Source: Candidatus Equadaptatus faecalis | GTDB lineage: Bacteria; Synergistota; Synergistia; Synergistales; Synergistaceae | Reading direction: 5' to 3' | Length of the DNA: 64,000 nt | Assembly: GCA_018065065.1 (NCBI GenBank) | Contig: JAGHTZ010000023.1 | Location: 2,552 to 66,551, forward strand | Part shown: piece after piece, positions 1-64,000 of the stretch | How the letters are laid out: each line of letters starts with the position of its first letter | How positions within the stretch are numbered: position 1 is the stretch's first letter | Made by a program: the position numbers and the translations under genes | The notes under the pieces: model-generated | What the model was told of the DNA's origin: nothing | Databases searched by the model: none | Seen by the model: the letters and a program-made list of their open reading frames with translations, nothing else

Positions 1-1
1 C

Positions 2-466
2 TTTAAGAGACAGATAGCCGAAGGGGGACCTGTTACCGTAACGGACAAGAACATCATCCGCTACTTCATGACCATACCGGAAGCAGTGTCACTCATACTT
101 CAGGCTTCGCACTACGCCGAAGGCGGGGAAATATTTGTCCTTGACATGGGAAAACCGGTGCGCATCGACGACATGGCGCGTGACCTCATAAAGCTCTCCG
201 GCTACACGCCCGACAAAGACATAAAAATCGTCTACACAGGGCTCCGCCCGGGCGAAAAACTCTTCGAAGAACTTCTCATGAGCGAAGAAGGAATGCGCAA
301 AACGCGCAACAACCTCATCTACGTCGGCAAACCGATACAATTTGACGAAGCAAAACTCGAAGCGCAGATTGCCGAACTTGATGCCGCAAGCGCCAACGAA
401 AGCGAAAGAATAAAACAGGCAGTCGCGGAAGTAGTTGATACGTATAAAATCAGCAATAAGCAGTAA
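2..466 (+). CDS. CapD/PglF/WbpM-family NDP-sugar 4,6-dehydratase, C-terminal part (5-prime end outside the window)
   Basis: The frame is open from base 2. The translation FKRQIAEGGPVTVTDKNIIRYFMTIPEAVSLILQA...GGEIFVLDMGKPVRIDDMARDLIKLSG matches the conserved C-terminal region of CapD-type polysaccharide biosynthesis proteins. Confidence 0.8.
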   Translation, partial: FKRQIAEGGPVTVTDKNIIRYFMTIPEAVSLILQASHYAEGGEIFVLDMGKPVRIDDMARDLIKLSGYTPDKDIKIVYTGLRPGEKLFEELLMSEEGMRKTRNNLIYVGKPIQFDEAKLEAQIAELDAASANESERIKQAVAEVVDTYKISNKQ

Positions 467-505
467 GCTATAAGCTGCAAGCGAAAAGCAAAGTGCAAAG
501 TACAA
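451..505 (+). repeat. Heptanucleotide NNNAAGC tandem repeat, site A
   Basis: AATAAGC AGTAAGC TATAAGC TGCAAGC GAAAAGC AAAGTGC AAAGTAC overlaps the stop codon of the CapD-like gene. The same family occurs at 32598-32792, 42711-42822 and 58146-58198. Confidence 0.7.
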
Positions 506-550
506 TTATTATTCATTCTGCATTATGCATTGATTTAAATTGAAGAGGGA

Positions 551-1798
551 ATGAAAATGTTTAAGGGAACGAAAATTCAGCCGTTTGAAAAGAAAGTATG
601 GCTCTCAAGCCCCACAATGCACGGGGAAGAGATTAAATACGTAACGGAAGCGTACGAAACAAACTGGATGTCAACGGTCGGCGAAAACATCAACGAGGTC
701 GAGCGCCTTGCCTGCGAATACACAGGCGCAAAATACGCCGTAGGGCTTTCTGCGGGAACGGCAAGCCTTCACCTCTCAATGAGGCTTGCAGGGGAAAAAG
801 CGTACGGCAAGCCTGCTGCCGGACACGGCGCGCTTGAAGGAAAACGCGTATTCTGCTCCGACATGACCTTTGCCGCAACGGTCAACCCCGTTGCTTACGA
901 AGGCGGAATACCCGTGTTCATAGACACAGAGCGCGACTCATGGAACATGGATCCTCAGGCGCTTGAACGCGCGTTTGAAATATATCCGGAAGTAAAAATA
1001 GTTGTCATTGCGCATTTATACGGCACGCCGGGCAAAATAGGCGAACTGAAAAAAATAATCGATGCTCACGGCGCGATACTCGTTGAAGACGCTGCTGAAT
1101 CTCTTGGTGCCACGTACAAAGGAAAACAGACCGGAACCTTCGGCGAATACAACACCATATCGTTCAACGGCAACAAAATCATAACAGGTTCTTCCGGCGG
1201 CTGCTTCCTGACGAACGACAAAGAAGCGGTGGACAAAGTCCGCAAATGGTCAACACAGGCGAGAGAAAACGCTCCGTGGTATCAGCACGAGGAGCTCGGC
1301 TGCAATTACAGAATGAGCAACGTTATAGCCGGAGTTGTGCGCGGACAATTCCCGCACCTTAACGAACACATAGCGCAGAAAAAGGCGATATACGAACGCT
1401 ACAAGGAAGGGCTGAAAAATCTCCCTGTTGAAATGAACCCGGTACCTGAAAACTGTGTGCCGAACTACTGGCTTTCATGTCTGCTCATAAAGCCGGAAGC
1501 AATGTGCAGACAGACACGCGGGGAAACGGACGTATGCTTCGTGCCTGAAAGCGGAAAAAGCTGCCCGCATGAAATACTTGACGCAATCAGCGGCATAAAC
1601 GCCGAAGGGCGTCCGATATGGAAACCCATGCACATGCAGCCTGTGTACAAAACACATCCGTTTGTCATGCGCAGCGGAGCAGCGGAAAGCGCAGGGGAAG
1701 ACATATTCAGCCGCGGACTCTGCATGCCAAGCGACAACAAAATGACGGAAGAACAGCAGGAAAAAATCATTGAAGTAATCAAAAAATGTTTTGATTGA
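551..1798 (+). CDS. DegT/DnrJ/EryC1/StrS-family PLP-dependent sugar aminotransferase (PglE/WbpE-like)
   Basis: 415-aa ORF with typical DegT features: LSAGTASLHLSM, VEDAAESLGA and SFNGNKIITGSSGG (PLP lysine region). ATG 557 has better RBS spacing than ATG 551. Confidence 0.85.
   Translation: MKMFKGTKIQPFEKKVWLSSPTMHGEEIKYVTEAYETNWMSTVGENINEVERLACEYTGAKYAVGLSAGTASLHLSMRLAGEKAYGKPAAGHGALEGKRVFCSDMTFAATVNPVAYEGGIPVFIDTERDSWNMDPQALERAFEIYPEVKIVVIAHLYGTPGKIGELKKIIDAHGAILVEDAAESLGATYKGKQTGTFGEYNTISFNGNKIITGSSGGCFLTNDKEAVDKVRKWSTQARENAPWYQHEELGCNYRMSNVIAGVVRGQFPHLNEHIAQKKAIYERYKEGLKNLPVEMNPVPENCVPNYWLSCLLIKPEAMCRQTRGETDVCFVPESGKSCPHEILDAISGINAEGRPIWKPMHMQPVYKTHPFVMRSGAAESAGEDIFSRGLCMPSDNKMTEEQQEKIIEVIKKCFD
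1745..1798. repeat. Left copy of a 54-bp imperfect direct repeat (functional 3-prime end of the aminotransferase gene)
   Basis: ACGGAAGAACAGCAGGAAAAAATCATTGAAGTAATCAAAAAATGTTTTGATTGA is compared with 8720-8773. 31 of the first 32 nt are identical and overall identity is about 81 percent. Both copies encode TEEQQ.KIIE.IK.CF. followed by a stop. Confidence 0.8.
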
Positions 1799-1852
1799 CA
1801 AATTGAATGATAGCAGGTGTGTAATATTATACTGCATGAACGCGATAAAACT

Positions 1853-1861
1853 TGTTATAAT
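1853..1861 (+). promoter_or_regulatory. Putative extended -10 promoter element (TGTTATAAT) for the first island operon
   Basis: A TGnTATAAT match lies 45 bp upstream of the ATPase start codon. The -35 element is weak. Confidence 0.35.
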
Positions 1862-1905
1862 AGTCTCGTGTTACAGATGATTCTTATCGACAGGAGTGAG
1901 ACTGT

Positions 1906-2931
1906 ATGTTTAAGAGCGTAAGCGTGAAAAATTTTGGAGCGTTAAAAGAGGTATCTTGGAGAAGATTAAGCAGCATAAATCTTGTTTTGGGAGAAAACGG
2001 TACAGGCAAGAGTTTTTTGCTGAAAGCTATGTATGTTGCTTTACGCACGTGTGAGGCATATAAACGCGGCAATGACAAAAGAGATTTTGGCGACATACTG
2101 TCAGATAAGTTGTATTGGACATTTCAGGCAGAGAAGATTGGGGATATAGCAACAAAGAGTAAAGATAAAAAAGACAGCCTGAATTTTTGCGCAGCGATAG
2201 ACGAAAGTACAAAGTTATCATATTCTTTTGGCCGTGATACAGAAAAACAAATTAAAAACATTTCGGGCATTCCGTCTGTAAATAGATCTGCAGAATCGAT
2301 TTTTCTCCCTGCAAAAGAAGTTGTTTCTTTACAAAAAGTCATAATAAAATCACGGGAACAGGACAGACTGTTCGGTTTTGACAACACCTATTATGATTTA
2401 GCCCGTGCTTTGAATAATCCGACGATGCGCGGGCGCTCGTCTGACAGAGTAGCAGATGCCAGGAGCCACCTTGAGGATATGCTTGGCGGCAGACTTGAAA
2501 AAGATGAGGATACACAGAGTTGGTATTTTAAGGATCAAAACGCCAAAAAGTTTTTAATCGGTGTTGTTGCCGAAGGAGTAAAAAAAGTTTCGATTTTAGA
2601 TATATTGCTTGGTAACAGATATTTATCTCCTGAATCTGTCGTTTTTATAGACGAGCCAGAGTCAGCGTTGCACCCTGCGGCGATTTCAAAGTTTATGGAT
2701 ATAATTTACGAGTTGTCGCTCACCGGCATGCAGTTTATTATGGCAACACATTCCTATTTTGTCCTTAAAAAACTTTATCTGCTGGCGACAGAACATCAGT
2801 GCAGTATTCCGGTTCTTTCTTTAGGCAGAGAAAGACATGATACGTATGATTTGAAAGACAGTTTGCCGGATAATCCAATTGTAGCTGAGTCAATCAAATT
2901 GTACGAACAAGAGGTCGACCTTGTGCTATGA
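1906..2931 (+). CDS. ABC-type (AAA15/AAA21-like) ATPase, candidate defence component
   Basis: Walker A is GENGTGKS, Walker B/D-loop is VVFIDEPESALHP and the H-loop is MATHS. An AGGAG-like RBS precedes the ATG. The region is AT-rich. Confidence 0.75.
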   Translation: MFKSVSVKNFGALKEVSWRRLSSINLVLGENGTGKSFLLKAMYVALRTCEAYKRGNDKRDFGDILSDKLYWTFQAEKIGDIATKSKDKKDSLNFCAAIDESTKLSYSFGRDTEKQIKNISGIPSVNRSAESIFLPAKEVVSLQKVIIKSREQDRLFGFDNTYYDLARALNNPTMRGRSSDRVADARSHLEDMLGGRLEKDEDTQSWYFKDQNAKKFLIGVVAEGVKKVSILDILLGNRYLSPESVVFIDEPESALHPAAISKFMDIIYELSLTGMQFIMATHSYFVLKKLYLLATEHQCSIPVLSLGRERHDTYDLKDSLPDNPIVAESIKLYEQEVDLVL

Positions 2932-3431
2932 GAGGTGTGCGTACAATAGAAGAATCGGGAATGCATTTTATATGCCCTGAAAATGGTAGTTTCGAAATTG
3001 AAAAATATACACAAACGTCAAAAGTTCACCACGTGCGCTCGGTAGAATTTTTGTTGAAGCGCAATGGCGCAGTGTTGTTTATTGAAGCCAAAAGCAGTAT
3101 TCCCGGAACAGACGGAGAAGGGTTTCAGGAATATATTGCTGCAGTGACAGAAAAATTTATACATTCCCTTGGAATGTACGTTGCTGTATTGTTGAAGAGA
3201 AGAAAAGTTACAGGAGAATGGGAATTACCGGATAGTTTAAAGCAAGTTGATTTAAGCACTGTTCAGTGCAAATTTGTCCTTGTTGTGAATGGCGCCAGTC
3301 CTAATATATTGTTAAATGTTGAAGATGCTCTTCGGACATCAATGTATCCTGTACAGCAAATTGCAAAGTTTGAAAGCCATCCGATAGCAATAGATGACGT
3401 GAAAGCAAGGCAGAAAGGTTTGATTGTATAA
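2928..3431 (+). CDS. Small hypothetical protein with a PD-(D/E)xK-like motif (possible minimal nuclease)
   Basis: Its start overlaps the ATPase stop (ATGA). The segment VEFLLKRNGAVLFIEAKSS has the acidic residue plus ExK spacing typical of restriction-endonuclease-fold and DUF4263-like cores. The call rests on this motif only. Confidence 0.45.
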   Translation: MRGVRTIEESGMHFICPENGSFEIEKYTQTSKVHHVRSVEFLLKRNGAVLFIEAKSSIPGTDGEGFQEYIAAVTEKFIHSLGMYVAVLLKRRKVTGEWELPDSLKQVDLSTVQCKFVLVVNGASPNILLNVEDALRTSMYPVQQIAKFESHPIAIDDVKARQKGLIV

Positions 3432-3491
3432 TATAAGCGAGTGTCTGCATATACAGATACAAAAATATGACGATGAGAAGTGAAATGAAGA

Positions 3492-4874
3492 ATGTCTATA
3501 AATGAATTAAAACCAACCACGGAGAATATCGCGGAGTGCTTTGTAAAAGATATAGTTAGAAGACAGGAAGCAGTCCTTGGTTTTGTTGATGTGTTGGATG
3601 CTACGTCAAAGCACTCAATTGCAGTAGACGGACGATGGGGAAGCGGCAAAACCTTCTTTGTTAAGCAGACGAAATTGTTGCTTGACATTTGCAACAAACA
3701 GGTAAGCAAAGTTGAGTTGTCGGAAAATATCTTGTTTGACCTTAATGGAGTAATATATAAGCATTGCCACCCCAATCCAGGTATAGTTGACGCAGAATGG
3801 AAGCCAATGTTTTCAGTATATTACGACGCTTGGACAAATGATAACGATATAGATCCTCTGATATCAATAATTTATTGCATAGCAAAAGGCATCAATGAAG
3901 AAAACTGTCTGAAAACAACTCAGGTTAATTATCTCAGATCTGCTGCCGATATAATTAAATGCGTTCAAGGGTGGAGTGTCGGTGAACTGCTCAATGTTTT
4001 TAATACAGAAGACCCCTTGTCTGCAATAAAAAGTCAAAAAAGTTTAGAGGAACGAATTAATGAATTTTTGGGAATAATTACAAATGAACGGGGCGAGAAG
4101 ATAGTTATATTTATAGATGAACTGGACAGATGTAAACCAAGTTTTGCCGTGAAACTGCTTGAAAGAGTGAAACACTATTTTGATAATGAAAGAGTAATTT
4201 TTGTTTTTTCCACAAATCTTGAGCAACTTCAGCATACAGTCAAAAAATTCTACGGCATTGATTTTGATGCAACTCGCTATTTAAACAGATTTTTTGATTA
4301 TGTTTTTGAATTGCCGGAAGCAGATATGGAAAACTATCTTTATACACTGCAAAGAGAAGTAAAGTATGATTATGATTTTATCGGCAGTGAGATAATGAAG
4401 ATGTATAATTTGACATTGAGAGATGTTGCTCAATATTACAGAATGTTAAAATTTGCTTTTGATCCTGCTCAATTAAAAACGGGATTAAAACCGTGGGCAG
4501 AAAAGAAAACTGTGCGTATGGCTGTTTCGGTCTTTTTGCCGATATTGTTTGTTCTGCGTATGACGGATAATAGTGCATATAATGACTTTATAAACGGCAA
4601 ATCTGCGGAGTATTTTGAAAAGCTTATCTGCTCTAAAAAACTTAAATCACGTGCGCGTACAATATTTTGTGCAGGCAGTATGGGAAATGACAGCGATGAG
4701 GATTTAAAAAATATTGTTCGTGATGTGTATTCGGCAGTGTTTATTGAGAGATATGAAGATATAAAAGAACAGTATCTGACTAACTCTTTTGTGTTTACGC
4801 AAAATACAAAAGAATGTATATTTGATATTATCTCAGGACTGTCTCTTGATAAGAATATTGCGTTATTGGAATAG
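3492..4874 (+). CDS. KAP-family P-loop NTPase
   Basis: It has the diagnostic DGRWGSGKTFF Walker A and the IVIFIDELDRC Walker B. A hydrophobic segment, VSVFLPILFVL, lies in the C-terminal half. Confidence 0.8.
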   Translation: MSINELKPTTENIAECFVKDIVRRQEAVLGFVDVLDATSKHSIAVDGRWGSGKTFFVKQTKLLLDICNKQVSKVELSENILFDLNGVIYKHCHPNPGIVDAEWKPMFSVYYDAWTNDNDIDPLISIIYCIAKGINEENCLKTTQVNYLRSAADIIKCVQGWSVGELLNVFNTEDPLSAIKSQKSLEERINEFLGIITNERGEKIVIFIDELDRCKPSFAVKLLERVKHYFDNERVIFVFSTNLEQLQHTVKKFYGIDFDATRYLNRFFDYVFELPEADMENYLYTLQREVKYDYDFIGSEIMKMYNLTLRDVAQYYRMLKFAFDPAQLKTGLKPWAEKKTVRMAVSVFLPILFVLRMTDNSAYNDFINGKSAEYFEKLICSKKLKSRARTIFCAGSMGNDSDEDLKNIVRDVYSAVFIERYEDIKEQYLTNSFVFTQNTKECIFDIISGLSLDKNIALLE

Positions 4875-5278
4875 AGCGTTCAAGCAAAGAGCCGCGTAGC
4901 AAACGAAATTTAATGTTATACAGGAAAAAAGAACATAAATGTTGTCGCGCGTAAGTTTTTATTTACGATACAATGGTTTTAATGCTATCATGGTATTGTG
5001 TTTGGGCATGGCTTTTTGTGTTACATGTCAGAAAAAGCGCAAATGCTCTGCCTGCTGTCAAACGACAAAATGACAGCGGAATAGTAGGAGAAGATTATTG
5101 AAAAAATCTTTAAAAAATAATAACCTTGGATAATAGATATACGGGACAATACTTTGAACTGTACGACGTAACAGATTTGTAAATGATAGAAGCTACCTAT
5201 TTGCTGAGTACGTTGTGGGATAAAAATGTTAATTGAATCTGTGGTCGTTAAAATAAGTAGGAGTGGAGGTCTGTTACT

Positions 5279-6907
5279 ATGGGAATAATAAAAGTAACTG
5301 AAATGCAGATTAATGAATTTAGAATTTTTAGAGATGTAAATATAAAGTTTGGTAAGATGATAACGGCAATTGCAGGTAGCAACGGAACTGGAAAGTCTAC
5401 GTTGCTAGCGTTGTTGGGTAACACGATGGAGTATAGACGGACTTCTTCAAAAACAACATATTTCAAACCTAAGCGTTATAGAACAGAGTTTAGTGAAATT
5501 ATCCATGGTTCCTTAACTTATGACAAACACGGTAGTAATTTGTTAAAAGTCAGTTTTGACGATGGCGACTATAGGATTTGTAGAACCACGTGGCAAACTG
5601 ATAAGGAAGCTCCTGGCGGTAAGCGTTTTAGAGTTATACCAGAAGTAAAGATTAATACTGAGACAGGGGCTAAAAAAAGCTCAAAGAAGAAAGAGATTCC
5701 TGTTGTATATTTAGGACTCTCAAGACTATATCCTATAGGAGAATCTCAAAAAGTTACGCCACATAGTATTACTTTGTCAGATATTGACCAAGAGGGTATC
5801 GAATGGATAAAGTCGAAAGCCAAAGATATACTGTACATGTTCAATAACGATAACATAAATGGGGTTACTAAAATAGACCTTGGTGATGTTGAGCATAAGA
5901 CAGGAATTGGATTTAACACGGAAAATTATGACTATATTACTAATTCAGCTGGGCAGGATAATGTTGGACAGATCCTTTCCGCTCTATGGAAGTTTAAGGC
6001 GCTACGAGATGAGCTGATGGAAGAATACCACGGCGGGGTTTTGCTGATAGATGAGATAGATGCAACATTACACCCTGCATCGCAGAAAAAATTGTTAAGT
6101 GTGTTGATAGATGCCGCAAGGCACTTTGAGATACAAGTTATTTTTACTGTGCATAGTCTTTCGGTAATAGAAGATTTGATTGAAAAATCACAACATGTCA
6201 ATGATAACATAGTGTTAAATTATCTGACAAACGCTAATGGAATGTTTGAAGTTTTCTTACAACCAACAATATCTCAGATAAAAAATGAACTTAATGCATC
6301 AATTACTCCATATGGACGTCAAATTAAATTATATACTGAGGATGCTGAAGCAAGATGGATGTTGAAAAAACTCTTATCTAAATTTGGGACGGAGTATACA
6401 AGTAGCGTTCGCATAGTTGACGATATGTGTTGCGGCAATACATTCCTCATATCGCTATATAAAGTTGATAAACCAGTATTTTCAGATGTTATTACAGTTT
6501 TGGATGGAGATAGTGTAGATGATTTGCGTAAAGCAGGGATAGATAACGATAACCCTCATTTTATGGTCTTGCCTATCGAAGGTAAGAGTCCTGAGAGTGT
6601 GTTGTTAGATTTTTTGATTGACGAACTTGAGCCCGAGTCAGATTTCTTTGCACAAAGTTGTGTAAGAGAAACTGGTTTTATAAAACAGAATCTTCGTGCT
6701 ATAAGAGATGACTTAGAAAGAGGTATTTATCCTAAGAGGGATATACTAAAAAAGTGGTTTAACAATACGAAGTCGATAATGGAAGATAGCCATCTATTCG
6801 ATTTTTGGTATGAGGCACATCAAAACGATGTTGTTAGATTCAAAGAAAAATTCACAAAATGTTTTAATATGTTGGCAAAAAATCTTAGAGTTAGAGTGAT
6901 AAAGTGA
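5279..6907 (+). CDS. OLD-like fused ABC ATPase plus putative TOPRIM/DUF4435-like domain
   Basis: Walker A is GSNGTGKST, the signature-like motif is SAGQDNV, Walker B is VLLIDEIDATLHP and the H-loop is TVHS. The C-terminal part has IKLYTEDAEARW (a conserved Glu) and ITVLDGDS (a DxD motif) as in TOPRIM. A strong RBS, AGGAGTGGAGG, precedes the start. Confidence 0.7.
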   Translation: MGIIKVTEMQINEFRIFRDVNIKFGKMITAIAGSNGTGKSTLLALLGNTMEYRRTSSKTTYFKPKRYRTEFSEIIHGSLTYDKHGSNLLKVSFDDGDYRICRTTWQTDKEAPGGKRFRVIPEVKINTETGAKKSSKKKEIPVVYLGLSRLYPIGESQKVTPHSITLSDIDQEGIEWIKSKAKDILYMFNNDNINGVTKIDLGDVEHKTGIGFNTENYDYITNSAGQDNVGQILSALWKFKALRDELMEEYHGGVLLIDEIDATLHPASQKKLLSVLIDAARHFEIQVIFTVHSLSVIEDLIEKSQHVNDNIVLNYLTNANGMFEVFLQPTISQIKNELNASITPYGRQIKLYTEDAEARWMLKKLLSKFGTEYTSSVRIVDDMCCGNTFLISLYKVDKPVFSDVITVLDGDSVDDLRKAGIDNDNPHFMVLPIEGKSPESVLLDFLIDELEPESDFFAQSCVRETGFIKQNLRAIRDDLERGIYPKRDILKKWFNNTKSIMEDSHLFDFWYEAHQNDVVRFKEKFTKCFNMLAKNLRVRVIK

Positions 6908-7812
6908 TGCACTATACGCCGCTGCGCTATCCCGGAGGAAAAGCAAAATTATACAAATTCTTCTGTGGACTAATTGAAAATAATTTTACTGATGCACCAA
7001 ACTATGCAGAGCCTTATGCTGGTGGTGCAGGTTTGGCGTTGGCGTTACTCATGACGGGAAAAGTCAAGAAGATATATATAAATGACATTGACAGAGCTAT
7101 ATATGCTTTTTGGTATACACTACTGAATGAAACGGACAGGCTTATTGATAAAATAAAGACAGTAAATGTATCTCTTGAAGAATGGGACAAGCAACACCTT
7201 ATACAGGGAAATAAAGAAACTGCAGACATTTTCGATTTAGGTTTTTCAACATTTTTCCTAAATCGTACAAACAGGTCAGGTATCATAAAGGGTGGAATGA
7301 TTGGTGGCAGAGGGCAAAATGGTGTGTGGAAATTGGACGCACGGTTTAACAAGACAAATTTAATAAGCCGTATCAAGGCTATTGCTGACTATAGGCTGTA
7401 TATTAATATCAGTAACATAGATGCGTTGCAATTTTTGCGTAATATGGGCAATACTGGCACAATGAACACGTTATACTATTTAGACCCGCCATATATAAAG
7501 AAGGCCACTGGATTATATTCACACTCTTATGGTGATGCAGACCATATAAAAGTTGCAAAAACAGTAAAAACATTAGACGCTAAGTGGATTGTTTCTTATG
7601 ATGCAGAGAATATTGTTGAGAAACTTTATTCAGGGTATCGCCAAATCACATATGACTTGGGGTATTCAGCAAGAACTGCGCGAACAGGAAGAGAATTTAT
7701 GGCATTTTCAGTGGACTTGAAGATACCCGAAGAGATACAACAGGCAAAGAAAAATATCTCTATCCCTAATATGAGCAATATAATTTTCTGCAACTTAAAT
7801 AATATGATATAA
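6904..7812 (+). CDS. Dam-family (D12 class) N6-adenine DNA methyltransferase
   Basis: Motifs present are LRYPGGKAKL, EPYAGGAGLAL (AdoMet binding) and YYLDPPY (catalytic DPPY). ATG 6907 overlaps the TGA of the upstream ATPase (TGATG). Confidence 0.85.
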   Translation: MMHYTPLRYPGGKAKLYKFFCGLIENNFTDAPNYAEPYAGGAGLALALLMTGKVKKIYINDIDRAIYAFWYTLLNETDRLIDKIKTVNVSLEEWDKQHLIQGNKETADIFDLGFSTFFLNRTNRSGIIKGGMIGGRGQNGVWKLDARFNKTNLISRIKAIADYRLYINISNIDALQFLRNMGNTGTMNTLYYLDPPYIKKATGLYSHSYGDADHIKVAKTVKTLDAKWIVSYDAENIVEKLYSGYRQITYDLGYSARTARTGREFMAFSVDLKIPEEIQQAKKNISIPNMSNIIFCNLNNMI

Positions 7813-7850
7813 AGCGGGTTGAAATTTAAATTTAGTGAAGGTATGATAAG

Positions 7851-8708
7851 ATGATACAAAAACTTGATTTGTTTGCAAAAATGTATGAAGAAGCAATTAA
7901 TAAAGGAGATGTTAACATTGCCAGAATACACGAAGAATTGTTCAGTAGAGAACTCGAACATATTTTGTTAAATTACAACCCTAATGATATAGTTGAAAGT
8001 TTTATAGATATTATAAAACCTAAAACATTTCCTACTATTTCTGTTAAAAAAAATGAGATATTTTATCGTGCACGCAGGGGGCACGATACAGTAAGTGGCG
8101 CTATTGATGATTGTGATGGGACTTTTGTAATGCCACACCATGCGCACGATATTGAAAAAGTACCGCCTATGTTAGCACCAGGTGGGCGATTTAATAGGTC
8201 TGGTACATCCTTTTTATATATAGCATCTGATGTTCATACGGCTATAGCTGAAGTGCATGCACAGGTTGGCGAAATTTGTAGCATTGGAACATTTTGCTGT
8301 AAAAAAGATATAACACTTATTAATTTATCTGATAAAGCGAAATCACCCAAAATAAACTTGTGGTGTAATGTTATATTACAACCTATATATCCAGAGAAAT
8401 TGCATATATATAAACTGACACAATTTGTTACAGATGTATTTGTCCAGTCCGGAATGAGAGGATTTTATTTTAACAGTGTACAGACAGATACTGGAAAGAA
8501 TGTGGTTTGTTTTGCTAACGATGTTTTCGAGTTAGAAAAATACAGTGAAAAACTGTATTACATAAAAAAGGTTAGTTATGCTATTGAAGAATATAAAGAT
8601 TGGACTGAAAAAATAGACGTGAAATTGCTTAATTCGTATAATAGTGAAGAAGATGAAGAAAGAGATAGAAAAATAGATTATTTAGCAACTTTGGTAAAAA
8701 ACAAATGA
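7851..8708 (+). CDS. RES-domain protein (NAD+-targeting toxin family) with an N-terminal extension of about 70 aa
   Basis: The R-E-S signature is present: FYRARRG, GGRFNRSGTSFLYIASDVHTAIAEV and GFYFNSVQTDTGKNVVCF. No Xre-type antitoxin ORF lies upstream. Confidence 0.75.
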   Translation: MIQKLDLFAKMYEEAINKGDVNIARIHEELFSRELEHILLNYNPNDIVESFIDIIKPKTFPTISVKKNEIFYRARRGHDTVSGAIDDCDGTFVMPHHAHDIEKVPPMLAPGGRFNRSGTSFLYIASDVHTAIAEVHAQVGEICSIGTFCCKKDITLINLSDKAKSPKINLWCNVILQPIYPEKLHIYKLTQFVTDVFVQSGMRGFYFNSVQTDTGKNVVCFANDVFELEKYSEKLYYIKKVSYAIEEYKDWTEKIDVKLLNSYNSEEDEERDRKIDYLATLVKNK

Positions 8709-8773
8709 TATTGGCAGAAACGGAAGAACAGCAGAAAAAAATCATTGAAACTATAAAAGCCTGTTTTGAATAA
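8705..8773 (+). pseudogene. Remnant 3-prime end of an aminotransferase gene (right copy of the direct repeat, 8720-8773)
   Basis: It translates as MILAETEEQQKKIIETIKACFE*, compared with ...NKMTEEQQEKIIEVIKKCFD* at 1745-1798. Its TAA overlaps the ATG of the sugar transferase (TAATG), as expected for an ancestral coupled junction. Confidence 0.7.
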
Positions 8774-9486
8774 TGGAAAGAAAGATTACTTTTTACGAAA
8801 AATATGTGAAGCGGCCGATGGACTTCTGCCTTGCATTAGGTGCAATCATAGGCTTAAGCCCAGTTCTGCTTATCACCGCGTATCTGGTGAAAAAGAAACT
8901 CGGCTCTCCCGTATTGTTCAAACAGCCGAGACCGGGCAGAAACGAAAAAATATTCAACCTTTACAAATTCCGCACCATGACGGACGAACGCGATGAAAAC
9001 GGCAATCTTCTGCCCGACGACGTCAGACTTACGGACTTTGGAAAAAAACTTCGCGCCACCTCGCTTGACGAGCTGCCGGAGCTTATAAACATACTAAAAG
9101 GCGACATGGCAGTTGTAGGTCCCCGTCCCCTGCTTGTCAGGGATATGCTCTTTATGACTGACGGACAGAGAAAACGTCACAGTGTGCGTCCGGGGCTTTC
9201 GGGGCTTGCGCAGGTAAACGGAAGAAACAACGTTACTTGGGAAGAAAAACTTGCATGGGACTTGAAATATCTTAAAGGCATCACCTTTTGCGGTGACTGG
9301 AAAATAATTGGCGTCACTTTCAAAAAGGCGTTTGCGAGAGAAGGCATAAACACGGACGGAATGGACACGGCGGAAGACCTTGGCGACTGCCTGCTTCGTG
9401 AGGGTAAAATTACGCAGCAGGAATACGATGAAAAAATGTCTGTTGCCAAAATGATGTTAATGCAATTTGAGAACGGGAGAGTTTAA
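8773..9486 (+). CDS. Undecaprenyl-phosphate sugar phosphotransferase (small PglC/WbaP C-terminal-type bacterial sugar transferase)
   Basis: An N-terminal re-entrant helix is followed by PVLFKQPRPGRNEKIFNLYKFRTM and LDELPELINILKGDMAVVGPRP. Confidence 0.85.
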   Translation: MERKITFYEKYVKRPMDFCLALGAIIGLSPVLLITAYLVKKKLGSPVLFKQPRPGRNEKIFNLYKFRTMTDERDENGNLLPDDVRLTDFGKKLRATSLDELPELINILKGDMAVVGPRPLLVRDMLFMTDGQRKRHSVRPGLSGLAQVNGRNNVTWEEKLAWDLKYLKGITFCGDWKIIGVTFKKAFAREGINTDGMDTAEDLGDCLLREGKITQQEYDEKMSVAKMMLMQFENGRV

Positions 9487-10276
9487 TTTGAAGGATCTCG
9501 TTTCCGTAATCATGCCGTCATACAATACGGCAGAATATATCGGAGAGTCTATAAAGTCAGTTTTTGCCCAGACGTATGAAAACTGGGAACTGATAATTGT
9601 TGACGATTGTTCGACAGACAGCACGGACGGAATTGTTGCCGGATTTAACAGCGACAAGATACGCTATTTTAAAAACGAAAAAAACAGCGGTGCGGCGGTT
9701 TCAAGAAACAAAGCCTTGCGTGAGGCAAAGGGGCGTTGGATTGCGTTTTTGGACAGCGATGACATTTGGGAGCCGCTGAAACTGGAAAAACAGATCAGGT
9801 TTATGGAAGAAAACGGATATGCCTGTTCGTTTACTGATTACCGGATATGCTTAAACGGAAAATGGATGCCATATATCAATACAGCCCCAAATATTGTTGG
9901 TAAGGTAAGATTGTATAACTATTGCTACTTTTCAACAATTACAGTTATGTATGACAGAGAAAAAATAGGGTTAATTCAAATAGCTGATTTACGTAAGAAT
10001 AACGATTACGCCATGTGGCTGCAAATAGTCAGTAAATCCAAATTTTACAGATTACCTGAATGTTTGTCGTATTATATCAAACATAATGACTCTGTCTCAG
10101 GCGGAAGTAAATACAAGTTAATAAAATGGCATTACATATTGTTTAGAAAAGGCCTCAATAAAGGTAAAGTATGGTCTGCATTGCTTACTGTTAATAATTT
10201 ATTTTGGGGTGTTATAAAAAAGATTACTTACAAACAAACCACGGAGAGTAAAATCCCAGAATTATTCAATAGATAG
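9467..10276 (+). CDS. Family 2 glycosyltransferase
   Basis: VSVIMPSYNTAEYIGESIKSVFAQTY and IIVDDCSTD with a later LDSDD motif are typical of GT2. Confidence 0.8.
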   Translation: MRTGEFNLKDLVSVIMPSYNTAEYIGESIKSVFAQTYENWELIIVDDCSTDSTDGIVAGFNSDKIRYFKNEKNSGAAVSRNKALREAKGRWIAFLDSDDIWEPLKLEKQIRFMEENGYACSFTDYRICLNGKWMPYINTAPNIVGKVRLYNYCYFSTITVMYDREKIGLIQIADLRKNNDYAMWLQIVSKSKFYRLPECLSYYIKHNDSVSGGSKYKLIKWHYILFRKGLNKGKVWSALLTVNNLFWGVIKKITYKQTTESKIPELFNR

Positions 10277-10293
10277 AAGGAGAGAAATATAAC

Positions 10294-11616
10294 ATGTCAC
10301 TTTATCAGGATTTGCTGGACAGAAAAGAGAAATTGTCGCTTGTAGGGCTCGGCTATGTAGGTATGCCGATAGCGGTCGCGTTTGCGGAGAAGGTTGACGT
10401 AATAGGCTTTGACCTTAACGCAGCGAAGATTGACCTGTACAAACAGGGCTTTGACCCGACGAAAGAGGTTGGAGACGAGGCAATCAAAAAATGCAAGGTC
10501 GATTTCACGGCAGACGAAAAACGTCTCCGTGAAGCGAAGTTCCACATCGTTGCCGTCCCCACTCCCGTTGACGATGATCACAAGCCTGACCTTTCACCGG
10601 TTGAGGGCGCAAGCCACATTCTCGGAAGAAACCTTACAAAAGGCTCTATCGTTGTCTATGAGTCAACGGTTTATCCGGGAGCAACGGAAGAAATCTGCAT
10701 ACCTATTCTTGAACAGGAATCGGGGCTTAAATGCGGCGTTGATTTCAAAATAGGCTACTCCCCCGAAAGAATAAATCCGGGAGACCCTGTTCACCGCCTT
10801 AACAACATCAAAAAGGTTGTTTCCGGAATGGACGCGGAAAGCCTTGAAGAAATCAAGAACGTGTACGATTTGGTAATTGAAGTCGGGACTCATCCGGTTT
10901 CAAACATCAAAACGGCAGAGGCAATTAAGGTCGTCGAGAACTCACAGCGCGACATCAACATCGCGTTTATGAACGAAATGGCAATGATTTTCGACATCAT
11001 GGGAATTGACACCAAAGAAGTGTACGATGGTATGAGAACGAAATGGAACGCGCTCGAATTTACGCCTGGTCTTGTTGGCGGCCACTGCATAGGCGTTGAC
11101 CCGTATTACATCATTTACAAGGCGGAAAAAATGGGCTACCACAGCAAAGTCGTGCTTGCCGGACGTCAGATAAACGACAGCATGGGCGCTTTTGTCGCAG
11201 ATTCCGCTCTCCGTCAGATGGCGAAGGTTGGAAAAACACCGAAAACGGCAAAAGTTGTCATTTTCGGTATGACGTTCAAGGGCGACTGCCCGGACATACG
11301 CAACAGCAAGGTTGAAGATATAATTAAACGGCTGAAAGAATGCGGCATAGAGCCTGAGGTTGTAGATCCGATTGCAAACGTTGAGGAAACGAAACGCGAA
11401 TACGGCGTTGACCTCAAGCCGCTTTCGGAAATAAAAGATGCCGACTGCATTATCGTTGCCGTTTCGCACAGGCAGTTTGCGGAAATACCTGTTGAGCAGC
11501 TGAAAAGCTACTTTAAACCGGAACTGCCGGATAACGAGAAAATACTGCTTGACGTCCGCGGAATTTACGACGTAGATCAGCTCAGAAAATCAGGAATAAC
11601 GTTCTGGAGACTGTAG
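10294..11616 (+). CDS. UDP-N-acetyl-D-glucosamine/mannosamine 6-dehydrogenase (WbpA/WecC family)
   Basis: A Rossmann motif LVGLGYVGMP and the catalytic region GGHCIGVDP are present. The gene sits among WbpB/D/E/I homologues. Confidence 0.85.
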   Translation: MSLYQDLLDRKEKLSLVGLGYVGMPIAVAFAEKVDVIGFDLNAAKIDLYKQGFDPTKEVGDEAIKKCKVDFTADEKRLREAKFHIVAVPTPVDDDHKPDLSPVEGASHILGRNLTKGSIVVYESTVYPGATEEICIPILEQESGLKCGVDFKIGYSPERINPGDPVHRLNNIKKVVSGMDAESLEEIKNVYDLVIEVGTHPVSNIKTAEAIKVVENSQRDINIAFMNEMAMIFDIMGIDTKEVYDGMRTKWNALEFTPGLVGGHCIGVDPYYIIYKAEKMGYHSKVVLAGRQINDSMGAFVADSALRQMAKVGKTPKTAKVVIFGMTFKGDCPDIRNSKVEDIIKRLKECGIEPEVVDPIANVEETKREYGVDLKPLSEIKDADCIIVAVSHRQFAEIPVEQLKSYFKPELPDNEKILLDVRGIYDVDQLRKSGITFWRL

Positions 11617-11635
11617 AAGCATTAGGAGAATAAGT

Positions 11636-12718
11636 ATGTTGAAAGTAGTTTCTTTAGTCGGTGCCCGTCCGCAGTTTATTAAAGAGGCCGTGCTGAACAA
11701 AGCCATACGCGAAAAAAACGCATGGCAGCATATTCTTGTACATTCAGGACAGCATTATGATTTCAATATGTCAGGCACATTCTTTGACGAGCTTGGAATA
11801 CCAAAGCCTAATTATTATCTTGGCGTAGGCTCCGGAAGTCATGCAGTACAGACGGCAGACGCTTTAATCAAATTTGAGAACGTGCTGACAAAAGAGAAAC
11901 CGGATCTTGTGCTTGTGTACGGAGACACAAATACTACCCTTGCAGGTGCTTTGGATGCGGCAAAGCTGCATATTCCTGTTGCCCACGTTGAGGCAGGTCC
12001 CCGTACGTACAACAAACTGTTTCCCGAAGAAGTGAACCGCGTACTTACCGACCATATATCGGATTATCTGTTTGCCTGCACTGAACTTAACGTTAAAAAC
12101 CTTGAAAAAGAGGGAATTACAAACGGGGTGTACAATACGGGAGACGTAATGTACGATTTGTATCTTAAAGTGCAGCCAAAGCTTGACACAAAAGCAGAAA
12201 TGTCAAAATATAGTCTTGCTGAAAACGGCTACGTGCTTGCTACAATTCACAGGGATTTCAATACTGATGATAAAGCACGTTTTGAGACTATATTAAAAGG
12301 CTTGAACACGATTGGAAGAACGCAGAATTTAAAAATTGTGTACCCTATGCATCCGCGGGCAAGGAAAATGGCGGAGCAGTTCGGTTTTGAGGAACTGCTG
12401 AAAGAATTAATCGTGACAGAGCCGCTTGGATATCTTGAACTGATGTCGCTTTTGCAGGGCGCAAAGTTTGCTGTTACCGACAGCGGAGGTTTTCAGCGTG
12501 AGACCTACTGGGCAAAGAAAAGGGCAATCCTTCTCATGCCGCAGGGCTGGGAAGAAATTACAAGCACCGGCTGGCATCTTCTTGAAAACGGTGTTGTGTC
12601 TCTTGATTGGGAAGCCAAAGCGGAAGAGCTTCAAAATGAAATTGAATATCCCTGTGATATTTTCGGTGACGGCAGTGCAGCCGAAAAAATCGCGGATATC
12701 ATAGTGAAAGAGGTGTAA
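11636..12718 (+). CDS. UDP-N-acetylglucosamine 2-epimerase, non-hydrolysing (WecB/WbpI family)
   Basis: Conserved segments are VVSLVGARPQFIKEA, HSGQHYD, VYGDTNTTLAGAL, VAHVEAG and DSGGFQRE. Confidence 0.85.
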   Translation: MLKVVSLVGARPQFIKEAVLNKAIREKNAWQHILVHSGQHYDFNMSGTFFDELGIPKPNYYLGVGSGSHAVQTADALIKFENVLTKEKPDLVLVYGDTNTTLAGALDAAKLHIPVAHVEAGPRTYNKLFPEEVNRVLTDHISDYLFACTELNVKNLEKEGITNGVYNTGDVMYDLYLKVQPKLDTKAEMSKYSLAENGYVLATIHRDFNTDDKARFETILKGLNTIGRTQNLKIVYPMHPRARKMAEQFGFEELLKELIVTEPLGYLELMSLLQGAKFAVTDSGGFQRETYWAKKRAILLMPQGWEEITSTGWHLLENGVVSLDWEAKAEELQNEIEYPCDIFGDGSAAEKIADIIVKEV

Positions 12719-12722
12719 ACTA

Positions 12723-13856
12723 ATGCAGTTTCGTGATTTGAAAAGACAATACGCGGTATTGAAAAATGATATAGACGCAGGGATAAGCGAGGTAATAGAA
12801 AACACGTCGTTTATTTCCGGCAAAAAGGTAGCCGAGTTTGAAGAGCAGCTTGCGGCATACGCGGGAAGAAAATACTGTGTGGCGTGCGGAAACGGAACAG
12901 ACGCTTTGACAATGGCTCTTATGGCGTTGAATATCGGCAAGGGTGACGCTGTTTTTGTCCCTGATTTCACTTTTTTTGCAACCGGCGAAGTCGCCTCGTT
13001 CCTCGGTGCAGTGCCTGTATTTGTTGACGTTGATCCCGTTACGTTCAATATGGACGCTGCAAGCCTTAAAAAGGCAGTAGAGGCGGTCGTTAAAGAGGGT
13101 AAACTGAAACCGAAGCTTGTTATCCCTGTTGATTTGTTCGGGCTTCCTGCCGATTTTTCTGCGCTTGAAGCAATCGCAAAGGAATACGGAATGTTTGTGC
13201 TTGAAGATGCCGCGCAGGGTTTCGGCGGAGAGCGCAGAGGCAAAAAAGCCTGCTCGTTCGGAGACATTTCCGCAACGTCGTTTTTCCCTGCGAAGCCTCT
13301 CGGCTGCTACGGAGACGGAGGCGCAGTGTTCACGGACAACGACGGGGTGAACGCGTATCTCCGCTCCATCGCCGTTCACGGCAAAGGCACAATGAAATAC
13401 GACAACGTGAGAATAGGCTGGAACTCGCGCCTTGACACGATACAGGCTGCAATTCTTCTTCCTAAATTCAAGGCATTCGCTGATTACGAGCTGGACAAAG
13501 TCAATGAAGCGGCGAAGAAATATAACGAGCTTTTTGCAGGGCTTGAAAAATTTGTAACTGTGCCTGAAATACCGGAAGGATATCTTTCAAGCTGGGCGCA
13601 GTACACGGTTAAGGTCAAAAAACGCAGCGAGCTGCAGACGTTTCTCAAGGAAAAAGGCATACCGTCTATGGTATACTATCCGAAGCCGATGCACGAGCAG
13701 AAAGCCTTTGACGGACTTACTCAATATACTGACTGCCCGAATACGGAAAAGCTTTGCACGCAGGTTCTTTCCCTGCCTATGCACCCGTACTTTGAAGACG
13801 GCGAAATTGAGTTTGTTGTTAATGCATTAAAAGAATTTTACGAAGTACATCACTAA
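12723..13856 (+). CDS. DegT-family aminotransferase (WbpE-like)
   Basis: Conserved segments are GNGTDALTMAL, LEDAAQGFG and SFFPAKPLGCYGDGG. Confidence 0.85.
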   Translation: MQFRDLKRQYAVLKNDIDAGISEVIENTSFISGKKVAEFEEQLAAYAGRKYCVACGNGTDALTMALMALNIGKGDAVFVPDFTFFATGEVASFLGAVPVFVDVDPVTFNMDAASLKKAVEAVVKEGKLKPKLVIPVDLFGLPADFSALEAIAKEYGMFVLEDAAQGFGGERRGKKACSFGDISATSFFPAKPLGCYGDGGAVFTDNDGVNAYLRSIAVHGKGTMKYDNVRIGWNSRLDTIQAAILLPKFKAFADYELDKVNEAAKKYNELFAGLEKFVTVPEIPEGYLSSWAQYTVKVKKRSELQTFLKEKGIPSMVYYPKPMHEQKAFDGLTQYTDCPNTEKLCTQVLSLPMHPYFEDGEIEFVVNALKEFYEVHH

Positions 13857-13865
13857 AACAAAGCG

Positions 13866-14423
13866 GTGATACAAATGGAAAACAAAGATTATTTCGTTCA
13901 CGAGTCAAGCTACGTTGACGAAGACGTCATAATAGGAAAAGGCACGAAAATCTGGCACTTCTGCCACATTCAGAAAGGCGCGAGAATCGGTGAAAACTGC
14001 TCTTTTGGGCAGAACGTCAACGTTTCAAACAACGTGAAAATCGGAAACAGGGTAAAGGTTCAGAATAACGTTTCGCTTTACGAAGGGCTTGAGATAGAAG
14101 ACGGTGTTTTCTGCGGCCCTTCCTGCGTTTTCACGAACGACCTTACGCCGCGTGCAGAATATCCGAAAGGACACGAAGGCTATAAAAAAACGCTCATAAA
14201 ACGCGGCGCGACAATAGGCGCAAACGCGACAATAGTCTGCGGGCACACGCTCGGCGAATACTGCATGGTGGCGGCAGGGGCAGTCGTTACAAAAGACGTG
14301 CCCGCATATACGCTTGTCGCCGGCTGCCCTGCAAAAGCAATCGGCAAAGTTGACGAATACGGAAATATTACAATGAGAGTAAAACCCGAAAAAGTCAGTA
14401 TTTCCAGAGAGAGAGAGAGTTAA
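13866..14423 (+). CDS. Hexapeptide-repeat N-acetyltransferase (WbpD-like)
   Basis: 185-aa left-handed beta-helix repeat protein directly after the WbpE-like gene. ATG 13875 is an alternative start. Confidence 0.75.
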   Translation: MIQMENKDYFVHESSYVDEDVIIGKGTKIWHFCHIQKGARIGENCSFGQNVNVSNNVKIGNRVKVQNNVSLYEGLEIEDGVFCGPSCVFTNDLTPRAEYPKGHEGYKKTLIKRGATIGANATIVCGHTLGEYCMVAAGAVVTKDVPAYTLVAGCPAKAIGKVDEYGNITMRVKPEKVSISRERES

Positions 14424-14481
14424 AGAACCTCTTTAAAGGAAAGATTTTGCATTATGCGGCTGCCGAAAGGATGGCTGCATA

Positions 14482-15375
14482 ATGAAGTACAACGTTGGAG
14501 AAATTTATCCGCAGTTTGATTTTGAAATTACCGGAGCGTCATATACAGGCTGCCCTGTCGATAACACAGTAATGTTTGTGTCAAAGAAAGTCGGGCATCT
14601 TGTAGAAAATCTCAAAGGACACAAAAACTGTCTTGTGTTTGCCGAAAACGGGATAGAAATTTCTGAAGAAATACGCAGAAACAACGGTTTTGTTTTCACG
14701 GATAACCCTTCACTGGAATATGCGAAGTTTGCAAACATTCTTGCGGAAAGAGAATTTGAAGCCGAGAGAGCAAAAAAATACGAACTTGTTAACGGTTATT
14801 ACGTCGGCGAAAACGTTGAAATAGGCGAAAATGCATACATAGAGCCTGGATGCGTTATAGGTCACGGCGTTAAAATAGGAAACAGCGCGAGGATATTTGC
14901 AGGGGCAATTATCAAGAATGCTGTAATCGGGGATAATTTTTATTGCAACGAGAATGCCGTTATAGGTACGCAGAGTTTTACAATGGCAGATGACGAACAG
15001 GGAAATAAGTTACGTATTCCTGCTCTCGGCAAGGTGCTTATCGGCAATAACGTTGAAATCGGTGTCGGCGACAACATTTCGCGAGGAACCTGCGGAAACA
15101 CTATTTTGGAAGATTTTGTCAAGCTTGACGTTCTTGTTCACGTCGGGCACGACGCGCATCTTCACAAAAACGTTGAAATAACGGCAGGCTGTATAATCGG
15201 AGGTTTTGCCGACCTTGCCGAAAAAGCCTATATGGGCATAAATTCGGCGGTGAAAAATCGTAAAAATGTTGGTAAAAATGCTATGGCATGGGTGCGGTTG
15301 TTATTCGTGACGTTGAGGACAATAAAACGGTTGTCGGCAACCCGGCGAAGGAACTTATCAAGAAATGACGAATGA
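14482..15375 (+). CDS. LpxD-like hexapeptide acyl/acetyltransferase with a probable frameshift in the last ~30 codons
   Basis: Hexapeptide repeats run through the ORF. After ...VGKNAMA the reading frame gives WVRLLFVTLRT. The adjacent frame reads MGAVVIRDVEDNKTVVGNPAKELIKK* (stop at 15366-15368), which is the canonical family C-terminus. Confidence 0.65.
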   Translation: MKYNVGEIYPQFDFEITGASYTGCPVDNTVMFVSKKVGHLVENLKGHKNCLVFAENGIEISEEIRRNNGFVFTDNPSLEYAKFANILAEREFEAERAKKYELVNGYYVGENVEIGENAYIEPGCVIGHGVKIGNSARIFAGAIIKNAVIGDNFYCNENAVIGTQSFTMADDEQGNKLRIPALGKVLIGNNVEIGVGDNISRGTCGNTILEDFVKLDVLVHVGHDAHLHKNVEITAGCIIGGFADLAEKAYMGINSAVKNRKNVGKNAMAWVRLLFVTLRTIKRLSATRRRNLSRNDE

Positions 15376-15405
15376 CTAGTTACGAGTGACTAATGAGGAC
15401 GAAAA

Positions 15406-16074
15406 GTGTCACAAAACATTATGTGGTTAACGAGGAGAGGATTCATTTTGAACAAAAAACTTTACGATAACATATATATGATATTTGTGATATATGTTAT
15501 AGCGTGCGTGAGTATTATTGCGTTTATTGTTTGGGGTTATGCGAATATTTATTATACACCTTGGGATACATATTTTCGAAGTAGTATAGGTGGGATATTA
15601 GGTGGTATAGGTGCATTACTTGCTGTCTATATTACGGTAAATAGTAATATCTATATACAAGAGCGAAATCGCAAAGAAGCAGATTTAAGGCTGAAAGAGG
15701 AAATTCAAAAAAGAGAATTGGGTGAAAAGAAAATATTAGTGGAAAAGCTTCGTAGAGATATATGTGAATATATTGTACACATAGCTGATTATCATTACGA
15801 TCAAAACGTTGTTGAGAATATTCATAATATCAGTGATACTACAAGAAATAATAAACTTGTAGCAAATGCATTGTATTTTAGCTTATTAAGCACTTTTGAT
15901 GATTTAGAAAATGCGGCAAATCTTGTAAGAATAATGAAAAAAATACACAATAATGCTGGACGAATGATAAATGGGGATATGAACTGGATTGATGCCGAGT
16001 CAATTAACTTTATGGAGGCGTTTGCAGATTTTTCGAAATGTTTTGTTGCAGATAATATAAAAACATGGAGTTGA
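15406..16074 (+). CDS. Hypothetical membrane protein: 2 predicted TM helices plus a charged/coiled helical C-terminal domain
   Basis: The hydrophobic helices are IYMIFVIYVIACVSIIAFIVWGY and IGGILGGIGALLAVYITV, followed by a KE-rich segment. The likely start is TTG 15448, after the RBS GAGGAGAGG. The gene is very AT-rich. Confidence 0.55.
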   Translation: MSQNIMWLTRRGFILNKKLYDNIYMIFVIYVIACVSIIAFIVWGYANIYYTPWDTYFRSSIGGILGGIGALLAVYITVNSNIYIQERNRKEADLRLKEEIQKRELGEKKILVEKLRRDICEYIVHIADYHYDQNVVENIHNISDTTRNNKLVANALYFSLLSTFDDLENAANLVRIMKKIHNNAGRMINGDMNWIDAESINFMEAFADFSKCFVADNIKTWS

Positions 16075-16103
16075 TATTATTAGTTTAAGAAACAAATGTA
16101 TGG

Positions 16104-17189
16104 TTGCCTAATATGAGAAAAATTTATTGTACTGACAAATATAAAGCTTATCAAAAGAATCGACAAAAAGATGAGTTATTGTATAGCAGGAGAAAGCATA
16201 TAGCTAATAATAAGTACAATCAGTATATTGAAAAGCAAAGATTAGCTGCAAAAATTAAATATAAAGCATCAAAAGTTAAATGTGATGATGAGAAACAAAA
16301 CCGTGTTAAACTAGATGCACCCGCAAATTTTTCATTAAAGGAAAATACTGCGGAGGTCTTGTTGTTCCTTAGTGGTCTGATTCATTATATAAATACGCGG
16401 CAACCAATTTATCTTAACTTAAAAGACGTTAATAACGTAGCAGTGGATACCTTATTAGCCATAGTTGCAATTTTTGATGCCAGGAATATTAGAGATGTAA
16501 GAGGTAACTATCCGGATGACAGAAATGCATACAGGTTAATCAAGGATTATGGTTTTTTTGATGCAATACATGCAAAATCTATATTAGATGTACATTCTAT
16601 GGATAGAAATATATTTTCAATTAAGTCTGGGACGAAGGCTGATTCAGGTATTGTAGATGAGATAGTGGATTTTGTTAATCTTGACAATATAACATACATG
16701 ATTGTAAAAAAAATGATATATGCAACGCTATTGGAAATTATTGGTAATGCCAACGAGCATGCATATAGTAGTGGTAATATATTTGGTTTGAAAAAAAATT
16801 GGTATTTGTGTGTGCATAAAACAGATTCATCGATTTTATTTACTGTTTTGGATAATGGGTTTGGCATAGTTAGAACCATCAAAAGAAAAACATCCGAAAG
16901 GGCAAAAGAAATATTTAGCATTGTTAGATATTTTGACAAGATTCAAGATACTGATTTGCTCAAAGCAGCGTTTGTAGAGTCTGGTCGCAGTGAAAGTGGA
17001 CATAGATACAGAGGCAAAGGACTCCCTACAATTTATAGGAGAAGTATTGTTAATGGTCAATTTACTGATTTTACGGTTATATCAAATAAGGCAATGTTAA
17101 ACATTGCAATGGATGGAACAATTATTCCAACAAACTTGACTGAGAGTTTTAATGGGACATTATTCTCATGGAAAATAATACTAAATTGA
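16104..17189 (+). CDS. GHKL-superfamily (HATPase_c-like) ATP-binding protein
   Basis: The N-box is LLEIIGNANEHAY, G1 is VLDNGFGI, G2 is YRGKGLPTI and the C-terminal motif is NGTLFSWKI. A basic N-terminal region of about 200 aa precedes these motifs. ATG 16113 is an alternative start. Confidence 0.65.
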   Translation: MPNMRKIYCTDKYKAYQKNRQKDELLYSRRKHIANNKYNQYIEKQRLAAKIKYKASKVKCDDEKQNRVKLDAPANFSLKENTAEVLLFLSGLIHYINTRQPIYLNLKDVNNVAVDTLLAIVAIFDARNIRDVRGNYPDDRNAYRLIKDYGFFDAIHAKSILDVHSMDRNIFSIKSGTKADSGIVDEIVDFVNLDNITYMIVKKMIYATLLEIIGNANEHAYSSGNIFGLKKNWYLCVHKTDSSILFTVLDNGFGIVRTIKRKTSERAKEIFSIVRYFDKIQDTDLLKAAFVESGRSESGHRYRGKGLPTIYRRSIVNGQFTDFTVISNKAMLNIAMDGTIIPTNLTESFNGTLFSWKIILN

Positions 17190-17194
17190 AATAG

Positions 17195-17530
17195 GTGATA
17201 ACAATGGTTGAAACAAAAATGATTAACATTGCTAAAGATTATACGGTAACACCTGGCTTTAGACTTAAATCACAGGGGGAGTACTCTGGAGAGGATTTCA
17301 GAATTAAGTTTTTGGAACCGATTTTTGAAAAAAATCCAGATTCTTTGGTAGTAGTGAATTTAGATGGAGTAAAAGGGTATGCGATATCATTTTTAGAAGA
17401 AGCATTTGGTGGCTTAGCTAGAAAATTTACTGAGATTGATTTTAATGAGCATATTAAAATAATATCTACTGAGGAACCGTATCTTGTTGATGATATCAGA
17501 GGATATATTCAAAATGCGAAAAATTGCTAA
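17195..17530 (+). CDS. STAS-like DUF4325-family protein
   Basis: GEYSGEDFRIKFLEPIF...LVVVNLDGVKGYAISFLEEAFGGL matches the pattern I recall for DUF4325 (an SFldEaFg motif). The gene lies 5 bp after the GHKL gene. Confidence 0.6.
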   Translation: MITMVETKMINIAKDYTVTPGFRLKSQGEYSGEDFRIKFLEPIFEKNPDSLVVVNLDGVKGYAISFLEEAFGGLARKFTEIDFNEHIKIISTEEPYLVDDIRGYIQNAKNC

Positions 17531-18074
17531 AACATACATACGCATAGGTTTACCTTTATTAACTATAACTATTTGTGCGGCTATATCATGGCGCAATTTG
17601 GAGGGATGTCGTTTTTGGGATATCACCTGTTCCACAATATTGAATATAATCTTTTTAGGTGGTTTTGTGGTATGGTTTACGCATATTAATAATATGTCTG
17701 TGCGTAGAATAGAGTTAATGTGTCAAAATATTGAACACCTTAAAACTAAGTATTTACAGATTCAGGACTTGATGTTAAAGGAAAGTTGCGATAGCAATAT
17801 TAACAGAACAACAACACAAAATGCTGTATACTTATTAAAAAGTGCGTATATATATAAACAATGTCTTTTTGCGTTGATTAGCAAAGAATCAAGTAGTGAT
17901 ATTATTGTACAATATATGGACGATGTTGAGAAACATCATACAGGATTGAGAAATTACATTGACATATATGAGGACATTAAAGATGATAAACGGAGAGAAA
18001 TTAATAACAAAATTGTTAAACATATTGTAAATATAATTAATGATGTTGATTTTATAAAGTTAAATATGTTCTAA
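17484..18074 (+). CDS. Hypothetical membrane protein: 2 predicted TM helices plus a helical C-terminal domain
   Basis: The TM helices are IGLPLLTITICAAISW and ILNIIFLGGFVVWFTHI. The likely start is ATG 17514, which overlaps the end of the DUF4325 gene. The architecture resembles the 15406-16074 product. Confidence 0.5.
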   Translation: MLMISEDIFKMRKIAKTYIRIGLPLLTITICAAISWRNLEGCRFWDITCSTILNIIFLGGFVVWFTHINNMSVRRIELMCQNIEHLKTKYLQIQDLMLKESCDSNINRTTTQNAVYLLKSAYIYKQCLFALISKESSSDIIVQYMDDVEKHHTGLRNYIDIYEDIKDDKRREINNKIVKHIVNIINDVDFIKLNMF

Positions 18075-18101
18075 AATACTTACGCATAATTTTTAAATGA
18101 G

Positions 18102-19184
18102 GTGTTTCAAATGAAATACGCATTAATCGGCTGCGGAAGAATAGCAAGAAATCATATCAAAGCGGCGGTGGAAAACGGACTGGAAATAGCTGCTGTCTGT
18201 GATGTTATTTCGGAGAAGATGGACGCAATTCTGGAAAACGCCGGACTTGATAAAAATTGCGCCAAGCATTATATAGACTATAAGCAGTTGATTGCCGAAA
18301 ACGATATAGAGCTTGCAAGCATTGCAACAGAAAGCGGAATCCATGCTGAAATAGCAATCTACTGCATTGAGCACGGAATAAACCTGATTATAGAAAAACC
18401 GATGGCGATGAACGTGCGCGACGCGGACAAGATTATAGAACTTGCGGAAAAACATCACGTCAAGGTTTCAGCCTGCCATCAGAACCGTTTCAACGTGGCG
18501 ATTCAAAAAACAAGAGCAGCTCTTGAAGCCGGACGCTTCGGAAGGTTGTCGCACGGCGGAATTTACGTCCGCTGGAACCGTGACGGCGGATATTACGACC
18601 AGGCAAAGTGGCGCGGAACATGGGCGCAGGACGGCGGCTGTCTTATGAACCAGTGCATACACGGCATTGATCTGCTTCGCTGGATGTTCGGCGACGAGGT
18701 TGTTTCCGTCTACGGTCAGACGCGTCAGCAGTTCCATGACTATCTTGAAGCGGAAGACATCGGAACAGCGGTTGTTACCTTCAAAAACGGTACAGTTGCC
18801 ACAATAGAGGGAACTGTCAACGTTTATCCGAAAAACCTCGAAGAAACGCTATACATCTTCGGCGAAAAAGGTACTGTAAAAATCGGCGGCACTTCAACGA
18901 ACAACATTGACGTTTGGGACTTTGCCGACGAAACGGAAGCGGACGCAGCCAACAAAGGGCTGAAAGAAGCAACGAGCAACGTGTACGGCAACGGACACAT
19001 CTCGCTCTTTGCGGACGTCATCGACGCCATAAAAAACGACCGCAAGCCTTACGTTGACGCCGTTGCTGGACGCAACGCGCTTGAGGTGGTGCTTGCGATA
19101 TACAAATCGCAGAAAACAGGTCAGCCTGTAAAATTCCCTGTTGATTTTGCAAGCACGGAAATGAAAACGGAGGATTTGAAATAG
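18102..19184 (+). CDS. Gfo/Idh/MocA-family oxidoreductase (WbpB-like UDP-GlcNAcA 3-dehydrogenase)
   Basis: YALIGCGRIARNH Rossmann N-terminus and an EKPMA motif are present. The likely start is ATG 18111. It completes the WbpA/B/D/E/I set. Confidence 0.8.
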   Translation: MFQMKYALIGCGRIARNHIKAAVENGLEIAAVCDVISEKMDAILENAGLDKNCAKHYIDYKQLIAENDIELASIATESGIHAEIAIYCIEHGINLIIEKPMAMNVRDADKIIELAEKHHVKVSACHQNRFNVAIQKTRAALEAGRFGRLSHGGIYVRWNRDGGYYDQAKWRGTWAQDGGCLMNQCIHGIDLLRWMFGDEVVSVYGQTRQQFHDYLEAEDIGTAVVTFKNGTVATIEGTVNVYPKNLEETLYIFGEKGTVKIGGTSTNNIDVWDFADETEADAANKGLKEATSNVYGNGHISLFADVIDAIKNDRKPYVDAVAGRNALEVVLAIYKSQKTGQPVKFPVDFASTEMKTEDLK

Positions 19185-19186
19185 AA

Positions 19187-20299
19187 ATGACTAAGGTCTG
19201 TCACGTTACGTCAGTGCATAATCGGTATGACCCGCGCATTTTCCATAAGGAGTGTACGTCGCTTGCAAATGCAGGATACGATGTCACATTGCTTGTTGCT
19301 GACGGAAAGGCTGACGAAACACGTAACGGAGTAAAGATAACTGCAATAGATTTCAAGCCGAAGAACCGCATTGACAGGATTTTACATTCCGGAGCCAAAC
19401 TTCTTGACAAAGCTTTGGAAATAGACGCGGAAATATATCATCTTCATGACCCTGAATTGTTGCCTCTTGGTAAAAATTTGAAACGGCATGGCAAAAAAGT
19501 AATCTTTGACAGTCATGAGGATGTTGCCGGACAAATTCTTGGAAAAAAATGGATTCCAGCTGCGTTAAGAAAACCGCTGAGTGTAGTCTATTCTGTTTAT
19601 TCCTCAGCACTGATGAAAAATTTTGATGCCCTAATTGGTGTTACGCCGTCATTGGTGGATAAATTGAAGGCAATTAACCCAATGACAGTTATGGTTACTA
19701 ATTACCCGATTATTACAGAGAATATTGCTCAAAAAATATGTAAATGCGAAAAACCGACGTTTGTATTTGCAGGTGGTATATCCGAACAGTGGTGCCATGA
19801 AATGATTTTAAACGCACTGGAAAATATTGATGTAAAATATCTGCTGATGGGATTGGCGGAAGAATCATATCTGCAAAAACTAAAAACATATCCTGCATGG
19901 GACAGGACAGAATATCTTGGAAGTGTACCTCATGAAACTGTTAAAGAAAAGTTGCCTTGTTGTTACGCCGGATTTTCCGTATTGCTTCCTTCAGATAATA
20001 CAGCCGGAAACACCGGAACGCTTGGCAACAATAAACTGTTTGAACAAATGCAGGCAGGACTTCCTGTAATTTGTACAGATTTTGTGTTGTGGAAACAGAT
20101 TATTGATAAATATCATTGCGGCATAACAGTTACGCCAACTAATGTTGAAGAAATTGCGAATGCAATACGCCGGCTTCTTGACCATCCGGAAGAAGCAAAA
20201 CAGATGGGAGAGAACGGGCGCAGGGCTGTAAAGGAAGAATTTAACTGGAATATTGAAGAAAAGAAACTGCTGAAACTGTATGAGGAAATTGCGGGGTAG
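19187..20299 (+). CDS. GT4-family (GT-B fold) glycosyltransferase
   Basis: 370-aa ORF with a C-terminal E-x7-E-like region (NKLFEQMQAGLPVICTD). Confidence 0.75.
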   Translation: MTKVCHVTSVHNRYDPRIFHKECTSLANAGYDVTLLVADGKADETRNGVKITAIDFKPKNRIDRILHSGAKLLDKALEIDAEIYHLHDPELLPLGKNLKRHGKKVIFDSHEDVAGQILGKKWIPAALRKPLSVVYSVYSSALMKNFDALIGVTPSLVDKLKAINPMTVMVTNYPIITENIAQKICKCEKPTFVFAGGISEQWCHEMILNALENIDVKYLLMGLAEESYLQKLKTYPAWDRTEYLGSVPHETVKEKLPCCYAGFSVLLPSDNTAGNTGTLGNNKLFEQMQAGLPVICTDFVLWKQIIDKYHCGITVTPTNVEEIANAIRRLLDHPEEAKQMGENGRRAVKEEFNWNIEEKKLLKLYEEIAG

Positions 20300-20303
20300 A
20301 ATA

Positions 20304-20603
20304 ATGTTTGTTCTTATGGTTTCAAGAGGCTATCCAAGCGAAAAATATTCGCTGCACGGGATTTTTGAATTTGACCAGGCAAAGGCTTTGGCAAAAGTCG
20401 GCTGTAAGGTCATTTTTGCCTGTGTTGATTTGCGTTCGCTTCGCCGTTGGCGCAAATGGGGCTATGAACGGCTGATTAAAGTCGGCGTGGTAATTTATGC
20501 CATAAATATTTCTCTTATTCAGAATACCAAAACTATTGTGTCATTCTTTGGAAAATTTATGGCGCTAATTGTTATACAGAGGGAAAGACATGTTATATCA
20601 TAA
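20304..20603 (+). pseudogene. Truncated N-terminal fragment of a glycosyltransferase
   Basis: MFVLMVSRGYPSEKYSLHGIFEFDQAKALAKVGCKVIFACVDLRSLRRWRKWG looks like a GT N-terminus. It ends after about 100 codons, where the AT-rich wzy block begins. Confidence 0.6.
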
Positions 20604-21963
20604 GTTTACTGATGACACAACTGCATTGAAAATAATACGGCTATTTGCAATAAAATATTTATACGTGTATCTTGCAATAGATATACTAGGTAAGTTGTGG
20701 TATTCGGGAACTTCCGGATATCAGATTGATTTTAATATTCACAAAGAGTATGTCGCGAGTGTAGTATTTTTTGTGTTGTCATGGTTGCATATTAGACTCA
20801 AAAGTCATAATAAGTTTACTGATACTGTTGTGCATATATTATTTTTGTTGTATTTTATCCCACTTAATAGTGCGTTTGCACTTAACAATTTAAGTTGGGA
20901 ATTTTTTGTATATAGTTCAGTTTATTTGTTTTTGGTACAGTTTGTGGTTTGTATACCATTTTATAAGACTGCCTCATATAGTACAGAGCCAGAATTTAAT
21001 TTTGCTGATGCGCAGAGACCAAATAAAAGAAAAAAATTACAACAGTTTTGCGTTTGTATGTGCATAGGATTTGTTTTTATTAAATTTATCTATAACGGTA
21101 TGTCTTTTACAGTATCCTTATCGGATGTATATATCTTAAGAGAAGCGAATCACCAGCGTGTATTAGCGATGGCAGGAGGAATACTGCCATATATGATAAC
21201 GGTGTGGCAAAATACCATAATATATGCGGTTTACTTTGGTATGTATTGTGCGTTGAAATACAAGAAAAAAGTAGCCTTGTTGGTCACGCTGTTATGCGTG
21301 CTTGCGATGTTTTCTATTGATGGCAGCAAGGCTGTCATATTTTTCGTCGTTGTTGTGTATTTTGTGTATTGGTGTGACAGAAATGGTATGTTAAATCGCT
21401 TTGATAAAATGGCAGATATTGGTTTATTGCTTTTTATGGTATTATGCTTGCTTATATATAAAGTGTGTGAAAATTTTTTGCCGTATATATACATTATCCG
21501 TCGAGAAATGTATATGCCTGCGTGGATTAATGGCATGTATTATGATTTTTTCTCAACAAATGCAAAATTATTATGGTCTGACCGCACTTTTTTGCTTCAG
21601 AGGTTAATAACATCTCCGTATAAAGAAAGTATTCTTGACATAATCAGCAGAGAATATTTTCATGGCGCAGTCCGAACTCCAAATACAGGAATGTTTGCTG
21701 ATGCATATATGCAGTGTGGGGTACTGGGTGTATTAATATACCCTATTTTGTATCGTTTGATATTTAAATGGGCAGGAAAAATATTTAAAGAATATGGGAA
21801 CGGAATTGAGGTGCTATTTGGTATTTTTTTAGCTATACAACTGACAAATATCCCATTACTGAATACTGGAATAATTTTAAGTCTCGTTTTTTTTGCATAC
21901 GTTGCGCATATGTTACCTAACGTTGTCGTATGTAAGCATAAAGATAACAAGAAGAAAGGATAG
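20569..21963 (+). CDS. wzy: O-antigen polymerase-like polytopic membrane protein (Wzy-type)
   Basis: More than 10 predicted TM helices, strongly AT-rich, and located between glycosyltransferases and wzx. The likely start is ATG 20590, after the RBS GAGGGAAAG. Confidence 0.6.
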   Translation: MLYRGKDMLYHKFTDDTTALKIIRLFAIKYLYVYLAIDILGKLWYSGTSGYQIDFNIHKEYVASVVFFVLSWLHIRLKSHNKFTDTVVHILFLLYFIPLNSAFALNNLSWEFFVYSSVYLFLVQFVVCIPFYKTASYSTEPEFNFADAQRPNKRKKLQQFCVCMCIGFVFIKFIYNGMSFTVSLSDVYILREANHQRVLAMAGGILPYMITVWQNTIIYAVYFGMYCALKYKKKVALLVTLLCVLAMFSIDGSKAVIFFVVVVYFVYWCDRNGMLNRFDKMADIGLLLFMVLCLLIYKVCENFLPYIYIIRREMYMPAWINGMYYDFFSTNAKLLWSDRTFLLQRLITSPYKESILDIISREYFHGAVRTPNTGMFADAYMQCGVLGVLIYPILYRLIFKWAGKIFKEYGNGIEVLFGIFLAIQLTNIPLLNTGIILSLVFFAYVAHMLPNVVVCKHKDNKKKG

Positions 21964-21972
21964 CAAAAATAC

Positions 21973-23154
21973 ATGAAAGTAGTTCATATAATGCAAGACA
22001 CGGCATTTACCAGAGATATCGTTAGTTTTTATGATGCTTTTTTTGATGTGTACGAACACGGTATTTTGTATTTAACGGAAAAAGGTTCTCCAAGTTTAAT
22101 TGACAGCACTATACATATTGGACAACAGGAGATTTATGTAGAATCTAAGAAGTATATTAAAGTATTTAACCGTTCATTTCGGTTTCCTCCATCGATATAT
22201 TGTGCCACACAGTTGGCAAAACTTATTATTAATCTTGATTGTGATTATATTGTTATGCATTCGTTGTTTTGTCCAAACCTTTTCACACAGTTTTTCCTGT
22301 CGCTAAATAAGGATTTTTTAAGAAAAATGGTATGGATTGCCTGGGGCGGAGATTTGGATACGTGGAAACCTTGCGGAATAAGAAGTATACTGATAAATGC
22401 CTTTAGACGTCTTCGCACGAAATGTAATACTGTTGTCTGTATTTTCCCTCCTGATTGTGACGTGTATAAGACAGCTTTTCCAAATTCACAGGCGCATGTT
22501 TTTTATGCACCGTATTGTGGGGCGGCTATACCTGAAGAGTATAAGTCCTATAGGTCGGTATCACGTTTGGAGCAAACAATTAAAGAAAAAGATTACGTGT
22601 TTGTGCAGATTGGGCATAGCGCAACACCGGAGCTTAAGCATATCGCAGTATTGGAAAAATTATCAAGATATAAGGAAGAAAATATCAAGTTGTTGATACC
22701 CCTTTCTTACGGTGATAAAGACTATGCAGACATGGTGGAAAAGAAAGCAAAAGAAATTTTTGGCAACAAAGCAGTGATACTAAAAGAGTTTATGCCTGCT
22801 CGCGAATATTTCGCTCTCACAAAACGTGTTGACATAGCAATATTTAATACATATCGTCAAATAGGATTAGGAAATATTAACAGGTTGTTGTTTAGAAATG
22901 TCAAAACTTATATGCCGGAAAATAGCGTAATGTATAATTATTTTACAGAAACCGGAGTGCCAGTTCAGAAATTATCGGATTTAGACAATATCAGTTTTGC
23001 GGAATTTTCAAAACCGGTTAAAACAAAGGACGAAGAAGCTTTTATGAAATATATTGATAGTCTTTCTGATAAAGAATTACACGTAAGGCTTTGGCAGAAT
23101 GTGTATGATGATTTACGTAACAGATTGTCCGAAAATAAAAAGATAAAGGAATAA
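21973..23154 (+). CDS. WecF-like GT56 4-alpha-L-fucosyl(Fuc4NAc)transferase family protein
   Basis: It aligns by eye with E. coli WecF blocks: VWIAWGGDL with WHIWGADL, IGHSATPELKHIAVLEKL with VGNSGDRSNEHIAALRAV, LLIPLSYG with VVVPMGYP, and YRQIGLGN with ARQQGIGT. Confidence 0.65.
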   Translation: MKVVHIMQDTAFTRDIVSFYDAFFDVYEHGILYLTEKGSPSLIDSTIHIGQQEIYVESKKYIKVFNRSFRFPPSIYCATQLAKLIINLDCDYIVMHSLFCPNLFTQFFLSLNKDFLRKMVWIAWGGDLDTWKPCGIRSILINAFRRLRTKCNTVVCIFPPDCDVYKTAFPNSQAHVFYAPYCGAAIPEEYKSYRSVSRLEQTIKEKDYVFVQIGHSATPELKHIAVLEKLSRYKEENIKLLIPLSYGDKDYADMVEKKAKEIFGNKAVILKEFMPAREYFALTKRVDIAIFNTYRQIGLGNINRLLFRNVKTYMPENSVMYNYFTETGVPVQKLSDLDNISFAEFSKPVKTKDEEAFMKYIDSLSDKELHVRLWQNVYDDLRNRLSENKKIKE

Positions 23155-23155
23155 A

Positions 23156-24598
23156 ATGCCTTCAATCACCAGCGGTATCTATTGGAAGCTCCTTGAGCGC
23201 TTCGGCGTATCTGCCGGACAGTTTGTTTTGCAGGTTGTTCTTGCAAGGCTTTTGTGCCCTGCGGATTACGGCGCGCTTGCGATTATGATAATTTTCACCG
23301 CGCTGGCAAATATTTTCGTTCAAAGCGGTTTTAATACGGCTCTTATACAGAACAAGGACGTTACTGACGAGGATTATTCCTCAGTGTTTTGGGTTTCGCT
23401 TGGAATAGCCTGTGTACTGTATGGTCTGCTTTTTGCTGTTAGCCCGTTAATTTCTGATTTTTACAATATGCCGTTACTGACACGTCCGTTCAGAATTTTG
23501 GCTTTAATGCTTATACCAGGTGCCTTAAATTCCGTCCAGCTTGCGAAAATCAGCCGTGAGATGGATTTCAAGAAGGTTTTTTACAGCAACGTTGCCGCTG
23601 TTTTTATAAGCGGTGCACTTGGAATTGCAATGGCGTACTGCGGGTTCGGACTGTGGGCGTTGGTTGCGCAGTCCCTTGGTAACGTCGTTGTCGCCTGTAT
23701 AGTTATGTGGTTTACCGTCAAATGGCGGCCTGTGCTTGTCTGCAATTTCCACCGCATACAAATATTGTTTGCTTATGGCTGGAAGCTGCTTGTTTCAGCT
23801 TTGCTTGACACCCTTTATCAAGACTTGCAGGGGCTTGTGATTGGTAAAAAATACAACGCAGAAGCTCTTGCCTATTTCAACAGGGGAAAACAGTTTCCGC
23901 AGTTTCTTATGGGTGCCATAAACGGCGCGATTATGAGCGTTATGCTTCCTGCAATGTCCTTACGTCAGGACGAAAAAAGCGCAGTTAAGGCGCTTACGAG
24001 AAAGTCAATGACCTTCAGCGCGTTTATCATTTTCCCGCTTATGGCAGGGCTTGCCGGAGTTGCGCGTCCGCTTGTTCAGCTTCTGCTTACCGACAAATGG
24101 CTGCCGTGCGTCCCCTATCTGCAAATTTACTGCTTTATATTTGCTTTCTGGCCGGTACATACCTGCAATCTGCAGGCAATAAACGCAGTCGGACGAAGCG
24201 ATTTGTTTTTGAAGCTTGAAATAATCAAGAAAAGCTACGGAATTGTTGCTTTGACTATTGCCGTGTTATTCTTTGACACGCCTATTTACATTGCTTTAAC
24301 CGGAGTGATAACAACTATGATAAGCTGCTTTGTCAATGCGTCACCGAATAAAAAACTCATCGGCTATTCATATTTTGAGCAGGTAAAAGATATTGTTCCG
24401 ATTTTCTCAGCGGCAATGCTGATGTTTTTCTGTGTTCTTGCACTGGGAAAACTGCAATTGAATTTAATTTTTCTGCTGTTTATTCAGACGATTACAGGTA
24501 TAATTACTTATACATTATTTGCAGCGCTGTTCAGAATACCGGCGCTGTTTGAAATGAAAAACATGGCGATGAGGTATATCAGGAGAGATAAAAGATGA
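23156..24598 (+). CDS. wzx: Wzx-type oligosaccharide flippase (MOP superfamily)
   Basis: 480-aa protein with about 12 TM segments and the typical polysaccharide biosynthesis protein N-terminus, WKLLERFGVSAGQFVLQVVLARLL. Confidence 0.8.
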   Translation: MPSITSGIYWKLLERFGVSAGQFVLQVVLARLLCPADYGALAIMIIFTALANIFVQSGFNTALIQNKDVTDEDYSSVFWVSLGIACVLYGLLFAVSPLISDFYNMPLLTRPFRILALMLIPGALNSVQLAKISREMDFKKVFYSNVAAVFISGALGIAMAYCGFGLWALVAQSLGNVVVACIVMWFTVKWRPVLVCNFHRIQILFAYGWKLLVSALLDTLYQDLQGLVIGKKYNAEALAYFNRGKQFPQFLMGAINGAIMSVMLPAMSLRQDEKSAVKALTRKSMTFSAFIIFPLMAGLAGVARPLVQLLLTDKWLPCVPYLQIYCFIFAFWPVHTCNLQAINAVGRSDLFLKLEIIKKSYGIVALTIAVLFFDTPIYIALTGVITTMISCFVNASPNKKLIGYSYFEQVKDIVPIFSAAMLMFFCVLALGKLQLNLIFLLFIQTITGIITYTLFAALFRIPALFEMKNMAMRYIRRDKR

Positions 24599-25170
24599 CA
24601 AATACCAGCTTTTATTCGGAATCGGAGTTGAAAAAATTAGGGCTGAAATGTTATGGCAAAAATGTGCTTATAAGTAGAAAGGCAAGTATTTACGGGGCAG
24701 AAGATATTTCCATCGGCAATGATGTAAGAGTAGATGATTTTTGTATTTTGTCCGGTAAAATCGCGTTAGGAAATAATATACATGTTTCTGCATATTCTGC
24801 TGTTTTTGCTGGTAATGTAGGAATTGAGATAGATGATTTCGTAACGATATCTTCGCGTGTGATGATATATGCGATAAATGATGATTATTCAGGTCTTTGT
24901 CTGACAAATCCCACAATTCCTGCAACATATAGAAATGTAATCAGCGGGAAAGTAATATTCCGAAAGCATGCAATTATAGGCAGCGGCTGTACTGTGTTGC
25001 CGGGGGTAACAATTAGTGAAGGTGTTGCGGTGGGCGCTATGTCGTTGGTTAACAAAAACCTTGATGCTTGGGGCATTTATGCAGGGGTTCCGTGCAGATA
25101 CATAAAACCACGTGAAAAGAAATTACTTGAATTTGAAAAACAGATGAAAGCTGAACGTAACGATGACTAA
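24595..25170 (+). CDS. Hexapeptide-repeat sugar N-acetyltransferase
   Basis: 191-aa LbH repeat protein, translationally coupled to the flanking wzx and aminotransferase genes. Confidence 0.7.
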   Translation: MTNTSFYSESELKKLGLKCYGKNVLISRKASIYGAEDISIGNDVRVDDFCILSGKIALGNNIHVSAYSAVFAGNVGIEIDDFVTISSRVMIYAINDDYSGLCLTNPTIPATYRNVISGKVIFRKHAIIGSGCTVLPGVTISEGVAVGAMSLVNKNLDAWGIYAGVPCRYIKPREKKLLEFEKQMKAERNDD

Positions 25171-26266
25171 AGTCCTTGTTACACGCTCCTCAATGCCTGA
25201 GTTTGAGGAGTATTGCGAAGAGATTAAGAATCTCTGGGACAGCCATTGGCTGACGAATATGGGTGCAGAGCATAAGGCTTTTCAGGCGGAGCTTGAGAAG
25301 TTTTTGGATTGCCCGAATGTTGTGCTTTACACGAACGGACATCTTGCGCTTGAGAATGTTCTTGCCGCGCTGCAGCTGCCGAAAGATGGAGAGGTTATCA
25401 CCACTCCGTTCACGTTTGTTTCCACAACTCACGCCATTGTCCGTAACGGACTGACGCCTGTTTTCTGCGACGTTAATCCTGACGATTACACGATAGACGC
25501 CGGCAAGATTGAAGCGTTGATTACGGACAAAACTGTTGCCATAGTCCCTGTTCACGTTTACGGCAACGTGTGCAACGTTGAGAAAATTCAGGAAATTGCA
25601 GACAGACATAATTTGAAGATCGTTTACGATGCAGCTCATGCGTTTGCGGTGAAATACAAGGGCATATCAACTGCCAATTTCGGAGATGCCTCGATGTTCA
25701 GTTTCCACGCCACAAAAGTTTTCAATACCATTGAGGGCGGTGCTGTGTGCCTGAAGGACACAAAGCTTGTTGAAACGATGAACGATATGAAAAATTTTGG
25801 CATAAGAGGTCCCGAACGCTGTGTGTTTGTCGGCGGCAACGCAAAGATGAACGAGTTTCAGGCGGCTATGGGCATCTGCAATCTCAGGCATTTGGAGCGA
25901 GAGATAGGCAAGAGAAAAGTCGTTGTGGAACGCTACAGGGAAAGACTTTCGGGGGTTGACGGTATAAGGCTTTGCAAGCCGCAGGACGGAGTGCAGCCTA
26001 ATTACGCGTATTTCCCTGCAGTTTTTGACGGGTATAAATATACGCGTGACGAGATTTTTGACAAACTTGCCGCGGAGGATATAGTTGCCAGAAAGTATTT
26101 CTATCCGCTGACGAACGCTTTTGAGTGCTACGCGGAACTTCCGACAGCCGGAGCTGAGAAAACGCCTGTTGCGGCGCACGTTGCGGACAGGGTTTTGACT
26201 TTGCCGCTTTATGCAGATTTGCCGCTTGAAATTGTTGATAAAATCTGCGATATTATTTTGAATTAG
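25163..26266 (+). CDS. DegT-family dTDP-4-amino-4,6-dideoxyhexose aminotransferase (WecE-like)
   Basis: YTNGHLALENVL, YDAAHAF and SFHATKVFNTIEGG are present. Its neighbours are rmlAB and the WecF-like gene. Confidence 0.8.
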   Translation: MTKVLVTRSSMPEFEEYCEEIKNLWDSHWLTNMGAEHKAFQAELEKFLDCPNVVLYTNGHLALENVLAALQLPKDGEVITTPFTFVSTTHAIVRNGLTPVFCDVNPDDYTIDAGKIEALITDKTVAIVPVHVYGNVCNVEKIQEIADRHNLKIVYDAAHAFAVKYKGISTANFGDASMFSFHATKVFNTIEGGAVCLKDTKLVETMNDMKNFGIRGPERCVFVGGNAKMNEFQAAMGICNLRHLEREIGKRKVVVERYRERLSGVDGIRLCKPQDGVQPNYAYFPAVFDGYKYTRDEIFDKLAAEDIVARKYFYPLTNAFECYAELPTAGAEKTPVAAHVADRVLTLPLYADLPLEIVDKICDIILN

Positions 26267-26281
26267 GGGACGTGAGATGAG

Positions 26282-27148
26282 ATGAAGGGTATTATTCTTG
26301 CAGGCGGTAAAGGAACAAGACTTTATCCGATGACGAGGGCTGTATCAAAACAGCTGCTGCCTATTTATGACAAGCCGCTTATTTATTATCCCCTTTCTGT
26401 TCTGATGCTTGCGGGTATTCGCGAAGTGCTTATTATTTCCACCCCTGATGACATTGACGGTTACAAAAAACTGCTTGGCGATGGCACAGAACTTGGAATG
26501 AATTTTGAATATAAAATTCAGGAAACACCGCGCGGCCTTGCAGACGCTTTCATTCTCGGCGAAGAATTTATAGGCGACAACAACGTCTGCCTTATTCTCG
26601 GCGACAATGTCTTTTTCGGTCAGGACATGACTAAGGTGCTTAAACAGGCTATGGAAAACAAAACGGGCGCAACAGTTTTCGGTTATCCTGTTAAAGACCC
26701 TCGCTCGTTCGGCGTTGTGGAATTCGACAAAGACCACAATGTTGTTTCCATTGAAGAAAAACCAAAGGAACCGAAAAGCAATTATGCTGTTCCCGGGCTG
26801 TATTTTTATGACAACAGAGTTATAGAAATCGCAAAGAACGTGAAACCGTCTGCACGCGGTGAAATAGAAATTACGGCTGTCAACAATGCCTATCTTGAAA
26901 TGGGAGAGCTCAAGGTTACGCTTCTTGGCAGGGGTATGGCATGGCTTGATACAGGCACTCCTGAAGGAATGCTGAAGGCTGCGGAATTTGTCGAAGCTGT
27001 TCAGGACAGGCAGGGCTTTTACGTTTCCTGCATAGAGGAAATTGCATGGCGCCGCGGTTTTATTTCAACGGAGCAGCTTGTTAAACTTGGCAGCAAACTA
27101 AAAATGACAGACTACGGCAAATATCTGCTGGCAATAGCGAAAGGATAA
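26282..27148 (+). CDS. rfbA: Glucose-1-phosphate thymidylyltransferase
   Basis: [53 protein letters not shown] is the canonical RmlA sequence. Confidence 0.95.
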
Positions 27149-27152
27149 CAAA

Positions 27153-28172
27153 ATGAAACTTCTCATTACCGGTGGTGCCGGATTTATAGGCAGCAACTTT
27201 ATATTCCATATTCTTGAGAAATACCCCGAATATGACGTCCTCTGCGTGGACAAGCTGACCTACGCGGGCAATCTTTCCACGCTTGCGTCGGTCATGGACA
27301 ATCCCCGTTTCAAATTCTTCAAAACAGACATCTGCGACAGGGCGGCAATATACAAAATATTTGAAGAAGAAAATCCGGATATTGTCGTCAACTTTGCGGC
27401 GGAGTCCCATGTTGACCGCTCAATAGAAAATCCGGGAATATTCCTTGAAACAAACATCATGGGAACGGCAGTTCTCATGGACGCCTGCAGAAAATACGGC
27501 ATAAAACGCTATCATCAGGTATCAACCGACGAAGTGTACGGAGACCTTCCGCTTGACAGACCTGACCTCTTCTTCACCGAAAAAACGCCCATACACACAA
27601 GCTCGCCGTACAGCAGCTCAAAAGCCGCCGCAGACCTGCTTGTACTTGCGTATCACAGAACCTACGGGCTGCCTGTAACAATATCGCGCTGCTCAAACAA
27701 CTACGGACCTTATCATTTCCCCGAAAAACTTATACCGCTTATGATAGCAAACGCTCTGAACGACAAACCGCTGCCTGTCTACGGCAAAGGAGAAAACGTT
27801 CGTGACTGGCTCTACGTTGAAGACCACTGCGAAGCAATAGACCTGATAATACACAAAGGAACAGCCGGCGAAGTTTACAACATCGGCGGACACAACGAAA
27901 TGAAAAACATAGACATAGTGAAACTTATCTGCAAAGAGCTGAACAAACCTGAAACGCTCATAACCTACGTAACTGACAGAAAAGGCCACGACCTCCGCTA
28001 CGCTATAGACCCGGCAAAAATACACAGCGAACTCGGCTGGCTGCCGAAAACAAAATTTACCGACGGCATAAAGAAAACGATACAGTGGTACCTGGACAAC
28101 AAACCGTGGTGGGAAGAGATAATCTCAGGGGAATATCAGAACTACTACGAAAAAATGTACGGGAACAGGTAA
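27153..28172 (+). CDS. rfbB: dTDP-glucose 4,6-dehydratase
   Basis: [13 protein letters not shown], the YSSSKAAAD catalytic motif and the family C-terminus are present. Confidence 0.95.
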
Positions 28173-28180
28173 TTTTGTCC

Positions 28181-28340
28181 GTATGATAAAGCAGCAGCCG
28201 GTTCATGTAGAACCGACTGTTTATAGTCTGTTTTGCGTAAGTAGTGTTGGAAATGAGAGACAGCAGCAAAACATAGGGCAAGCGTATCAAATTTCAAGGC
28301 TGTTGCTGTTGAGCAGAAACGGCAGCAATCCTATTGAATT
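28181..28340. repeat. Left copy of a ~160-bp direct repeat (contains a terminator-like hairpin at 28195-28219)
   Basis: GTATGATAAAGCAGCAGCCGGTT...GGCAGCAATCCTATTGAATT is nearly identical to 29834-29994, with only scattered mismatches. Confidence 0.85.
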
Positions 28341-28352
28341 TTTAGCGGCAGT

Positions 28353-28559
28353 ATGCCTGTACTGCGTGATACAAAGGTTGCTAAGAATTATCTGGACGAA
28401 ACAGAACTGAAACTGCTGAATAATCTTGTATCAGGTTATTTTGACATAGCTGAAGTGAATGCTATAGAGCATAAACCGATGTATATGAGGGATTATATTG
28501 CGCAGCTTGACGCCGTGCTTTCATCGGGCGGAAGAAAACTTTTGGACAATGCTATGTAA
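28353..28559 (+). pseudogene. C-terminal fragment of a RhuM-family protein
   Basis: VAKNYLDETELKLLNNLVSGYFDIAEVNAIEHKPMYMRDYIAQLDAVL matches the RhuM C-terminal region. Only 68 codons are present. Confidence 0.6.
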
Positions 28560-28592
28560 TTGCCCTGACAATTTGCTGCTTATTAAACAGCG

Positions 28593-29423
28593 TCAACTTG
28601 GCTTTGCAAGAGCAATTTTTTCTGCTTCTGCCAGGACGTTCAACTGATATTCCGCAATCTGTTTCAGTGCTTGATACCTTTCTGCCTTGCCCAACCCTGC
28701 TTTTATCATTTCTGCGTTGTGCGTCTCAAGGTTTGACAAGACGGTAAGTTCAGATATTGAAGCATAATCCCTAAGATTTGATTTTTTAGCAAGTTCTGGA
28801 TTGCTATCCCTCCATGCTTTAGCAGTACAGTTAAAAATGATTACGTTTAAAAGATCCGCTTCGTCCGCATACATTATCCACTCAAGATTACGGCTGAGCT
28901 TGCTTTCGGGTACAATGTATTTTTTGACTGCATCGGTATGTATCAGATAGTTATTTTTGGAAAGAAGTCTTTTAGCGCTCCACTCAATTTTGAGTTTGTC
29001 GTTTTCAGCGTCTTTCAATCGCTGATATTCTTTTATCAAGTACAATTTAAACACAGGGCTTATTGCAGAGCCAAATTCAAAAGCAATATCCTTGTGTGCA
29101 AACGTTCCGCCGTAACGTCCGTTTTTCACATACATTCCGATTGCGTGCGTCTGTTCAATCCATTCTTTTGCGCTTAACGTAAATGTATGCAGTCCGGCCT
29201 GTGTTCTAAAGTGGTCGAATTCGACCACTTTAAAATCAGTATTGTAAATCATCTCCCAAGTTCCAAGAAATTCAAGAGTAGTTCTTGAACGCATCCAGTT
29301 TTTTATAACATCGGCAGCTCTGGAAGAATCTGTTCGGGCACGCGCCATATCAGTAAGACTGATATAATCATCAATTACCGTTACGAAAAACTTTTGTACA
29401 GTAAGTTGTGTTGTTTTTCCCAT
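28593..29423 (-). CDS. KilA-N domain-containing protein
   Basis: FFVTVIDDYISLTDMARARTDSSRAADVIKNWMRSRTTLEFLGTWE is a KilA-N DNA-binding domain. The start is set at the ATG preceded by AGGAGG; the ORF track extends to 29474. Confidence 0.7.
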   Translation of the reverse strand: MGKTTQLTVQKFFVTVIDDYISLTDMARARTDSSRAADVIKNWMRSRTTLEFLGTWEMIYNTDFKVVEFDHFRTQAGLHTFTLSAKEWIEQTHAIGMYVKNGRYGGTFAHKDIAFEFGSAISPVFKLYLIKEYQRLKDAENDKLKIEWSAKRLLSKNNYLIHTDAVKKYIVPESKLSRNLEWIMYADEADLLNVIIFNCTAKAWRDSNPELAKKSNLRDYASISELTVLSNLETHNAEMIKAGLGKAERYQALKQIAEYQLNVLAEAEKIALAKPS

Positions 29424-29583
29424 TACAGCCTCCTGTTCTGAAACACCTTGCGTTTCATGGTCTCTGCCCTTCATATTTCATATTTTAATTTTAGTCTTTT
29501 TCTCTGCATTCTACCATCTGCCTGTCGCAAGCAACCCACTATTTTCCGGAAACTTCTATATTCTACTTCCTACCCGCTGCCCT

Positions 29584-29739
29584 CTAATCTCTTCGCAGCC
29601 TCCAACCGGCAAGCATAAGAGTTGAAAGCGGATAATAAATCATCGGTTTGTCATATACCGGAAGCAGTTGTTTTGACGTTACCATTGTAAGCGGGTAAAG
29701 CCTTGTTCCTGCGCCCCCTGCAAGAATTATGCCGTTCAT
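29584..29739 (-). pseudogene. 5-prime fragment of a second, divergent rmlA allele in inverted orientation
   Basis: [45 protein letters not shown] is followed by unrelated residues and a stop. A GGAGG RBS is retained. Confidence 0.75.
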
Positions 29740-29833
29740 TGCGATACCTCCGTGCGATATACTTTTGGAAATTATACTACAAAGAAGCAAACTATGAGAA
29801 TTTGTTTAGTAAGTTGTTGTTATGTTTTTGCCT

Positions 29834-29994
29834 GTATGATAAAGCAGCAGCCGGTTTGTGTAGAACCGGCTGTTTATAGTCTGTTTTTGCGTAAGTGGTG
29901 TTGGAAATGAGAGACAGCAGCAAAACATATGGCAAGCGTATCAAATTTCAAGGCTGTTGCTGTTAAGCAGAAAGGGCAGCAATCCTGTTGAATT
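29834..29994. repeat. Right copy of the ~160-bp direct repeat
   Basis: See 28181-28340. This copy carries a perfect hairpin, CAGCCGGTT-N7-AACCGGCTG. Confidence 0.85.
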
Positions 29995-30103
29995 ATTATG
30001 GTAATGTTACCGTTTTCATACAATAGGATTATAACATATATAAGTTGACAAACAATACAATAACGATATAATAACAATAGTGAAATGATGGAGGTGCATG
30101 ATT

Positions 30104-30370
30104 ATGGCGACAACTACGATTAATATCAGAATAGACAGCGATATCAAACCTCAGTTTGAGGAGTTTTGCAAGAATATCGGTATGAGTATGTCGGGCGCTT
30201 TTAATGTTTTTGCCCATCAGGCAGTCAGGGAACAGAAAATTCCGTTTAGTATCACTGCCGGTGACAGATTTTATTCTGCGCATAACATTAAGTCTCTTGA
30301 AAAGCTTGTTTCCGATGTCAAAAGCGGGAACGCAAAGCTGACAGAGCATGAGCTTATCGAAATTGACTGA
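30104..30370 (+). CDS. RelB/DinJ-family type II antitoxin with a YefM-like C-terminal tail
   Basis: INIRIDSDIKPQFEEFCKNIGMSMSGAFNVFAHQAV is a ribbon-helix-helix DinJ-type N-terminus. The C-terminal tail is ...KSGNAKLTEHELIEID. Confidence 0.75.
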   Translation: MATTTINIRIDSDIKPQFEEFCKNIGMSMSGAFNVFAHQAVREQKIPFSITAGDRFYSAHNIKSLEKLVSDVKSGNAKLTEHELIEID

Positions 30371-30422
30371 TGACGACACCGTTGAAATTTACCGCTGCCG
30401 TACACACTACGGAGAACATTAG
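30370..30422 (+). pseudogene. Stub of a YoeB/RelE-type toxin gene (internal deletion)
   Basis: An ATG overlaps the antitoxin stop (TGATG). In a different frame, 30381-30422 encodes VEIYRCRTHYGEH*, which resembles the YoeB C-terminus ...IAACRYHY. Confidence 0.45.
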
Positions 30423-30520
30423 CCATACGGCGGCATAATTACAGAAAATGCTGTTTTGCTGCACAAAACCGCTGTAATGTTGTATAATACTTTCATTCTG
30501 AGAACAGGAGCGGTTGTGTT

Positions 30521-31402
30521 ATGGAGAACAACGAACAGTATGAGGAAATATCCCTGCTTGATCTGCTTGCGATTTTTGGGAGGGGCAGAAAGTTTATTGC
30601 GTTGACTACGCTGATTTTTATGCTTGCCGGAGCGCTTTGGGTTTTTGTTGTAAAGCCTCCGAAGCTGAAATACAAGAGTACGATTCAGATGCTTGTGGTG
30701 TCGCCCTACGTTATTGACAACGAGAGTATGTCACTGAACGTACGCACCGATATGATTGTGGGAATTATCAGAAGCCGTTCGGTTACCGATATGCTTATTG
30801 ACCGTTTCAAACTTGACGTTGACAAGAAGAGCGGCAAGACAACCCCGCGTGACAGATTGTATGAAAACGGCGGTTATTTTGACGGAAAAACGGAAAATTA
30901 CAGCTGCCGAGGCGACCAGAACACGGGCGTTGTTACGCTTAACGTTACCGCCGAGAAGCCTGAAGAAGCTCAGGCAATGGCAGAAGCGGCGTACAAAAAA
31001 GCTGACGAAATTCTGAAAGAAATGGCGCTGTCTGCCGTTGATACCGCAAACAACGCCAACGACGAGAAGCTGGAGAAGGAAATTCAGGCGAAAATAGCGG
31101 AGGTTTCGGAGGCGCAAACCAAAGCGCCGCAGAAGATCAGCGAGCTGCTCGGCATGTATTCGGTGCTTATGGCGCGCGACGAGAGCTACAGGCTTAAGGG
31201 CAAGCAGCCTATTACGCTGCAGCTTCTTTCACCTGCGTCGCTTCCCGATGAACCTGCACCCCGCGGAAGGGGAAAAACGCTTGTTTTGTCCACAATGCTC
31301 GGCTTTTTCCTCGGAATTGCCGGAGCTTTTATGAAGTACGTATGGAGCACTGTGGAGCCTGAAAAGAAAGCGGAGTTGAAGGCGGCATTCGGGAAGAAAT
31401 AG
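30521..31402 (+). CDS. wzz: Wzz-like polysaccharide chain-length determinant (PCP family)
   Basis: The N-terminus is ISLLDLLAIFGRGRKFIALTTLIFMLAGALWVFVV with a TM helix. A coiled periplasmic region follows, then a Pro-rich segment and a C-terminal TM helix. Confidence 0.75.
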   Translation: MENNEQYEEISLLDLLAIFGRGRKFIALTTLIFMLAGALWVFVVKPPKLKYKSTIQMLVVSPYVIDNESMSLNVRTDMIVGIIRSRSVTDMLIDRFKLDVDKKSGKTTPRDRLYENGGYFDGKTENYSCRGDQNTGVVTLNVTAEKPEEAQAMAEAAYKKADEILKEMALSAVDTANNANDEKLEKEIQAKIAEVSEAQTKAPQKISELLGMYSVLMARDESYRLKGKQPITLQLLSPASLPDEPAPRGRGKTLVLSTMLGFFLGIAGAFMKYVWSTVEPEKKAELKAAFGKK

Positions 31403-31422
31403 TCAGTACCGCAAAAAATAAG

Positions 31423-31444
31423 CGGCGCGAAAGCGCCGTTTTTA
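31423..31444. terminator. Bidirectional rho-independent terminator between wzz and folE2
   Basis: The CGGCGC-GAAA-GCGCCG hairpin is flanked by an A-run upstream and a T-run downstream. Confidence 0.6.
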
Positions 31445-32212
31445 TTTTGTTCTTTCGATTGCCGCGAAGGCGTTGTGGTTGTGAATGCTTTCGTGGCTTG
31501 TTATTTCCACGCGGAACCATTTTACCCTGCCGTCAGACTGCAGCCTGAGCGCGGTTTCGCGTACGAAGTCTTCAACGAAGCGAGGCGTTTCGTAGGCGTG
31601 TTCCGTGACGAATTTTTCGTCCTCGCGTTTGAGCAGGGAGTAAACAGGAGCGGAAGCGCAGTCGTCCGCGATTTCGGCAAGCTCTTCAAGCCAGAGCAGT
31701 CCTTCCATGCGGACAGAGATTTTTGCGTGAGCCCTTTGATTGTGCGCGCCGAATTCAGATATTTCCTTCGAGCAGGGGCACAGCGTCTGAACAGGCGCGA
31801 TAAGTGTCGTTGCTATGTCAAAGCTGCTGCCTTTCAGCGAGGTTTCAACTATCGCATCGTAGCGCACGCGCCCTTTTGCGCCGCTGACAGGCGCCGTTTT
31901 TGTTATGAAATACGGAAACGCGAATACGGCGTGAGCTTCGTCTGCGCTGAGTTTTTCTTTAAGCGCGGCAAGCAGGGAGCGCATGTTGTGCAGCGTTATG
32001 TTTTTTTCCTGCGCGGCAAGCAGCTCGATAAAGCGGCTCATGTGCGTTCCGCGGTAGTCGTGCGGAAGCAGCACGGAGAGCGAAACTTCGGCAACTGTTT
32101 CCTGCGTGCCGTTTTCCCTGTCCATAACGGTAACCGGCCAGGAAATGCCGCTTACCCCGACCTTGTCTATTTCTATGTTTCTTGCATCACGTTCGCTCTG
32201 TACGTCTTTCAT
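31442..32212 (-). CDS. folE2: GTP cyclohydrolase I type 2 (FolE2/MptA family)
   Basis: MKDVQSERDARNIEIDKVGVSGISWPVTV is the typical FolE2 N-terminus. The start ATG overlaps the queD stop (ATGA); the ORF track extends 16 codons further. Confidence 0.85.
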   Translation of the reverse strand: MKDVQSERDARNIEIDKVGVSGISWPVTVMDRENGTQETVAEVSLSVLLPHDYRGTHMSRFIELLAAQEKNITLHNMRSLLAALKEKLSADEAHAVFAFPYFITKTAPVSGAKGRVRYDAIVETSLKGSSFDIATTLIAPVQTLCPCSKEISEFGAHNQRAHAKISVRMEGLLWLEELAEIADDCASAPVYSLLKREDEKFVTEHAYETPRFVEDFVRETALRLQSDGRVKWFRVEITSHESIHNHNAFAAIERTK

Positions 32213-32574
32213 TTCAAATCTTCTCTCCTGCATGCGACGGATGAGGTTTCCGTTTCCCATATTTTTATTTCAAACAGCCGGCAGTTCGGTTTTTCGAGAG
32301 GCTTGTCAAGCGTTTTGAATATCCAGAGCGCTATGTTTTCTGTCGTCGGCTGTTCAAGTATGTCGTTTATATAAGCATGGTCGAGCTTTGAAAGCACGAG
32401 TTCTTTTACCGTGCGTTTCACTTCGGCAAAGTCGGTCACCATGTCTTCGTTGTCCGGCGTGCCCTGAAGCGTTACTGCAAGGCGGTAGGTATGTCCGTGC
32501 AGTTTTTCGCATTTACCGTGATAGTTGACGAGGTTGTGCGCCGCGTCGAATTTAAATTCCTTTGTTAAAAACAT
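32209..32574 (-). CDS. queD: 6-carboxytetrahydropterin synthase / 6-pyruvoyl-tetrahydropterin synthase
   Basis: FKFDAAHNLVNYHGKCEKLHGHTYRL carries the zinc-binding His motif of QueD/PTPS. Confidence 0.85.
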   Translation of the reverse strand: MFLTKEFKFDAAHNLVNYHGKCEKLHGHTYRLAVTLQGTPDNEDMVTDFAEVKRTVKELVLSKLDHAYINDILEQPTTENIALWIFKTLDKPLEKPNCRLFEIKIWETETSSVACRREDLK

Positions 32575-32597
32575 AATTCAGCCTCTTTTCAATGCAG

Positions 32598-32792
32598 CAC
32601 AAGCATTAAGCTGTAAGCTATAATACGAGCAATAAGCTATAAGCGCTAAGCCTTAAGCTATAAGCGTTAAGCAATAAGCTATAAGCTACAAGCATTAAGA
32701 CCATAAGCGCCAAGCTATAAGTATTAAGTTTTTTCTTACTGCGTTCAGCTTACTGCTTACAGCTTATAGCTTTCAGCTAGCAACTTGCAGCC
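32598..32792. repeat. Large NNNAAGC heptamer array (about 18 units) followed by an inverted arm, site B
   Basis: The forward arm (32598-32728) reads AAGCATT AAGCTGT AAGCTAT ... AAGTATT AAG. A T6 spacer follows, then the reverse-complement arm (32735-32792), CTTACTGCGTTCAGCTTACTGCTTACAGCTTATAGCTTTCAGCT... Confidence 0.8.
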
Positions 32793-32893
32793 AATAATTC
32801 ACAGTCCGCCGCTTGTTTTTATTATATTATAAAAATGCTGAATAGATAGTATAATTAAAAAAGAAATTTAAGACTCGTGGCGGAGGGAAGCAG

Positions 32894-33532
32894 ATGATAA
32901 GAACGGTGCTTTTTGATTTTGACATGACGCTCGTTGACAGCAGTTACGCGATAGCGCACTGCACCAATCTGCTCGCGGAGCATTTTGGGCTTCGCAGGCT
33001 TTCGCGAGAGGAAACGCTTGCCATAATCGGTATCCACATAGAAAAAGCGTGGGCAAACGTCTGGGGCGATTTCAAGCAGGAATGGCTGGATTATTACAGG
33101 GCGAATTTCGGCGTTAAAGAGGACGCGCTCATACGGGTTTTTGACAGCACGGTTCCGACACTTGAAAAACTCAGAAGCATGGGCATAAAAACCGGCGTGG
33201 CTTCCAACAGGCATTATGCCCTGCGTCCGATAAAAAACCTCGGGCTTGAAAAATATTTGGACAGTATTGTTGGTATCAGGGAAGCGGCGAATCCAAAGCC
33301 TGCCCCCGACATTATTCTGAAATCGCTTGCGGAACTGCGTACTCTCAAAGAAGAGGCTGTCTATGTCGGAGATACCGATACGGATATGAAAACGGCAAAA
33401 AACGCCGGAGTACGCGCAATAGGCATGACGACCGGAAATTTTACGCGCGGGCAGCTGTTTGAAGCAGGCGCGGATTTTGTGTGCGGCGACCTCGCGGAAA
33501 TTCTTGAAATAATTGAAAAAGACAATAAATAG
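32894..33532 (+). CDS. HAD-superfamily hydrolase (phosphoglycolate phosphatase-like)
   Basis: Motif I is VLFDFDMTLVDS, motif II is GVASN and motif IV is VGDTDTDMKTAKNAG. Confidence 0.75.
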   Translation: MIRTVLFDFDMTLVDSSYAIAHCTNLLAEHFGLRRLSREETLAIIGIHIEKAWANVWGDFKQEWLDYYRANFGVKEDALIRVFDSTVPTLEKLRSMGIKTGVASNRHYALRPIKNLGLEKYLDSIVGIREAANPKPAPDIILKSLAELRTLKEEAVYVGDTDTDMKTAKNAGVRAIGMTTGNFTRGQLFEAGADFVCGDLAEILEIIEKDNK

Positions 33533-33568
33533 TGTGCAATTTATACAGCAGAATACGGAGTCTGACTG

Positions 33569-34519
33569 ATGGTAAGAAAATACGACGTTGAGGAAGCAAA
33601 CAGGGGAAACAGCATTGCCTACTGGCTTGCCTTAATTCTTATAGTTGCCTGCTGGCTGCTCGCGTTCAAGTGCTACTTCCGCAGCTATGAAAACCAGCAT
33701 CCGGATATCGCGTGGGCGGCGCCGGGAAGCAACAGGCGCACGGAGCAGGCTGAAGGGCTGTTCCTTTGGGATGAAATGGTGTTGAGTGCTCCTGTCGCCG
33801 GCAAGGTCTATTATCCGCATGGAGAAGGTCCCGTGCGTGTGAGTTCAGGACAGACAGTCGCGAAAATTGTGAGTGCTTCCGGTGCTGAGAAATACGTCCG
33901 CGCTTTTCAGCAGGGTTATTTTGTCGCGGGTACTGACGGCAGCGAAGGCAAGTGGCGTTATTCGCTGCTGTGGCCTGAGCTTAAAGAAGACCTGCCCGAA
34001 ATATCTCCCGTTACGCTTCACCATGACGGAGACGCGGTTGAAGAGGGAGCGGCGATAGGCAAAATGATTCCCCAGCCGCAAAATCTGCGCTTCATAGGGC
34101 TGATTGACAAAGGCTCCGTGCTGAACAAACAGCTTGAAAAACAGCACCTGCGCCTTATGATGGACAGCGAAGATACTCCGCTTTTGACCGACGTAAGCAT
34201 TTCGGTTGACAGCGGAAAAAAAGTTAAATTTCTTGTAACCGTTCCATGGTTTGAACCCAGTGTTGTGCTTAACCGCAGGGGTTTTGTCACTGCGGAATCG
34301 GGAAGGCTTGAAGGCGCTGTAATTCCGCGCTCAGCCGTTACCGAGAGAAGAAACGTGCAGGGGGTTTATCTGGTGCGCGGCACCAGGGTTTTCTTTAAAG
34401 AAATTAAGGGTGAACTGACGGAGGACGGCAAGTTTATAGTGACAGAGGGAGTATTCGCAGGAGACGCCATAGTTGAAGACGCGGAAAAGACCAAGGAAGG
34501 AAGAATCCAGATTTGGTAA
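33569..34519 (+). CDS. Membrane-anchored HlyD-like (barrel-sandwich) hypothetical protein
   Basis: One N-terminal TM helix is followed by LSAPVAGKVYYPHGEGPVRVSSGQTVAKI, which resembles a lipoyl-like hybrid motif. The call is weak. Confidence 0.35.
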   Translation: MVRKYDVEEANRGNSIAYWLALILIVACWLLAFKCYFRSYENQHPDIAWAAPGSNRRTEQAEGLFLWDEMVLSAPVAGKVYYPHGEGPVRVSSGQTVAKIVSASGAEKYVRAFQQGYFVAGTDGSEGKWRYSLLWPELKEDLPEISPVTLHHDGDAVEEGAAIGKMIPQPQNLRFIGLIDKGSVLNKQLEKQHLRLMMDSEDTPLLTDVSISVDSGKKVKFLVTVPWFEPSVVLNRRGFVTAESGRLEGAVIPRSAVTERRNVQGVYLVRGTRVFFKEIKGELTEDGKFIVTEGVFAGDAIVEDAEKTKEGRIQIW

Positions 34520-35208
34520 ACATTAAAGAGAATACAGACGCAGTACGCGCGAAAATAGAGGAAGCCGCAAAGAAAGCAGGGCGCTGCGCTTCGGAAATAA
34601 AGCTGATGGGTGTTTCAAAATTCCATCCGTTTGAAGCCATGCGCGAAGCGGCGCAGTATGTTGACCTGCTCGGAGAAAACCGCGTGCAGGAGGCTGTTTC
34701 AAAGCGGCTGCTTTGGAAGGAATCGCCTTTTGACGCGCCGTGGCACCTCATCGGACAGCTTCAAAAAAACAAGGCAAGGCGCGCATTGGAGACTTTTGAC
34801 CTCATTGAATCCGTTGACAGTTTTGAGCTTGCCTCGCTGCTGAACAGAATTCTGGAAGAAACGGGCAGGAAATTCCCCGTTTATCTTGAGATAAACATGT
34901 CGCACGATGAAAACAAAAGCGGTGCGGAAGCGGAAAACGCGCCGGAAATGCTTGAAAAAATCATGGAAAACTGTCCCCGTCTTTCGGTGGAAGGGCTTAT
35001 GACCATGGCGCCGCTGAACGGTGACGAAAGGGCGGTGCGCCGCGCTTTTTCGGGGCTCCGCACGCTTGCAGAAGAGCTCAGGATACGAAGCGGACTTCAG
35101 CTTCCCGTGCTTTCAATGGGAATGAGCGGAGATTTTGAATACGCCATTGAAGAGGGAAGCACGCTGGTGCGCGTCGGAACCGCTATTTTCGGCGAGAGGG
35201 AGTATTAA
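34513..35208 (+). CDS. yggS: YggS-family pyridoxal-phosphate homeostasis protein
   Basis: IKLMGVSKFHP (PLP lysine), HLIGQLQKNKA and LSMGMSGDFEYAIEEGSTLVRVGTAIFG are present. The TTG start overlaps the upstream stop. Confidence 0.85.
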   Translation: MVNIKENTDAVRAKIEEAAKKAGRCASEIKLMGVSKFHPFEAMREAAQYVDLLGENRVQEAVSKRLLWKESPFDAPWHLIGQLQKNKARRALETFDLIESVDSFELASLLNRILEETGRKFPVYLEINMSHDENKSGAEAENAPEMLEKIMENCPRLSVEGLMTMAPLNGDERAVRRAFSGLRTLAEELRIRSGLQLPVLSMGMSGDFEYAIEEGSTLVRVGTAIFGEREY

Positions 35209-35214
35209 TTTACT

Positions 35215-35305
35215 CACTTTCGCTTCGCGATACTTAGAAAAGATTAACTTTCGCTTCGTGGCACTTGAGAACAGTCACTTTTGTTTCGCAACACTTATAA
35301 ACTGG
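35215..35305. repeat. Three tandem ~30-bp imperfect repeats upstream of divIVA
   Basis: The three units are CACTTTCGCTTCGCGATACTTAGAAAAGATTA, AACTTTCGCTTCGTGGCACTTGAGAACAGT and CACTTTTGTTTCGCAACACTTATAAACTGG. Confidence 0.7.
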
Positions 35306-35316
35306 AGGGATTTTGA

Positions 35317-36210
35317 ATGGATAATCTGCTTACTTCTCAGGACGTTTTGCACGCAGGGTTCAAAAAAGCAATACGCGGTTACGACACAAACGAGGTTGAC
35401 CGTTTCCTTGACGACGTTGTTGACGCGCTGCGGCAGTATGCCGAAAAAATCAGCCGGCTTGAGCGCGAATGCGAAAAGAGCAGGGAAAAGCTTGCCGAGT
35501 TTGAGCACGTGCGTTCGGTTATGCACGACACTCTCCTGATGGCGCAGAAAAGCGCGGAAGAAAAAACCGCTGCTGCCCGCGTGGAAGCTGAAAAGATAAT
35601 CGCGGAAGCAGAAAAGCGCGCCGAAGAAATACGCAGCGGCGCATACAGCGAGAAAAAGGAGCTCTGCGAGGAGCTTGAAAGAATAAAAGAAGTCAGAAAA
35701 CTTTACATGTCGGAGGCAAGAGGCTTTGTGGCGCGTTTTGACGAGTTGCTCTGCCGCTGTGCTTCTCCGACGCCTGTTTCCGAAGAAGCAGAGAGTTTTA
35801 TAAAGCAGAACGCTGAAATTACGTCTGAAGAAGAAGCGGTGCAGGAAGAACCGGCGGAGGAAACGGCTGCCGGGGAAATTCAGCCTGCTGAACCTGAAGA
35901 AATCAGGGAAACAAGTTTTGAAATTGAAAAAGCGTTTCAGCTGGAAGCGCCGGAAAAAGAAGCAGAGGCCACGCAGCCGGAGGAAGAAGAATTCAGGCTG
36001 TTTGATTCCGAAGAGCTTATTATGGCGGATTCGCGCAGTGAAGAAGCGGCGGAAAAAAGCGAGGAAGAAATTTCTGCCGAGCAGCTTGCCGGCGCTGAAC
36101 AGACTTCGTTTGCCGACGATAATCAGTCAAATCTGTTCGGCAGGGACGCAGAACCGCTGCGTCTGCGCAGAAATATAAACTACGCAAAGACTGACGATTT
36201 GGATGATTAG
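35317..36210 (+). CDS. divIVA: DivIVA-domain cell-division protein with an acidic low-complexity C-terminus
   Basis: LTSQDVLHAGFKKAIRGYDTNEVDRFLDDV is the DivIVA N-terminal lipid-binding domain. A coiled coil and an E-rich tail follow. Confidence 0.85.
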   Translation: MDNLLTSQDVLHAGFKKAIRGYDTNEVDRFLDDVVDALRQYAEKISRLERECEKSREKLAEFEHVRSVMHDTLLMAQKSAEEKTAAARVEAEKIIAEAEKRAEEIRSGAYSEKKELCEELERIKEVRKLYMSEARGFVARFDELLCRCASPTPVSEEAESFIKQNAEITSEEEAVQEEPAEETAAGEIQPAEPEEIRETSFEIEKAFQLEAPEKEAEATQPEEEEFRLFDSEELIMADSRSEEAAEKSEEEISAEQLAGAEQTSFADDNQSNLFGRDAEPLRLRRNINYAKTDDLDD

Positions 36211-38283
36211 GTGAAGAAAACAGAAACTGCCGAAAAAAAATCTGACGGCGGCTTTCTTGCCGCGCGGCTTGACACGCTTTCCGGCGTAGGCGAAAAACGC
36301 AGCCTGCTGCTGGAAAAGCTCGGTTTGCGCACGGTCAGCGACCTCATAGAATTTTTCCCGAGAAAATATGAAGACCGCAGAAACTTTACAGCCGTTTCTG
36401 CGCTGCAGGAAGGTACAAAAGCCGTAATTTTCGCTTACGTTTCGTCAATCGAAAGACACAGAATCCCCGGAAAAAAGCTGGATATGGTTACAGCGGTGCT
36501 GCAGGACAGCAGCGCGGAGATACGCGCTTTCTGGTTTAACCGCAAGGGGCTTGAATATTTGCTCAGGGAAGGCGACACCGCCGTTTTCTGCGGCGAAATC
36601 GTGAGCTACGGCAGCCGTCTGCAGCTTTCCAACCCTGAATTTGAGGTTACAAAAAATCCGAAAAAATCTGTCTTAACAGGCATAATTCCGATTTATCCGT
36701 CAACGGAAGGGCTCAAAGCGCACTGGTTCAAAAAGCTTATGTCCGAGGTGCTGGAAAAAGCTCTGCCGCTTACGGAAGAAATTATCCCCGAAAAATTTGC
36801 AAAAAAACGTTCACTTATGCCGCGCGCGAATGCCGTAATGCAGCTGCACAGACCTCTTGACGAAGCAGGCTGGCGCGAAGCCCGCCGCAGATTTGCCTAC
36901 GAAGAGCTTTTTATAGTTCAGGCAGGGCTTGCGCTTCGCAGACACGCGCTCAAAAGCTGCCGTTCGGCAGCAAAAATCATTCCCGGAAAAATTTACGAAG
37001 CGTTTTCCGCTTCGCTTCCTTTCAGCCTGACAGGCTCTCAGCAGCAGGCGCTGAAAGAAATATTTGCCGACACGTCTTCGGAAGAGCCGATGTCAAGGCT
37101 TCTGCAAGGCGACGTGGGCAGCGGAAAAACTCTTGTTGCTGTCGGTCTTGCCGCTGCCTGCTGTGATTCGGGTGTGCAGTGCGCGGTTATGGCTCCAACA
37201 GAAATTCTTGCGGCGCAGCTGTACGCGGAAATGGAAAAACGGCTTTCGCCTCTCGGCGTAAAAACGGCATTTGTAAAGGGCGGACAGAGACTTTCGGAAC
37301 GCAATGCGATAATCAAAGGCGCGGGAAACGGCGAAATAAACGTTATTGTCGGCACACAGGCTCTGCTGTTTGACAGGGTGAAATTTAAAAATCTCGGCGC
37401 GGTTGTCATTGACGAGCAGCAGCGTTTCGGCGTGGAGCAGAGAAAAGCGCTCGTCCGTCAGGGCAAAGCGCCGCATCTGCTGATGATGTCCGCCACCCCG
37501 ATTCCCCGCAGCCTTGCGATGACGCTGTTTGCCGACCTTGACATATCGCTGCTGACAGACAGGCCTGAAGGCAGGAAGAAAATTGAAACGCGTGTGACCG
37601 ACCTGAAACAGATGGCAGTTCTGCTGCAGTTCCTGATTGACGAAGCCGCAAAAGGCGGGCGCGTGTACTGGGTGTGCCCGAGAGTTGAAGAAAGCGAAGC
37701 TTCAACAGCGGCTTCCGCGAAAAAACGCTTCGCGTTTCTCAAAAAACACCTGGGAAGACTCGGCGTAGGGCTTGTCTACGGCGGAATGAGCGGCGATGAA
37801 AAAGAAGAGGAGCTGAAAAAATTCCGCGGCGGAGAGACAAAAATTCTTGCGGGGACAACCGTTGTGGAGGTTGGAATAGACGTTCCCGAAGCTTCCGTAA
37901 TGGTGGTGGAAGGCGCAGAACGTTTCGGACTTTCGCAGCTTCACCAGCTGAGGGGAAGAACAGGCAGGGGAAACAGACGCGGCGTCTGCATACTGCTTGT
38001 TGAAAATCTTGAAAACGGCATACCTGACAGGCTTCAGACGATGCTTGATACGGACGACGGCTTCAAAATAGCGGAAGCCGACCTCGAGCTTCGCGGCAGC
38101 GGCGAAATTTCAGGTTTTGCCCAGCACGGGCTGACGGAATTTAAATTTGCCGATTTGAAAAAAGACCTTACGCTTATCCGCGAAACGAGGGAAGACGCCG
38201 CGGAGCTTGCGGAAAGCTGCGAAATCGAAAAATATCCCTCCCTGCTTGAGGCGGTAGAGAAACGCTTCCTGCAGAACGGCTGA
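36211..38283 (+). CDS. recG: ATP-dependent DNA helicase RecG
   Basis: The start is GTG. Helicase motifs are LLQGDVGSGKT, VIDEQQRFGV and MSATPIPR, with a wedge/OB N-terminal region and QLHQLRGRTGRG. Confidence 0.9.
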   Translation: MKKTETAEKKSDGGFLAARLDTLSGVGEKRSLLLEKLGLRTVSDLIEFFPRKYEDRRNFTAVSALQEGTKAVIFAYVSSIERHRIPGKKLDMVTAVLQDSSAEIRAFWFNRKGLEYLLREGDTAVFCGEIVSYGSRLQLSNPEFEVTKNPKKSVLTGIIPIYPSTEGLKAHWFKKLMSEVLEKALPLTEEIIPEKFAKKRSLMPRANAVMQLHRPLDEAGWREARRRFAYEELFIVQAGLALRRHALKSCRSAAKIIPGKIYEAFSASLPFSLTGSQQQALKEIFADTSSEEPMSRLLQGDVGSGKTLVAVGLAAACCDSGVQCAVMAPTEILAAQLYAEMEKRLSPLGVKTAFVKGGQRLSERNAIIKGAGNGEINVIVGTQALLFDRVKFKNLGAVVIDEQQRFGVEQRKALVRQGKAPHLLMMSATPIPRSLAMTLFADLDISLLTDRPEGRKKIETRVTDLKQMAVLLQFLIDEAAKGGRVYWVCPRVEESEASTAASAKKRFAFLKKHLGRLGVGLVYGGMSGDEKEEELKKFRGGETKILAGTTVVEVGIDVPEASVMVVEGAERFGLSQLHQLRGRTGRGNRRGVCILLVENLENGIPDRLQTMLDTDDGFKIAEADLELRGSGEISGFAQHGLTEFKFADLKKDLTLIRETREDAAELAESCEIEKYPSLLEAVEKRFLQNG

Positions 38284-38420
38284 CGACAGATTTGCAAATA
38301 TGGCGATAAAGGCTTAAAATAGTCGGTGCGTGCAGCACAGCATATGTGCTTTAATCCTAGATTCAAACAGACTACGAGCAGCATAACTCTGAACCATGAC
38401 AATTAAATGAGGTGAAAGAA

Positions 38421-39950
38421 ATGATATTTGCAATAGGATTGGCGTGCCTCGCAGCAGGTGCGCTGATTGGATTTGCCGCACATCGGGCGGCAGAAAAAAA
38501 GAAATACAAGAACGCAAGGACAAGCGCCGAGACGGTACTTGTTGAAACGAAACGCAAAGCGGAACAGACAAAACGCGAAATTGTGGCGGAAGGCAAGGAA
38601 GAGGTTCACAGAATGCGTCAGGAGTTTGAGCGCGACACGAAAGATCGCAGAGCGGAAATTCAGCGCGCGGAAAAAAGGCTTGACCAGAAGGAAGAGAACC
38701 TTGACAAAAAACTTGACAACGTGAGCCGCAAGGAAGATGAACTCAGAAACCGCGAAATACAGATTCAGGAAAAGGCTAACAAACTCTCAGCCCGCGAAAA
38801 CGAGCTGGTTGACAAGCTTGAACAGATTGCGAGGCTTACAAGGGAAGAAGCCAAGGCGCAGCTGCTGGCACAGGTTGAAACCGAAGCACAGCACCAGATA
38901 GGTATTCGCCTTAAGGTTCTTGAAGAAAAAGCAAAGCGCGAAGCGGATAAAAAAGCACAGGACATAATTGCCACAGCCATCCAGCGCTGCGGTGTTGAAT
39001 TTACATCAGACGCGGTTGTAACCGCCGTTGCCATTCCCTCTGACGAAATGAAGGGGCGCATAATAGGCCGCGAAGGGCGCAACATAAGAACGTTTGAAAC
39101 GCTTACCGGAGTTGACCTCATAGTTGACGACAGCCCCGAAGTTGTTACGCTCAGCAGCTTCGATCCTGTGCGCCGCGAAGTGGCGAGAGTCTCGCTTGAA
39201 AGACTTATTGCTGACGGGCGCATTCATCCCACGCGTATTGAAGAAATCATAGCCAAGGCAGAAAAAGACGTTCAGGAACAGGTGCTTGAAACAGCCGACG
39301 CCGCCCTTATGGAAGTGGGCGTCAAAAACATGAACGACAACCTTGCCGAAATACTCGGACAGCTTCGTTTCCGCACGAGCTACGGACAGAACGCGCTTCA
39401 CCACAGCCTTGAAGTTGCCCATCTGTCGGGCATACTTGCCGCAGAACTCGGAGTTGATCAGGCACTTGCAGCACGCGCAGGCCTGCTTCACGACATCGGC
39501 AAAGCTGTGGATTTCAAAATTGAAGGTCCCCATGCGCAGATCGGCGCAAACCTTGCGAAACGCTACGGCGAAGACCCTGTTGTTATCAACGCCATAGCAG
39601 CGCACCATGAGGAAGAAGAAGCAAAGACAATCTATGCCGTAATAGTCGCGGCGGCTGACGCTATAAGCGCCGCGCGTCCTGGCGCCCGCAGGGAAAGCCT
39701 TGAAGCCTACGTCAAGAGACTTGAACAGCTTGAAGAAATCGCGAAAGGCTTTGAAGGTGTCGGCAAGGCGTTTGCAATTCAGGCAGGGCGCGAAGTCAGA
39801 GTCGTTGTCGAACCTTCCGTAACCGATGACGGCGCAATGCAGAAACTTGCATACGACATAGCGCGCCGCATAGAAGCGGAAATGCGTTATCCGGGGCAGA
39901 TCAAGGTAACGCTTGTCCGCGAAACGAGAGCTGTTGACTACGCCAAGTAG
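38421..39950 (+). CDS. rny: Ribonuclease Y
   Basis: It has an N-terminal TM helix, a coiled coil, a KH domain (GRIIGREGRNIRTFE) and an HD domain (HSLEVAHL, LLHDIGKA). Confidence 0.95.
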   Translation: MIFAIGLACLAAGALIGFAAHRAAEKKKYKNARTSAETVLVETKRKAEQTKREIVAEGKEEVHRMRQEFERDTKDRRAEIQRAEKRLDQKEENLDKKLDNVSRKEDELRNREIQIQEKANKLSARENELVDKLEQIARLTREEAKAQLLAQVETEAQHQIGIRLKVLEEKAKREADKKAQDIIATAIQRCGVEFTSDAVVTAVAIPSDEMKGRIIGREGRNIRTFETLTGVDLIVDDSPEVVTLSSFDPVRREVARVSLERLIADGRIHPTRIEEIIAKAEKDVQEQVLETADAALMEVGVKNMNDNLAEILGQLRFRTSYGQNALHHSLEVAHLSGILAAELGVDQALAARAGLLHDIGKAVDFKIEGPHAQIGANLAKRYGEDPVVINAIAAHHEEEEAKTIYAVIVAAADAISAARPGARRESLEAYVKRLEQLEEIAKGFEGVGKAFAIQAGREVRVVVEPSVTDDGAMQKLAYDIARRIEAEMRYPGQIKVTLVRETRAVDYAK

Positions 39951-40742
39951 GTGAGCCGGTTGAGAATACTTTTTATCGGCGACATTGACGGACGTCCGGG
40001 AAGAGAAGCCTGCAAACAGGCGATTCCCAAGCTTCGCGAACAGTTCGGCGGCTTTGACTTTGTAATCGCCGACGGCGAAAACGCGGCAGGAGGCTTCGGA
40101 CTGACTGAAAAAGTCATGAACGAGCTCTTTGACGCCGGAATAGATGTCCTGACTAACGGCAACCACGTGTGGGACAAAAAAGACTTTGTCCCCGTGCTTG
40201 ACGGTGAGCCGCGTATACTGCGACCCGCAAACCATCCTGAAGGCACCCCCGGCAGAGGCTTTGCGGTGTATGAAAAAAACGGCGAAAAGCTGGCGGTAAT
40301 GTGCCTGCTCGGCAGAGCCTTCATGCCGCCGCTTGACTGCCCGTTCAAATGCGCGGACGAACTGCTTGCCAAAAACGGCGTTTCTGCGGTTTTCGTTGAT
40401 TTCCACGGCGAAGCAACGTCGGAAAAATACGCGTTCGGACGCTACGTTGACGGGCGCGTTTCGGCAGTTGCAGGAACTCACACGCACGTGCAGACGGCAG
40501 ACGAACAGGTATTTGCCGGAGGCACGGCTTACATTACGGACGCAGGAATGACAGGCGGACACGGAGGAATAATAGGCATGAGCTATGAATCGGTACTGCC
40601 GAAATTCCTTTACGGGATTCCCTGCAAATTCGAAGTCTGTGACACAAACGTCCGTTTTCAGGCAGTTGTCATAGACATCGACGGCGAAACGGGCAGGGCA
40701 ATGAATATAACGCGCGTTGACCTGCCGTGCGAAGCTGAATAA
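39951..40742 (+). CDS. ymdB: YmdB-like metallophosphoesterase (TIGR00282 family)
   Basis: RILFIGDIDGRPGR, ADGENAAGGFG, NGNHVWD and GTHTHVQTAD are present. TTG 39960 is an alternative start. Confidence 0.85.
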   Translation: MSRLRILFIGDIDGRPGREACKQAIPKLREQFGGFDFVIADGENAAGGFGLTEKVMNELFDAGIDVLTNGNHVWDKKDFVPVLDGEPRILRPANHPEGTPGRGFAVYEKNGEKLAVMCLLGRAFMPPLDCPFKCADELLAKNGVSAVFVDFHGEATSEKYAFGRYVDGRVSAVAGTHTHVQTADEQVFAGGTAYITDAGMTGGHGGIIGMSYESVLPKFLYGIPCKFEVCDTNVRFQAVVIDIDGETGRAMNITRVDLPCEAE

Positions 40743-40754
40743 GCAGAACCATTA

Positions 40755-40784
40755 ATGACCGGACAATCGTCCGGTCATTTTTTG
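40755..40784 (+). terminator. Rho-independent terminator after ymdB
   Basis: A perfect 10-bp stem, ATGACCGGAC-AATC-GTCCGGTCAT, is followed by TTTTTT. Confidence 0.85.
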
Positions 40785-40989
40785 ATTCAGTATATTTATC
40801 ACCTGCTTAAATTGGGTGATAAATTGGGTGATAAATTATTGTTTAACTTGCCGGTACCATAACAACCGTTATTTTTATCTCTTTAGCAAAACAGACAAAA
40901 ACTTTCTAAACGCAAGCAATATTAAATATTAACTTATCACAATCAAACATTTTCGGCAAAAACAGCTTAATAACATAGAATTGTTAAAC

Positions 40990-41018
40990 TTGCCGTAAAA
41001 CAGAAAATGTGGTATAAA
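40990..41018 (+). promoter_or_regulatory. Putative sigma-70-type promoter for the NSS transporter gene
   Basis: TTGCCG, a 17-nt spacer and TATAAA lie about 40 bp upstream of the start codon. A near-duplicate TTGTTTAACTTGCCG box occurs at about 40839. Confidence 0.4.
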
Positions 41019-41036
41019 CTCTCTTCGTTATTTTGA

Positions 41037-42416
41037 ATGCTGAAAGGACGTGCACTCATGTCGGAAAAGAGAGAACAGTGGGGCAGTAAATTCGGAATGC
41101 TTATGGCGGCGGCAGGGTCAGCCATAGGTCTTGGCAATATATGGCGCTTCCCCTACATAACAGGCAAGTACGGGGGCGCGGTATTTGTTTTAACGTACCT
41201 CATCGTTGTATGCTTAATCGGGCTTTCGCTTATGATGGCGGAACAGGCGATAGGTCGCGCCGGAAAATCAGACGCTGTAGGCAGCCTACTCAAGCTCGGC
41301 GGAAAAAAATGGTCGATAGTCGGCTGGATGGGCTTTATCGTTGCCTTTGTCATACTTTCCTACTATGCGGTTATTGCCGGTTGGACACTCGCCTATTTCT
41401 GCGCGTCAGTTGACGTGTTCGGCAGCCTTTTGCAGGGTGCGGCGCAAGGCAGAGCGGCTGATTTGTTCGGCAGCTTTGTAGCTAACCAGTACTACTGCAT
41501 AGCATTTTTCCTTGTGGTAATGTTTGTCACCTCGTCAATAGTTTACAGAGGCATTGCGGAAGGCGTTGAAGCAAGCTGCAAAATTCTCATGCCGACACTC
41601 TTTGTCATACTTCTTCTGCTTGTTGTCCGCGCAGTCACCCTTCCGGGAGCTTCAAAAGGCATCAGCTTCTACCTCAAGCCCGACTTCACAAAACTCACGG
41701 CAGAGGGCATACTTGCCGCAATCGGACAGGCATTCTATTCACTCTCGCTTGCGATGGGAATAATGATCGTCTACGGCAGCTATTTTACGAAAGACACAAG
41801 CATACCGCATTCGGCATGCACAATATCGCTGCTCGACACCTCGGTGGCGTTCCTCGCCGGACTTGTAATATTTCCGAGCGCCCTTGCTTTCGGCATAGAG
41901 CCGAACGCGGGAGTTGCCCTCACCTTCATCACGCTTCCCAGCGTATTTGCGCAGATGCCGGCAGGAATGCTTTTCTCGGCGGGCTTCTTTATGCTTCTGT
42001 TTATTGCGGCTCTTACCTCGTGCATTTCGCTCTTTGAAGTTGCCGTCGCTTTCGGCATAGACCATCTCGGCTTTGAACGCAAAAAATCAACAGTCGTTAT
42101 GGCAATCCTCATCACGCTGCTCGGAATACCCTCAGCCCTTTCCGTCGGCGGACATTTCCCGAAAATCTGCGGCATGGACTGCCTTGATTTCTTTGACTAC
42201 GTTACAAACAACCTGATAATGCCGATAGGCGGCATACTCCTCACAATCTTTGCCGGCTGGGTATGGACGGAAGGCGCCAAAGCAGAACTCACCAACCACG
42301 GCAAATACGACTTCAAGCTGTACAAGGTGTGGCTCTTTATCTGCCGCATAGTAGCGCCGATAGCGATATTCGTAATCCTTGCCGCGGACATCTACGGAAA
42401 ATTCTTTAAGAAATAG
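41037..42416 (+). CDS. Sodium-dependent transporter, neurotransmitter:sodium symporter (SNF/NSS) family
   Basis: GSAIGLGNIWRFPYITGKYGG is the NSS signature and the protein has about 11-12 TM segments. The likely start is ATG 41058. Confidence 0.9.
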   Translation: MLKGRALMSEKREQWGSKFGMLMAAAGSAIGLGNIWRFPYITGKYGGAVFVLTYLIVVCLIGLSLMMAEQAIGRAGKSDAVGSLLKLGGKKWSIVGWMGFIVAFVILSYYAVIAGWTLAYFCASVDVFGSLLQGAAQGRAADLFGSFVANQYYCIAFFLVVMFVTSSIVYRGIAEGVEASCKILMPTLFVILLLLVVRAVTLPGASKGISFYLKPDFTKLTAEGILAAIGQAFYSLSLAMGIMIVYGSYFTKDTSIPHSACTISLLDTSVAFLAGLVIFPSALAFGIEPNAGVALTFITLPSVFAQMPAGMLFSAGFFMLLFIAALTSCISLFEVAVAFGIDHLGFERKKSTVVMAILITLLGIPSALSVGGHFPKICGMDCLDFFDYVTNNLIMPIGGILLTIFAGWVWTEGAKAELTNHGKYDFKLYKVWLFICRIVAPIAIFVILAADIYGKFFKK

Positions 42417-42454
42417 CGGACAGCGCAAAGTTAAAAAATTCAAAATGCAAAATC

Positions 42455-42490
42455 AAAACGGTTTGGAATTGCTCCAAACCGTTTTAATTT
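42455..42490 (+). terminator. Rho-independent terminator after the NSS transporter gene
   Basis: AAAACGGTTTGGA-ATTGC-TCCAAACCGTTTT is followed by AATTT. Confidence 0.7.
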
Positions 42491-42710
42491 GTAAAAAACC
42501 GCAGAGTTGAGCTAAACTTGCAGTGCGTTCTTCATTTTTCATTAGTCATTGCTTCTCTAATCCGTCATTCTGCGGAAGTCCGAAGGACTTAGCGCCGAAC
42601 CCAGCGTCGTTGGTTCTTCTTTCAAAGCCTTAAAAAGTCACTGGATCCTGCGCTGCTCCTGACGGAGCCCGCAGGATACCCCTCCGGGGCACGCGAGACA
42701 AAGATTTTTT

Positions 42711-42822
42711 GCTTACGGTTTTCAGCTGTCGGCTTAATGCTTACTGCTTATTCTTCACTTTGCACTTTACACTTCATTTAGATTTTGCTTTTGCTTGCAG
42801 CATATAGCTTACAGCATACAGC
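42711..42822 (-). repeat. NNNAAGC heptamer-family repeat, site C (AAGC orientation on the minus strand, immediately 3-prime of alr)
   Basis: The reverse complement reads GCTGTAAGCTATATGCTGCAAGCAAAAGCAAAATC...GTGTAAAGTGCAAAGTGAAGAATAAGCAGTAAGCATTAAGCC. It shares strings with site A (AATAAGCAGTAAGC, AAAGTGCAAAGT). Confidence 0.7.
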
Positions 42823-42826
42823 GTTA

Positions 42827-43912
42827 CTACACGTACTTTCTTTCCACCCGCTTTGATATATTGCACACAATTTCATACCCGATTGTGCCTATTTCATGCG
42901 CCATATCGTCCGCCGTATATCCTTTGCCCAGCAATATAACCTCATCGCCGCGCTGAACGCCCGGAATATCAGAAACGTCAACAGTCAGCTGATCCATGCA
43001 GACGCGTCCGGCAAGAGGAGCTTTTCTGCCGCGGATAATGACGCAGCCCTTGTTTGAAAGCGCGCGGCTGTAACCGTCCGCATAGCCTGTCGGAATTGTC
43101 GCTATCCGCGTTTCTTTCTCTGCCTTGAAAGTTCTTCCGTAGCCGATAGTTTCTCCCTCATGCACGGTCTTAACCATCGAAACTACAGATTTCCATTCAA
43201 GCGCGGGGCGTATTCCCTCAGGCAGAATATTTGCGTAATCCGGCTTCAGCCCGTAAAGAATTATGCCGAGCCTCGCAAGACTGCCGTACGGCTTCTGCCG
43301 CAATGCGCCCGCGGAATTCATACAGTGGACGTAAGGCAGCTTCAAATCAGCGGCCTGTTCGCAAACTGCGCGGAATTTTGCCAGCTGTCCCTCGGTGAAG
43401 CTCTGTTCCGAAGGTGTATCTGCGACGCAAAGATGGGTAAAAAGTCCCGTCAGATTAAAACGCTTCGCGTATTTTCTGATTATTTCGCCGCAAAGCTCAG
43501 GGTTGTCTGCGTCAAGACCTATGCGGTTCATGCCGGTATCAAGCGCGAAATGCGCGGTAATGCCCTTGTCCGCAAGAGCCTCTGCATAATCTTCGTCAAG
43601 CAGCGCCTGTGTGATATTGTAATTTACAAGACGGTCGGCCTCCTCCGGCGGAGTATAGCCGAGAATAAGAAGCTGCCCGGAAATTCCGGCATTGCGCAGA
43701 TTAAGCGCTTCGTTAAGATTTGAAACGGCGAAATTGCGGCAGCCTGCAGCCTGCAAAGCCGAAGCTGTCTGCGCGTCGCCGTGTCCGTACGCGTCAGCCT
43801 TGACGACTGCCATAATTTCATAGCCGTCAGAAAGTTTTTTAATTTCCTTTTTGTAAATTTTGTAATTGCTGACAACAGTATCGAGATTTATCTCAGTCCA
43901 ACAGCGTCTCAC
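42827..43912 (-). CDS. alr: Alanine racemase
   Basis: AVVKADAYGHG (PLP lysine) and the full-length family pattern are present. The start is set at the GTG preceded by GGGGGA. The 574-aa ORF in the track is an artificial upstream extension with no ATG near the homology start. Confidence 0.9.
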   Translation of the reverse strand: MRRCWTEINLDTVVSNYKIYKKEIKKLSDGYEIMAVVKADAYGHGDAQTASALQAAGCRNFAVSNLNEALNLRNAGISGQLLILGYTPPEEADRLVNYNITQALLDEDYAEALADKGITAHFALDTGMNRIGLDADNPELCGEIIRKYAKRFNLTGLFTHLCVADTPSEQSFTEGQLAKFRAVCEQAADLKLPYVHCMNSAGALRQKPYGSLARLGIILYGLKPDYANILPEGIRPALEWKSVVSMVKTVHEGETIGYGRTFKAEKETRIATIPTGYADGYSRALSNKGCVIIRGRKAPLAGRVCMDQLTVDVSDIPGVQRGDEVILLGKGYTADDMAHEIGTIGYEIVCNISKRVERKYV

Positions 43913-44107
43913 AGCGTTTCCCCCTGTCCGCAGGTTTTGCCGAAAGAAATTATATACCCAAAACAACACAAATGGGATAGAGAGCAAAACTGCGTGAATT
44001 ATGCAGGTTAGTTTTATTATTGGCTCCTGCTGTTTTTTTGTCAAATTGCGCCGTTTAATGGTATACTTAACGGCAGAGCCAGCACGCGTACGGGTGCAGT
44101 TTTTGTT

Positions 44108-44950
44108 GTGCAGACGCGTCGCCGCGGAAGTCTGAGAGGGGTGAACGTTTTGGGCAGAATCGCGCTTATAGCCGGTGAGGGTATGCTTCCTGTTTCCATC
44201 GCAAAACAGCTTTCGGAACAGGGTGATGCCCCTGTGCTTTACAATCTGAGGCATGATTTTGAAGAGCTCAGGGCGTTTGTCTGTGAGGTCGTTGACATTC
44301 AGAAGCCTAATCTCGGCGCCGCGATAAAGAGCATGAAAAAACTGGGCGTTGACAGGATAATTATGGCGGGGCGCGTGCCGAAGTCGCTTATGTTCAAACC
44401 AGCCCTGCTTGATTTCACTTCGCAGAAATTTCTTGCCGGTCTTCTGTTCCGCGATGACCATTCCCTGCTCGGCGCTATTGTCGATTTCTTTGAGAAGCAG
44501 GGTTTCAAGGTAATAAGCTACAAGGACATTGTTCCGCAGCTGGTTGCGCATGAGGGTTTTATTGCAGGGCGCGAGCCTTCGGAGAGCGAACTTGAGGACG
44601 TCAAATACGGCGTTGAAATATGCAGCAGCCTTGTTCCTCTTTCATTCGGGCAGTCTGTTGTTGTGAACAAAGGGGCGGTTATTGCCGTTGAGGCTATAGA
44701 GGGTACGGATAAAATGATTCTCCGCGCGGGAGAGCTGACAAAGGGCGGCGTTGTCGCAAAGCTGATGCGCCTTGACCAGGACGAGAGATACGATATTCCT
44801 ACGGTTGGTCCCCAAACGCTTGAAAACATGGCGGGCGCTGGTCTCACCTGTCTTGCAGTTCACGCGGGGCATACGATGATTATGGATTTTGACAAGTTTG
44901 AGGAAATTGCCAAACGCGAAAAGATTTCCGTTATCGGGGTTGTAGGATGA
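44108..44950 (+). CDS. lpxI: UDP-2,3-diacylglucosamine diphosphatase LpxI (DUF1009 family)
   Basis: RIALIAGEGMLP and GQSVVVNKGAVIAVEAIEGTDKMILRAG are present. The true start may be a GTG/TTG near 44138-44150. Confidence 0.8.
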   Translation: MQTRRRGSLRGVNVLGRIALIAGEGMLPVSIAKQLSEQGDAPVLYNLRHDFEELRAFVCEVVDIQKPNLGAAIKSMKKLGVDRIIMAGRVPKSLMFKPALLDFTSQKFLAGLLFRDDHSLLGAIVDFFEKQGFKVISYKDIVPQLVAHEGFIAGREPSESELEDVKYGVEICSSLVPLSFGQSVVVNKGAVIAVEAIEGTDKMILRAGELTKGGVVAKLMRLDQDERYDIPTVGPQTLENMAGAGLTCLAVHAGHTMIMDFDKFEEIAKREKISVIGVVG

Positions 44951-46089
44951 AGTCAGTTTTTTTGAGTTCTGCGGAAGCTTCAGGCGACCATTACATGGCG
45001 GAGATCGTCAAAGCGCTGCGCTTCGGCGGCTTTGACGGCGAGCTGTGGGGCATGGGAGCCGCAGAATCGCGCGCGGCAGACGTTGACGTGCTGTGGCGCG
45101 GCGAACAGCTTCAGCTGTTCGGGCTTACCGAGGTTTTTTCTTCGGTGCCGCGGGTTTTAAGACTGCTTAAGGAAACGGCGGATACGATAGTGCGCCGCAA
45201 TCCGGACGCGGTGGTTGTCGTTGACAGTCCCGATTATCATCTGCGGCTGCTTGCGAAGCTGCGCAAATACGGCTACACAGGGCCTGTATTCTACGTTTCG
45301 CCGCCTACGGTGTGGGCATGGAGAAGCGGACGCGTCAAATATCTGAAAAAATACGTGACGGAATGTTTTCCGCTGTACAAATTTGAGCATGATTATTTCG
45401 CGTCGCACGGCTGCAGTTCATATTGGGACGGTGCTCCGCTGCTTGAGGAGTTTGTAAAGCGCGGGGAGACGAAAATCCCCGGCGAGTTCGCCGGCAACGA
45501 CAGGATAGTCGCGTTTATGCCGGGTTCACGCCGCAGCGAGGTTACAAAGCTGGTTCCCGTTATGGAACAGGCTGCGGAAATTTTGTCAGCGCGCGGCTGG
45601 CAGCCGGTTTTTTCCGTTGCGCAGGGGCTTAACCCAGAGGCAAAGGCGCAGCTTGTAAAGACTTTGGACGAAAAACGGCTGAGGCATTTTGACGGTTCCG
45701 GACGGGAGCTGCTTGCAGCGGCGCAGTGCTCCGTAAGCGCAAGCGGGACAATTACCGTTGAGTCGCTGCTGCTTGAAAAGTATATGGTTTCTGTTTACAA
45801 AATGAACGCGCTGTCAGGCTTTATCGCAAATCTTATTGTAAAGCCGGGACTGCCTGCAGGCTGTTTTTCAATGACGAACATCATAGCGCAGGAAGAAATT
45901 TTCCCTGAGCTTTTCCAAAACGAGTGCACCCAGGAAGCCGTTGCGGACAAGGCTCTTGCGTGGCTTGAGGGAAGCGCGGAATTCCGCGCGGAGGTGCTTG
46001 ACAAACTGAAACAAACAAAGGCGAAGCTTGGCACCACCGGAGTTTATGAGCGCTGGGCAAAACGCATTATGGAGAGGATAGCATGCTGA
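44947..46089 (+). CDS. lpxB: Lipid-A-disaccharide synthase
   Basis: SAEASGDHYMAEIVKAL and VVVVDSPDYHLRLLAKL are present, with GT19 family length and synteny with lpxI, msbA and lpxK. Confidence 0.85.
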   Translation: MKSVFLSSAEASGDHYMAEIVKALRFGGFDGELWGMGAAESRAADVDVLWRGEQLQLFGLTEVFSSVPRVLRLLKETADTIVRRNPDAVVVVDSPDYHLRLLAKLRKYGYTGPVFYVSPPTVWAWRSGRVKYLKKYVTECFPLYKFEHDYFASHGCSSYWDGAPLLEEFVKRGETKIPGEFAGNDRIVAFMPGSRRSEVTKLVPVMEQAAEILSARGWQPVFSVAQGLNPEAKAQLVKTLDEKRLRHFDGSGRELLAAAQCSVSASGTITVESLLLEKYMVSVYKMNALSGFIANLIVKPGLPAGCFSMTNIIAQEEIFPELFQNECTQEAVADKALAWLEGSAEFRAEVLDKLKQTKAKLGTTGVYERWAKRIMERIAC

Positions 46090-47852
46090 AACTGGCAAAC
46101 AAAGAGTCCTGGAGCTCTTACATACGGCTTCTGAAATACTGTGCGCCCTACAAAAAACGGCTTGTGCTTGCCATAATTTCAATGGTTCTGGCTGCTGTTT
46201 TCAGTATTCTTCCGCCGTGGCTCCTTAAAAACGTTATTGACGACGTGCTTATCAAAAAACAGATCGGCATGCTTAATCTTATCGTGCTTGCGGTCATTCT
46301 GCTTTACGTCGGCAAGGCGGTTTTCAACTACGCTCAGCTTTATCTTATGACGTGGGTAGGCCAGCGCGTGCTTATAGACCTGCGCCTTGAGCTTTACGAC
46401 CGCACGCAGAGGCTTTCTCTCGGCACCCTGTACAGTCACAGAAGCGGAGAATTTTTGTCGCGCATCACAAACGACGTTGGCACGCTTCAGAATATTCTGG
46501 CGTCTTCGCTTGTTGACCTTATAGTTCAGGGTTCGACCTTCATCGGAATTGTAGGCTTCATCTTCTATCTCAACTGGAAGCTGACGCTTATCACCTTTGC
46601 CGCCTGCCCCGTAGTGGCTTTCGCGATTGACAAAACGTCCGCAAAGCTGCGCCAGGTCGGCAAAACAATTCAGTCAAGGCTGGCGACGGTTGCCGCCATT
46701 GCCCAGGAAGCAATTTCCTCAATCAAAATAGTCCGCTCTTTCGTTACGGAAGAGGAAGAATACCGGCGTTTCAAAGAGGAATCGTACAGCCACTTCCGCG
46801 CGGTTATGAGAGGCACGCAGTACAAGGGCGTGCTGCAGGGCGCCGTTGAGGTAATTCTGATTACCGCTCTTGCCTTCGTACTCTGGATGGGCGGTTACTC
46901 TGTCATCTCAGGAGACCTTACGGCGGGCGAGCTTGTTGCCTTTGTAACCTACATCGGGCTTCTCGGTCACCCGCTTCAGGCGCTCAGCAATTCCTTCAGC
47001 AGCATACAGCAGGGCGCCGCATCGGCTGACAGGGTTTTTGAGATAATAGATATGGACAACGAGGTTGAAATCGCGGAAAATCCCGTTACGCTTTCACCCA
47101 TGCACGGCAGCATAAAGTTTGAAAACGTGTGGTTCGGCTACGATGCGGAAAATCCTGTGCTGAAGGGCATAAATCTTGAAATTAAAGCGGGCGAAACGGT
47201 GGCGGTAGTCGGGGCTACGGGCGCCGGAAAATCTACGCTCGGCGACCTAGTAATGCGTTTTTATGACCCGCAGCAGGGCGCGATTTACATAGACGGAACA
47301 GATCTCAGACAGCTTGATTTGAAAAGCTACCGCCGCAGAACAGGCGTTGTACAGCAGGATCCTGTGCTTATGAAGGGCACTCTCGCTCACAACATAGCCT
47401 ACGGCTTCCCTGCGGCGACGCAGGACGACCTTGTCCGCGCCGCGAAAATTGCTGACATTTACGATTTTATCGACGCTCTGCCGGAGAAATTTGAAACAGA
47501 GGTCGGAGAACGCGGCGTAACGCTTTCAGGCGGACAAAGGCAGCGCGTTGCAATAGCCCGCGCAGTTGTCAGGGATCCGAAGATACTTATTATGGATGAA
47601 GCAACGTCGTCGCTTGACGCTCTCGTTGAAAAACAGGTGCAGCAGGCAATGAACAACGCAATGGAAGGGCGCACCTCGATAGTTATCGCGCACAGGCTTT
47701 CGACAATACGCAGCGCCGACAGGATTATCGTTCTCAGCGGCGGCAAAATTGTCGAGCAGGGCACCCACGACGAACTGCTTGCCGCAAACGGGCATTACAG
47801 CAAACTTTACGCGGCAAGCAGCGCGGAAGGAACTGAAACATGTCAAGAATAG
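46083..47852 (+). CDS. msbA: Lipid A export ABC transporter permease/ATPase (MsbA-like)
   Basis: Six TM segments precede the NBD. The NBD motifs are GATGAGKST, LSGGQRQRVAIARA and ILIMDEATSSLD. Confidence 0.8.
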   Translation: MLKLANKESWSSYIRLLKYCAPYKKRLVLAIISMVLAAVFSILPPWLLKNVIDDVLIKKQIGMLNLIVLAVILLYVGKAVFNYAQLYLMTWVGQRVLIDLRLELYDRTQRLSLGTLYSHRSGEFLSRITNDVGTLQNILASSLVDLIVQGSTFIGIVGFIFYLNWKLTLITFAACPVVAFAIDKTSAKLRQVGKTIQSRLATVAAIAQEAISSIKIVRSFVTEEEEYRRFKEESYSHFRAVMRGTQYKGVLQGAVEVILITALAFVLWMGGYSVISGDLTAGELVAFVTYIGLLGHPLQALSNSFSSIQQGAASADRVFEIIDMDNEVEIAENPVTLSPMHGSIKFENVWFGYDAENPVLKGINLEIKAGETVAVVGATGAGKSTLGDLVMRFYDPQQGAIYIDGTDLRQLDLKSYRRRTGVVQQDPVLMKGTLAHNIAYGFPAATQDDLVRAAKIADIYDFIDALPEKFETEVGERGVTLSGGQRQRVAIARAVVRDPKILIMDEATSSLDALVEKQVQQAMNNAMEGRTSIVIAHRLSTIRSADRIIVLSGGKIVEQGTHDELLAANGHYSKLYAASSAEGTETCQE

Positions 47853-50119
47853 TACGGAGTTATTTAAGCTACACGAGAGGAGAATCGCCGGCGTCGCCAT
47901 GGAATCTGCTTTATCCGACGCAGTTTGTGACGCGTGCCTGGATGAGGCTGCGCATTTTCCTTTTCGAACGCGGAATTTTTACGACCGTTGAGCCGAAGCT
48001 TCCAGTTGTCAGCATTGGAAACAACTCGTTCGGCGGCACCAACAAAACCCCGATGTGCGAGTATATTGTCCGTATGTTCCACGAAGCCGGAATAAACGCC
48101 GGTCTTGTCAGCCGCGGCTACAAAACAAAGCATCCGGAACCGATATGGATAGGGCAGGACGAAGACAGCTTCCGCAGGGATATAGCGGGTGACGAGCCTC
48201 TTATGCTTGCAAAGCGCCTGCCCGGAGTCAGCATTGTTGTTGCCAAGAACCGTGTAAAGGGCGTTGAACTGCTGTCAGATTTAGGTGCGGAAATTGCCGT
48301 TACGGACGATACTTTCCAGCACAGACGCATGGCACGCGACGTTGACGTGGTGCTTGTTGACGGCACCTGTCCGTTCGGCAACGGCCGGGTAATTCCCGCA
48401 GGGCTGATGCGCGAGCCCAAAACCGCGTTCGGCAGGGCAGACATGGTTGTAATAACAAAAGCTAACCAGATTACGGAAGAATCGGTGCGCAATACAAGGA
48501 CAGAACTTGAAAAATACGTTTCGCCTGAGAAAATTTTTGTGGCGGAAATAAATTACGATTCCTGGCTTGTGTATGAAAACGGCAGCGAGCCTGTTACGAA
48601 GCCGATAATTGAAAAACCGAAAGGAAGCTACGTCGTGTTTTCCGCGATAGGCAATCCTGAGGGTTTCTACCGCTACGTCGCGGGACGCGGAATAACTGTT
48701 GCCGCCGAACGCACCTATCAGGACCACCACGAATTTACGGCAGAGGACGTTGACAAACTTAACGACCTTGCAGAGAGGCTTGGAGCTTCAGGCTTTATCT
48801 GCACCGAGAAAGACACTATGAATCTGCCGAAGGACGCAAAGCTCAAGCTTCCGGTGTACGTGCTGCGGATTTCCGTAGTAATGCCGGAAAAGGAACGTTT
48901 CCGCGAAATGCTTTGCGAAAAGCTGAGACCGCATCTTATGGTGGCTTCAAATGGCTACGGCGAAGACGCAATAGGAGTAATTCTGGCGAAAAAGATGCGC
49001 GAGCGCTTTAAGTCCGCGGCAATCTCGGCGTTTGCCTTTGTAGGCTCCGGAAAGCATTACGAAAAAGAGGGAATAGAGGTTGTTTCCCCGTCTGTGGAAA
49101 TGCCGAGCGGAGGCATTGTAAAGTACAACGTAGGCGAGCTTGTCAACGATTTCAGACACGGGCTTGGCACGTCAATTAAACGCCAAATAGCGACGATGAG
49201 AAAAATAGGTAAAGATTACCGCACGCCGGTGTGTGTCGGCGACGTCTATCTTTTCTCCAACGTTCTCTGGGGGCAGGGTGTAAGCCCCGTGCTGCTTGCA
49301 ACGGCAAAATCGGTGCATCTCAGCGGACATTACAGGGTTGAACGCTTCCTGCTCAGAAAACGCAGCAGACGAGTCTGGACAAGAGATGCCGAAACGGCGC
49401 AGGAACTGACTGCCGACGGTGTCAGCGCGGAATTCTGCGGAAATCCTGTCATGGACCTTATCAACGACAGCGACAAAGGCGTTGAATGGAAGGACGACAA
49501 ATCAGCGAGAGTTGTGCTGCTTCCCGGCAGCAGACCGCGCGCCTACAACGACATAAGTCTTGTCATAGAGGCGGCGAGGGAGCTTTCAAAGCGTGTTCAG
49601 TGCCAGTTTGTAATGGTTCCCGCGCCTACAACCAACTGGACAAAAATGGCAGGAAGCCTTGAAGGCTGGACGCTTTCGGCGGACGGAACAGAGCTTTCCT
49701 GCAAAGAAACCTCGATATATATCCACACGCACGGTCAGGTAACAGCCGCCGCGACCGGAGCTGACCTGCTCATAGGGCTCGGAGGTACTGCAAACCAGCT
49801 TTGCGCAGGGCTTGGACTTCCTGTCGTTTCAATAATGGAAACAGGAAAGCTGCGTCAGAAAAAACTGCTTCAGGAAGCGGAAGTGCTTGTTGACGCAAAT
49901 CCTGCCGCTCTTGCCGACGCCGCGCAGAAAATACTTGAAGACCCTGAGCTGTGGAAATCCATGAGCGAAGCCGGAATAAGACATCTCGGCGGACAGGGTG
50001 CGCTTGACAGCGTTGTGCAGTACTGTGCTTCGGAACTTGGCTGGGACAATCGCTGCTCAGTCTACGAAAAATTCAGAAATTACATTGACGCGTCATCTGA
50101 AACTGGAAGGGGCGAATAA
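47840..50119 (+). CDS. lpxK: Fusion protein: tetraacyldisaccharide 4-prime-kinase LpxK (N-terminal) plus an LpxB-related GT-B-like domain (C-terminal)
   Basis: The N-terminal ~340 aa carry VVSIGNNSFGGTNKTP (P-loop), GLVSRGY and GDEPLML. The C-terminal ~400 aa begin VASNGYGEDAIGVILAKKM, like the family annotated as lipid-A-disaccharide synthase-related protein. Confidence 0.75.
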   Translation: MSRIVRSYLSYTRGESPASPWNLLYPTQFVTRAWMRLRIFLFERGIFTTVEPKLPVVSIGNNSFGGTNKTPMCEYIVRMFHEAGINAGLVSRGYKTKHPEPIWIGQDEDSFRRDIAGDEPLMLAKRLPGVSIVVAKNRVKGVELLSDLGAEIAVTDDTFQHRRMARDVDVVLVDGTCPFGNGRVIPAGLMREPKTAFGRADMVVITKANQITEESVRNTRTELEKYVSPEKIFVAEINYDSWLVYENGSEPVTKPIIEKPKGSYVVFSAIGNPEGFYRYVAGRGITVAAERTYQDHHEFTAEDVDKLNDLAERLGASGFICTEKDTMNLPKDAKLKLPVYVLRISVVMPEKERFREMLCEKLRPHLMVASNGYGEDAIGVILAKKMRERFKSAAISAFAFVGSGKHYEKEGIEVVSPSVEMPSGGIVKYNVGELVNDFRHGLGTSIKRQIATMRKIGKDYRTPVCVGDVYLFSNVLWGQGVSPVLLATAKSVHLSGHYRVERFLLRKRSRRVWTRDAETAQELTADGVSAEFCGNPVMDLINDSDKGVEWKDDKSARVVLLPGSRPRAYNDISLVIEAARELSKRVQCQFVMVPAPTTNWTKMAGSLEGWTLSADGTELSCKETSIYIHTHGQVTAAATGADLLIGLGGTANQLCAGLGLPVVSIMETGKLRQKKLLQEAEVLVDANPAALADAAQKILEDPELWKSMSEAGIRHLGGQGALDSVVQYCASELGWDNRCSVYEKFRNYIDASSETGRGE

Positions 50120-50121
50120 AA

Positions 50122-50979
50122 TTGACGGAAATTAGGAAAATTAACGCCGGAAACGTTGAAATCGGAAACGGAAAGCTTGCGGTTCTTGCAGGTCCATGTG
50201 CGCTTGAAAGCCTTGAACTGGGACTTGAGATCGGCGCCGAAATGAAACGGCTCTGCGAAAAATACGGCTTCGGCTACGTATTCAAGGCCTCTTTTGACAA
50301 GGCAAACCGCACGTCGATAAAAAGCTACAGGGGCCCGGGGCTTTCCAAAGGTCTTGAACAGCTTGCCGAAATAAAGGAAAAGCTTTGTGTTCCCGTTGTA
50401 ACCGACATACATGAGCCCTGGCAGGCGATGCCGGCTGCCGAAGTCGCGGATCTGCTTCAGATACCAGCCTTTCTCTGCAGGCAGACAGACCTGCTTGTCT
50501 CTGCCGCAAAAACAGGCAGAGCGCTGAATATAAAAAAGGCGCAGTTCATGGCTCCCGAAGACATGAAATCCGTTGCGGAAAAATGCCGTGAGTCGGGAAA
50601 CGCTGACGTAATGCTCTGCGAACGCGGTACTGAGTTCGGCTATCATGAGCTTTCCGTTGACATGCGTTCGCTTGCCGTTATGAGAAGCTTCGGCTGCCCG
50701 GTCTGCTTCGACGCAACGCACAGCGTTCAGAAACCAGGCGGAAGCGGAAATTCGAGCGGTGGGGACAGGCGCTTTGTCCTACCGCTGATACGCGCTGCCC
50801 TAGCGATAGGCATAGACGCGCTGTTTGCGGAAGTGCATCCTGACCCCGCAAACGCCAAAAGCGACGGACCAAACATGATTCCTCTTGAAAAAATGGATTT
50901 TGTACTGTCGCAGATAAAAGAATTTGATTCAGCAGCGCGCAGGACAGGTTTTGCGCAGCTGGACTGGGCGGAGGTGTAA
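50122..50979 (+). CDS. kdsA: 3-deoxy-8-phosphooctulonate synthase
   Basis: LAGPCALES, KASFDKANRTS and FDATHSVQ are present. The start is TTG. Confidence 0.9.
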   Translation: MTEIRKINAGNVEIGNGKLAVLAGPCALESLELGLEIGAEMKRLCEKYGFGYVFKASFDKANRTSIKSYRGPGLSKGLEQLAEIKEKLCVPVVTDIHEPWQAMPAAEVADLLQIPAFLCRQTDLLVSAAKTGRALNIKKAQFMAPEDMKSVAEKCRESGNADVMLCERGTEFGYHELSVDMRSLAVMRSFGCPVCFDATHSVQKPGGSGNSSGGDRRFVLPLIRAALAIGIDALFAEVHPDPANAKSDGPNMIPLEKMDFVLSQIKEFDSAARRTGFAQLDWAEV

Positions 50980-50982
50980 AAA

Positions 50983-51990
50983 ATGAGTCTTCCGTACGAA
51001 CGCAAAGAGAAAAATCTGCCTGACTCTCTGCTGCTTGCCACCGCAAAAGGCATTCTTGCCAAGGAAGCGGAAGAGCTGGAGAAAGCGGCGGAAAAAATAG
51101 ACGCAGACGTTGTTGAAGCGGCGCGCGTAATCAGTCGCTGCAAAGGCAGACTTGTAGTGTCAGGGCTTGGAAAATCGGGACATGTTGGCAGAAAAACGGC
51201 AGCAACCTTTGCATCTCTCGGTGTTCCTGCATTCTTCCTGCACTCTGCGGAAGCGTGGCACGGCGATTTGGGCATGGTCTGCCGCGAAGACGTAGGCTAT
51301 TTCATAAGCAACAGCGGCGAAACAAAAGAGCTCATAGACCTTCTGCCGCACTTCAAACGCATAGGAGCTCCTGTCATAGCGGTTACCGGCAATCCTGAAT
51401 CCACACTTGCAAAAGACGCTGATTTCCTTCTCAACACTCACGTTGAAGCTGAAGCAGACCCTCTCGGGCTTGCGCCTACAAGCAGCACAACGCTGCAAAT
51501 GGCAATGGGGGATGCGGTTGCCGGAATGACGACGCTTCTGCTCGGACTTGAAAAGGAAGATTTCGCGCGTTTCCATCCTGGCGGTTCTCTCGGGAAGAAA
51601 CTGCTGCTCCGTGTCGGCAATCTTATGGCGAAAGACGCGGAACTTCCGGTAGTCAGCGAGAGCGCTCTTGTTTCGGACGCTCTGTTTGAAATCACGAGCA
51701 AAGGCTTCGGCGCGACAGCCGTTGTTGACAAAAACGGCGTTACGGAAGGTATTTTTACGGACGGCGACCTACGCCGCCTAATGGAGAAAAAGGGCGACGG
51801 AGCGCTGAAATGCTCCGTTACCGAAGGCATGACAAGAAATCCCAAGGTTGTGCGCGAAAATGACCACGTTACCGCAGCTCTCAACCTTGTTGAAAAATTT
51901 GAAATTTCGGCGCTGCTTGTGGTGAACGACGAAAACAAACCTGTCGGCATGCTTCACGTGCACGACATTCTGAAAGCAGGGGTGGCGTAA
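50983..51990 (+). CDS. kdsD: Arabinose-5-phosphate isomerase (KpsF/GutQ family)
   Basis: A SIS domain (VSGLGKSGHVGRK) is followed by tandem CBS domains. Confidence 0.9.
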   Translation: MSLPYERKEKNLPDSLLLATAKGILAKEAEELEKAAEKIDADVVEAARVISRCKGRLVVSGLGKSGHVGRKTAATFASLGVPAFFLHSAEAWHGDLGMVCREDVGYFISNSGETKELIDLLPHFKRIGAPVIAVTGNPESTLAKDADFLLNTHVEAEADPLGLAPTSSTTLQMAMGDAVAGMTTLLLGLEKEDFARFHPGGSLGKKLLLRVGNLMAKDAELPVVSESALVSDALFEITSKGFGATAVVDKNGVTEGIFTDGDLRRLMEKKGDGALKCSVTEGMTRNPKVVRENDHVTAALNLVEKFEISALLVVNDENKPVGMLHVHDILKAGVA

Positions 51991-52092
51991 ACGTCTCTTC
52001 TCAAAACGATATACGGGCCTCTTGCAGACCTTGTATTCCGTATAACGCTGAAAAAAAACAGCCGCCGGTACACTGAAGGCATTGACGAAAGA

Positions 52093-53259
52093 ATGGGAAT
52101 GCCGCAGGCGGAAAAGTTGTCCGTGCTTAAAGGACGGCCGCTTTGGATACACGCGGTGTCTGTCGGCGAAGTGCAGGCGGCTTCGGCGCTTATCAAAGAG
52201 ATCAGGACGCGCGGCTTCAGCCGTCAGATAGTGCTCTCCACAACCACGGAAACGGGAAAGGCAATGGCGATGCGCCTTTCGGAAGGTCTTTTTGACCTTC
52301 ACGTCTATTATCCGTGGGACAACAGAAAATACATACGTTCGGCGCTTGACAGGATAAACCCTGCGGCGTTCATTGTGCTTGAAACCGAAATATGGCCGAA
52401 CATGCTTTGGGAGCTGCAGGCGAGAAAGATACCGGCGTTTCTCGCAAACGGCAGAATATCGGAAAGAACCTGGAAAAATATACAAAAATATCCCGTTGCG
52501 AAAAAACTTTTCAGTGAGCTGTTCGGCATCTTTGACGGAATATTCCTCAGGGAGCAGCTGGATTTTGACAGACTGCGCGCGCTCGGCATATCCGAAGAAA
52601 AAATAAAAGTCACCGGCGACCTGAAAATCGACGCCCTGCTGAACAGAATTCAGCCCGAGGCAAAAGAAAAGTGGCAGACGTTGCTTCACGCGGAAAAAGG
52701 GCAGCTTTACGTTGCTGGCAGCACACACACCGGTGAAGACGAAATCGTTGTGTCCGCGTTTGAAAAGCTTAAGGAAACGTCGCCGAATGCAAGGCTTATC
52801 CTTGCCCCGCGTCATCCCGAACGCGCGGAAGCGCTCTGCACGCAGTTTAAGAACAGCTTCAAAATCTGCAGACTCTCGGAGCTGACGGAAGATTTTGAAA
52901 TAGTTGTAATAGACAAAATAGGCGTACTTTTCGAGTTTTACGGCGTTTCCGAAGCGGCATTCATAGGCGGCAGCTTTACGGACAACGGCGGACAAAACAT
53001 ACTGGAGCCTGTTGCCTGGGGAACTCCGGTGCAGTACGGACCTCACATGGAAGACTTTGCGGAGGCGTCGCAGGAATTTCTGTCGCGCGGAATCTCATCT
53101 CAGCTGAACAGCGCGGAAGAGCTTGCTGAAACGTGGTGCGCAATAGCGGAAGGAAAAACAGATGTTGAAGCGGTGCGTGGGCAATGCAGGCAATACTTTG
53201 CCGAAAAGGCGGGCGCTGCCTGCAAAATATGCGACGCTGCTGCCAAAAGCATGGAATAA
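52093..53259 (+). CDS. waaA: 3-deoxy-D-manno-octulosonic acid transferase
   Basis: LWIHAVSVGE and AGSTHTGEDE are present. Family-like sequence continues in frame upstream to 51991 with no canonical start codon (see findings). Confidence 0.8.
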   Translation: MGMPQAEKLSVLKGRPLWIHAVSVGEVQAASALIKEIRTRGFSRQIVLSTTTETGKAMAMRLSEGLFDLHVYYPWDNRKYIRSALDRINPAAFIVLETEIWPNMLWELQARKIPAFLANGRISERTWKNIQKYPVAKKLFSELFGIFDGIFLREQLDFDRLRALGISEEKIKVTGDLKIDALLNRIQPEAKEKWQTLLHAEKGQLYVAGSTHTGEDEIVVSAFEKLKETSPNARLILAPRHPERAEALCTQFKNSFKICRLSELTEDFEIVVIDKIGVLFEFYGVSEAAFIGGSFTDNGGQNILEPVAWGTPVQYGPHMEDFAEASQEFLSRGISSQLNSAEELAETWCAIAEGKTDVEAVRGQCRQYFAEKAGAACKICDAAAKSME

Positions 53260-53290
53260 AAGGGCAAAAAACAGCAGGGAGGCTGCATTT

Positions 53291-54511
53291 ATGAACATAA
53301 ACAGGGAACTCATCGGAAAATTTTACGACGAACTTGACGAACGTTCAAAAGAAACGCTCGACGCTTCCGTAAAAAAAGCAGTTGAAGCAAAAAAACGCGG
53401 CGGCAAAATCGCAGTCGTAACAGGTTCAGGCCCCAATCTTCACGAAGGCGTCACAACGCTTGTCGCCGAACTCATCAGCAAAGGCATAGTTGACGGCGTA
53501 ACCACAAGCTCTGCCGTTATCAACCATGAGATGGGCGGAGTGCTTGACAGAGTCAAAATGTGCGGCGCTGCCCAGCTCGGCTTTGACGAAAAAGTCATGC
53601 CGCGGGGCAACGTATTTGAATTTACCGACATGACTGACGAACAGCTTGACGAACTCGGAAAAGAAATGCTGCTTGACCGTGAACTGCTTGCAAAACGGCA
53701 TGACGCGGAAGGTCATTTCGTAACGAAAGCAGCGGCAAACATGGCGTATCCGATGGGACTTCGCACGGAAATGCTTGCGGAAGAAATCCATTCGCTCTGC
53801 CGCCAGTGCGGACTTCCTTTTGAACAGGTGGCAGGCTGGGGCTGCGACAAACGCACGATGCTCGGTGCAGGTGCCGAAAACAACGTTCCCGTGCTTGTCA
53901 CAATACCGCAGCTTGTAGGCGGAGGACACGTAGGAATGGCAGTCGGCGACAGTATTCCCGTTGCCGAACGCTCGCGTCGCATAGCCTCAATGCTTCGCGA
54001 CTCCGACATCATAATCGAATCCGCAGTTGCTTTAACGCAGGAAATCCACGATGGTCCCTTTGAAACCTATACGGGACACGGGATATGGAGCTGGTGGCAG
54101 AAGGAATCTGTCTACAGCCTGCGTGAAAAAACGCTCATCCGTTTCGATCTCGACGAAAATCTGCGCAAAGCACAGGATCTGCAGAAAAACAGCGCGATGA
54201 TACAGGAAGCGATAAGCAAAGGACTTCCTAAAACAAAAATATCCAAAATACCGTTCCGCATGGAAATGTCTGCTTTTGCGCGACACGAGGGGAGTCTTCC
54301 GGTAATCGGCGACATTGGAATGATATGGCCGGTATTTGCGCTCAAGGTTGCCGATGAACTCGGCATAACGCTTGACTTCATGAGCTATAAACAGGAAACG
54401 GAAGACGGCAAAGCAATGCGTGAATGGATAGTTGAAAACGTCAGACCGCTTGACCGTAACAAAATGCTCGAAAAGTTCTCAAAATGGAAAGGAAAAGTAA
54501 GCAATGCCTAA
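53291..54511 (+). CDS. Hypothetical protein with deoxyhypusine-synthase-like N-terminal pattern
   Basis: KIAVVTGSGPNLHEGVTTLVAELISKGIVDGVTTSSAVINHEMGG resembles the DHS-family motif (SG...G....i..Li..g.vD.ivTT.a). A GGGAGG RBS precedes ATG 53291. The similarity is weak. Confidence 0.35.
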   Translation: MNINRELIGKFYDELDERSKETLDASVKKAVEAKKRGGKIAVVTGSGPNLHEGVTTLVAELISKGIVDGVTTSSAVINHEMGGVLDRVKMCGAAQLGFDEKVMPRGNVFEFTDMTDEQLDELGKEMLLDRELLAKRHDAEGHFVTKAAANMAYPMGLRTEMLAEEIHSLCRQCGLPFEQVAGWGCDKRTMLGAGAENNVPVLVTIPQLVGGGHVGMAVGDSIPVAERSRRIASMLRDSDIIIESAVALTQEIHDGPFETYTGHGIWSWWQKESVYSLREKTLIRFDLDENLRKAQDLQKNSAMIQEAISKGLPKTKISKIPFRMEMSAFARHEGSLPVIGDIGMIWPVFALKVADELGITLDFMSYKQETEDGKAMREWIVENVRPLDRNKMLEKFSKWKGKVSNA

Positions 54512-55238
54512 ATTTCTCGGAATAATTCCGGCGCGTTACGCGTCGTCAAGACTGCCCGGCAAACCTCTGGCGGACATAAACGGAAAAACGATGCTTGAAC
54601 ATGTGTACCGCCGTGCCCTGATATCAGACGTTTTCTTTCGTATAATAATTGCCACCGACGACAAACGCATATACGAAGCGGCTGAAAAATTCGGTGCGGA
54701 AGCCGCAATGACGCGCGAAGACCATCCGAACGGCACCAGCCGCGCGGCGGAAATAGCCTCGGCGATAGACACCGACTACGTAATCAACATTCAGGGAGAC
54801 GAACCTATGCTTGACCCCCGTCTTCTTCGCGAGCTTGCCGACGGCATAGCTGCTGACGAAAGCGCAGACTCTGCTACTGCCTGCATGGAAATTACGGACG
54901 AAGAAGACATAAACAACCCGAACATCGTAAAGGTTGCCCGTGCGCTCAACGGCAGGGCGCTCTACTTCAGCCGCTCGCCGCTGCCCTACAGGCGCGAAGC
55001 AACAGGCTGCAAAATATACGAACACATAGGAATCTACGCCTACAAGAAAGACTTTCTGATGAAACTCATAACGCTGCCCGACACACCTCTGCAGCAGACG
55101 GAAAGCCTTGAACAGCTCAAAATACTTGAACACGGTTACTCTATGGCTGTAATACCTACCAAATACCCGTCTGAAGGTCCCAACATCAACACCCCGGAAG
55201 ACCTTGAGCTTGTAAGGAAAATACTTGCAGGCAAATAA
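54504..55238 (+). CDS. kdsB: 3-deoxy-manno-octulosonate cytidylyltransferase
   Basis: GIIPARYASSRLPGKPLADINGKTML and VINIQGDEPML are present. Confidence 0.9.
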   Translation: MPKFLGIIPARYASSRLPGKPLADINGKTMLEHVYRRALISDVFFRIIIATDDKRIYEAAEKFGAEAAMTREDHPNGTSRAAEIASAIDTDYVINIQGDEPMLDPRLLRELADGIAADESADSATACMEITDEEDINNPNIVKVARALNGRALYFSRSPLPYRREATGCKIYEHIGIYAYKKDFLMKLITLPDTPLQQTESLEQLKILEHGYSMAVIPTKYPSEGPNINTPEDLELVRKILAGK

Positions 55239-55256
55239 GGCGTACTGCAGCGGCAG

Positions 55257-56453
55257 ATGAGTATCCCCATGCAGTTTCCGGGACTTTTCAGTCTCATAAT
55301 ACTGCTGACCGACGACAACCCTGCCCATACGGAGCAGAGTCTTGCCGTTGCCTGCAGCCTCTCAGACATCACCGGCGCTGAAATAGCGAGCTTCAGCGTA
55401 CCAAAGCTCAAGGGACTGCGCCGTTTTATTGCAGGTAAACGCAAGGTGCAGCTGCTTACCGGACGCAGGGAAGAAACGCTCTCATGGCTGAACTATGCAA
55501 AAGGGGGAACGCTGCTGCATTCGGTATCGGCGCTGTTTAAGCAGAGGAAAATAAAAGACAACTCGTCAAAAACAATCATTATCTCTGCCGGCAGTGAAAC
55601 AGCGGCATACAACCTTGCCGTAGCGTCTGCGTGGAACGTCGCATGCTCAGTAATAGGAAATCCTGAAGGCGTAGGAACGAAGCCATTTGAATTCGTGATA
55701 ATTCCGGAATACGAAAAACAGCCGGCAGAACCCAATATACTGAAAATTGTCACGCCTCCCAACAACATCGGCGGGAAAGAACTTGACGAAAAAGCGAAGG
55801 CGCTGCTTGAAAAACGCAAGGCTGACGGCAGCAGAATATGGCCTCTGCTTGTAGGCGGAAGCGGAGCAGACAACAGCATGGATCCTGAAAAGCTGAGGCT
55901 TTTGGCTGCAAAACTTGCCTGCAGGGCGGAAGCCTGCGGCATGCAGATATATGCGGGAACCTCTTCACGCACGGACAGGAAATGTCTCGCTGTCCTGCAG
56001 AAACTGGCAGAGCAGAACGAAGCCGTGCATTGTCTTTTGCCGGAGGAATACGGCGAAGACCTGCATTATGCCCTTATGGGAATAACTGACACGGTTTTCT
56101 GCACGGAAGACCTCTTCGGCGAAATATCGGAAGCTGTCACCGCAGGCAGAAAAGTTGTGCTTCTGCGTACTGCCTGCGCGAAGGGATTGAAACAGAAAAT
56201 CAGCCGCCTGACAGGCAGACTTGTAGAAAACGGTGCTCTGCAGCGCTTCCGGGCACACGGAACTGCAAGAAACAACCTGGTCTACGACAGATTCAAGCGG
56301 CACGGCAAACTTCAGGAATTTGAAAACTGGCTGCTTTACTGCGGCACAAAAGAAACACCCTCATCCGGCCTTGACGGGGAAACCTCCGTATGGAGAAACT
56401 TCAATGAAGCGCGGCGCGCGGCAAAATGGATTGCAGAAAGCCTGGCTGAATAA
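55257..56453 (+). CDS. ELM1/DUF1022-family putative glycosyltransferase-like protein
   Basis: The N-terminal IILLTDDNPAHTEQSLAVA resembles the DUF1022 motif (vLsDgkaGhenQslGlA). The gene sits at the end of the Kdo cluster. Confidence 0.45.
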   Translation: MSIPMQFPGLFSLIILLTDDNPAHTEQSLAVACSLSDITGAEIASFSVPKLKGLRRFIAGKRKVQLLTGRREETLSWLNYAKGGTLLHSVSALFKQRKIKDNSSKTIIISAGSETAAYNLAVASAWNVACSVIGNPEGVGTKPFEFVIIPEYEKQPAEPNILKIVTPPNNIGGKELDEKAKALLEKRKADGSRIWPLLVGGSGADNSMDPEKLRLLAAKLACRAEACGMQIYAGTSSRTDRKCLAVLQKLAEQNEAVHCLLPEEYGEDLHYALMGITDTVFCTEDLFGEISEAVTAGRKVVLLRTACAKGLKQKISRLTGRLVENGALQRFRAHGTARNNLVYDRFKRHGKLQEFENWLLYCGTKETPSSGLDGETSVWRNFNEARRAAKWIAESLAE

Positions 56454-56575
56454 GGCTGAATAAAAGGCTGAATAAAAGCGCGGAACACGCGCTGCATACA
56501 AATCGTCAAAAGCAAATATTTGTGCTACAATATAGCGGTAGCGAAATATTAAAACTGCGGAAAGGCGGTCGTCAC

Positions 56576-57637
56576 ATGAAGAAAATTATAACGGCATTAT
56601 TAACGGCATCTCTCATAGTCACTTGTGCAGCTTCAGTCGGTTTTGCGGTGCAGAAAACGTCTGCAAAGACAAGCACGAAAACAGTTGCGAAAAAGACGGT
56701 TGCGAAAAAGACAGCTGCAAAAACAGCAGCGAAACCTGCTCAGAAAACAAAGCAGCTCCCTCAGACACAGTGTAAAATATTGCCGGGGCATACTGAAACT
56801 GCCGACACACTGCTTGTAACTGCCGAATGGCTCAAAAATAATCTTAACAACGTTATCCTTATTGACTGCCGCTTTGCAAGTCTCTATCAGGCAAGCCACA
56901 TCCCCGGAGCAGTCAGCGCACCGTGGACGTACTTTGTGAACACCACCGCGCCCAACGGAAGCGAAGAATACGGAACAATCCTTCCCGCAGAACAGCTTGC
57001 CAAGAAAATCGGCGCTCTCGGCATCAACGGAAACCGTCAGGTTGTATGCTACAGCGACACAGGCGACTGGGGGCAGGGAGCCTGGACTGTCGCGGTTCTC
57101 CGCATAGCCGGCATAACCAACGCCAAAATGCTTGACGGCGGAATCTACGTATGGAAAAATGCAAAATATCCGCTCACGAACAAACCGTCGAAGAACAAAG
57201 CGGTGCCGTTTGCCATACAGCAGTCTGTCAAAGACGAATACGTTATCCTTACCGACGGAGTGCAGGAACTGATGGGAAAACCGACAACAGTTATAGCCGA
57301 CGTTCGCACGCTCCCCGAATATGAAGGGAAAATCGCGCCGTTCAAAGAAAAACGCAAAGGACATCTTCCGGGAGCAATCCACCTTCCGATGGACAACTTC
57401 GTGGACATAGCGAGCGGACGCTTTAAAACAGCGGACGAAATCAAAGCGGAACTTGAAGCAAAAGGCATAACGAAAGACACAGACCTTGTACTTTACGACA
57501 CCTGCGGAGTACGTGCCGGTTTTGCCGCAATGGCGTGCAGAATGGCAGGCTTCGGCAAGGCAAAATTCTACGATAACGGCTTCCAGGCATGGGCAGGAAA
57601 CAACATGATGCCGATAGAAGTCACGGAACAGCAGTAA
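56576..57637 (+). CDS. Secreted tandem-rhodanese sulfurtransferase with a K/T/A-rich low-complexity linker
   Basis: A signal peptide, MKKIITALLTASLIVTCAASVGFA, is followed by KTSAKTSTKTVAKKTVAKKTAAKTAAKP. Two rhodanese domains follow, one with an active-site-like YDTCGVRAG motif. Confidence 0.75.
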   Translation: MKKIITALLTASLIVTCAASVGFAVQKTSAKTSTKTVAKKTVAKKTAAKTAAKPAQKTKQLPQTQCKILPGHTETADTLLVTAEWLKNNLNNVILIDCRFASLYQASHIPGAVSAPWTYFVNTTAPNGSEEYGTILPAEQLAKKIGALGINGNRQVVCYSDTGDWGQGAWTVAVLRIAGITNAKMLDGGIYVWKNAKYPLTNKPSKNKAVPFAIQQSVKDEYVILTDGVQELMGKPTTVIADVRTLPEYEGKIAPFKEKRKGHLPGAIHLPMDNFVDIASGRFKTADEIKAELEAKGITKDTDLVLYDTCGVRAGFAAMACRMAGFGKAKFYDNGFQAWAGNNMMPIEVTEQQ

Positions 57638-57671
57638 GACACAAGCGGCTTAAATTTGAAACGCAAACAGG

Positions 57672-57701
57672 CGCCTGTTGCAGACAGGCGTCAGTTTTTT
57701 A
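57672..57701 (+). terminator. Rho-independent terminator after the rhodanese gene
   Basis: CGCCTGT-TGCAG-ACAGGCG is followed by TCAGTTTTTT. Confidence 0.7.
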
Positions 57702-57742
57702 TTTATTTAACGGCGAAAAAGGGTTAAAATGTAGCGTACGAG

Positions 57743-58090
57743 GTGATGGATTTGTCAATTTCAGGCTGCTGCGGAACAGACTGCGAGGCGTGCGAAGCAA
57801 GAAGAGCGACGCTTCAGAAAGACGCCGCCGCTCTGGCAAAGCTTGCCGTTGCGGAAGAAAACGCCGGAGGAGGTTCCTTTGTCCTGCCGTCGAAGCTCAA
57901 ATGCACAGGCTGCCTTGAGCCCGGCGTAAAAAGCATACGCTGCCAGCAGTGCAGAATCCGCATGTGTGCACAGGAAAACCGCATACCGCACTGCGGCTTC
58001 TGCGAAAACTTTCCCTGCGAACTCACAGGCGACGCGTGGGAAGCAATACCTGAATACAAACACAACCTCGAACAGCTAAAAAGCAGATAA
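57743..58090 (+). CDS. DUF3795-family Cys-rich protein
   Basis: The pattern CCGTDCEACE...CTGC...CQQCRIRMCA...CGFCENFPC is present. Confidence 0.65.
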   Translation: MMDLSISGCCGTDCEACEARRATLQKDAAALAKLAVAEENAGGGSFVLPSKLKCTGCLEPGVKSIRCQQCRIRMCAQENRIPHCGFCENFPCELTGDAWEAIPEYKHNLEQLKSR

Positions 58091-58145
58091 AAATACAGCA
58101 GACAGCAATGGCGCTGACGCGCCGCAGACAGCAGACGGCAGACAT

Positions 58146-58198
58146 ATGCTATAAGCTGCAAGCTATAAGCTATAAGCTAAGTGCTAAATGCTAAGTGC
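58146..58198 (+). repeat. NNNAAGC heptamer-family repeat, site D
   Basis: The sequence is ATGCTATAAGCTGCAAGCTATAAGCTATAAGCTAAGTGCTAAATGCTAAGTGC. Confidence 0.7.
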
Positions 58199-58468
58199 GC
58201 TCTTAAAGGTTCTAAATGCCGACAGCCAGATGACCGTAGGGAATATCGACCGTAGGGAGAATACAGCCAACAGCCGTCAGCGCGAGCGAAGCTAGCAATA
58301 CAGCGGCGCGAAGCGCCAGCGGGCTTTACGTTTTTAACTTTAATGAAGGCTTGTGAAGCAAGCCCGCCATAATTGGTTTTTATGGTAACTGATTTTTTTG
58401 GTAATTGTACTTTATAGTCATTGGTTCTTACGGTAATTGGTTTTTTACAACGAAAGGAAGCGGTAAAC

Positions 58469-59314
58469 GTGTTTAAAATTCTGAGCAAAGAAAAACTTGC
58501 CCCCAAAGAATACAGCTTTTGGATAGACGCGCCGCGCATCGCCTCGCACGCGAAGCCGGGGCAGTTTGTCTCCGTGCGCGCTTCGGAAACAGGCGAACGC
58601 ATACCGCTTACGATAGCCGACTTCGATGCGGAAAAAGGGCGCATACGCCTTATATTTCAGGTGGTGGGAAAAAGCACGGCTCTCATGTCGCAGCTTGAAG
58701 CCGGAGACGAAATAAAAGACGTTGCAGGGCCTCTCGGCAAAGCCAGCGAAACAGACAAATTCGGCACGGTGCTTCTCATAGGCGGCGGCATAGGAATAGC
58801 CGCGATATACCCGATACTCCGCAGACTGAAACAGCTCGGCAGCAGGGTAACAGCAATACTCGGCGCCCGCACGGCGGAGCTTGTCATACTGCAGGAAGAA
58901 TGCAAAAAATACTGCGACGAGCTGATAATCACAACCGACGACGGTAGCCTTGGCGAAAAAGGGCTTGTCACCGACGCGATGAAACGCCTTGCACAGCGCG
59001 GAGAAAAGCCTGACCGCTGCTGGTGTGTTGGTCCTTCCGTAATGATGAAATTCTGCCAGAAAACGGCTAAGGAACTCGGCTGGCCGATATGGGTGTCGCT
59101 CAACCCCCTCATGCTTGACGGCACAGGAATGTGCGGCTGCTGCAGGGTAACGATAGACGGCGAAATCAAATTTGCCTGCGTGGACGGCCCCGAATTTGAC
59201 GGGCACAAGGTTGACTGGACAGAATTTATGAACCGTCTTGCGCAGTACAGGGACGAAGAAAAAATCTCCATGGAAAAATACGAAGCGGAAACGGGTGAAA
59301 AATCATGGCTGTAA
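58469..59314 (+). CDS. Sulfide dehydrogenase-like / NfnA-type FAD- and NAD-binding oxidoreductase subunit
   Basis: The N-terminus FKILSKEKLAPKEYSFWIDAP, RIPLTIADFD, GGGIGIAAIYP and a C-terminal GTGMCGCCRV cluster are present. The start is set at GTG after AAAGGAAG. Confidence 0.75.
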   Translation: MFKILSKEKLAPKEYSFWIDAPRIASHAKPGQFVSVRASETGERIPLTIADFDAEKGRIRLIFQVVGKSTALMSQLEAGDEIKDVAGPLGKASETDKFGTVLLIGGGIGIAAIYPILRRLKQLGSRVTAILGARTAELVILQEECKKYCDELIITTDDGSLGEKGLVTDAMKRLAQRGEKPDRCWCVGPSVMMKFCQKTAKELGWPIWVSLNPLMLDGTGMCGCCRVTIDGEIKFACVDGPEFDGHKVDWTEFMNRLAQYRDEEKISMEKYEAETGEKSWL

Positions 59315-60714
59315 CGCAGAAAAACAAAACCCCCATTGCAGAGCTGAACCCTGCCGAACGCGTCACAAACTTCAAAGAAGTCTGCCTCGGCTACACGGCG
59401 GAAGAAGCGAAACGCGAAGCTGAACGCTGCCTGCAGTGCAAAACGAAGCCGTGCATTTCAGGCTGCCCAGTAGGCATAGACATTCCCGGCTTCATCCGCG
59501 CTCTAAGGGAAGAAAGCGCCGAAAAAGCGGCGGAAATAATAGCTGAGCAAAGCTGTTTTCCTGCGGTGTGCGGCAGGGTATGCCCGCAGGAAAAACAGTG
59601 CGAAGGCGTATGTACGGTCGGAAAAATCAAAGACTGCGAACCTGTTGCGATAGGCAAACTTGAGCGCTTCGTTGCTGACCGCGCGCTCGAAAAAGGCGTG
59701 AAAACCGCAGCGCTCTCGGAAAAAAACGGCAGAAAAGTCGCGGTAATAGGCTCAGGCCCCTCTGCCTTGGCGCTTGCAGGCAGCCTTGCCAAAAAAGGCT
59801 TTGAAATAAAAATATTTGAAGCGCTTCACGAAGCAGGCGGAGTGCTTCTCTACGGCATACCCGAATTTCGTCTGCCGAAAAAAATAGTTGCCGCTGAAAT
59901 CGAAAAACTGAAACAGCTCGGCGTTGACATCGAATGCAACGTCGTAGCCGGAAAAACCGTAACGCTCGACGAACTCCGTGCGCAGTACGACGCGGTGTAC
60001 ATAGCGATAGGCGCAGGCACGCCGCACATGCAGGGCATACCGGGCACCTCGCTCAACGGCGTATATTCGGCAAACGAATATCTGACGAGGATAAACCTCA
60101 TGAAAGGCTACAAATTCCCCGAAAGCGACACGCCCGCAAAACGCGCGCGCAGCGTTGTAGTCGTCGGCGCCGGAAACGTTGCCATGGACTCCGCGCGCTG
60201 TGCCAAAAGGCTTGGCGCGGAAAGCGTCACGCTTGTCTACCGCCGCTCTGTCGAAGAAATGCCCGCGCGAATAGAAGAATACCACCACGCCGTACAGGAA
60301 GGCATAGAATTTGCGTGGCTCACAAACCCTGTTGCCTACCTCGGCGACGAAAACGGCAGGCTTAAAGCAGTGCGCTGCGTCAAAATGGAACTCGGCGAAC
60401 CTGACGAAAGCGGACGCAGACGCCCCGTGCCCGTCAAAGACAGCGAATTTGAAATACCCTGCGACCTTGCGGTTGAAGCGATAGGACAGGGCCCCAACAG
60501 AATACTGCTTGACGAAGCGCCTGATCTTGCGCTCAACAGACGCGGCTACATAGAAGTTGACCCCGAAACGGGCAAAACCTCGCTTTCCGGAGTATATGCC
60601 GGAGGAGACATAACGACAGGGGCGGCAACCGTTATAGGCGCTATGGGGGCTGCCCGCCGCGCATCGGCAGCTATTGAGGAATATCTGAAAAATCCGGCAG
60701 AAACGAAAAAATAA
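59305..60714 (+). CDS. NADPH-dependent glutamate synthase small-subunit-like oxidoreductase (GltD/NfnB type)
   Basis: Fe-S motifs are CLQCKTKPCISGCP and CGRVCPQEKQCEGVC. Dinucleotide folds are VAVIGSGPSALA and VVVVGAGNVAMD. Confidence 0.85.
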   Translation: MAVTQKNKTPIAELNPAERVTNFKEVCLGYTAEEAKREAERCLQCKTKPCISGCPVGIDIPGFIRALREESAEKAAEIIAEQSCFPAVCGRVCPQEKQCEGVCTVGKIKDCEPVAIGKLERFVADRALEKGVKTAALSEKNGRKVAVIGSGPSALALAGSLAKKGFEIKIFEALHEAGGVLLYGIPEFRLPKKIVAAEIEKLKQLGVDIECNVVAGKTVTLDELRAQYDAVYIAIGAGTPHMQGIPGTSLNGVYSANEYLTRINLMKGYKFPESDTPAKRARSVVVVGAGNVAMDSARCAKRLGAESVTLVYRRSVEEMPARIEEYHHAVQEGIEFAWLTNPVAYLGDENGRLKAVRCVKMELGEPDESGRRRPVPVKDSEFEIPCDLAVEAIGQGPNRILLDEAPDLALNRRGYIEVDPETGKTSLSGVYAGGDITTGAATVIGAMGAARRASAAIEEYLKNPAETKK

Positions 60715-62396
60715 TGTACGTAATTCCGGCGCCTCTTGCGATAATCCTTGCAACGCTCCTGCTTGCTGCCGGAAGCTTCTTCTTTGAAAACAAAAGAAAA
60801 TATTTCGGGCTTGCGCTGCTGCTCGGAATTTTAATCTCAACGCCGTGGTTTGTCCGCCTTGCAATATTCTCCGAAATAAACTACGCCGACGGGCTTCTCT
60901 ACGTTGCGTACAGCTTCAGCTGCGCGTTCTTCGCGGTAATATTCTTCGGAATTTCCTCAAGACTGCGCTTCGCAAAACCTCTCAACTGCATACTCTTTAC
61001 GCTGCTGCTTATTCCCTGCGGCGTCTGCTTTGCCTACGGCATAAGCTGCAAAGCGGTACTCAACGTTGACGCTCTCATAGCGATATGGCAGACAAACCTC
61101 AAAGAGGCGTGCGAATACGTGCGCGAATACGCGACAGTCACAAACGCGCTGCTTTTGTGCGTTCTGCTTGCGGCGGTATACGCGCTCTTCCTCCGCCTTT
61201 CAGACAGCAGGCTGACGCTCCCCGGCAAAAGCAGAAAAGAAAAAAAAGCGGCGCTCGCCCTGCTTGCGCTTCTCCTTGTCTGCGGCGGCGAACTGTGCTA
61301 TAAAACGAGCATGAACAGCATATCCATGGTCTATGCCAACGCGCTCAAAAGCGTGAACGAATACCGCCTCTTCAAAAAAACAGCACAGGAAAGAAAAGAA
61401 GCTCTTGCCGCCTCCGGACAGCTTGCGAAAATACGAGTCAGCGAAGGCGGGGGAATATACGTCCTCGTAATCGGTGAATCCCACAACAGGGACTACATGT
61501 CCGCATACGGCTATGCAAAAGAAAATACTCCGTGGCTTTCGCAAATGAAAAACAAAGAAAACTGCATACTTTTCACGCGCGGCTGCTCGTGCCACACACA
61601 GACAATTCCGGCGCTCTCCTGCGCCCTCACCGCGAAAAACCAGTACAACGGGGCGCAGCTCTCGGAAGCCGTATCGGTACTCGAAGCCGCGGAAGCTGCC
61701 GGTTACGAAACGGCGTGGCTCAGCAACCAGGTAAAATACGGCATGTGGGACACCCCTGTATCAGTCATAGCCTCCTCTGCGAAACAGCAGGTATGGCTCA
61801 ACGAATGTACCGGCAACACAAGCTTCACCTCGGTTTATGACGGGGAACTTGTCAGCGCGCTCGGCAAAATAAAAATCAAAAACAAAATGCTGATAGTCGT
61901 GCATCTCATGGGCAGCCATATAGACTACGACCGGCGCTGCCCGAAAGAATACGCGAAATTCGGGACAGAAACTGACGAAGCCGCATACTGCAACAGCGTG
62001 CTCTACACAGACGCGGTGCTCAAAGGCATATACGAAAAAGTCAGCAGCCTGCCGGACTTCAAAGCAATGCTCTATTTCTCCGACCACGCCTCCGTACCCA
62101 AACAGAAGCTTGACCACGACTCCGCGCGGTTTGTCTCCTCAATGACGCACATTCCAATGTTTGTCTGCTTCAGCAAAAAATACGCGGCGGCGCAGCCGGA
62201 AAAAGTCGCGCAGCTCAGACGCGCGGCAGACAGCTGCTTCACAAACGACCTCATATTCAACCTTCAGCTTGCGCTCATGGGAATAGAAATCCCGTTGCTG
62301 TACGAAAAAGAAAACGACCTTGCAAGCAAAGCCTACAACGCAGACCCCGACCGCTTCCGCACCTCATACGGAGAACGGAAAATAGACAAAAGATAA
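60714..62396 (+). CDS. Phosphoethanolamine transferase (EptA-like sulfatase-family LPS-modifying enzyme)
   Basis: Five N-terminal TM helices precede the sulfatase domain (VLVIGESHNRDYMSAYGY, HLMGSH). Confidence 0.7.
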   Translation: MYVIPAPLAIILATLLLAAGSFFFENKRKYFGLALLLGILISTPWFVRLAIFSEINYADGLLYVAYSFSCAFFAVIFFGISSRLRFAKPLNCILFTLLLIPCGVCFAYGISCKAVLNVDALIAIWQTNLKEACEYVREYATVTNALLLCVLLAAVYALFLRLSDSRLTLPGKSRKEKKAALALLALLLVCGGELCYKTSMNSISMVYANALKSVNEYRLFKKTAQERKEALAASGQLAKIRVSEGGGIYVLVIGESHNRDYMSAYGYAKENTPWLSQMKNKENCILFTRGCSCHTQTIPALSCALTAKNQYNGAQLSEAVSVLEAAEAAGYETAWLSNQVKYGMWDTPVSVIASSAKQQVWLNECTGNTSFTSVYDGELVSALGKIKIKNKMLIVVHLMGSHIDYDRRCPKEYAKFGTETDEAAYCNSVLYTDAVLKGIYEKVSSLPDFKAMLYFSDHASVPKQKLDHDSARFVSSMTHIPMFVCFSKKYAAAQPEKVAQLRRAADSCFTNDLIFNLQLALMGIEIPLLYEKENDLASKAYNADPDRFRTSYGERKIDKR

Positions 62397-62470
62397 AACG
62401 TAGTTTTTATGATGTATTTCCTCTTGACTTTCTCTTGTTTTGTTTTATAATCTACACTACTTTGGTAGGG

Positions 62471-62935
62471 ATGGTGAATTTAGTGTCGATAAATCAGAAG
62501 TGTCAGTACGCGCTGAGGGCTCTTTTCGAGCTTGCCGTAAAAAATTCCGGCGAGCCGTGCAAGATTGGCGCCGTTGCGGAAGCTCAGGGAATCCCCGTGC
62601 GTTTTCTGGAAAATATCCTGAACAGTCTGAAGAGCGGCGGTTTTGTCGCTTCTTCGCGCGGCAAGGACGGAGGCTACGTGCTTGCAAAGCCTGCTTCGGC
62701 TATTACGGTCGGCGAGGTTATCCGCTTTGTGCAGGGGCCTTTTGCCCCTGTTGAGTGCGCCGCGTCGGGCAGTGATTTGTGCGCGTTTTCCGACGACTGC
62801 GTTTTTCATCCGCTTTGGGAGAGGGCGCGGATTGCTTTGGAGCAGGTGTACGACGGCACTACTTTGGCTGATTTGGTGGACGAACAGAAAAAACGTGCCG
62901 CGTTTTGCGCAGGCTGTAAGAAAAATAACCAATAA
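62471..62935 (+). CDS. Rrf2-family transcriptional regulator (IscR-like)
   Basis: KCQYALRALFELA, GIPVRFLENILNSLKSGGFVASSRGKDGGYVLA and a spaced Cys cluster (C..C....C) are present. Confidence 0.85.
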   Translation: MVNLVSINQKCQYALRALFELAVKNSGEPCKIGAVAEAQGIPVRFLENILNSLKSGGFVASSRGKDGGYVLAKPASAITVGEVIRFVQGPFAPVECAASGSDLCAFSDDCVFHPLWERARIALEQVYDGTTLADLVDEQKKRAAFCAGCKKNNQ

Positions 62936-62955
62936 TCTGTTACGGAGGCAATAAA

Positions 62956-64000
62956 ATGAGAAAGGTTTATCTGGACAATTCGGCTACTACGAAGGTTGAC
63001 GACGCTGTTTTGAAGGAGATGCTGCCGTTTTTCAGCGAGGCTTACGGCAATCCTAACAGCCTTCACAGTTTTGGCAGGGACGCCCGCGCGGCGGTTGACA
63101 AGGCGCGTTCGCAAGTGGCGGCGCTTATCAACGCCAGACCGCAGGATATCGTTTTCACGGGCGGCGGCAGCGAGGCGGACAATCTTGCGATAAAGGGCAT
63201 TGCCTTTGCGCTGAAGGACAAGACGAGAAATCACATAATAACAAGCGCAATAGAACATCACGCCATGCTTCACACGATTGACTGGCTGTGCAAAAATTTC
63301 GGTTTCCGTTCAACGGTTCTGCCTGTTGACAGCAAAGGGTTGGTCAGTCCCGAAGCGCTGAATGACGCGATATGCCCGGAGACTTTCATTGTTTCCGTTA
63401 TGTTCGGCAACAATGAAATAGGAACAATAGAGCCGGTTCAGCAGCTTGGAGAGATTTGCCGCAGACGCGGGGTTCTGTTCCATACGGATGCCGTTCAGGC
63501 AGCCGGACACGTTGATATAGACGTTGAAAAACTGAATATAGATATGATGTCCATGTCCGCGCACAAGATGTATGGCCCAAAAGGCGTAGGTGCCCTTTAT
63601 ATCCGCAGGGGTTTGAAGCTTGCAAGCCTTGTTCACGGCGGGGGGCAGGAGTTTGGGCTTCGCGCGGGCACCGAAAATACTGCGGGCATAGTCGGTTTTG
63701 GCAAGGCTGCGGAGCTTGCTAAGGAACGTCTTGCGTCAGGCGGCGCTGACAATGAGAGACGTCTGCGCGACAAGCTGATTGACGGTCTGCTTGAAAGAAT
63801 TCCGGAGCTTATCGTCACAGGCGACCGCGAAAGCCGTCTGCCGTATCACGCAAGTGTCTGCGTGCGCCACATTGAGGGCGAGGGCATGCTTCTGCTTATG
63901 GACGCGGAAGGCATTGCCGTTTCCAGCGGTTCCGCCTGTACGTCGGGCAGTCTGTCGGCAAGCCACGTTCTGCTTGCGACAGGTTTGACCGCCGCCGTTG
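62956..64000 (+). CDS. nifS: Cysteine desulfurase (NifS/IscS family), 3-prime end outside the window
   Basis: The gene is not in the ORF track because no stop lies in the window. A GGAGG RBS precedes MRKVYLDNSATTKVDD...NPNSLHSFGR...GGGSEADNLAIKG...SAHKMYGPKG...SSGSACTS. Confidence 0.9.
   Translation, partial: MRKVYLDNSATTKVDDAVLKEMLPFFSEAYGNPNSLHSFGRDARAAVDKARSQVAALINARPQDIVFTGGGSEADNLAIKGIAFALKDKTRNHIITSAIEHHAMLHTIDWLCKNFGFRSTVLPVDSKGLVSPEALNDAICPETFIVSVMFGNNEIGTIEPVQQLGEICRRRGVLFHTDAVQAAGHVDIDVEKLNIDMMSMSAHKMYGPKGVGALYIRRGLKLASLVHGGGQEFGLRAGTENTAGIVGFGKAAELAKERLASGGADNERRLRDKLIDGLLERIPELIVTGDRESRLPYHASVCVRHIEGEGMLLLMDAEGIAVSSGSACTSGSLSASHVLLATGLTAAV

Follow-up and report, generated by a model that had tools for sequence, protein, structure and literature searches.

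Within the window, the whole stretch of 64,000 nt that was analyzed, a surface-polysaccharide operon of capsule/O-antigen type is interrupted by an insert of 6,975 bp. We propose, with moderate confidence, that this insert is a defence island without recombinase genes, which was added by recombination in the last ~50–100 nt of a DegT-type aminotransferase gene. We show that: (i) the incoming DNA carried an aminotransferase 3' end of its own (tail A), so that the aminotransferase gene stays intact, and (ii) the resident end (tail C) was displaced 7 kb downstream, where it is still TAATG-fused to a PglC-like gene. The island consists of two cassettes, with the boundary between them marked by a further gene-end remnant (tail B).

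The operon genes, island genes and gene ends described here all lie on the plus strand. Upstream of the island, the host operon comprises the 3' part of a CapD/PglF-like dehydratase gene (68–466; Polysacc_synt_2, PF02719, E 3.8e-28), which is present in full (654 aa) in contig L001, and the target gene, encoding an intact DegT/PglE/LegC-type sugar aminotransferase of 415 aa (551–1798; PF01041, E 2e-76). The aminotransferase is identical to MBQ0054827.1 ('Candidatus Equadaptatus faecalis'), and its match to the NCBIfam LegC family aminotransferase (E 1e-87) falls below the cut-off of that model. The first host gene on the downstream side encodes a 237-aa PglC-like small phosphoglycosyl transferase (Bac_transf; 8773–9486; PF02397, E 1e-55).

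The 3' end of the aminotransferase gene (1745–1798) recurs at 8720–8773 with 44 of 54 positions identical, and the TAATG at the end of the second copy overlaps the start codon of the transferase gene. The coordinates, both translations and the TAATG overlap had been given in an earlier note on this DNA, and all are confirmed; its count of 31 identities in the first 32 nt is too high, the actual value being 29/32. The near-identical core of the repeat is 30 nt (1745–1774 and 8720–8749, 29/30 matching), not 32 nt, and the longest exact run common to the two copies is 15 nt. Local alignment of the gene tail with the 10 kb downstream gave a score of 34, above chance as judged by 300 dinucleotide-preserving shuffles (mean 13.9, sd 1.4, maximum 19), and scores of 14–19 were obtained when 80 orthologous loci from other species were tested likewise.

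The island-free alleles sought on the strength of the earlier note, with a direct aminotransferase-TAATG-transferase junction, were found in four metagenomic contigs (L082, L083, L088 and L089) from the same or a closely related species. In these contigs the junction is uninterrupted with a 1-nt stop/start overlap, the DNA is 91–95% identical to the window flanks (95% to L088 in the transferase region), and clustering at 90% identity groups their DegT proteins with that of the window. Aligned to these alleles, the occupied window tracks the empty-site sequence through ...ATCATTGAA and diverges afterwards, placing the breakpoints exactly at the core; no host sequence was lost, and the insertion is precise. 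The left copy of the recombination core (1745–1774) is thus host-type sequence, while the remainder of the gene, tail A (1775–1798, ending ...VIKKCFD and stop), differs from the empty-site tails and arrived with the island. Tail C (8720–8773; TEEQQKKIIETIKACFE and stop) matches the functional gene ends of L083 and L082 at 54/54 and 53/54 nt, respectively, and two of the empty-site aminotransferases end in exactly this peptide. An alignment of 88 aminotransferase tails identifies the exchanged segment as a conserved C-terminus, not a polymorphic toxin domain; the tails are variable among strains, and the locus as a whole is mosaic, with 0-mismatch stretches beside stretches of ~35% divergence.

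Since the empty-site alleles carry the peptide of the orphan copy together with the TAATG overlap, we take the insert to be the derived state. Recombination between copies A and C would recreate the exact empty-site sequence, so that the structure alone gives no polarity, and the island might instead be ancestral at the site, with no recent insertion and the "empty" alleles produced as secondary deletions via the flanking repeats. This we judge very unlikely: an orphan end TAATG-fused to the transferase presupposes an older direct junction, and aminotransferase-transferase adjacency is the commonest arrangement in other species (42/80 loci), including identical TTGAATAATGGAA junctions in L046 and L048. 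The identity of tail C to a living allele, the compositional foreignness of the island (see below), and the count of four independent empty contigs against one occupied haplotype likewise argue against it.

Apart from the window, only L001 is known to carry the occupied allele; this contig is 100% identical, and its source may be the sample that gave the window. The window derives from a MAG, and repeats are able to mis-join contigs, but it is hardly credible that unrelated contigs were chimerically joined here at a repeat common to both. A separately assembled Logan contig matches 19,486 nt at 100% across both junctions, the 15-nt exact run is too short for k-mer collapse, and each of the six island genes is intact, with an end-to-end profile match.

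The GC content of 1799–8719 is 0.359, compared with 0.494 in the left flank and 0.449 in the right flank, and the segment has the largest tetranucleotide distance among all 115 sliding 6.9-kb windows, in agreement with the earlier description of an island much more AT-rich than its surroundings. Next in rank comes another AT-rich stretch of this polysaccharide locus, at ~15–22 kb, and low GC alone is therefore not specific. Also as described earlier, the island is free of integrases and transposases: Pfam, PADLOC and NCBIfam searches found no such domain, and no relaxase or conjugation gene, among the six island genes, and no integrase or transposase was detected in the 8 kb upstream or in the other window ORFs tested. 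The intergenic spacers (≤404 nt) are too short to conceal one. No tRNA or Rfam family was found at the locus. A transposon or insertion sequence was rejected given the lack of a transposase and of terminal inverted repeats, and the duplication is a homologous gene end of 30–54 nt, not one of 2–14 bp. Elsewhere in this polysaccharide locus, at a site unrelated to that of the island (28.2–30.0 kb), a defence-candidate gene lies between direct repeats of 173 nt, and there too no recombinase accompanies it.

Repeat search, translation and a tail profile revealed a third aminotransferase gene end, absent from the earlier note, at 5046–5126. This tail B is a decayed orphan with two in-frame stops (translation LCLLSNDKMTAE, two stops, EKIIEKIFKK, two stops); its alignment score of 27 lies above every shuffle (maximum 19 in 300), and the nhmmer tail profile matches it with an E of 4e-6. 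Its nearest relative is the tail of L085, another allele of the same lineage, with 51/62 nt identical (82%) and 11/62 mismatches. Tail B separates cassette 1 (HEC-02A/B and a KAP NTPase) from cassette 2 (an OLD-like ABC ATPase, a Dam-like methylase and a RES protein). The island first described as a unit bracketed by gene ends is thus real and so bracketed, but it is a composite. All three remnants begin in the last ~100 nt of the 1.25-kb aminotransferase gene, although their left boundaries vary (gene positions ~1700, 1718 and 1745). The orphan gene ends are 54–92 nt long and non-functional, and are seen only in this lineage; the tail-profile search found them in 0/80 other-species loci.

A related HEC-02 cassette occurs in contigs L086 and L087 from another metagenome, where a tail of type A precedes the HEC-02A homologue. 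This independent linkage of tail A to the first island gene bears out the earlier suggestion that the element "supplies a replacement end". The 107-nt leader of cassette 1 (1799–1905), in which an extended -10-like element (TGTTATAAT, 1853–1861) and an AGGAG before the ATG suggest a promoter, differs from L086/L087 at only 2 positions. The downstream cargo of L086 is different (SocA_Panacea), and behind it lies a second remnant of the gene end; the first and last 30 nt of this contig are identical, which is compatible with a repeat-bounded segment or circle.

How such a stack might arise is suggested by the state of its tails. The identity of tail C to a living allele and the decay of tail B point to a stack that would first have built up in related strains, through successive recombination events in the conserved gene end, and would have reached the present haplotype recently, in a single step. 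In one version, the short portable DegT-end homology of a circular or linear piece could serve for a Campbell-type single crossover; in another, one join would use a long DegT anchor and the second would be short or illegitimate. A dedicated integrase would not be required. On the right-hand side this host offers no more than 30 nt of homology, little for RecA-dependent exchange, and this counts against the homology-driven step. Neither an excised circle nor a donor genome or recombination intermediate was encountered.

An integrase acting in trans is compatible with the start of all three remnants in the last ~100 nt of the gene, which fits a preferred site. The island would then be a decayed integrative array resembling cis-mobilizable elements (CIMEs), each cassette being what is left of an element that integrated site-specifically at an att site within the 3' end of the aminotransferase gene, with tandem accretion and with a tyrosine or serine integrase that was lost or acted in trans. 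We regard this as possible but rather improbable. Direct repeats of the target-gene 3' end flanking the island, with a third copy inside, reproduce the anatomy of CIMEs and tandem accretion (PMC7563491), and the precise insertion without loss of host sequence agrees with it, as does the single G/A mismatch in the core, which fits one crossover in the first 15 nt. Set against this, no integrase is present in the island, its flanks or L086, and no integrase-bearing element occupies the site in any of the 80 orthologous loci or in the lineage alleles examined. Furthermore, the core was not found among IMG/VR viral contigs, it is purine-rich and by eye lacks dyad symmetry, the left boundaries of the remnants differ, and the duplication-bracketed insertion at 28.2–30.0 kb uses an unrelated 173-nt sequence.

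Our preferred reading, recombination in the gene end without a resident recombinase, can be extended into a more general and considerably more speculative proposal, which we think doubtful as a whole. The aminotransferase 3' end would serve as a portable docking sequence: recombinase-free cassettes with 50–100-nt stubs would hop between the polysaccharide loci of strains by host homologous recombination and stack in arrival order, as in an integron-like array without an integrase. The stub would keep the downstream glycosyltransferase coupled, and the gene at 28.2–30.0 kb would have arrived by the same process. If this were true, phage-receptor loci would be preferred landing pads for intracellular defence.

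Cassette 1 opens with an ABC-type ATPase assigned to HEC-02A (1906–2931; PADLOC PDLC04214, E 4.3e-141; Pfam AAA_21 and AAA_15), the match spanning 1–339 for a profile given as 338 positions, i.e. full length. The adjacent gene overlaps it by 4 nt and encodes the NERD-like nuclease partner HEC-02B (2928–3431; PDLC04221, E 3.3e-39), so both HEC-02 components are present. They are followed by a KAP-family P-loop NTPase (3492–4874; PF07693, E 8e-31; PADLOC candidate PDC-S20, E 2.3e-50; phrog_8614, E 7e-44).

Cassette 2 begins with a 542-aa OLD/HEC-04-like ABC ATPase with a probable TOPRIM-like C-terminal part (5279–6907; PADLOC HEC-04, E 7e-23; ATPase-Toprim_I-B, E 3e-19), which matches phrog_3940 over its full length (E 1e-117) and, in the PDB, the ATPase heads of PtuA and OLD. 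The end of this gene is overlapped by the start of one for a D12-class (Dam-like) N6-adenine DNA methyltransferase (6904–7812; PF02086, E 8e-21; PADLOC PD-Lambda-5_B, E 1e-113, profile PDLC04018 at E 1.1e-113; MTase_II, E 4e-100). A matching ATPase and methylase pair adjoins holin genes on a C. butyricum megaplasmid. The B methyltransferase of PD-lambda-5 is present, but we rejected assignment to that system: its neighbour is an ABC ATPase/TOPRIM-like protein and not the HEPN-type PD-Lambda-5_A (HEPN content described in bioRxiv 10.1101/2024.10.26.620412). That neighbour has no Pfam hit to HEPN, and PD-Lambda-5_A is absent from the best 25 of its 134 PADLOC matches.

The last island gene encodes a RES-domain protein (7851–8708; PF08808, E 5e-13, residues 106–231) with an N-terminal region of ~100 aa without assignment and no PADLOC, PHROG, NCBIfam or PDB match. 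The RES domain brings to mind RES-Xre toxin-antitoxin modules, but no ORF for an Xre/DUF2384-type antitoxin adjoins 7851–8708. The earlier defence-type reading accords with the PADLOC matches to HEC-02A, HEC-02B, PDC-S20 (the KAP NTPase) and PD-Lambda-5_B (the methylase), and the domain searches likewise found no sugar-pathway gene among the six, as that note had stated. Judged by these gene contents, the cargo is probably devoted to anti-phage defence, with the KAP NTPase matching only a candidate family and the RES protein no defence family. It would protect against phage, either co-transcribed with the operon or driven by its own promoters; no terminator-like site was seen on the plus strand between the island genes.

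Between the RES gene and the transferase lies a 22-codon mini-ORF (8705–8773; MILAETEEQQKKIIETIKACFE and stop), the ATG of which overlaps the RES stop (ATGA) and the stop of which overlaps the transferase ATG (TAATG). The transferase ATG is not preceded by any Shine-Dalgarno-like motif. A relay of translational coupling from RES via the mini-ORF to the transferase is possible from this arrangement, and by such a relay expression of the downstream transferase may be kept.

The island is a clean but fairly ordinary example of defence islands spreading without an integrase of their own, and the locus is a well-resolved natural case of the entry of defence genes into a chromosome without their own mobility gene. 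Alleles with and without the insert can be compared at exact breakpoints, and the sequence of events can be read from three nested remnants of the gene end. The island entered through a surface-polysaccharide operon, which itself helps to determine phage adsorption; strains would then pass on and exchange their receptor variants linked to their intracellular defences in a single block, a point of relevance to predicting phage host range in gut bacteria. Short orphan gene ends would also be cheap markers for such islands in metagenomes. The host is an uncultured gut Synergistaceae bacterium from the poorly studied phylum Synergistota.

The HEC-02 defence system (ABC ATPase and NERD nuclease) was described by Payne et al. 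2024 (bioRxiv 10.1101/2024.01.29.577857), where phage protection requiring both genes was shown for a homologue tested in E. coli. As in that system, the two genes here are adjacent and overlapping, with full-length profile matches, whereas the predicted pair in the window lies in a polysaccharide operon and not embedded in an Hma system.

A close architectural parallel may be drawn to the C-terminal displacement or orphan arrays of Rhs, CDI and T6SS effector-immunity loci (Kirchberger et al. 2017, PMC5361080; Jackson et al. 2009, as cited there), for which homologous recombination, or a homologous anchor with an illegitimate join, has been proposed (PMC5361080). In both cases incoming DNA brings the conserved 3' part of a resident gene together with new cargo, the resident end is kept downstream as an orphan with a conserved stub (here tails B and C and the second tail of L086), and arrays form by repetition without mobility genes. 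The swapped end is here a conserved, non-toxic sugar aminotransferase tail and not a polymorphic toxin tip, the cargo consists of anti-phage systems instead of cognate immunity genes, and the orphans are only 54–92 nt and non-functional.

CIMEs and tandem accretion at gene 3' ends are known, for example, from the fda or tRNA-Lys sites of streptococci (PMC7563491). Like the present island, CIMEs lack integrase and transfer genes, have direct repeats that include the target 3' end, form tandem stacks that contain a further repeat copy inside, and frequently bear phage-resistance cargo (PMC7563491). Unlike them, the island has repeat boundaries that are not uniform, and no related ICE/IME and no integrase are known for its site; its host is a Synergistaceae MAG and its target a polysaccharide-pathway gene inside an operon. 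Finally, defence-island hotspots flanked by core genes have been described in E. coli, Pseudomonas and Serratia (PMC9519451; PMC12629846; bioRxiv 10.1101/2024.01.28.577318), and these resemble the present locus in gathering several unrelated AT-rich defence systems at one fixed site that varies among related strains. The island differs from them in splitting a surface-polysaccharide operon between two translationally coupled genes, where the duplicated gene ends preserve a record of the order of events.

A surface-polysaccharide operon starts at the opening of the window with a CapD/PglF-like dehydratase gene (68-466, truncated by the window edge), followed by a DegT/PglE/LegC-type aminotransferase gene (551-1798) whose product is identical to MBQ0054827.1 from 'Candidatus Equadaptatus faecalis', a Synergistaceae MAG. 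Six genes in the orientation of the operon, all intact, separate the aminotransferase from a PglC-like small phosphoglycosyl transferase (8773-9486), beyond which more sugar genes lie. An assembly artefact is rejected, since a separate Logan contig, L001, reproduces 19.5 kb of the window at 100% identity.

The direct aminotransferase-TAATG-transferase junction that the earlier note expected in island-free alleles was found in four contigs (L082, L083, L088 and L089), which were reached via proteins of the same 90%-identity clusters as the window aminotransferase, two of them 95-96% identical. In all four, one base is shared by the aminotransferase stop and the ATG of the following gene, and the downstream genes of L088 are those of the window for 8 kb at 95% DNA identity. 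The aminotransferases of L082 and L083 terminate with TEEQQKKIIETIKACFE and a stop, which is the peptide of the orphan gene end at 8720-8773 (tail C), and L083 matches this orphan at 54/54 nt. At the left junction the window tracks the empty alleles to ...ATCATTGAA and then diverges, and at the right junction it meets them again at ACGGAAGAACAGCAG; 6,975 bp have thus been added with precision, and a 30-nt core (1745-1774 and 8720-8749) has been duplicated. Because the transferase lies within 100 nt of the aminotransferase in 42 of 80 loci from other species, and L046 and L048 share an identical TTGAATAATGGAA junction, we take the direct junction with its translational coupling to be the ancestral state and the island to be derived.

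A second copy of the final 54 nt of the aminotransferase gene is indeed present at 8720-8773, with 44/54 positions identical; the 31 of 32 identities previously claimed for the start of the repeat are slightly off, the first 30 nt matching at 29/30. We aligned the last 93 nt of the gene locally with the next 10 kb, using 300 dinucleotide-preserving shuffles as control. The repeat scored 34, as compared to 13.9 ± 1.4 (maximum 19) for the shuffles, and the same test at 80 orthologous loci of other species gave scores of at most 19, which places the repeat far beyond chance. A third aminotransferase end (tail B, 5046-5126) lies inside the 404-nt spacer of island genes 3 and 4; its score of 27 is higher than that of all shuffles, and a nucleotide profile of the tails (nhmmer) detects it at E 4e-6. 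Its translation reads LCLLSNDKMTAE-stop-stop-EKIIEKIFKK-stop-stop, and includes two CAG-to-TAG changes. The presence of tail B divides the island into two cassettes, at 1799-5045 and 5127-8719. The end of the aminotransferase is extremely conserved among 88 orthologues (DIFxRGLCLPSDNKMTxEQQ..II..I..CF). The profile of these 88 tails finds orphan gene ends only in the window/L001 haplotype and in contig L086. The alleles L084 and L085, whose junctions are filled with sugar genes, have none, and neither do the loci of the 80 other species, so that orphan gene ends may not be general.

Windowed composition agrees with the earlier note. The island has a GC content of 0.359, as compared to 0.494 and 0.449 in its flanks, and no other 6.9-kb stretch of the window is as atypical in tetranucleotide content. 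Low GC is, however, not specific to it, and composition alone is not decisive because an AT-rich part of the same locus (approximately 15-22 kb) ranks second. An AT-rich variable segment of the locus at 15349-18110 (GC approximately 0.32-0.36) holds four genes of unknown function, one of which matches phrog_3364 and another of which is a DUF4325 protein in the L001 gene table; it has neither a flanking duplication nor a PADLOC match, and the empty-site contig L088 carries two different genes in its place.

No terminator-like site was found on the plus strand between the island genes. The stop of the last island gene, which encodes a RES-domain protein, overlaps with the start codon (ATG) of a mini-ORF of 22 codons, which spans tail C and ends at the transferase TAATG. 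Since the mini-ORF overlaps both neighbors and no clear Shine-Dalgarno sequence precedes the transferase gene, a coupling relay from the RES gene through the mini-ORF is plausible, and would preserve translation of the transferase.

Judged by sequence similarity, the cargo can be assigned to known or candidate defence families and none of the six genes is a sugar-pathway gene, both in line with the earlier description of a defence-type island. Cassette 1 encodes HEC-02A (PADLOC E 4e-141, full length), whose gene overlaps that of HEC-02B (E 3e-39) by 4 nt, and a KAP NTPase matching the PADLOC candidate PDC-S20. HEC-02, an ABC ATPase with a NERD-like nuclease, protects E. coli, and both genes are needed (bioRxiv 10.1101/2024.01.29.577857). 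Cassette 2 encodes a 542-aa OLD/HEC-04-like ABC ATPase (full-length match to phrog_3940), a Dam-like methylase (PD-Lambda-5_B, E 1e-113) whose gene start overlaps the end of the ATPase gene, and, last, the RES-domain protein, which lacks an Xre partner. The partner in PD-lambda-5 is reported to be of HEPN type (bioRxiv 10.1101/2024.10.26.620412). The gene next to the methylase in cassette 2 is no such partner, as judged by Pfam and by the 25 PADLOC matches listed of 134, for which reason the cassette does not count as a PD-lambda-5 system. The same ATPase-methylase pair adjoins holin genes on a Clostridium butyricum megaplasmid, in what looks like a prophage accessory position.

DNA similarity gave no indication of a phage or plasmid origin: there was no phage match, and the sole plasmid matches were weak (approximately 69%), to an ATPase-methylase pair. 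The closest ATPase relative is 48% identical, exact-protein look-ups with the RES protein and HEC-02B returned only the same Logan contig, and scans of JGI metagenomes found no donor. An IMG/VR scan yielded a single relative of HEC-02A (51%).

The only close relative of island gene 1 is P0129 (95%), on contigs L086 and L087; beyond these two, the closest HEC-02A is 57% identical. L086 and L087 carry the same leader and HEC-02A (94% DNA identity) behind an aminotransferase end of the type found at 1775-1798 in the window (tail A; ...IIEVIKKCFD and a stop). It follows from this linkage that tail A travels with cassette 1. The HEC-02 pair of L086 carries a deletion, its downstream cargo differs (a SocA_Panacea protein and a 163-aa protein), and behind the cargo another piece of an aminotransferase end, ISFDRGLCLPSDNKMTAEEQETIIEVIKKCF, extends over at least 88 nt. 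A second island, with another load, is therefore bracketed likewise. Both ends of L086 (1-30 and 2505-2534) share 30 nt, AATAATTGAAGTTATTAAAAAGTGCTTTGA, which is k-1 for k=31, and the contig breaks precisely where tail A (TTTGAT) and the host-type tail (TTTGAA) part. This shape fits a repeat-bounded chromosomal segment; a 2.5-kb circle is possible.

Consistent with the earlier note, neither integrase nor transposase was found, and nor was a relaxase, tRNA or known RNA, in the island, the 8 kb upstream or the other tested ORFs of the window; the island spacers are too short for a decayed gene to hide. A transposon or IS element is rejected, as there are no terminal inverted repeats either and the duplication is a homologous gene end. 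A tRNA- or tmRNA-targeted island is likewise rejected, neither gene being in the window, as is a structured RNA (retron, intron or riboswitch) in the island or its spacers, with no Rfam match at E ≤ 0.1 across 1-10000.

We consider it rather probable that the island arose by host homologous recombination via the gene end. This reading is favored because the left boundaries of the remnants in the gene differ (tail B at 1718, tail C at 1745, the L086 remnant at roughly 1700), the gene end is extremely conserved, recombination has left the locus visibly mosaic from strain to strain, and a second defence-candidate gene of the locus is bracketed by an unrelated duplication of 173 nt. Recombination would proceed through short, portable gene-end homology, either by a single crossover with a circular piece, or by means of a long aminotransferase anchor with a second join that is short or illegitimate, as has been proposed for orphan arrays of T6SS, Rhs and CDI loci (PMC5361080). 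A CIME-like array, derived from integrase-bearing elements or mobilised in trans (PMC7563491), would fit the anatomy equally well, but the 80 orthologous loci hold no integrase-bearing occupant, the core was not found in viral contigs (IMG/VR) and the boundaries are non-uniform, which makes such an origin rather unlikely.

The decay of the remnants bears on the order of events. Tail C matches a living allele without a difference, whereas tail B contains two nonsense codons and, compared with the sequence closest to it, shows 11 mismatches in 62 nt. That closest sequence is the tail of L085, an allele of the same 90%-identity cluster in which the aminotransferase is followed by ATP-grasp genes. 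If the cassettes had entered the present haplotype one by one, the loss of function would be older in tail C than in tail B, and more decay would be expected in tail C; the opposite is observed, and we therefore infer a two-step history. The stack tail A - cassette 1 - tail B - cassette 2 would have been built earlier, in related strains, and would then have entered the present haplotype whole, in one recent event.

The 173-nt direct repeats (28173-28344 and 29826-29998, 93% identity), which are unrelated to the aminotransferase end, bracket a second insertion (28173-29998) at the distal end of the polysaccharide locus. They begin directly past the stop of a gene for a 339-aa protein (27153-28172) and enclose approximately 1.5 kb, with a KilA-N gene on the minus strand (28593-29474; PADLOC candidate PDC-S22, E 2e-115), homologues of which are found on phages, phage satellites and plasmids. 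The insertion contains no recombinase, and a look-up via the 339-aa gene gave no record of an empty allele. Within it, the minus strand encodes an orphan piece of 45 codons from the N-terminal part of an RfbA-like thymidylyltransferase (29605-29739). Its DNA shares 76% identity with the beginning of the resident gene at 26282-27148 but is inverted, which suggests that the KilA-N cassette derives from another polysaccharide locus.

The aminotransferase-transferase junction varies in other genomes as well. In L084 and L085, alleles from the protein clusters of the window aminotransferase, it holds two or three genes, including one and two ATP-grasp genes, respectively, which presumably serve sugar modification; neither has an orphan tail. 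In L034, a Butyrivibrio sp. MAG, the junction (11332-14006) holds genes for a zinc-ribbon protein, an unknown protein and a STAND/AAA-like ATPase (weak PDC-S01 match), none of them sugar genes; there is no orphan gene end, and this may be an independent accessory insertion. Large gaps between the two genes in other species are otherwise filled by sugar-modification genes (L049). The C-terminal residues of the aminotransferase vary by strain, apparently together with the downstream content, which fits replacement-type recombination breakpoints in the gene end. A 614-aa homologue (P0002, on a 76-kb ENA contig) has an internal tandem duplication of approximately 190 residues, with AESLGATYKGVQTG...PLYRMN repeated, which is either a real in-gene event or an assembly artefact.

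In its anatomy, the insert is a genomic island with the 3' end of a gene duplicated; among described patterns, C-terminal displacement arrays and CIME accretion come closest. Less usual are the site, a coupled junction in a phage-receptor-type operon, the lack of a recombinase gene, and the nested remnants that give the order of events.

Follow-up and report, generated by a model that had tools for sequence, protein, structure and literature searches.

The ABC ATPase with a TOPRIM-like C-terminal domain and the D12-class DNA methylase that are encoded side by side in Candidatus Equadaptatus faecalis represent a tightly linked gene pair that is found in hundreds of bacteria and prophages. In our judgement there is about an even chance that this pair is a modification-linked two-gene defence module, a sister of PD-lambda-5 in which a HEC-04/OLD-like ATPase-TOPRIM protein replaces the ParB/HEPN partner. 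The pairing is predicted to combine nuclease activity with protection by methylation and to act against phages.

The stretch of DNA that was analysed (the window) spans 64,000 nucleotides, in which the locus is organised as follows.

5046..5108, + strand: left cassette boundary, a degenerate 3'-end relic that derives from the DegT-type aminotransferase gene upstream
5279..6907, + strand: ATPase-TOPRIM-like gene, 542 aa (ORF call)
5279..6220, + strand: ABC ATPase head, ~aa 1-314 (Pfam AAA_15 6e-15, AAA_21, AAA_23, SMC_N)
6317..6628, + strand: putative TOPRIM-like core, ~aa 347-450 (invariant residues, domain model, HEC-04 HMM)
6629..6904, + strand: predicted helical bundle at the C terminus, aa 451-542 (secondary structure in both models)
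6904/6907..7812, + strand: D12 methylase gene, 302/301 aa (alternative GTG start at 6904, ATG at 6907)
7851..8708, + strand: RES-domain gene, 285 aa (Pfam RES 5e-13)
8720..8786, + strand: right cassette boundary, a second DegT 3'-end relic, abutting the sugar-transferase start at 8773

The three ORFs and all motifs quoted for them in the initial annotation are present in the translations as given there. They are genuine genes and not chance ORFs: a homology search with the 542-aa ATPase returned over 1000 full-length homologues, and in 40 aligned family members the quoted motifs do not vary. The reported overlap of the ATPase stop with the methylase start is also borne out: the TGA (6905-6907) and the ATG (6907-6909) share one base (AAAGTGATGCAC), and the two genes are translationally coupled. 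The RES gene starts 38 nt past the methylase stop. The left relic belongs to direct-repeat family D2, with 71% identity to 1718-1780 and agreement in a three-way alignment, while the right relic belongs to family D1, aligns to 1745-1811 with 76% identity and preserves the in-frame reading AETEEQQKKIIETIKACFE with its stop. Because all three genes lie between these two DegT 3'-end relics, they apparently arrived as one cassette.

The translation of the first gene contains the motifs GSNGTGKST, NSAGQDNV, LLIDEIDATLHP, TVHS, LYTEDAEARW and VLDGDS. Its head carries a Walker A motif (G33-K39), a signature (S223-G225-Q226), a Walker B motif (D258-E259) and an H-loop (H292), the residues of which are either invariant or conserved to at least 90% across 40 homologues, and in PDB profile searches it matches PtuA, Ts OLD (6p74) and AriA. 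The full-length AF2 model (pLDDT 87) has as its best PDB fold match the Thermus OLD structure 6p74 (E 1e-11, 525 columns), followed by the retron Eco8 effector and GajA, with alignments that reach through the C-terminal region; matches to TOPRIM-less ATPases are shorter. Motifs, Pfam and fold matches therefore support the OLD-like architecture proposed earlier, an ABC ATPase head joined to a C-terminal E/DxD domain. In PADLOC, the best match is HEC-04 (7e-23, 79 bits, model of 494 positions); the best stretch pairs residues 141-468 with positions 129-426 of that model. The head matches AbiLi (8e-15). The PADLOC Old model is not among the best matches of the protein.

The C-terminal region may adopt a TOPRIM fold, as suggested by its motifs, its modelled topology and a weak HMM match. 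In the isolated domain model (pLDDT 92, order β-α-β-α-β-α-β-α), strand β1 runs up to E354, close to which lies E357, β3 runs up to D409-G410-D411, and helix 4 starts with P438-E439; E354, E357, D409xD411 and E439 are invariant in the 40 aligned homologues. The HEC-04 HMM detects the C-terminal part alone (2.4e-5) and, by coordinates, places E354 and D409/D411 within 1-2 residues of HEC-04 E319/D375/D377, which are required for HEC-04 defence (Payne et al. 2024 preprint). E and DxD are 55 residues apart, the same distance that separates E400 and D455 of Bp OLD. The C-terminal region of Bp OLD is likewise two-domain, and OLD nucleases have a helical domain at the position of the bundle described here (PMC6755086). 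Thus, of the TOPRIM domain put forward in the initial annotation, the invariant E/DxD residues, the spacing and the topology stand, while the isolated-domain fold search gave no significant match (best PDB E 0.13; 6njx E 1.1; retron Eco2 0.5; an RloB-like protein as best match from the viral library, E 0.07, probability 0.63). The region has no Pfam match even at E 10 and no PDB-sequence profile match, and hhalign to P2 Old aligned the ATPase part alone, the C-terminal domain having no match in the P2 Old profile. We infer that the 542-aa protein is the predicted effector nuclease of the pair; no sequence-reading domain was identified in it.

The methylase (motifs YPGGK, EPYAGGAG and DPPY) is an α-class (D12) DNA methyltransferase (Pfam MethyltransfD12 8e-21). 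It is not a new partner type, as the PADLOC comparison shows: residues 3-283 match PD-Lambda-5_B (PDLC04018) at model positions 4-284 of 291 with an E-value of 1e-113, ahead of MTase_II (4e-100), and through this PD-Lambda-5_B membership the pair is a sister to a system that is already known and validated. The SAM-binding FxGxG (E35, G39, G40) and D193-P194-P195-Y196 are invariant across the family, and the most conserved part is a block at the hairpin/TRD position. The NCBIfam dam model gives 51 bits, below its cut-off of 114.85. The mark could be m6A, as the initial annotation assumed, or m4C; the closest solved structure, M.CbeI (3e-34, 27% identity), is that of a DPPY enzyme making m4C at GGCC.

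The ATPase and the methylase form an obligately linked, co-diverging unit. The methylase is present at 73 of 80 ATPase-seeded genomic loci and is directly adjacent and co-directional at 66, where the ATPase comes first at 45 and the methylase at 21, with gaps of -47 to 143 bp. The seven loci lacking it comprise four contig-end cases and the three most distant homologues (~31% identity), and every informative close ATPase homologue among the 80 has a methylase partner. Pairwise distances of the two proteins correlate with r = 0.82, the maximum in 999 permutations being 0.17. More distant plasmid homologues of the ATPase (26-28% identity) adjoin a DNA adenine methylase as well, in one case divergently. 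At the ATPase-seeded loci no third gene is conserved beside the pair save PD-Lambda-5_A (10 loci), and no helicase, reverse transcriptase or DUF4435 neighbour is conserved beside the 80 ATPase genes. The coupling noted in the window therefore recurs in many phyla and at defence hotspots of prophages, and the D12 methylase at 66 of 80 loci agrees with the earlier observation that the described OLD contexts (solitary, with UvrD in Gabija, with retrons, or split as AriA/AriB in PARIS) do not match this one.

The pair is carried by prophages, plasmids and inserted cassettes. In E. coli it is flanked by P2 gpA and the portal gene, which is the P2 old/tin position; it also adjoins a phiNP-type integrase, and in IMG/VR 46 of 79 methylase loci have this pair. 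It was already catalogued, unnamed, in a published table of P2-hotspot loci (Rousset 2022), and the literature gave no sign of a defence test for the catalogued pair.

One methylase family serves two interchangeable partners. At ~157 methylase-seeded loci the neighbour is ParB/HEPN only in 73 cases, the ATPase only in 53, both in at least 10 and neither in ~5. The methylase tree requires at least nine partner switches, with the methylases of the two contexts intermixed, and no alignment columns discriminate between partners, the conserved columns all being common to both contexts. PD-lambda-5, from E. coli ECOR7, consists of a ParB/HEPN protein and a methyltransferase and was described as a compacted 'RM+Abi' (Vassallo et al. 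2022); it confers broad defence in E. coli, and its cloning needed an mrr-deleted host (PMC9519451). The latter shows that its DNA modification is active, and no more than that. The two systems share the methylase family and the form of a two-gene operon in P2-type prophage hotspots and defence islands, and at the at least 10 loci with both partners the ATPase, methylase and ParB/HEPN genes are all adjacent. They differ in the partner, ParB/HEPN there and an ABC-ATPase/TOPRIM-like protein here, and in that PD-lambda-5 is validated whereas the present pair is a candidate. In the window, no island protein matches PD-Lambda-5_A (PADLOC), and an HMM built from verified ParB/HEPN neighbours found no match in the 413 window ORFs.

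Several other known systems resemble parts of the pair. HEC-04/IbfA is the nearest named relative of the ATPase, albeit a distant one: each is a single polypeptide in which an ABC ATPase head is joined to a C-terminal E...DxD domain, and HEC-04 is the best PADLOC match for the window protein and its distant relatives. HEC-04, a single-gene ABC-ATPase-TOPRIM defence that is toxic when induced (Payne et al. 2024 preprint), and IbfA, an IncI1 plasmid protein described as an abortive-infection factor, each act alone, whereas the clade of the window ATPase is obligately methylase-linked; a score of only 79 bits against the 494-position model sets that clade apart as a separate family. With the OLD family (P2 Old, Thermus and Burkholderia OLD, GajA, the Eco8 effector) the protein shares the order of an N-terminal ABC ATPase, a C-terminal TOPRIM domain (putative in the window protein) and a helical domain, its best full-length fold matches and the Bp OLD spacing, but it lacks a Pfam or profile match to the OLD TOPRIM domain and its gene context is none of those described.

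AbiLi/AbiLii and RloA/RloB pair an ATPase with an RloB-type TOPRIM-like protein and frequently lie within type I R-M loci. RloB is a member of the TOPRIM-like clan. The AbiLi match of the head, the tie to DNA modification genes and the weak RloB-like viral fold match recall these systems; here, however, one polypeptide unites both parts, and in place of a full type I system there is a single small D12 methylase as partner. The pair also resembles type II R-M systems (CbeI/M.CbeI, DpnII) in that a small α-class methylase is translationally coupled to a putative nuclease gene, which among close homologues never occurs without the methylase. It differs from them in that the putative nuclease has an ABC ATPase and a TOPRIM-type site rather than PD-(D/E)xK, HNH or similar, and in that the DNA-contact block of the methylase, specificity-variable there, is conserved family-wide here.

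In the module that we favour, the methylase would mark self DNA at a target site probably shared by the whole family, and the ATPase-TOPRIM protein would load on or scan DNA by ATP binding or hydrolysis and cut what is unmarked, for example incoming phage or plasmid DNA. Such cutting would mean that the nuclease cannot be kept without the methylase. This restriction-like mechanism is plausible. However, the same linkage would arise with a methylase that serves not as a DNA marker but as a guarded partner or protein antidote, and the stand-alone ATPase-TOPRIM proteins that lack a methylase (HEC-04, IbfA and those of loci L078-L080) indicate that the ancestral mode was not methylation-dependent restriction.

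A PARIS/PrrC-like suicide effector, checked by the methylase or watching it or the methylation state, is a less probable account of the ATPase-TOPRIM protein, although a serious one. A phage anti-restriction factor (Ocr, ArdA or a SAM-degrading enzyme) would disable the methylase and so unleash indiscriminate nucleic-acid degradation and cell death. OLD-type ATPases with TOPRIM domains are often sensors or suicide effectors on R-M-like systems (PARIS, BREX- and type I R-M-linked) (PMC12839542; PMC9122126), and the toxicity of induced HEC-04, the abortive-infection label of IbfA and the 'RM+Abi' label of PD-lambda-5 point the same way. The location of the ATPase beside a complete PD-lambda-5 at at least 10 loci fits a back-up role, and obligate linkage with co-divergence would suit a protein-protein partnership equally. 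Yet 53 of 63 methylase-seeded and ~56 of 66 ATPase-seeded loci have no restriction component, so that a phage would have little reason to attack the lone methylase; the invariance of the methylase catalytic motifs implies selection for catalysis and not merely for binding; and there is no known phage trigger. That same invariance of the SAM-binding and DPPY motifs, together with the conserved DNA-contact block, suggests that methylation itself matters, which renders improbable an addiction pair without DNA marking, in which the methylase neutralises the nuclease by binding or expression control and the pair mainly stabilises its carrier element, with phage defence secondary. Translational coupling, carriage on mobile elements and the occasional partnerless methylase, set beside a close-homologue nuclease gene never seen alone, are what addiction would predict; the prophage defence hotspots and the validated defence by PD-lambda-5 point to immunity.

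It is most unlikely that the two genes are independent neighbours, an orphan methylase with an epigenetic role or shielding the mobile element from restriction beside a HEC-04-like Abi gene. HEC-04/IbfA-type proteins do work alone and orphan D12 methylases are common in phages, but adjacency at 66 of 80 loci, in both orders and many phyla, the distance correlation, adjacency kept at 26-28% identity and the presence of one of two partner types beside almost every methylase of the family all argue otherwise. Similarly, we see very little room for the three-gene hybrid of the initial annotation, in which the RES protein would back up the other two by depleting NAD+. All three genes point the same way, lie close together and share the cassette between the DegT relics, and R113/R116, E134 and S209, the catalytic residues of the RES protein, are conserved across 21 homologues. 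However, the 2349 ORFs of 240 loci with the ATPase and/or methylase include no RES homologue, and elsewhere the homologues stand alone in unrelated contexts, for example flanked by ArdA and TcpE within a Tn916-like element of C. difficile, or by fragments of a peptidase gene. A promoter-like site (consensus match only) lies directly upstream of the RES gene at 7819-7847, and its product has no PADLOC match. The RES gene is a separate single-gene element, an unrelated passenger sharing the inserted cassette. The entry for an identical protein reads 'RES family NAD+ phosphorylase [Synergistaceae bacterium]'; NCBIfam Res_ParT_toxin scores 17.6 bits against a cut-off of 110. It shares the conserved Arg/Glu/Ser set with RES-Xre pairs (MbcTA, ParST) but is larger, with N- and C-terminal extensions, and has no adjacent antitoxin: no ORF for an Xre/DUF2384-type antitoxin lies between 7812 and 8773, and none stands beside the homologues in C. 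difficile or at locus L086.

Returning to the two-gene module, we advance more tentatively the possibility that it represents a new ATP-dependent restriction class, in which one fixed-specificity α-class methylase mark is read out by ABC-ATPase/TOPRIM or ParB/HEPN effectors, interchangeably or together. If this holds, no earlier restriction enzyme than the window protein would be both TOPRIM-based and gated by methylation, and PD-lambda-5 would form the second arm of a modular architecture of 'one mark, several executioners'. The island in the window additionally carries HEC-02 and PDC-S20 (PADLOC).

The three ORFs named in the initial annotation lie where it had placed them, and every motif that it quoted was found in their translations. 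They occupy a low-GC stretch (~1900-8750, 33-40% G+C) within a polysaccharide-synthesis locus of 44-49% G+C, together with a two-gene HEC-02 system and a KAP-family NTPase:

1906-2931 and 2928-3431, + strand: complete HEC-02 two-gene system, in which a NERD-like partner (HEC-02B, 3e-39) overlaps an ABC ATPase (PADLOC HEC-02A, 4e-141)
3492-4874, + strand: KAP-family P-loop NTPase (PADLOC candidate PDC-S20, 2e-50; similarity to PifA and QatA is weaker)
5279-6907, + strand: ATPase gene, 542 aa (Pfam AAA_15/AAA_21/AAA_23)
6904/6907-7812, + strand: methylase gene, 302/301 aa (Pfam MethyltransfD12, 8e-21)
7851-8708, + strand: RES gene, 285 aa (Pfam RES, 5e-13)

The ATPase stop codon TGA (6905-6907) and the methylase ATG (6907) have one base in common (TGATG), while 38 nt separate the methylase stop from the RES start, and an independent assembly shows the identical gene order. 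A published HEC-02 representative is a validated defence system (preprint 10.1101/2024.01.29.577857), and HEC-02, the KAP NTPase and the ATPase-methylase pair together make up a small defence island. The 3´ end of a DegT-type aminotransferase gene (last 65-95 nt, 1718-1811) is present three times in one orientation, with copies at 5046-5108 (71% identity) and 8720-8786 (76% identity), the latter encoding an in-frame DegT-like C-terminus, AETEEQQKKIIETIKACFE*, just before a sugar-transferase start. Because a DegT gene end precedes each cassette, the island consists of two stacked cassettes, HEC-02 plus KAP and ATPase plus methylase plus RES, and the thrice-repeated end suggests a hotspot at which defence cargo is recombined in. 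Searches for tRNA and Rfam features near the island found none. Promoter and terminator scans gave no signal above shuffled expectation and operon boundaries were therefore not drawn from them. A second low-GC patch within the polysaccharide locus (15406-18074, 31% G+C) contains four ORFs on one strand (222, 361, 111 and 196 aa), one with a STAS-like DUF4325 domain (Pfam 3e-13) and none with a PADLOC match.

Full-length homologues of the window ATPase number over 1000 (36-48% identity). An alignment of 40 of them, used to scan one genome per species, returned 80 ATPase loci from Bacillota, Actinomycetota, Fusobacteria, Elusimicrobia, Melainabacteria, Chloroflexota, Kiritimatiellae, Bacteroidota, Leptospirae and Pseudomonadota. 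Of these 80, 73 also encode a window-methylase homologue (33-50% identity); the seven loci that lack it comprise four in which the contig ends at the gene and the three most distant homologues (~31% identity). According to ORF calling and clustering, the two genes are directly adjacent and on one strand in 66 loci, where the methylase lies downstream in 45 and upstream in 21 and the gap is -47 to 143 bp. Moreover, the pairwise distances of the two proteins are correlated (r = 0.82 for 63 pairs; maximum of 999 permutations, 0.17). Thus, the linkage proposed in the initial annotation clearly holds in other genomes, and the ATPase and methylase form an obligately linked, co-diverging gene pair. 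Even plasmid ATPase homologues at 26-28% identity (Psychrobacter, Bacillus toyonensis) adjoin a "DNA adenine methylase", which in one case is oriented divergently. On the Psychrobacter plasmid pVan23-1 (locus L251, 3465-5233) the record divides the ATPase homologue between an "ATP-binding protein" ORF and a 156-aa "hypothetical protein" ORF that spans the TOPRIM-like part, owing either to a frameshift or to a natural split of the AriA/AriB kind; a DNA adenine methylase comes next. The most distant genomic homologues (L078, L079 and L080, from Sulfurovaceae, Methanolobus and Owenweeksia; ~31% identity) have no methylase nearby and an equally weak HEC-04 match, and could lie where stand-alone clades give way to methylase-dependent ones.

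The RES protein, which had been put forward as a possible back-up effector of the unit, does not share this linkage. None of the 2349 ORFs in 240 related loci matched a family HMM for RES, and RES homologues, which form only ~20 clusters, stand alone in unrelated contexts; RES was thus rejected as a third component. Its presence with the pair in one inserted cassette is co-transport, not a conserved partnership. The RES Arg/Glu/Ser residues are conserved, no Xre-type antitoxin lies beside the gene, and the identical protein is deposited as "RES family NAD+ phosphorylase [Synergistaceae bacterium]". The closest named homologue is a solitary gene (5001-5885) in a Tn916-like conjugative element of C. 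difficile (L082-L085; 141 contigs), between the anti-restriction gene ardA, which it directly follows, and tcpE/virB4; this puts an isolated RES NAD+-phosphorylase in the leading or transfer region of an ICE. In another contig (L086, 3943-6262) the homologue lies between fragments of 346 and 92 aa, both Peptidase_M42 matches, as if it had inserted into or beside a peptidase gene.

Over its whole length the window methylase matches PADLOC PD-Lambda-5_B (1e-113), ahead of the type II MTase model (4e-100). PD-lambda-5 is a two-gene E. coli system from a functional selection that affected nearly all phages tested, required an mrr-deleted host for cloning and was described as a compacted "RM+Abi" system (PMC9519451). 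In PD-lambda-5, methylases of this family are partnered by the ParB/HEPN protein PD-Lambda-5_A and not by an ATPase. The only other recurrent neighbour in the ATPase-seeded loci is a ~480-aa protein, in 10 loci, which is PD-Lambda-5_A (PADLOC 3e-54); a search of the window for a ParB/HEPN partner elsewhere found none. Scans of metagenome and IMG/VR contigs seeded with a methylase alignment gave 160 loci, in which the methylase is accompanied by ParB/HEPN only (73 loci), by a window-type ATPase only (53) or by both (at least 10), lies at a contig end (15) or has neither partner (~5). The partnerless methylases adjoin unrelated defence-like genes (PLD-ResIII, KAP, HerA), and a consistent third partner type was therefore rejected.

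On a neighbour-joining tree of 133 methylases the partner type switches at least 9 times, compared with ~32 for shuffled labels. Mean methylase identity between the classes (47%) equals that within the ParB/HEPN class, and no alignment column separates ATPase- from ParB/HEPN-partnered methylases. The most conserved block, residues 106-150 (20 of 45 columns at ≥90%), falls where Dam-type enzymes (EcoDam, T4 Dam) have their DNA-contacting hairpin. These sequence comparisons suggest that one methylase family, probably laying down one mark, serves two interchangeable effectors. The pair is a PD-lambda-5 variant: the methylase family is the same, whereas the effector is HEC-04/OLD-like in the pair and ParB/HEPN in PD-lambda-5. 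If the pair works as proposed, the PD-lambda-5 methylase would be a hub for interchangeable effectors, which would account for the "RM+Abi" description.

The initial annotation had called the enzyme a Dam-family m6A methylase. The fold class was right, but the m6A assignment is not established, as the nearest solved structure, 7M6B (3e-34; then DpnM, 1e-13, and EcoDam, 2e-8), is M.CbeI, a D12-annotated, DPPY-bearing enzyme that makes N4-methylcytosine at GGCC (PMC8616854, PMC3425538). The window methylase scores 51 bits against the NCBIfam dam model (cut-off 115), and since its identity to M.CbeI is only 27%, neither base can be inferred. The "DNA adenine methylase" labels that databases give this family, PD-lambda-5 included, may name the wrong base.

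In the 542-aa protein, the N-terminal 310 residues form an ABC-type ATPase in which Walker A (G33-K39), the signature (S223/G225/Q226), Walker B (D258-E259) and H292 show complete or near-complete conservation; PDB profile matches are to PtuA, Thermus OLD and AriA. The best PADLOC match is HEC-04 (7e-23, 79 bits), with the retron I-B ATPase-Toprim effector next (3e-19), and the C-terminal 232 residues alone still match HEC-04 (2.4e-5). HEC-04 is a single-gene ABC-ATPase-TOPRIM protein that loses defence upon Walker A or E319A/D375A/D377A mutation (preprint 10.1101/2024.01.29.577857), and IbfA of IncI1 plasmids is its homologue (PMC12111858). From the HMM-match coordinates, we infer that E354 and D409/D411 fall within a residue or two of HEC-04 E319 and D375/D377. 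The family-invariant C-terminal residues are E354, D355, E357, D409-G410-D411, P432 and P438-E439, and the 55-residue spacing from Glu to DxD equals that of E400 and D455 in Burkholderia OLD (PMC6755086).

AlphaFold models (pLDDT 87 for the full length, 92 for the C-terminal domain alone) predict a C-terminal β1-α-β2-α-β3-α-β4-α order followed by a helical bundle, with E354 closing β1 and DxD closing β3, which in the model is the TOPRIM arrangement. The full-length model best matches Thermus OLD (1e-11 over 525 aligned columns), then the retron Eco8 effector and GajA, and TOPRIM-less ATPases give shorter alignments. By contrast, Foldseek searches of PDB and BFVD with the isolated domain gave no match below E 0.06 and TOPRIM proteins only as weak matches; neither the PDB scores (best E 0.13; retron Eco2, 0.5; C-terminal region of Xanthomonas OLD, 1.1) nor the best viral match, an RloB-like protein (E 0.07, probability 0.63), are significant. 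A Pfam scan of the C-terminal 232 aa and a PDB sequence-profile search with the C-terminal alignment returned nothing at E 10. In hhalign comparisons with P2 Old, alignment of the full-length family profile was confined to the ATPase and the C-terminal profile gave no alignment, and the best 150 HMMER matches to the C-terminal profile all belong to the same family, with no bridge to an annotated TOPRIM among them. The domain forms 886 clusters at 50% identity. Thus, of the proposed OLD/TOPRIM identity, the OLD-like architecture and E/DxD stand while the isolated domain lacks a significant fold match; motif conservation and models indicate that it is likely a TOPRIM. HEC-04/IbfA are the closest relatives, yet by profile the protein belongs to neither the HEC-04/IbfA nor the OLD family.

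How might the pair act? The reading we consider most likely, with about even confidence, is the R-M-like one, whereby the methylase would mark self DNA and the putative ATP-driven TOPRIM nuclease would attack unmarked DNA. This would explain why close homologues of the putative nuclease were never found without the methylase while the methylase is occasionally alone, as well as the strict selection on methylase catalysis. The ATPase, E/DxD and methylase motifs are intact, the genes lie in a defence-hotspot context and the methylase is common to a validated defence system. The main rival, which we consider less probable, is that the ATPase-TOPRIM is a suicide effector of the PARIS/PrrC type, set free once the methylase, or methylation, is impaired. 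In its favour, OLD-type ATPases usually serve as sensors (PMC12839542), relatives of the HEC-04/IbfA type function with no methylase at all and the ATPase gene accompanies complete PD-lambda-5 in some loci; however, most loci hold nothing else for a phage to attack.

The remaining readings are less likely than either of these. That the methylase is purely a protein antidote is improbable, and we give very little credence to a three-gene hybrid with RES, given the absence of RES from related loci, or, with the two genes co-diverging, to mere juxtaposition of ATPase and methylase. The more specific proposal of a TOPRIM-based, methylation-gated restriction enzyme in a modular "one mark, several effectors" architecture is advanced tentatively, as somewhat less probable than R-M-like action itself. 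If true, the ABC-ATPase-driven TOPRIM would be a new nuclease fold among enzymes that read DNA methylation for self/non-self discrimination.

The pair is also native to E. coli, where it is directly testable. In strain FDAARGOS_1285 the methylase (WP_001581117) and ATPase (WP_001581118) lie between a P2-type replication endonuclease and the portal gene, the position that old and tin occupy in phage P2 and a known defence hotspot (Rousset et al., Vassallo et al.). The other version comes after the integrase of Citrobacter phage phiNP. Among 5426 complete E. coli genomes the two versions turn up in 15 and 85, and their labels there are just "AAA family ATPase" and "DNA adenine methylase". The P2-hotspot table of Rousset et al. 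lists [quoted passage not shown], with no sign of the pair among the systems assayed there. A literature search with the E. coli protein accessions found nothing, and we found no paper naming or characterizing the pair, although the ABC-ATPase classification of Krishnan et al. (2020) may mention it. The coupling is thus real, widespread and unnamed, already catalogued but not studied; it is not categorically new, and matches a known pattern in which ABC-ATPase/TOPRIM modules are attached to modification systems. The family is large and the pair is spread over many phyla and classic prophage defence hotspots, yet defence-system annotation misses it because tools return these generic labels or just a weak HEC-04 match, and the missed pairs may distort orphan-methylase counts. 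In the phiNP record itself (L081, OR565852) the methylase gene (4001-4810) is unannotated beside an "AAA family ATPase" at the record end; this ORF translates to a full-length methylase homologue with 48% identity.

Follow-up and report, generated by a model that had tools for sequence, protein, structure and literature searches.

A three-gene module was identified in the window (the whole 64,000-nucleotide stretch of DNA analysed here), which encodes a GHKL kinase-like protein with its own STAS-like domain, a small DUF4325/STAS protein and a protein with two transmembrane (TM) helices (named K, S and M, respectively). The K-S-M order recurs in about 60 species from at least 10 phyla, far beyond chance, and from its architecture the module seems to be an undescribed relative, equipped with a membrane effector, of the toxin-antitoxin and anti-phage system VapKSC (Chambers et al., EMBO J 2026; PMC13373217). 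The reading we favour, at a probability of roughly 0.55, is that K-S-M is a horizontally acquired conflict module in which a VapKSC-like, one-way phospho-switch would release a membrane-disrupting effector.

A low-GC cassette within a glycan operon

At about 15.4 kb, the GC profile of the window drops from 43-46% to 26-35%; it climbs back to 43-54% near 18.15 kb, and the block in between averages about 30% GC against 43-50% in its flanks. Four open reading frames (ORFs) lie in this block on the + strand at 15406-18074, as the first-pass annotation had described: ORF1 (15448..16074, 208 aa), ORF2 encoding K (16113..17189, 358 aa), ORF3 encoding S (17204..17530, 108 aa) and ORF4 encoding M (17514..18074, 186 aa). 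The starts judged likely to be true (TTG 15448, ATG 16113, ATG 17204 and ATG 17514) are those called by NCBI. The end of S and the start of M overlap by 17 nt, while the 5-bp gap given earlier between K and S holds only for a GTG start of ORF3 and becomes 14 bp with the ATG start.

The flanking genes are also those of the WbpABDEI-type sugar pathway into which the cassette had been said to be inserted. Genes for a UDP-sugar dehydrogenase, a 2-epimerase, a DegT aminotransferase and two hexapeptide transferases lie upstream, and genes for a Gfo/Idh/MocA oxidoreductase and a GT1 protein lie downstream. Placed on the operon strand between a hexapeptide transferase and the WbpB-like oxidoreductase with gaps of 27-80 bp, the cassette is probably co-transcribed with the glycan operon, and no intrinsic terminators were found on the + strand of the cassette region. 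Horizontal acquisition is the best explanation for the cassette, with the sharp GC break as evidence of foreign origin, and its site inside the glycan operon looks incidental. A search around the cassette for terminal repeats or target-site duplications gave nothing convincing, and no integrase or phage genes lie near this copy. Pfam and NCBIfam scans found no sugar-metabolism domain in any of the four proteins; more generally, neither PADLOC nor NCBIfam gave a meaningful result for any of the four, and no PADLOC model was matched.

ORF1 (NCBI MBQ0054841.1) belongs to the same low-GC block (30-32% GC) and forms a singleton cluster. Two N-terminal TM helices are present in ORF1 (aa 11-29 and 46-64) as well as in M, as had been noted, but the proposed mutual similarity of these two proteins did not hold up: BLASTP of ORF1 against ORF4 gives E = 2.9, and hhalign of ORF1 against the M-family profile aligns just 24 TM residues, which rules out ORF1 as a duplicate of M. 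No ORF1 homologue was detected in more than 60 related loci, phages and plasmids, and a weak match to a holin profile (E = 0.0055) is found for ORF1 alone. ORF1 is a co-acquired orphan outside the conserved system, to which no role can be assigned.

Properties of K, S and M

The AF2 model of K (pLDDT 87.4, pTM 0.84) contains three parts. The protein begins with a long Lys/Arg-rich helix (aa 1-49, 16113..16259, + strand; DSSP helix 8-49, pLDDT 83-97 over aa 1-40), the basic pattern of which is kept in the consensus of the K-family alignment. An α/β domain follows (aa 53-188, 16269..16676, + strand), with the order β-β-α-β-α-β-α-β-α that fits the STAS topology. Its profile matched only two PDB entries, both of them STAS (6ki2 and the SpoIIAA-like 4hyl), at weak E-values of 0.3-1.9. 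Homology of this N-terminal domain to DUF4325 was considered and is unsupported (hhalign probability 0.6%).

The C-terminal part of K is a GHKL/Bergerat kinase domain (aa 193-358, 16689..17186, + strand), recognised by Foldseek and by its motifs. The best Foldseek matches are SpoIIAB structures (1til_E, 1l0o_A and 1tid_C; TM normalised to target 0.66-0.72), and CheA P4 ranks next. The match of K to Pfam HATPase_c (PF02518) reaches 14.2 bits, under the cut-off of 26.4, so the Bergerat fold, as proposed in the first-pass annotation, rests on structure prediction. The N-box EIIGNANEHAY (16734-16766), the G1 box LDNGFGI (16848-16868) and the G2 box RGKGLP (17010-17027, + strand like the others; earlier quoted as GKGLPTI) map to fully or almost fully conserved positions in the 62-sequence family alignment. 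Residues N212, H216, A217, D247, G249, R300 and G303 are invariant in this alignment; for E208, G251 and G301 the conservation is 90% or higher. The kinase active site is thus intact, with the N-box Glu and Asn (N212 being the equivalent of CapK N218) and the G1 and G2 boxes. Collectively, K is shown, on its predicted structure and conserved motifs, to be a SpoIIAB/VapK-type GHKL protein with its own STAS-like domain and a complete set of ATP-binding and catalytic motifs. The family corresponds to phrog_3364 (E = 2.7e-36) and comprises 935 clusters at 50% identity (E < 1e-10). Single-sequence PDB searches with K and with S gave only noise, so profiles were needed.

S is a single-domain DUF4325/STAS protein. 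It scores 49.9 bits for Pfam DUF4325 (E = 2.6e-13; cut-off 23), in agreement with the earlier family assignment, and PF14213 is present in all 92 S homologues. The STAS-like fold claimed for it is borne out by the family assignment and the predicted topology (AF2 pLDDT 96.5) but not by Foldseek against the PDB, which gave nothing significant (RsbS and SLC26 STAS matches at E = 0.3-0.7). Ser62 (codon 17387-17389, + strand), at the N-terminus of helix α2 (residues 61-74), is the sole invariant hydroxyl residue of S; it occurs in every one of the 60 operon partners (60/60), and its conservation is at least 90% in another set of 71 sequences. Combining these features with the neighbouring kinase gene, we predict that S is the kinase substrate and the switch of the module.

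M carries two TM helices near its N-terminus, TM1 (about aa 8-26, 17535-17591, + strand) and TM2 (aa 37-55, 17622-17678, + strand), followed by a helical C-terminal part of about 130 aa that is predicted to be cytoplasmic; the Lys/Arg distribution fits an N-in/C-in arrangement. The third gene of the closest relatives encodes a homologue of M (tblastn E = 2e-9), as does that of the related locus L001 (E = 0.008), and genes in this position encode proteins of 145-225 aa with two TM helices in 57 of 59 GTDB loci. The M family of 58 members has no match in Pfam (PIN and SLATT included) or PHROG (holins included) and no significant PADLOC match, one member of the 58 giving a non-significant match to the PADLOC '2TM effector' model (E = 7e-4); against the PDB, the M profile finds only generic coiled coils. 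M diverges extremely fast beside the well-conserved S (mean column identity of 20% in the family alignment against 39-43% for S), a contrast that is typical of conflict effectors. M is the predicted effector of the module and belongs to a new 2TM family.

Spread of the module and proposed function

The conserved unit consists of three genes, K, S and M, and not four. A locus search seeded with an 11-sequence subset of the K-family alignment found S directly 3' of K in 59/59 informative species-representative GTDB loci, and M directly after S in 57 of these, with M degenerate in the remaining two. The co-conservation expected for the cassette is therefore strict for the kinase, the STAS protein and the downstream 2TM protein but does not extend to ORF1, of which the related loci contain no homologue. 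The same order is found in Leptospira, in the closest relatives, and in the related loci L001 and L064-L071, and the phyla represented include Bacillota, Bacteroidota, Synergistota, Desulfobacterota, Planctomycetota, Acidobacteriota, Lentisphaerota, Hydrogenedentota, Fusobacteriota and Nitrospirota. Beyond the triad, the 58 loci examined share no conserved neighbour of any kind, be it a phosphatase, a sigma factor, another output or a glycan gene. No earlier description of a GHKL-STAS-TM system turned up in the literature library that was searched.

Defence genes, suggested as the context of the cassette, do occur beside the triad. The 260 nearest neighbours of the 58 loci, tallied in aggregate without a per-locus fraction or background, include type I, II and IIG restriction-modification (R-M) systems, ThsB-TIR, SoFic/Fic and PDC-S04/S05 candidates, as well as AbiEii-like AAA_21, AAA_13, integrases and transposases; on the other hand, many loci have housekeeping genes around them, and some have transporter or two-component genes. 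One copy of the triad is placed between a CI repressor and an integrase in the lysogeny module of a prophage present on at least 24 contigs, and Francisella phage KIRK carries the triad in a similar position. A tblastn search of K against a phage collection gave no match, and the search against plasmids found only the Leptospira copy, which adjoins MNT/HepT, another toxin-antitoxin (TA) pair. Most of the 60 species-representative loci are free of adjacent phage structural and plasmid genes over a distance of 6 kb.

These observations suggest how the module may work. In the resting cell, unphosphorylated S would bind the cytoplasmic domain of M and keep it inactive, as an antitoxin does. An infection or stress cue would activate K. 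As for CapK and VapK, this may be a nucleic acid that is sensed where the STAS and GHKL domains meet, and the basic N-terminal helix might assist. Activated K would then phosphorylate S at Ser62, and phospho-S would leave M, which may oligomerise or open and depolarise the membrane. The outcome would be growth stop or death before phage release, that is, abortive infection, or superinfection exclusion where the module is prophage-borne. The direction of control may take two versions, in which either S inhibits M or phospho-S activates M, and with no phosphatase the switch would run one way. What speaks against this reading is that M resembles no known pore-forming or defence effector, that S matches VapS weakly and gave no significant STAS match in Foldseek, that the STAS domains of K and VapK do not align, and that many loci have a housekeeping context. 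A broader proposal is that K-S-M is a widespread, unnamed anti-phage abortive-infection system, in which pore-forming 2TM proteins of a new family are gated by a STAS protein through its phosphorylation on Ser and the trigger, maybe other than ssDNA, is sensed via the STAS-like domain and basic helix of K; we hold it tentatively, at somewhat short of even odds.

Other functions were weighed against the same evidence. M may be a sensor or anchor that recruits or regulates K, with phospho-S or free S acting on an unlinked target, as a minimal partner-switching module for membrane or envelope stress. Pairs of GHKL kinases and STAS proteins are classically regulatory, the fold of K is SpoIIAB-like, M has no recognisable toxin domain, and the loci among housekeeping, transporter or two-component genes, like the window copy and the few others in glycan clusters, would suit such a role. 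Nevertheless, a signalling target, a sigma factor or a phosphatase conserved nearby is missing, the distribution is patchy across many phyla with prophage and plasmid carriage and with R-M, Abi and TA adjacency, and M diverges far faster than S, which together make envelope signalling an unlikely function. A role confined to the sugar genes around the cassette, in which it would regulate or modify the synthesis or export of the surrounding 2,3-diacetamido-uronic-acid-type sugar polymer, could draw on the same-strand embedding with short gaps and no terminator and on L001 and about two other loci near glycan genes. We regard it as highly improbable, given the GC content of about 30% against 43-54% in the flanks, the lack of any glycan gene conserved beside the triad across 58 loci, and the lack of a sugar-metabolism domain in the four proteins. 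Surface-glycan loci are hot spots for horizontal insertion.

The triad may also serve its carriers rather than host defence in general, by stabilising prophages and plasmids through post-segregational killing or by acting for the carrier phage in rival exclusion or in lysis timing with M as a holin-like protein. The membership of K in a PHROG family, the lysogeny-module positions in the prophage and in phage KIRK, the plasmid copy beside a TA pair and the weak holin match of ORF1 all point in this direction. In contrast, M falls into no PHROG family, holins included, neither an integrase nor phage genes lie close to the window copy, and most of the 60 loci lack adjacent phage structural or plasmid genes, so an addiction or exclusion role is rather doubtful as the general function. 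Mechanistically, it overlaps with the effector-releasing conflict module that we prefer.

If the conflict-module reading is confirmed, the GHKL-kinase/STAS phospho-switch, just shown for transcription (CapKS) and for an RNase toxin (VapKSC), would govern a membrane effector too, and would emerge as a modular 'sensor-switch' cassette in general use in prokaryotic immunity. Annotation pipelines would gain one more defence system and, with M, a novel family of effectors. The broader abortive-infection proposal, if true, would extend the partner-switching of anti-sigma factors to the direct post-translational control of membrane integrity. The K family spans gut Bacillota and Bacteroidota, Synergistota, soil Acidobacteriota, Planctomycetota and pathogenic Leptospira, and is missing from PADLOC v2. 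Cultured strains offer tractable material, namely Capnocytophaga granulosa ATCC 51502, Hymenobacter qilianensis JCM 19763, Salegentibacter salarius DSM 23401 and L. interrogans with plasmid p4. For readers of genomes, the window copy is a caution that a defence-type module may sit in the middle of a surface-glycan operon, apparently co-transcribed with it.

Comparison with known switches and membrane effectors

The likeness to partner-switching modules proposed in the first-pass annotation holds for the SpoIIAB-like kinase, since SpoIIAB is its best structural match and SpoIIAB-SpoIIAA and RsbW-RsbV likewise pair a GHKL serine kinase with a STAS substrate, and for the α2 serine, since Ser62 of S is in the same place as the phosphosites of SpoIIAA and CapS at the N-terminus of α2. 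It does not hold for the output: the window cassette has no sigma factor target or PP2C phosphatase, and none is conserved beside the triad in the 58 loci. K furthermore adds a STAS-like domain and the N-terminal helix, and SpoIIAB-SpoIIAA and RsbW-RsbV are core regulators whereas K-S-M is mobile and patchy. With the CBASS 2TM/Cap14-type proteins, PycTM of Pycsar and the SLATT proteins, M shares its short length, its two N-terminal TM helices with a soluble helical part, its place as the last gene of a sensor or switch operon, and membrane disruption as the presumed outcome. However, M has no sequence relationship to them, and it would be activated by release from a protein after phosphorylation and not by a nucleotide second messenger.

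Closer relatives in logic are the CapK-CapS pair and VapKSC. In both CapKS and K-S-M, a STAS-GHKL kinase is directly followed by its known or predicted STAS-domain substrate; the CapKS pair is associated with defence loci, and defence genes also occur beside K-S-M. CapK phosphorylates CapS at S54 (PMC13373217), and this modification of a conserved α2 serine switches the binding partner of CapS; S has a conserved α2 serine as well. In contrast, CapS contains a wHTH and represses transcription, while S consists of the STAS domain only; CapK has an N-terminal HTH where K has a single long basic helix; and CapKS lies upstream of varied immune operons, whereas K-S-M has one fixed small membrane gene.

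VapKSC shares with K-S-M the three-gene order of kinase, STAS protein and effector, a kinase made of STAS and SpoIIAB-like GHKL domains with the common motifs DxGxGIPxxVR and C-terminal FxGT beyond the generic Bergerat set, and a DUF4325/STAS protein of about 110 aa in which the serine at the beginning of α2 never varies. Both lack a phosphatase and are patchily spread. Defence genes lie within 10 kb of VapKSC in 36% of cases (PMC13373217), and for K-S-M they appear in the aggregate tally of neighbours. With the VapK sequence taken from the AF3 file of PMC13373217 as query, hhalign against the K family gave 95.9% and E = 6.4e-9, covering the GHKL domain only (VapK 122-289 with K 180-356). CapK and VapK sense ssDNA at the STAS/GHKL interface through an aromatic residue (VapK F54, CapK W68; PMC13373217); no sequence alignment was found between the STAS parts of K and VapK, so the equivalent Phe/Trp cannot be located in K and the trigger may differ. 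VapC is neutralised by VapS, and S48E abolishes this neutralisation (PMC13373217). The profile and hhalign comparison of S with VapS (9z7o) is weak (hhalign 39%) and places VapS S48 at position 61, one before S62. DUF4325 is the annotation given to relatives of VapS, and it is also found coupled to PIN.4 VapC genes; a VapS fragment found nothing in a protein search, and against plasmids only a degenerate DUF4325 fragment in Leptotrichia.

Several differences separate the two systems. The similarity of S to VapS is marginal, K has an extra basic N-terminal helix of about 50 aa that VapK lacks, and K-S-M is known from sequence alone, whereas VapKSC protects against phage Bas42 (PMC13373217). The third gene of K-S-M encodes a 2TM membrane protein and that of VapKSC a VapC/PIN RNase; with PIN absent in 58 members, K-S-M is not a member of VapKSC and shares only its logic. 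The earlier statement that the cassette is no named defence system thus stands for PADLOC, which gave no match, but has to be read beside CapK/CapS and VapKSC, related systems that are already characterised (PMC13373217), so that the switch logic is known and only the effector is new.

Layout, composition and flanks of the cassette

Four open reading frames (ORFs), all on the forward strand, fill positions 15406–18074 of the window. ORF1 (15448–16074; TTG start at 15448) encodes 208 aa, the kinase-like ORF2 (named K; ATG start at 16113) 358 aa, the DUF4325 protein ORF3 (named S; ATG start at 17204) 108 aa and the membrane protein ORF4 (named M; ATG start at 17514, with a 17-nt overlap with ORF3) 186 aa, each start being favored by a ribosome-binding site and by the NCBI call. 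In nr, ORF1, ORF2 and ORF4 are 100% identical to the Ca. Equadaptatus faecalis proteins KBS54_01680, KBS54_01685 and KBS54_01695, and ORF3 to a 'STAS-like domain-containing protein' of the same organism.

The GC content of the cassette is 26–35%, against 43–46% directly upstream and 43–54% directly downstream, and shifts at ~15.4 and ~18.15 kb bound it. On both sides lie sugar-nucleotide genes of WbpA/I/E/D/B type: UDPG_MGDP_dh, Epimerase_2, DegT and two Hexapep proteins upstream, GFO_IDH_MocA and GT1 downstream. No terminator, integrase or flanking repeat was found at the borders in the window sequence around the block. Low GC (33–37%) also occurs at 4000–9000 and 20000–23000, in other stretches of the glycan locus; with so mosaic a composition, low GC by itself is no proof of recent insertion. 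One of these stretches carries a 464-aa multi-transmembrane (TM) ORF without a Pfam match (20569–21963), presumably a Wzy-like polymerase. The hexapeptide-transferase ORF at 14482–15375 (297 aa) has an odd Arg-rich C-terminal tail, and an alternative frame, entered by a frameshift near 15280–15290, gives GMGAVVIRDVEDNKTVVGNPAKELIKK* with its stop at 15368, which is how left-handed β-helix acyltransferases canonically end. This frame change is either an indel error of the metagenome-assembled genome or a genuine frameshift just upstream of the cassette.

The first-pass annotation had described a four-gene cassette in which ORF1 resembles ORF4 and belongs to the unit. The cassette itself is real, and the part concerning ORF1 does not hold. 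ORF1 has no similarity to ORF4 or to the M protein of the metagenome locus L001, and hhalign against the M profile aligns 24 TM residues only. Neither a phmmer search of every ORF in the related loci nor tblastn against phages, plasmids and the closest loci found a relative, and ORF1 is the only member of its 90% cluster. A weak match to the holin family phrog_20 (E = 0.0055) was obtained. With neither similarity to M nor a homologue in related loci, ORF1 was ruled out as a system member. It is an orphan protein with two TM helices, and since its GC is as low as that of the rest of the block, it probably arrived together with the K–S–M triad.

Domain architecture of K, S and M

K matches a single family, phrog_3364 (E = 2.7e-36), which consists of unannotated phage proteins, and it scores below threshold for HATPase_c. 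An exhaustive HMMER search places K in a family that, clustered at 50% identity, has 1845 clusters at E < 1e-3 and 935 at E < 1e-10, and nearly all of the best 150 clusters are similar in length (257–394 aa). The Bergerat motifs named in the first-pass annotation are located on invariant columns of a 62-sequence alignment (N212, H216, A217, D247, G249, R300 and G303). The AlphaFold2 model (pLDDT 87.4, pTM 0.84) comprises three parts, namely a long basic helix (aa 8–49), an α/β domain with the strand and helix order of STAS (aa 53–188) and a Bergerat domain (aa 193–358). In the PDB, K is closest to the serine-kinase anti-sigma factor SpoIIAB (TM 0.66–0.72), followed by CheA P4, and the profile of its N-domain retrieves two sequences only, both STAS domains, with weak E-values. 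The Lys/Arg-rich N-terminal helix (aa 1–49, window 16113–16259; pLDDT 83–97 over aa 1–40) keeps its basic character across the family, and the modeled helix may bind nucleic acid.

S is a clear member of DUF4325, with a confident model (pLDDT 96.5) of β-α-β-α-β-α order in which helix α2 spans residues 61–74. Among 60 operon partners, the invariant residues are R20, G29, D54, G58, S62, F63, F68 and G69. T, P, S or another residue occupies position 61, so S62 alone is universally phosphorylatable at that site. Foldseek found nothing significant in the PDB, the STAS proteins RsbS and SLC26 STAS appearing at E = 0.3–0.7 only, and the STAS assignment thus draws on membership in the Pfam family, on the topology and on the alignment with VapS. 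ORF3 also matches phrog_5816, over the C-terminal ~100 residues only of this 441-position phage profile, which suggests that phage proteins with DUF4325 fused to a larger N-terminal part exist; such a protein is possibly a K–S fusion.

Two N-terminal TM helices are present in all 58 members of the M family. Lys/Arg residues average 2.5 ahead of TM1, 1.2 between the two helices and 4.5 over the first 20 residues past TM2, from which an N-in/C-in topology with a cytoplasmic helical domain of ~130 aa (aa 56–186 in the window copy) is predicted. The family is highly divergent (mean column identity 20%), has no matching model in Pfam, PHROG or PADLOC and retrieves only generic coiled coils from the PDB.

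Conservation and mobile carriage of the triad

Scanning a degenerate pattern over GTDB, with each species represented by one genome, gave 60 loci, each from another species. They span Oscillospiraceae, Ruminococcaceae, Lachnospiraceae, Erysipelotrichaceae, Synergistaceae, many Bacteroidota, 'Deltaproteobacteria', Pirellulales, Acidobacteriaceae, Victivallales, Hydrogenedentes, Fusobacteriaceae and Nitrospirales. The DUF4325 gene begins a few bases from the end of K in 59 loci (the contig of the 60th ends there), and a 2TM gene of 145–222 aa lies directly 3' of S in 57 of these 59. In locus L011 the third gene is split into ORFs of 89 and 77 aa (2116–2637), and in L016 it is without the first TM helix (1653–2108); either state could reflect effector decay or an assembly error. 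The triad also occurs in L001, in the closest relatives (38–41% identity for K; tblastn E = 2e-9 for M), on a Bryobacteraceae chromosome and in a prophage, as well as on Leptospira interrogans plasmid p4, where it is annotated 'ATP-binding protein / STAS-like domain-containing protein / hypothetical protein'. No other conserved neighbor was found; the largest neighbor cluster is present at 6 of the 58 loci, and its position varies.

The 260 nearest neighbors in 58 loci (up to three genes per side) were searched with Pfam and PADLOC, and the counts were aggregated. They include type I restriction–modification genes (methyltransferase 4, S subunit 3), type II and IIG enzymes (AccI, DpnII, MmeI and Eco57I-like), ThsB-TIR, SoFic/Fic (4), AbiEii-like AAA_21 (3), AAA_13, RhuM (2), DUF4145 (2) and PDC-S04/S05 candidates, together with serine recombinases (4), tyrosine integrases (4), IS110/Mutator transposases and many ordinary metabolic genes. 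On more than 24 contigs a prophage carries the triad between a CI-like repressor plus PBECR2/3 gene and a serine integrase. The order in loci L064–L067 (~5600–10500) is a CI-like repressor (HTH_3 and Peptidase_S24), a PBECR2/PBECR3 nuclease-like gene, K–S–M and the serine integrase, and the L067 variant has an additional Abi_2 gene after the integrase. The repressor–integrase interval of prophages is the usual place of lysogeny-expressed defense 'morons'. At the same position, Francisella phage KIRK encodes a similar trio, with products of 293 aa, 112 aa (DUF4325) and 125 aa (TM). On plasmid p4 (NZ_CP043897, 5977–8779), whose host is a cultured human pathogen, a toxin–antitoxin pair, MNT/HepT (nucleotidyltransferase/HepT RNase), adjoins the triad downstream. 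Collectively, the triad fits a mobile conflict module. In L001 (10222–13974 and 16102–17041), an AAA_13 ATPase (773 aa), DUF3800 and then HTH_3/Peptidase_M78 lie directly 3' of the triad, and glycosyltransferase and acyltransferase genes lie 5'; this content indicates a defense-island-like stretch beside glycan genes, as in the window.

Possible mechanism and relation to VapKSC and CapK/CapS

Domain composition, intact kinase motifs, the serine of S at the canonical position, the topology of M and the strict three-gene linkage are established features of the triad, in which no phosphatase or other output gene is found. The switch-controlled membrane effector proposed in the first-pass annotation is the best-supported reading, and we give a kinase–STAS switch over a membrane effector a probability of roughly 55%. 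By analogy with VapKSC and CapKS, S would at rest bind the cytoplasmic domain of M and keep it inert; a cue would switch K on, active K would phosphorylate S at S62, and the departure of phospho-S would leave M to disrupt the membrane. As with CapK and VapK, ssDNA is a possible cue, although their sensing residue could not be mapped onto K, whose N-terminal element, a basic helix, differs.

The same components may work with the opposite polarity, phospho-S turning M on, or M may be a sensor or an anchor. A function in glycan synthesis is unlikely, because the composition of the cassette is foreign to its surroundings and elsewhere the triad has no linked glycan gene.

The switch-controlled effector reading has its closest counterparts in the kinase–STAS systems of Chambers et al. 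(EMBO J 2026, PMC13373217). There, CapK is an HTH-STAS-GHKL protein and CapS a STAS-wHTH protein, and ssDNA-activated CapK phosphorylates CapS Ser54 on α2, de-repressing adjacent immune operons. VapKSC is a three-gene operon that protects E. coli from phage Bas42, in which VapK (STAS-GHKL) is proposed to phosphorylate Ser48 of the STAS antitoxin VapS and thereby free the PIN toxin VapC (PMC13373217). With sequences of VapK and VapS taken from the AF3 model file of that paper, we found that VapK aligns with the K family over the whole GHKL domain (hhalign 95.9%, E = 6.4e-9), whereas its STAS part gave no alignment with K. The match of VapS to the S family is weak (profile E = 0.25; hhalign 39%, E = 3e-4) and covers the β3–α2 core, with VapS Ser48 one residue ahead of the invariant S62; a VapS fragment also matches a protein annotated DUF4325. 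K carries its basic N-terminal helix where CapK has the HTH. PMC13373217 makes no mention of a membrane effector, and full-text literature searches found no description of a GHKL–STAS–TM triad. Since the switch has a characterized relative, the system type is not categorically new; the novelty lies in the predicted effector class, joined to a kind of switch already known from VapKSC and CapKS.
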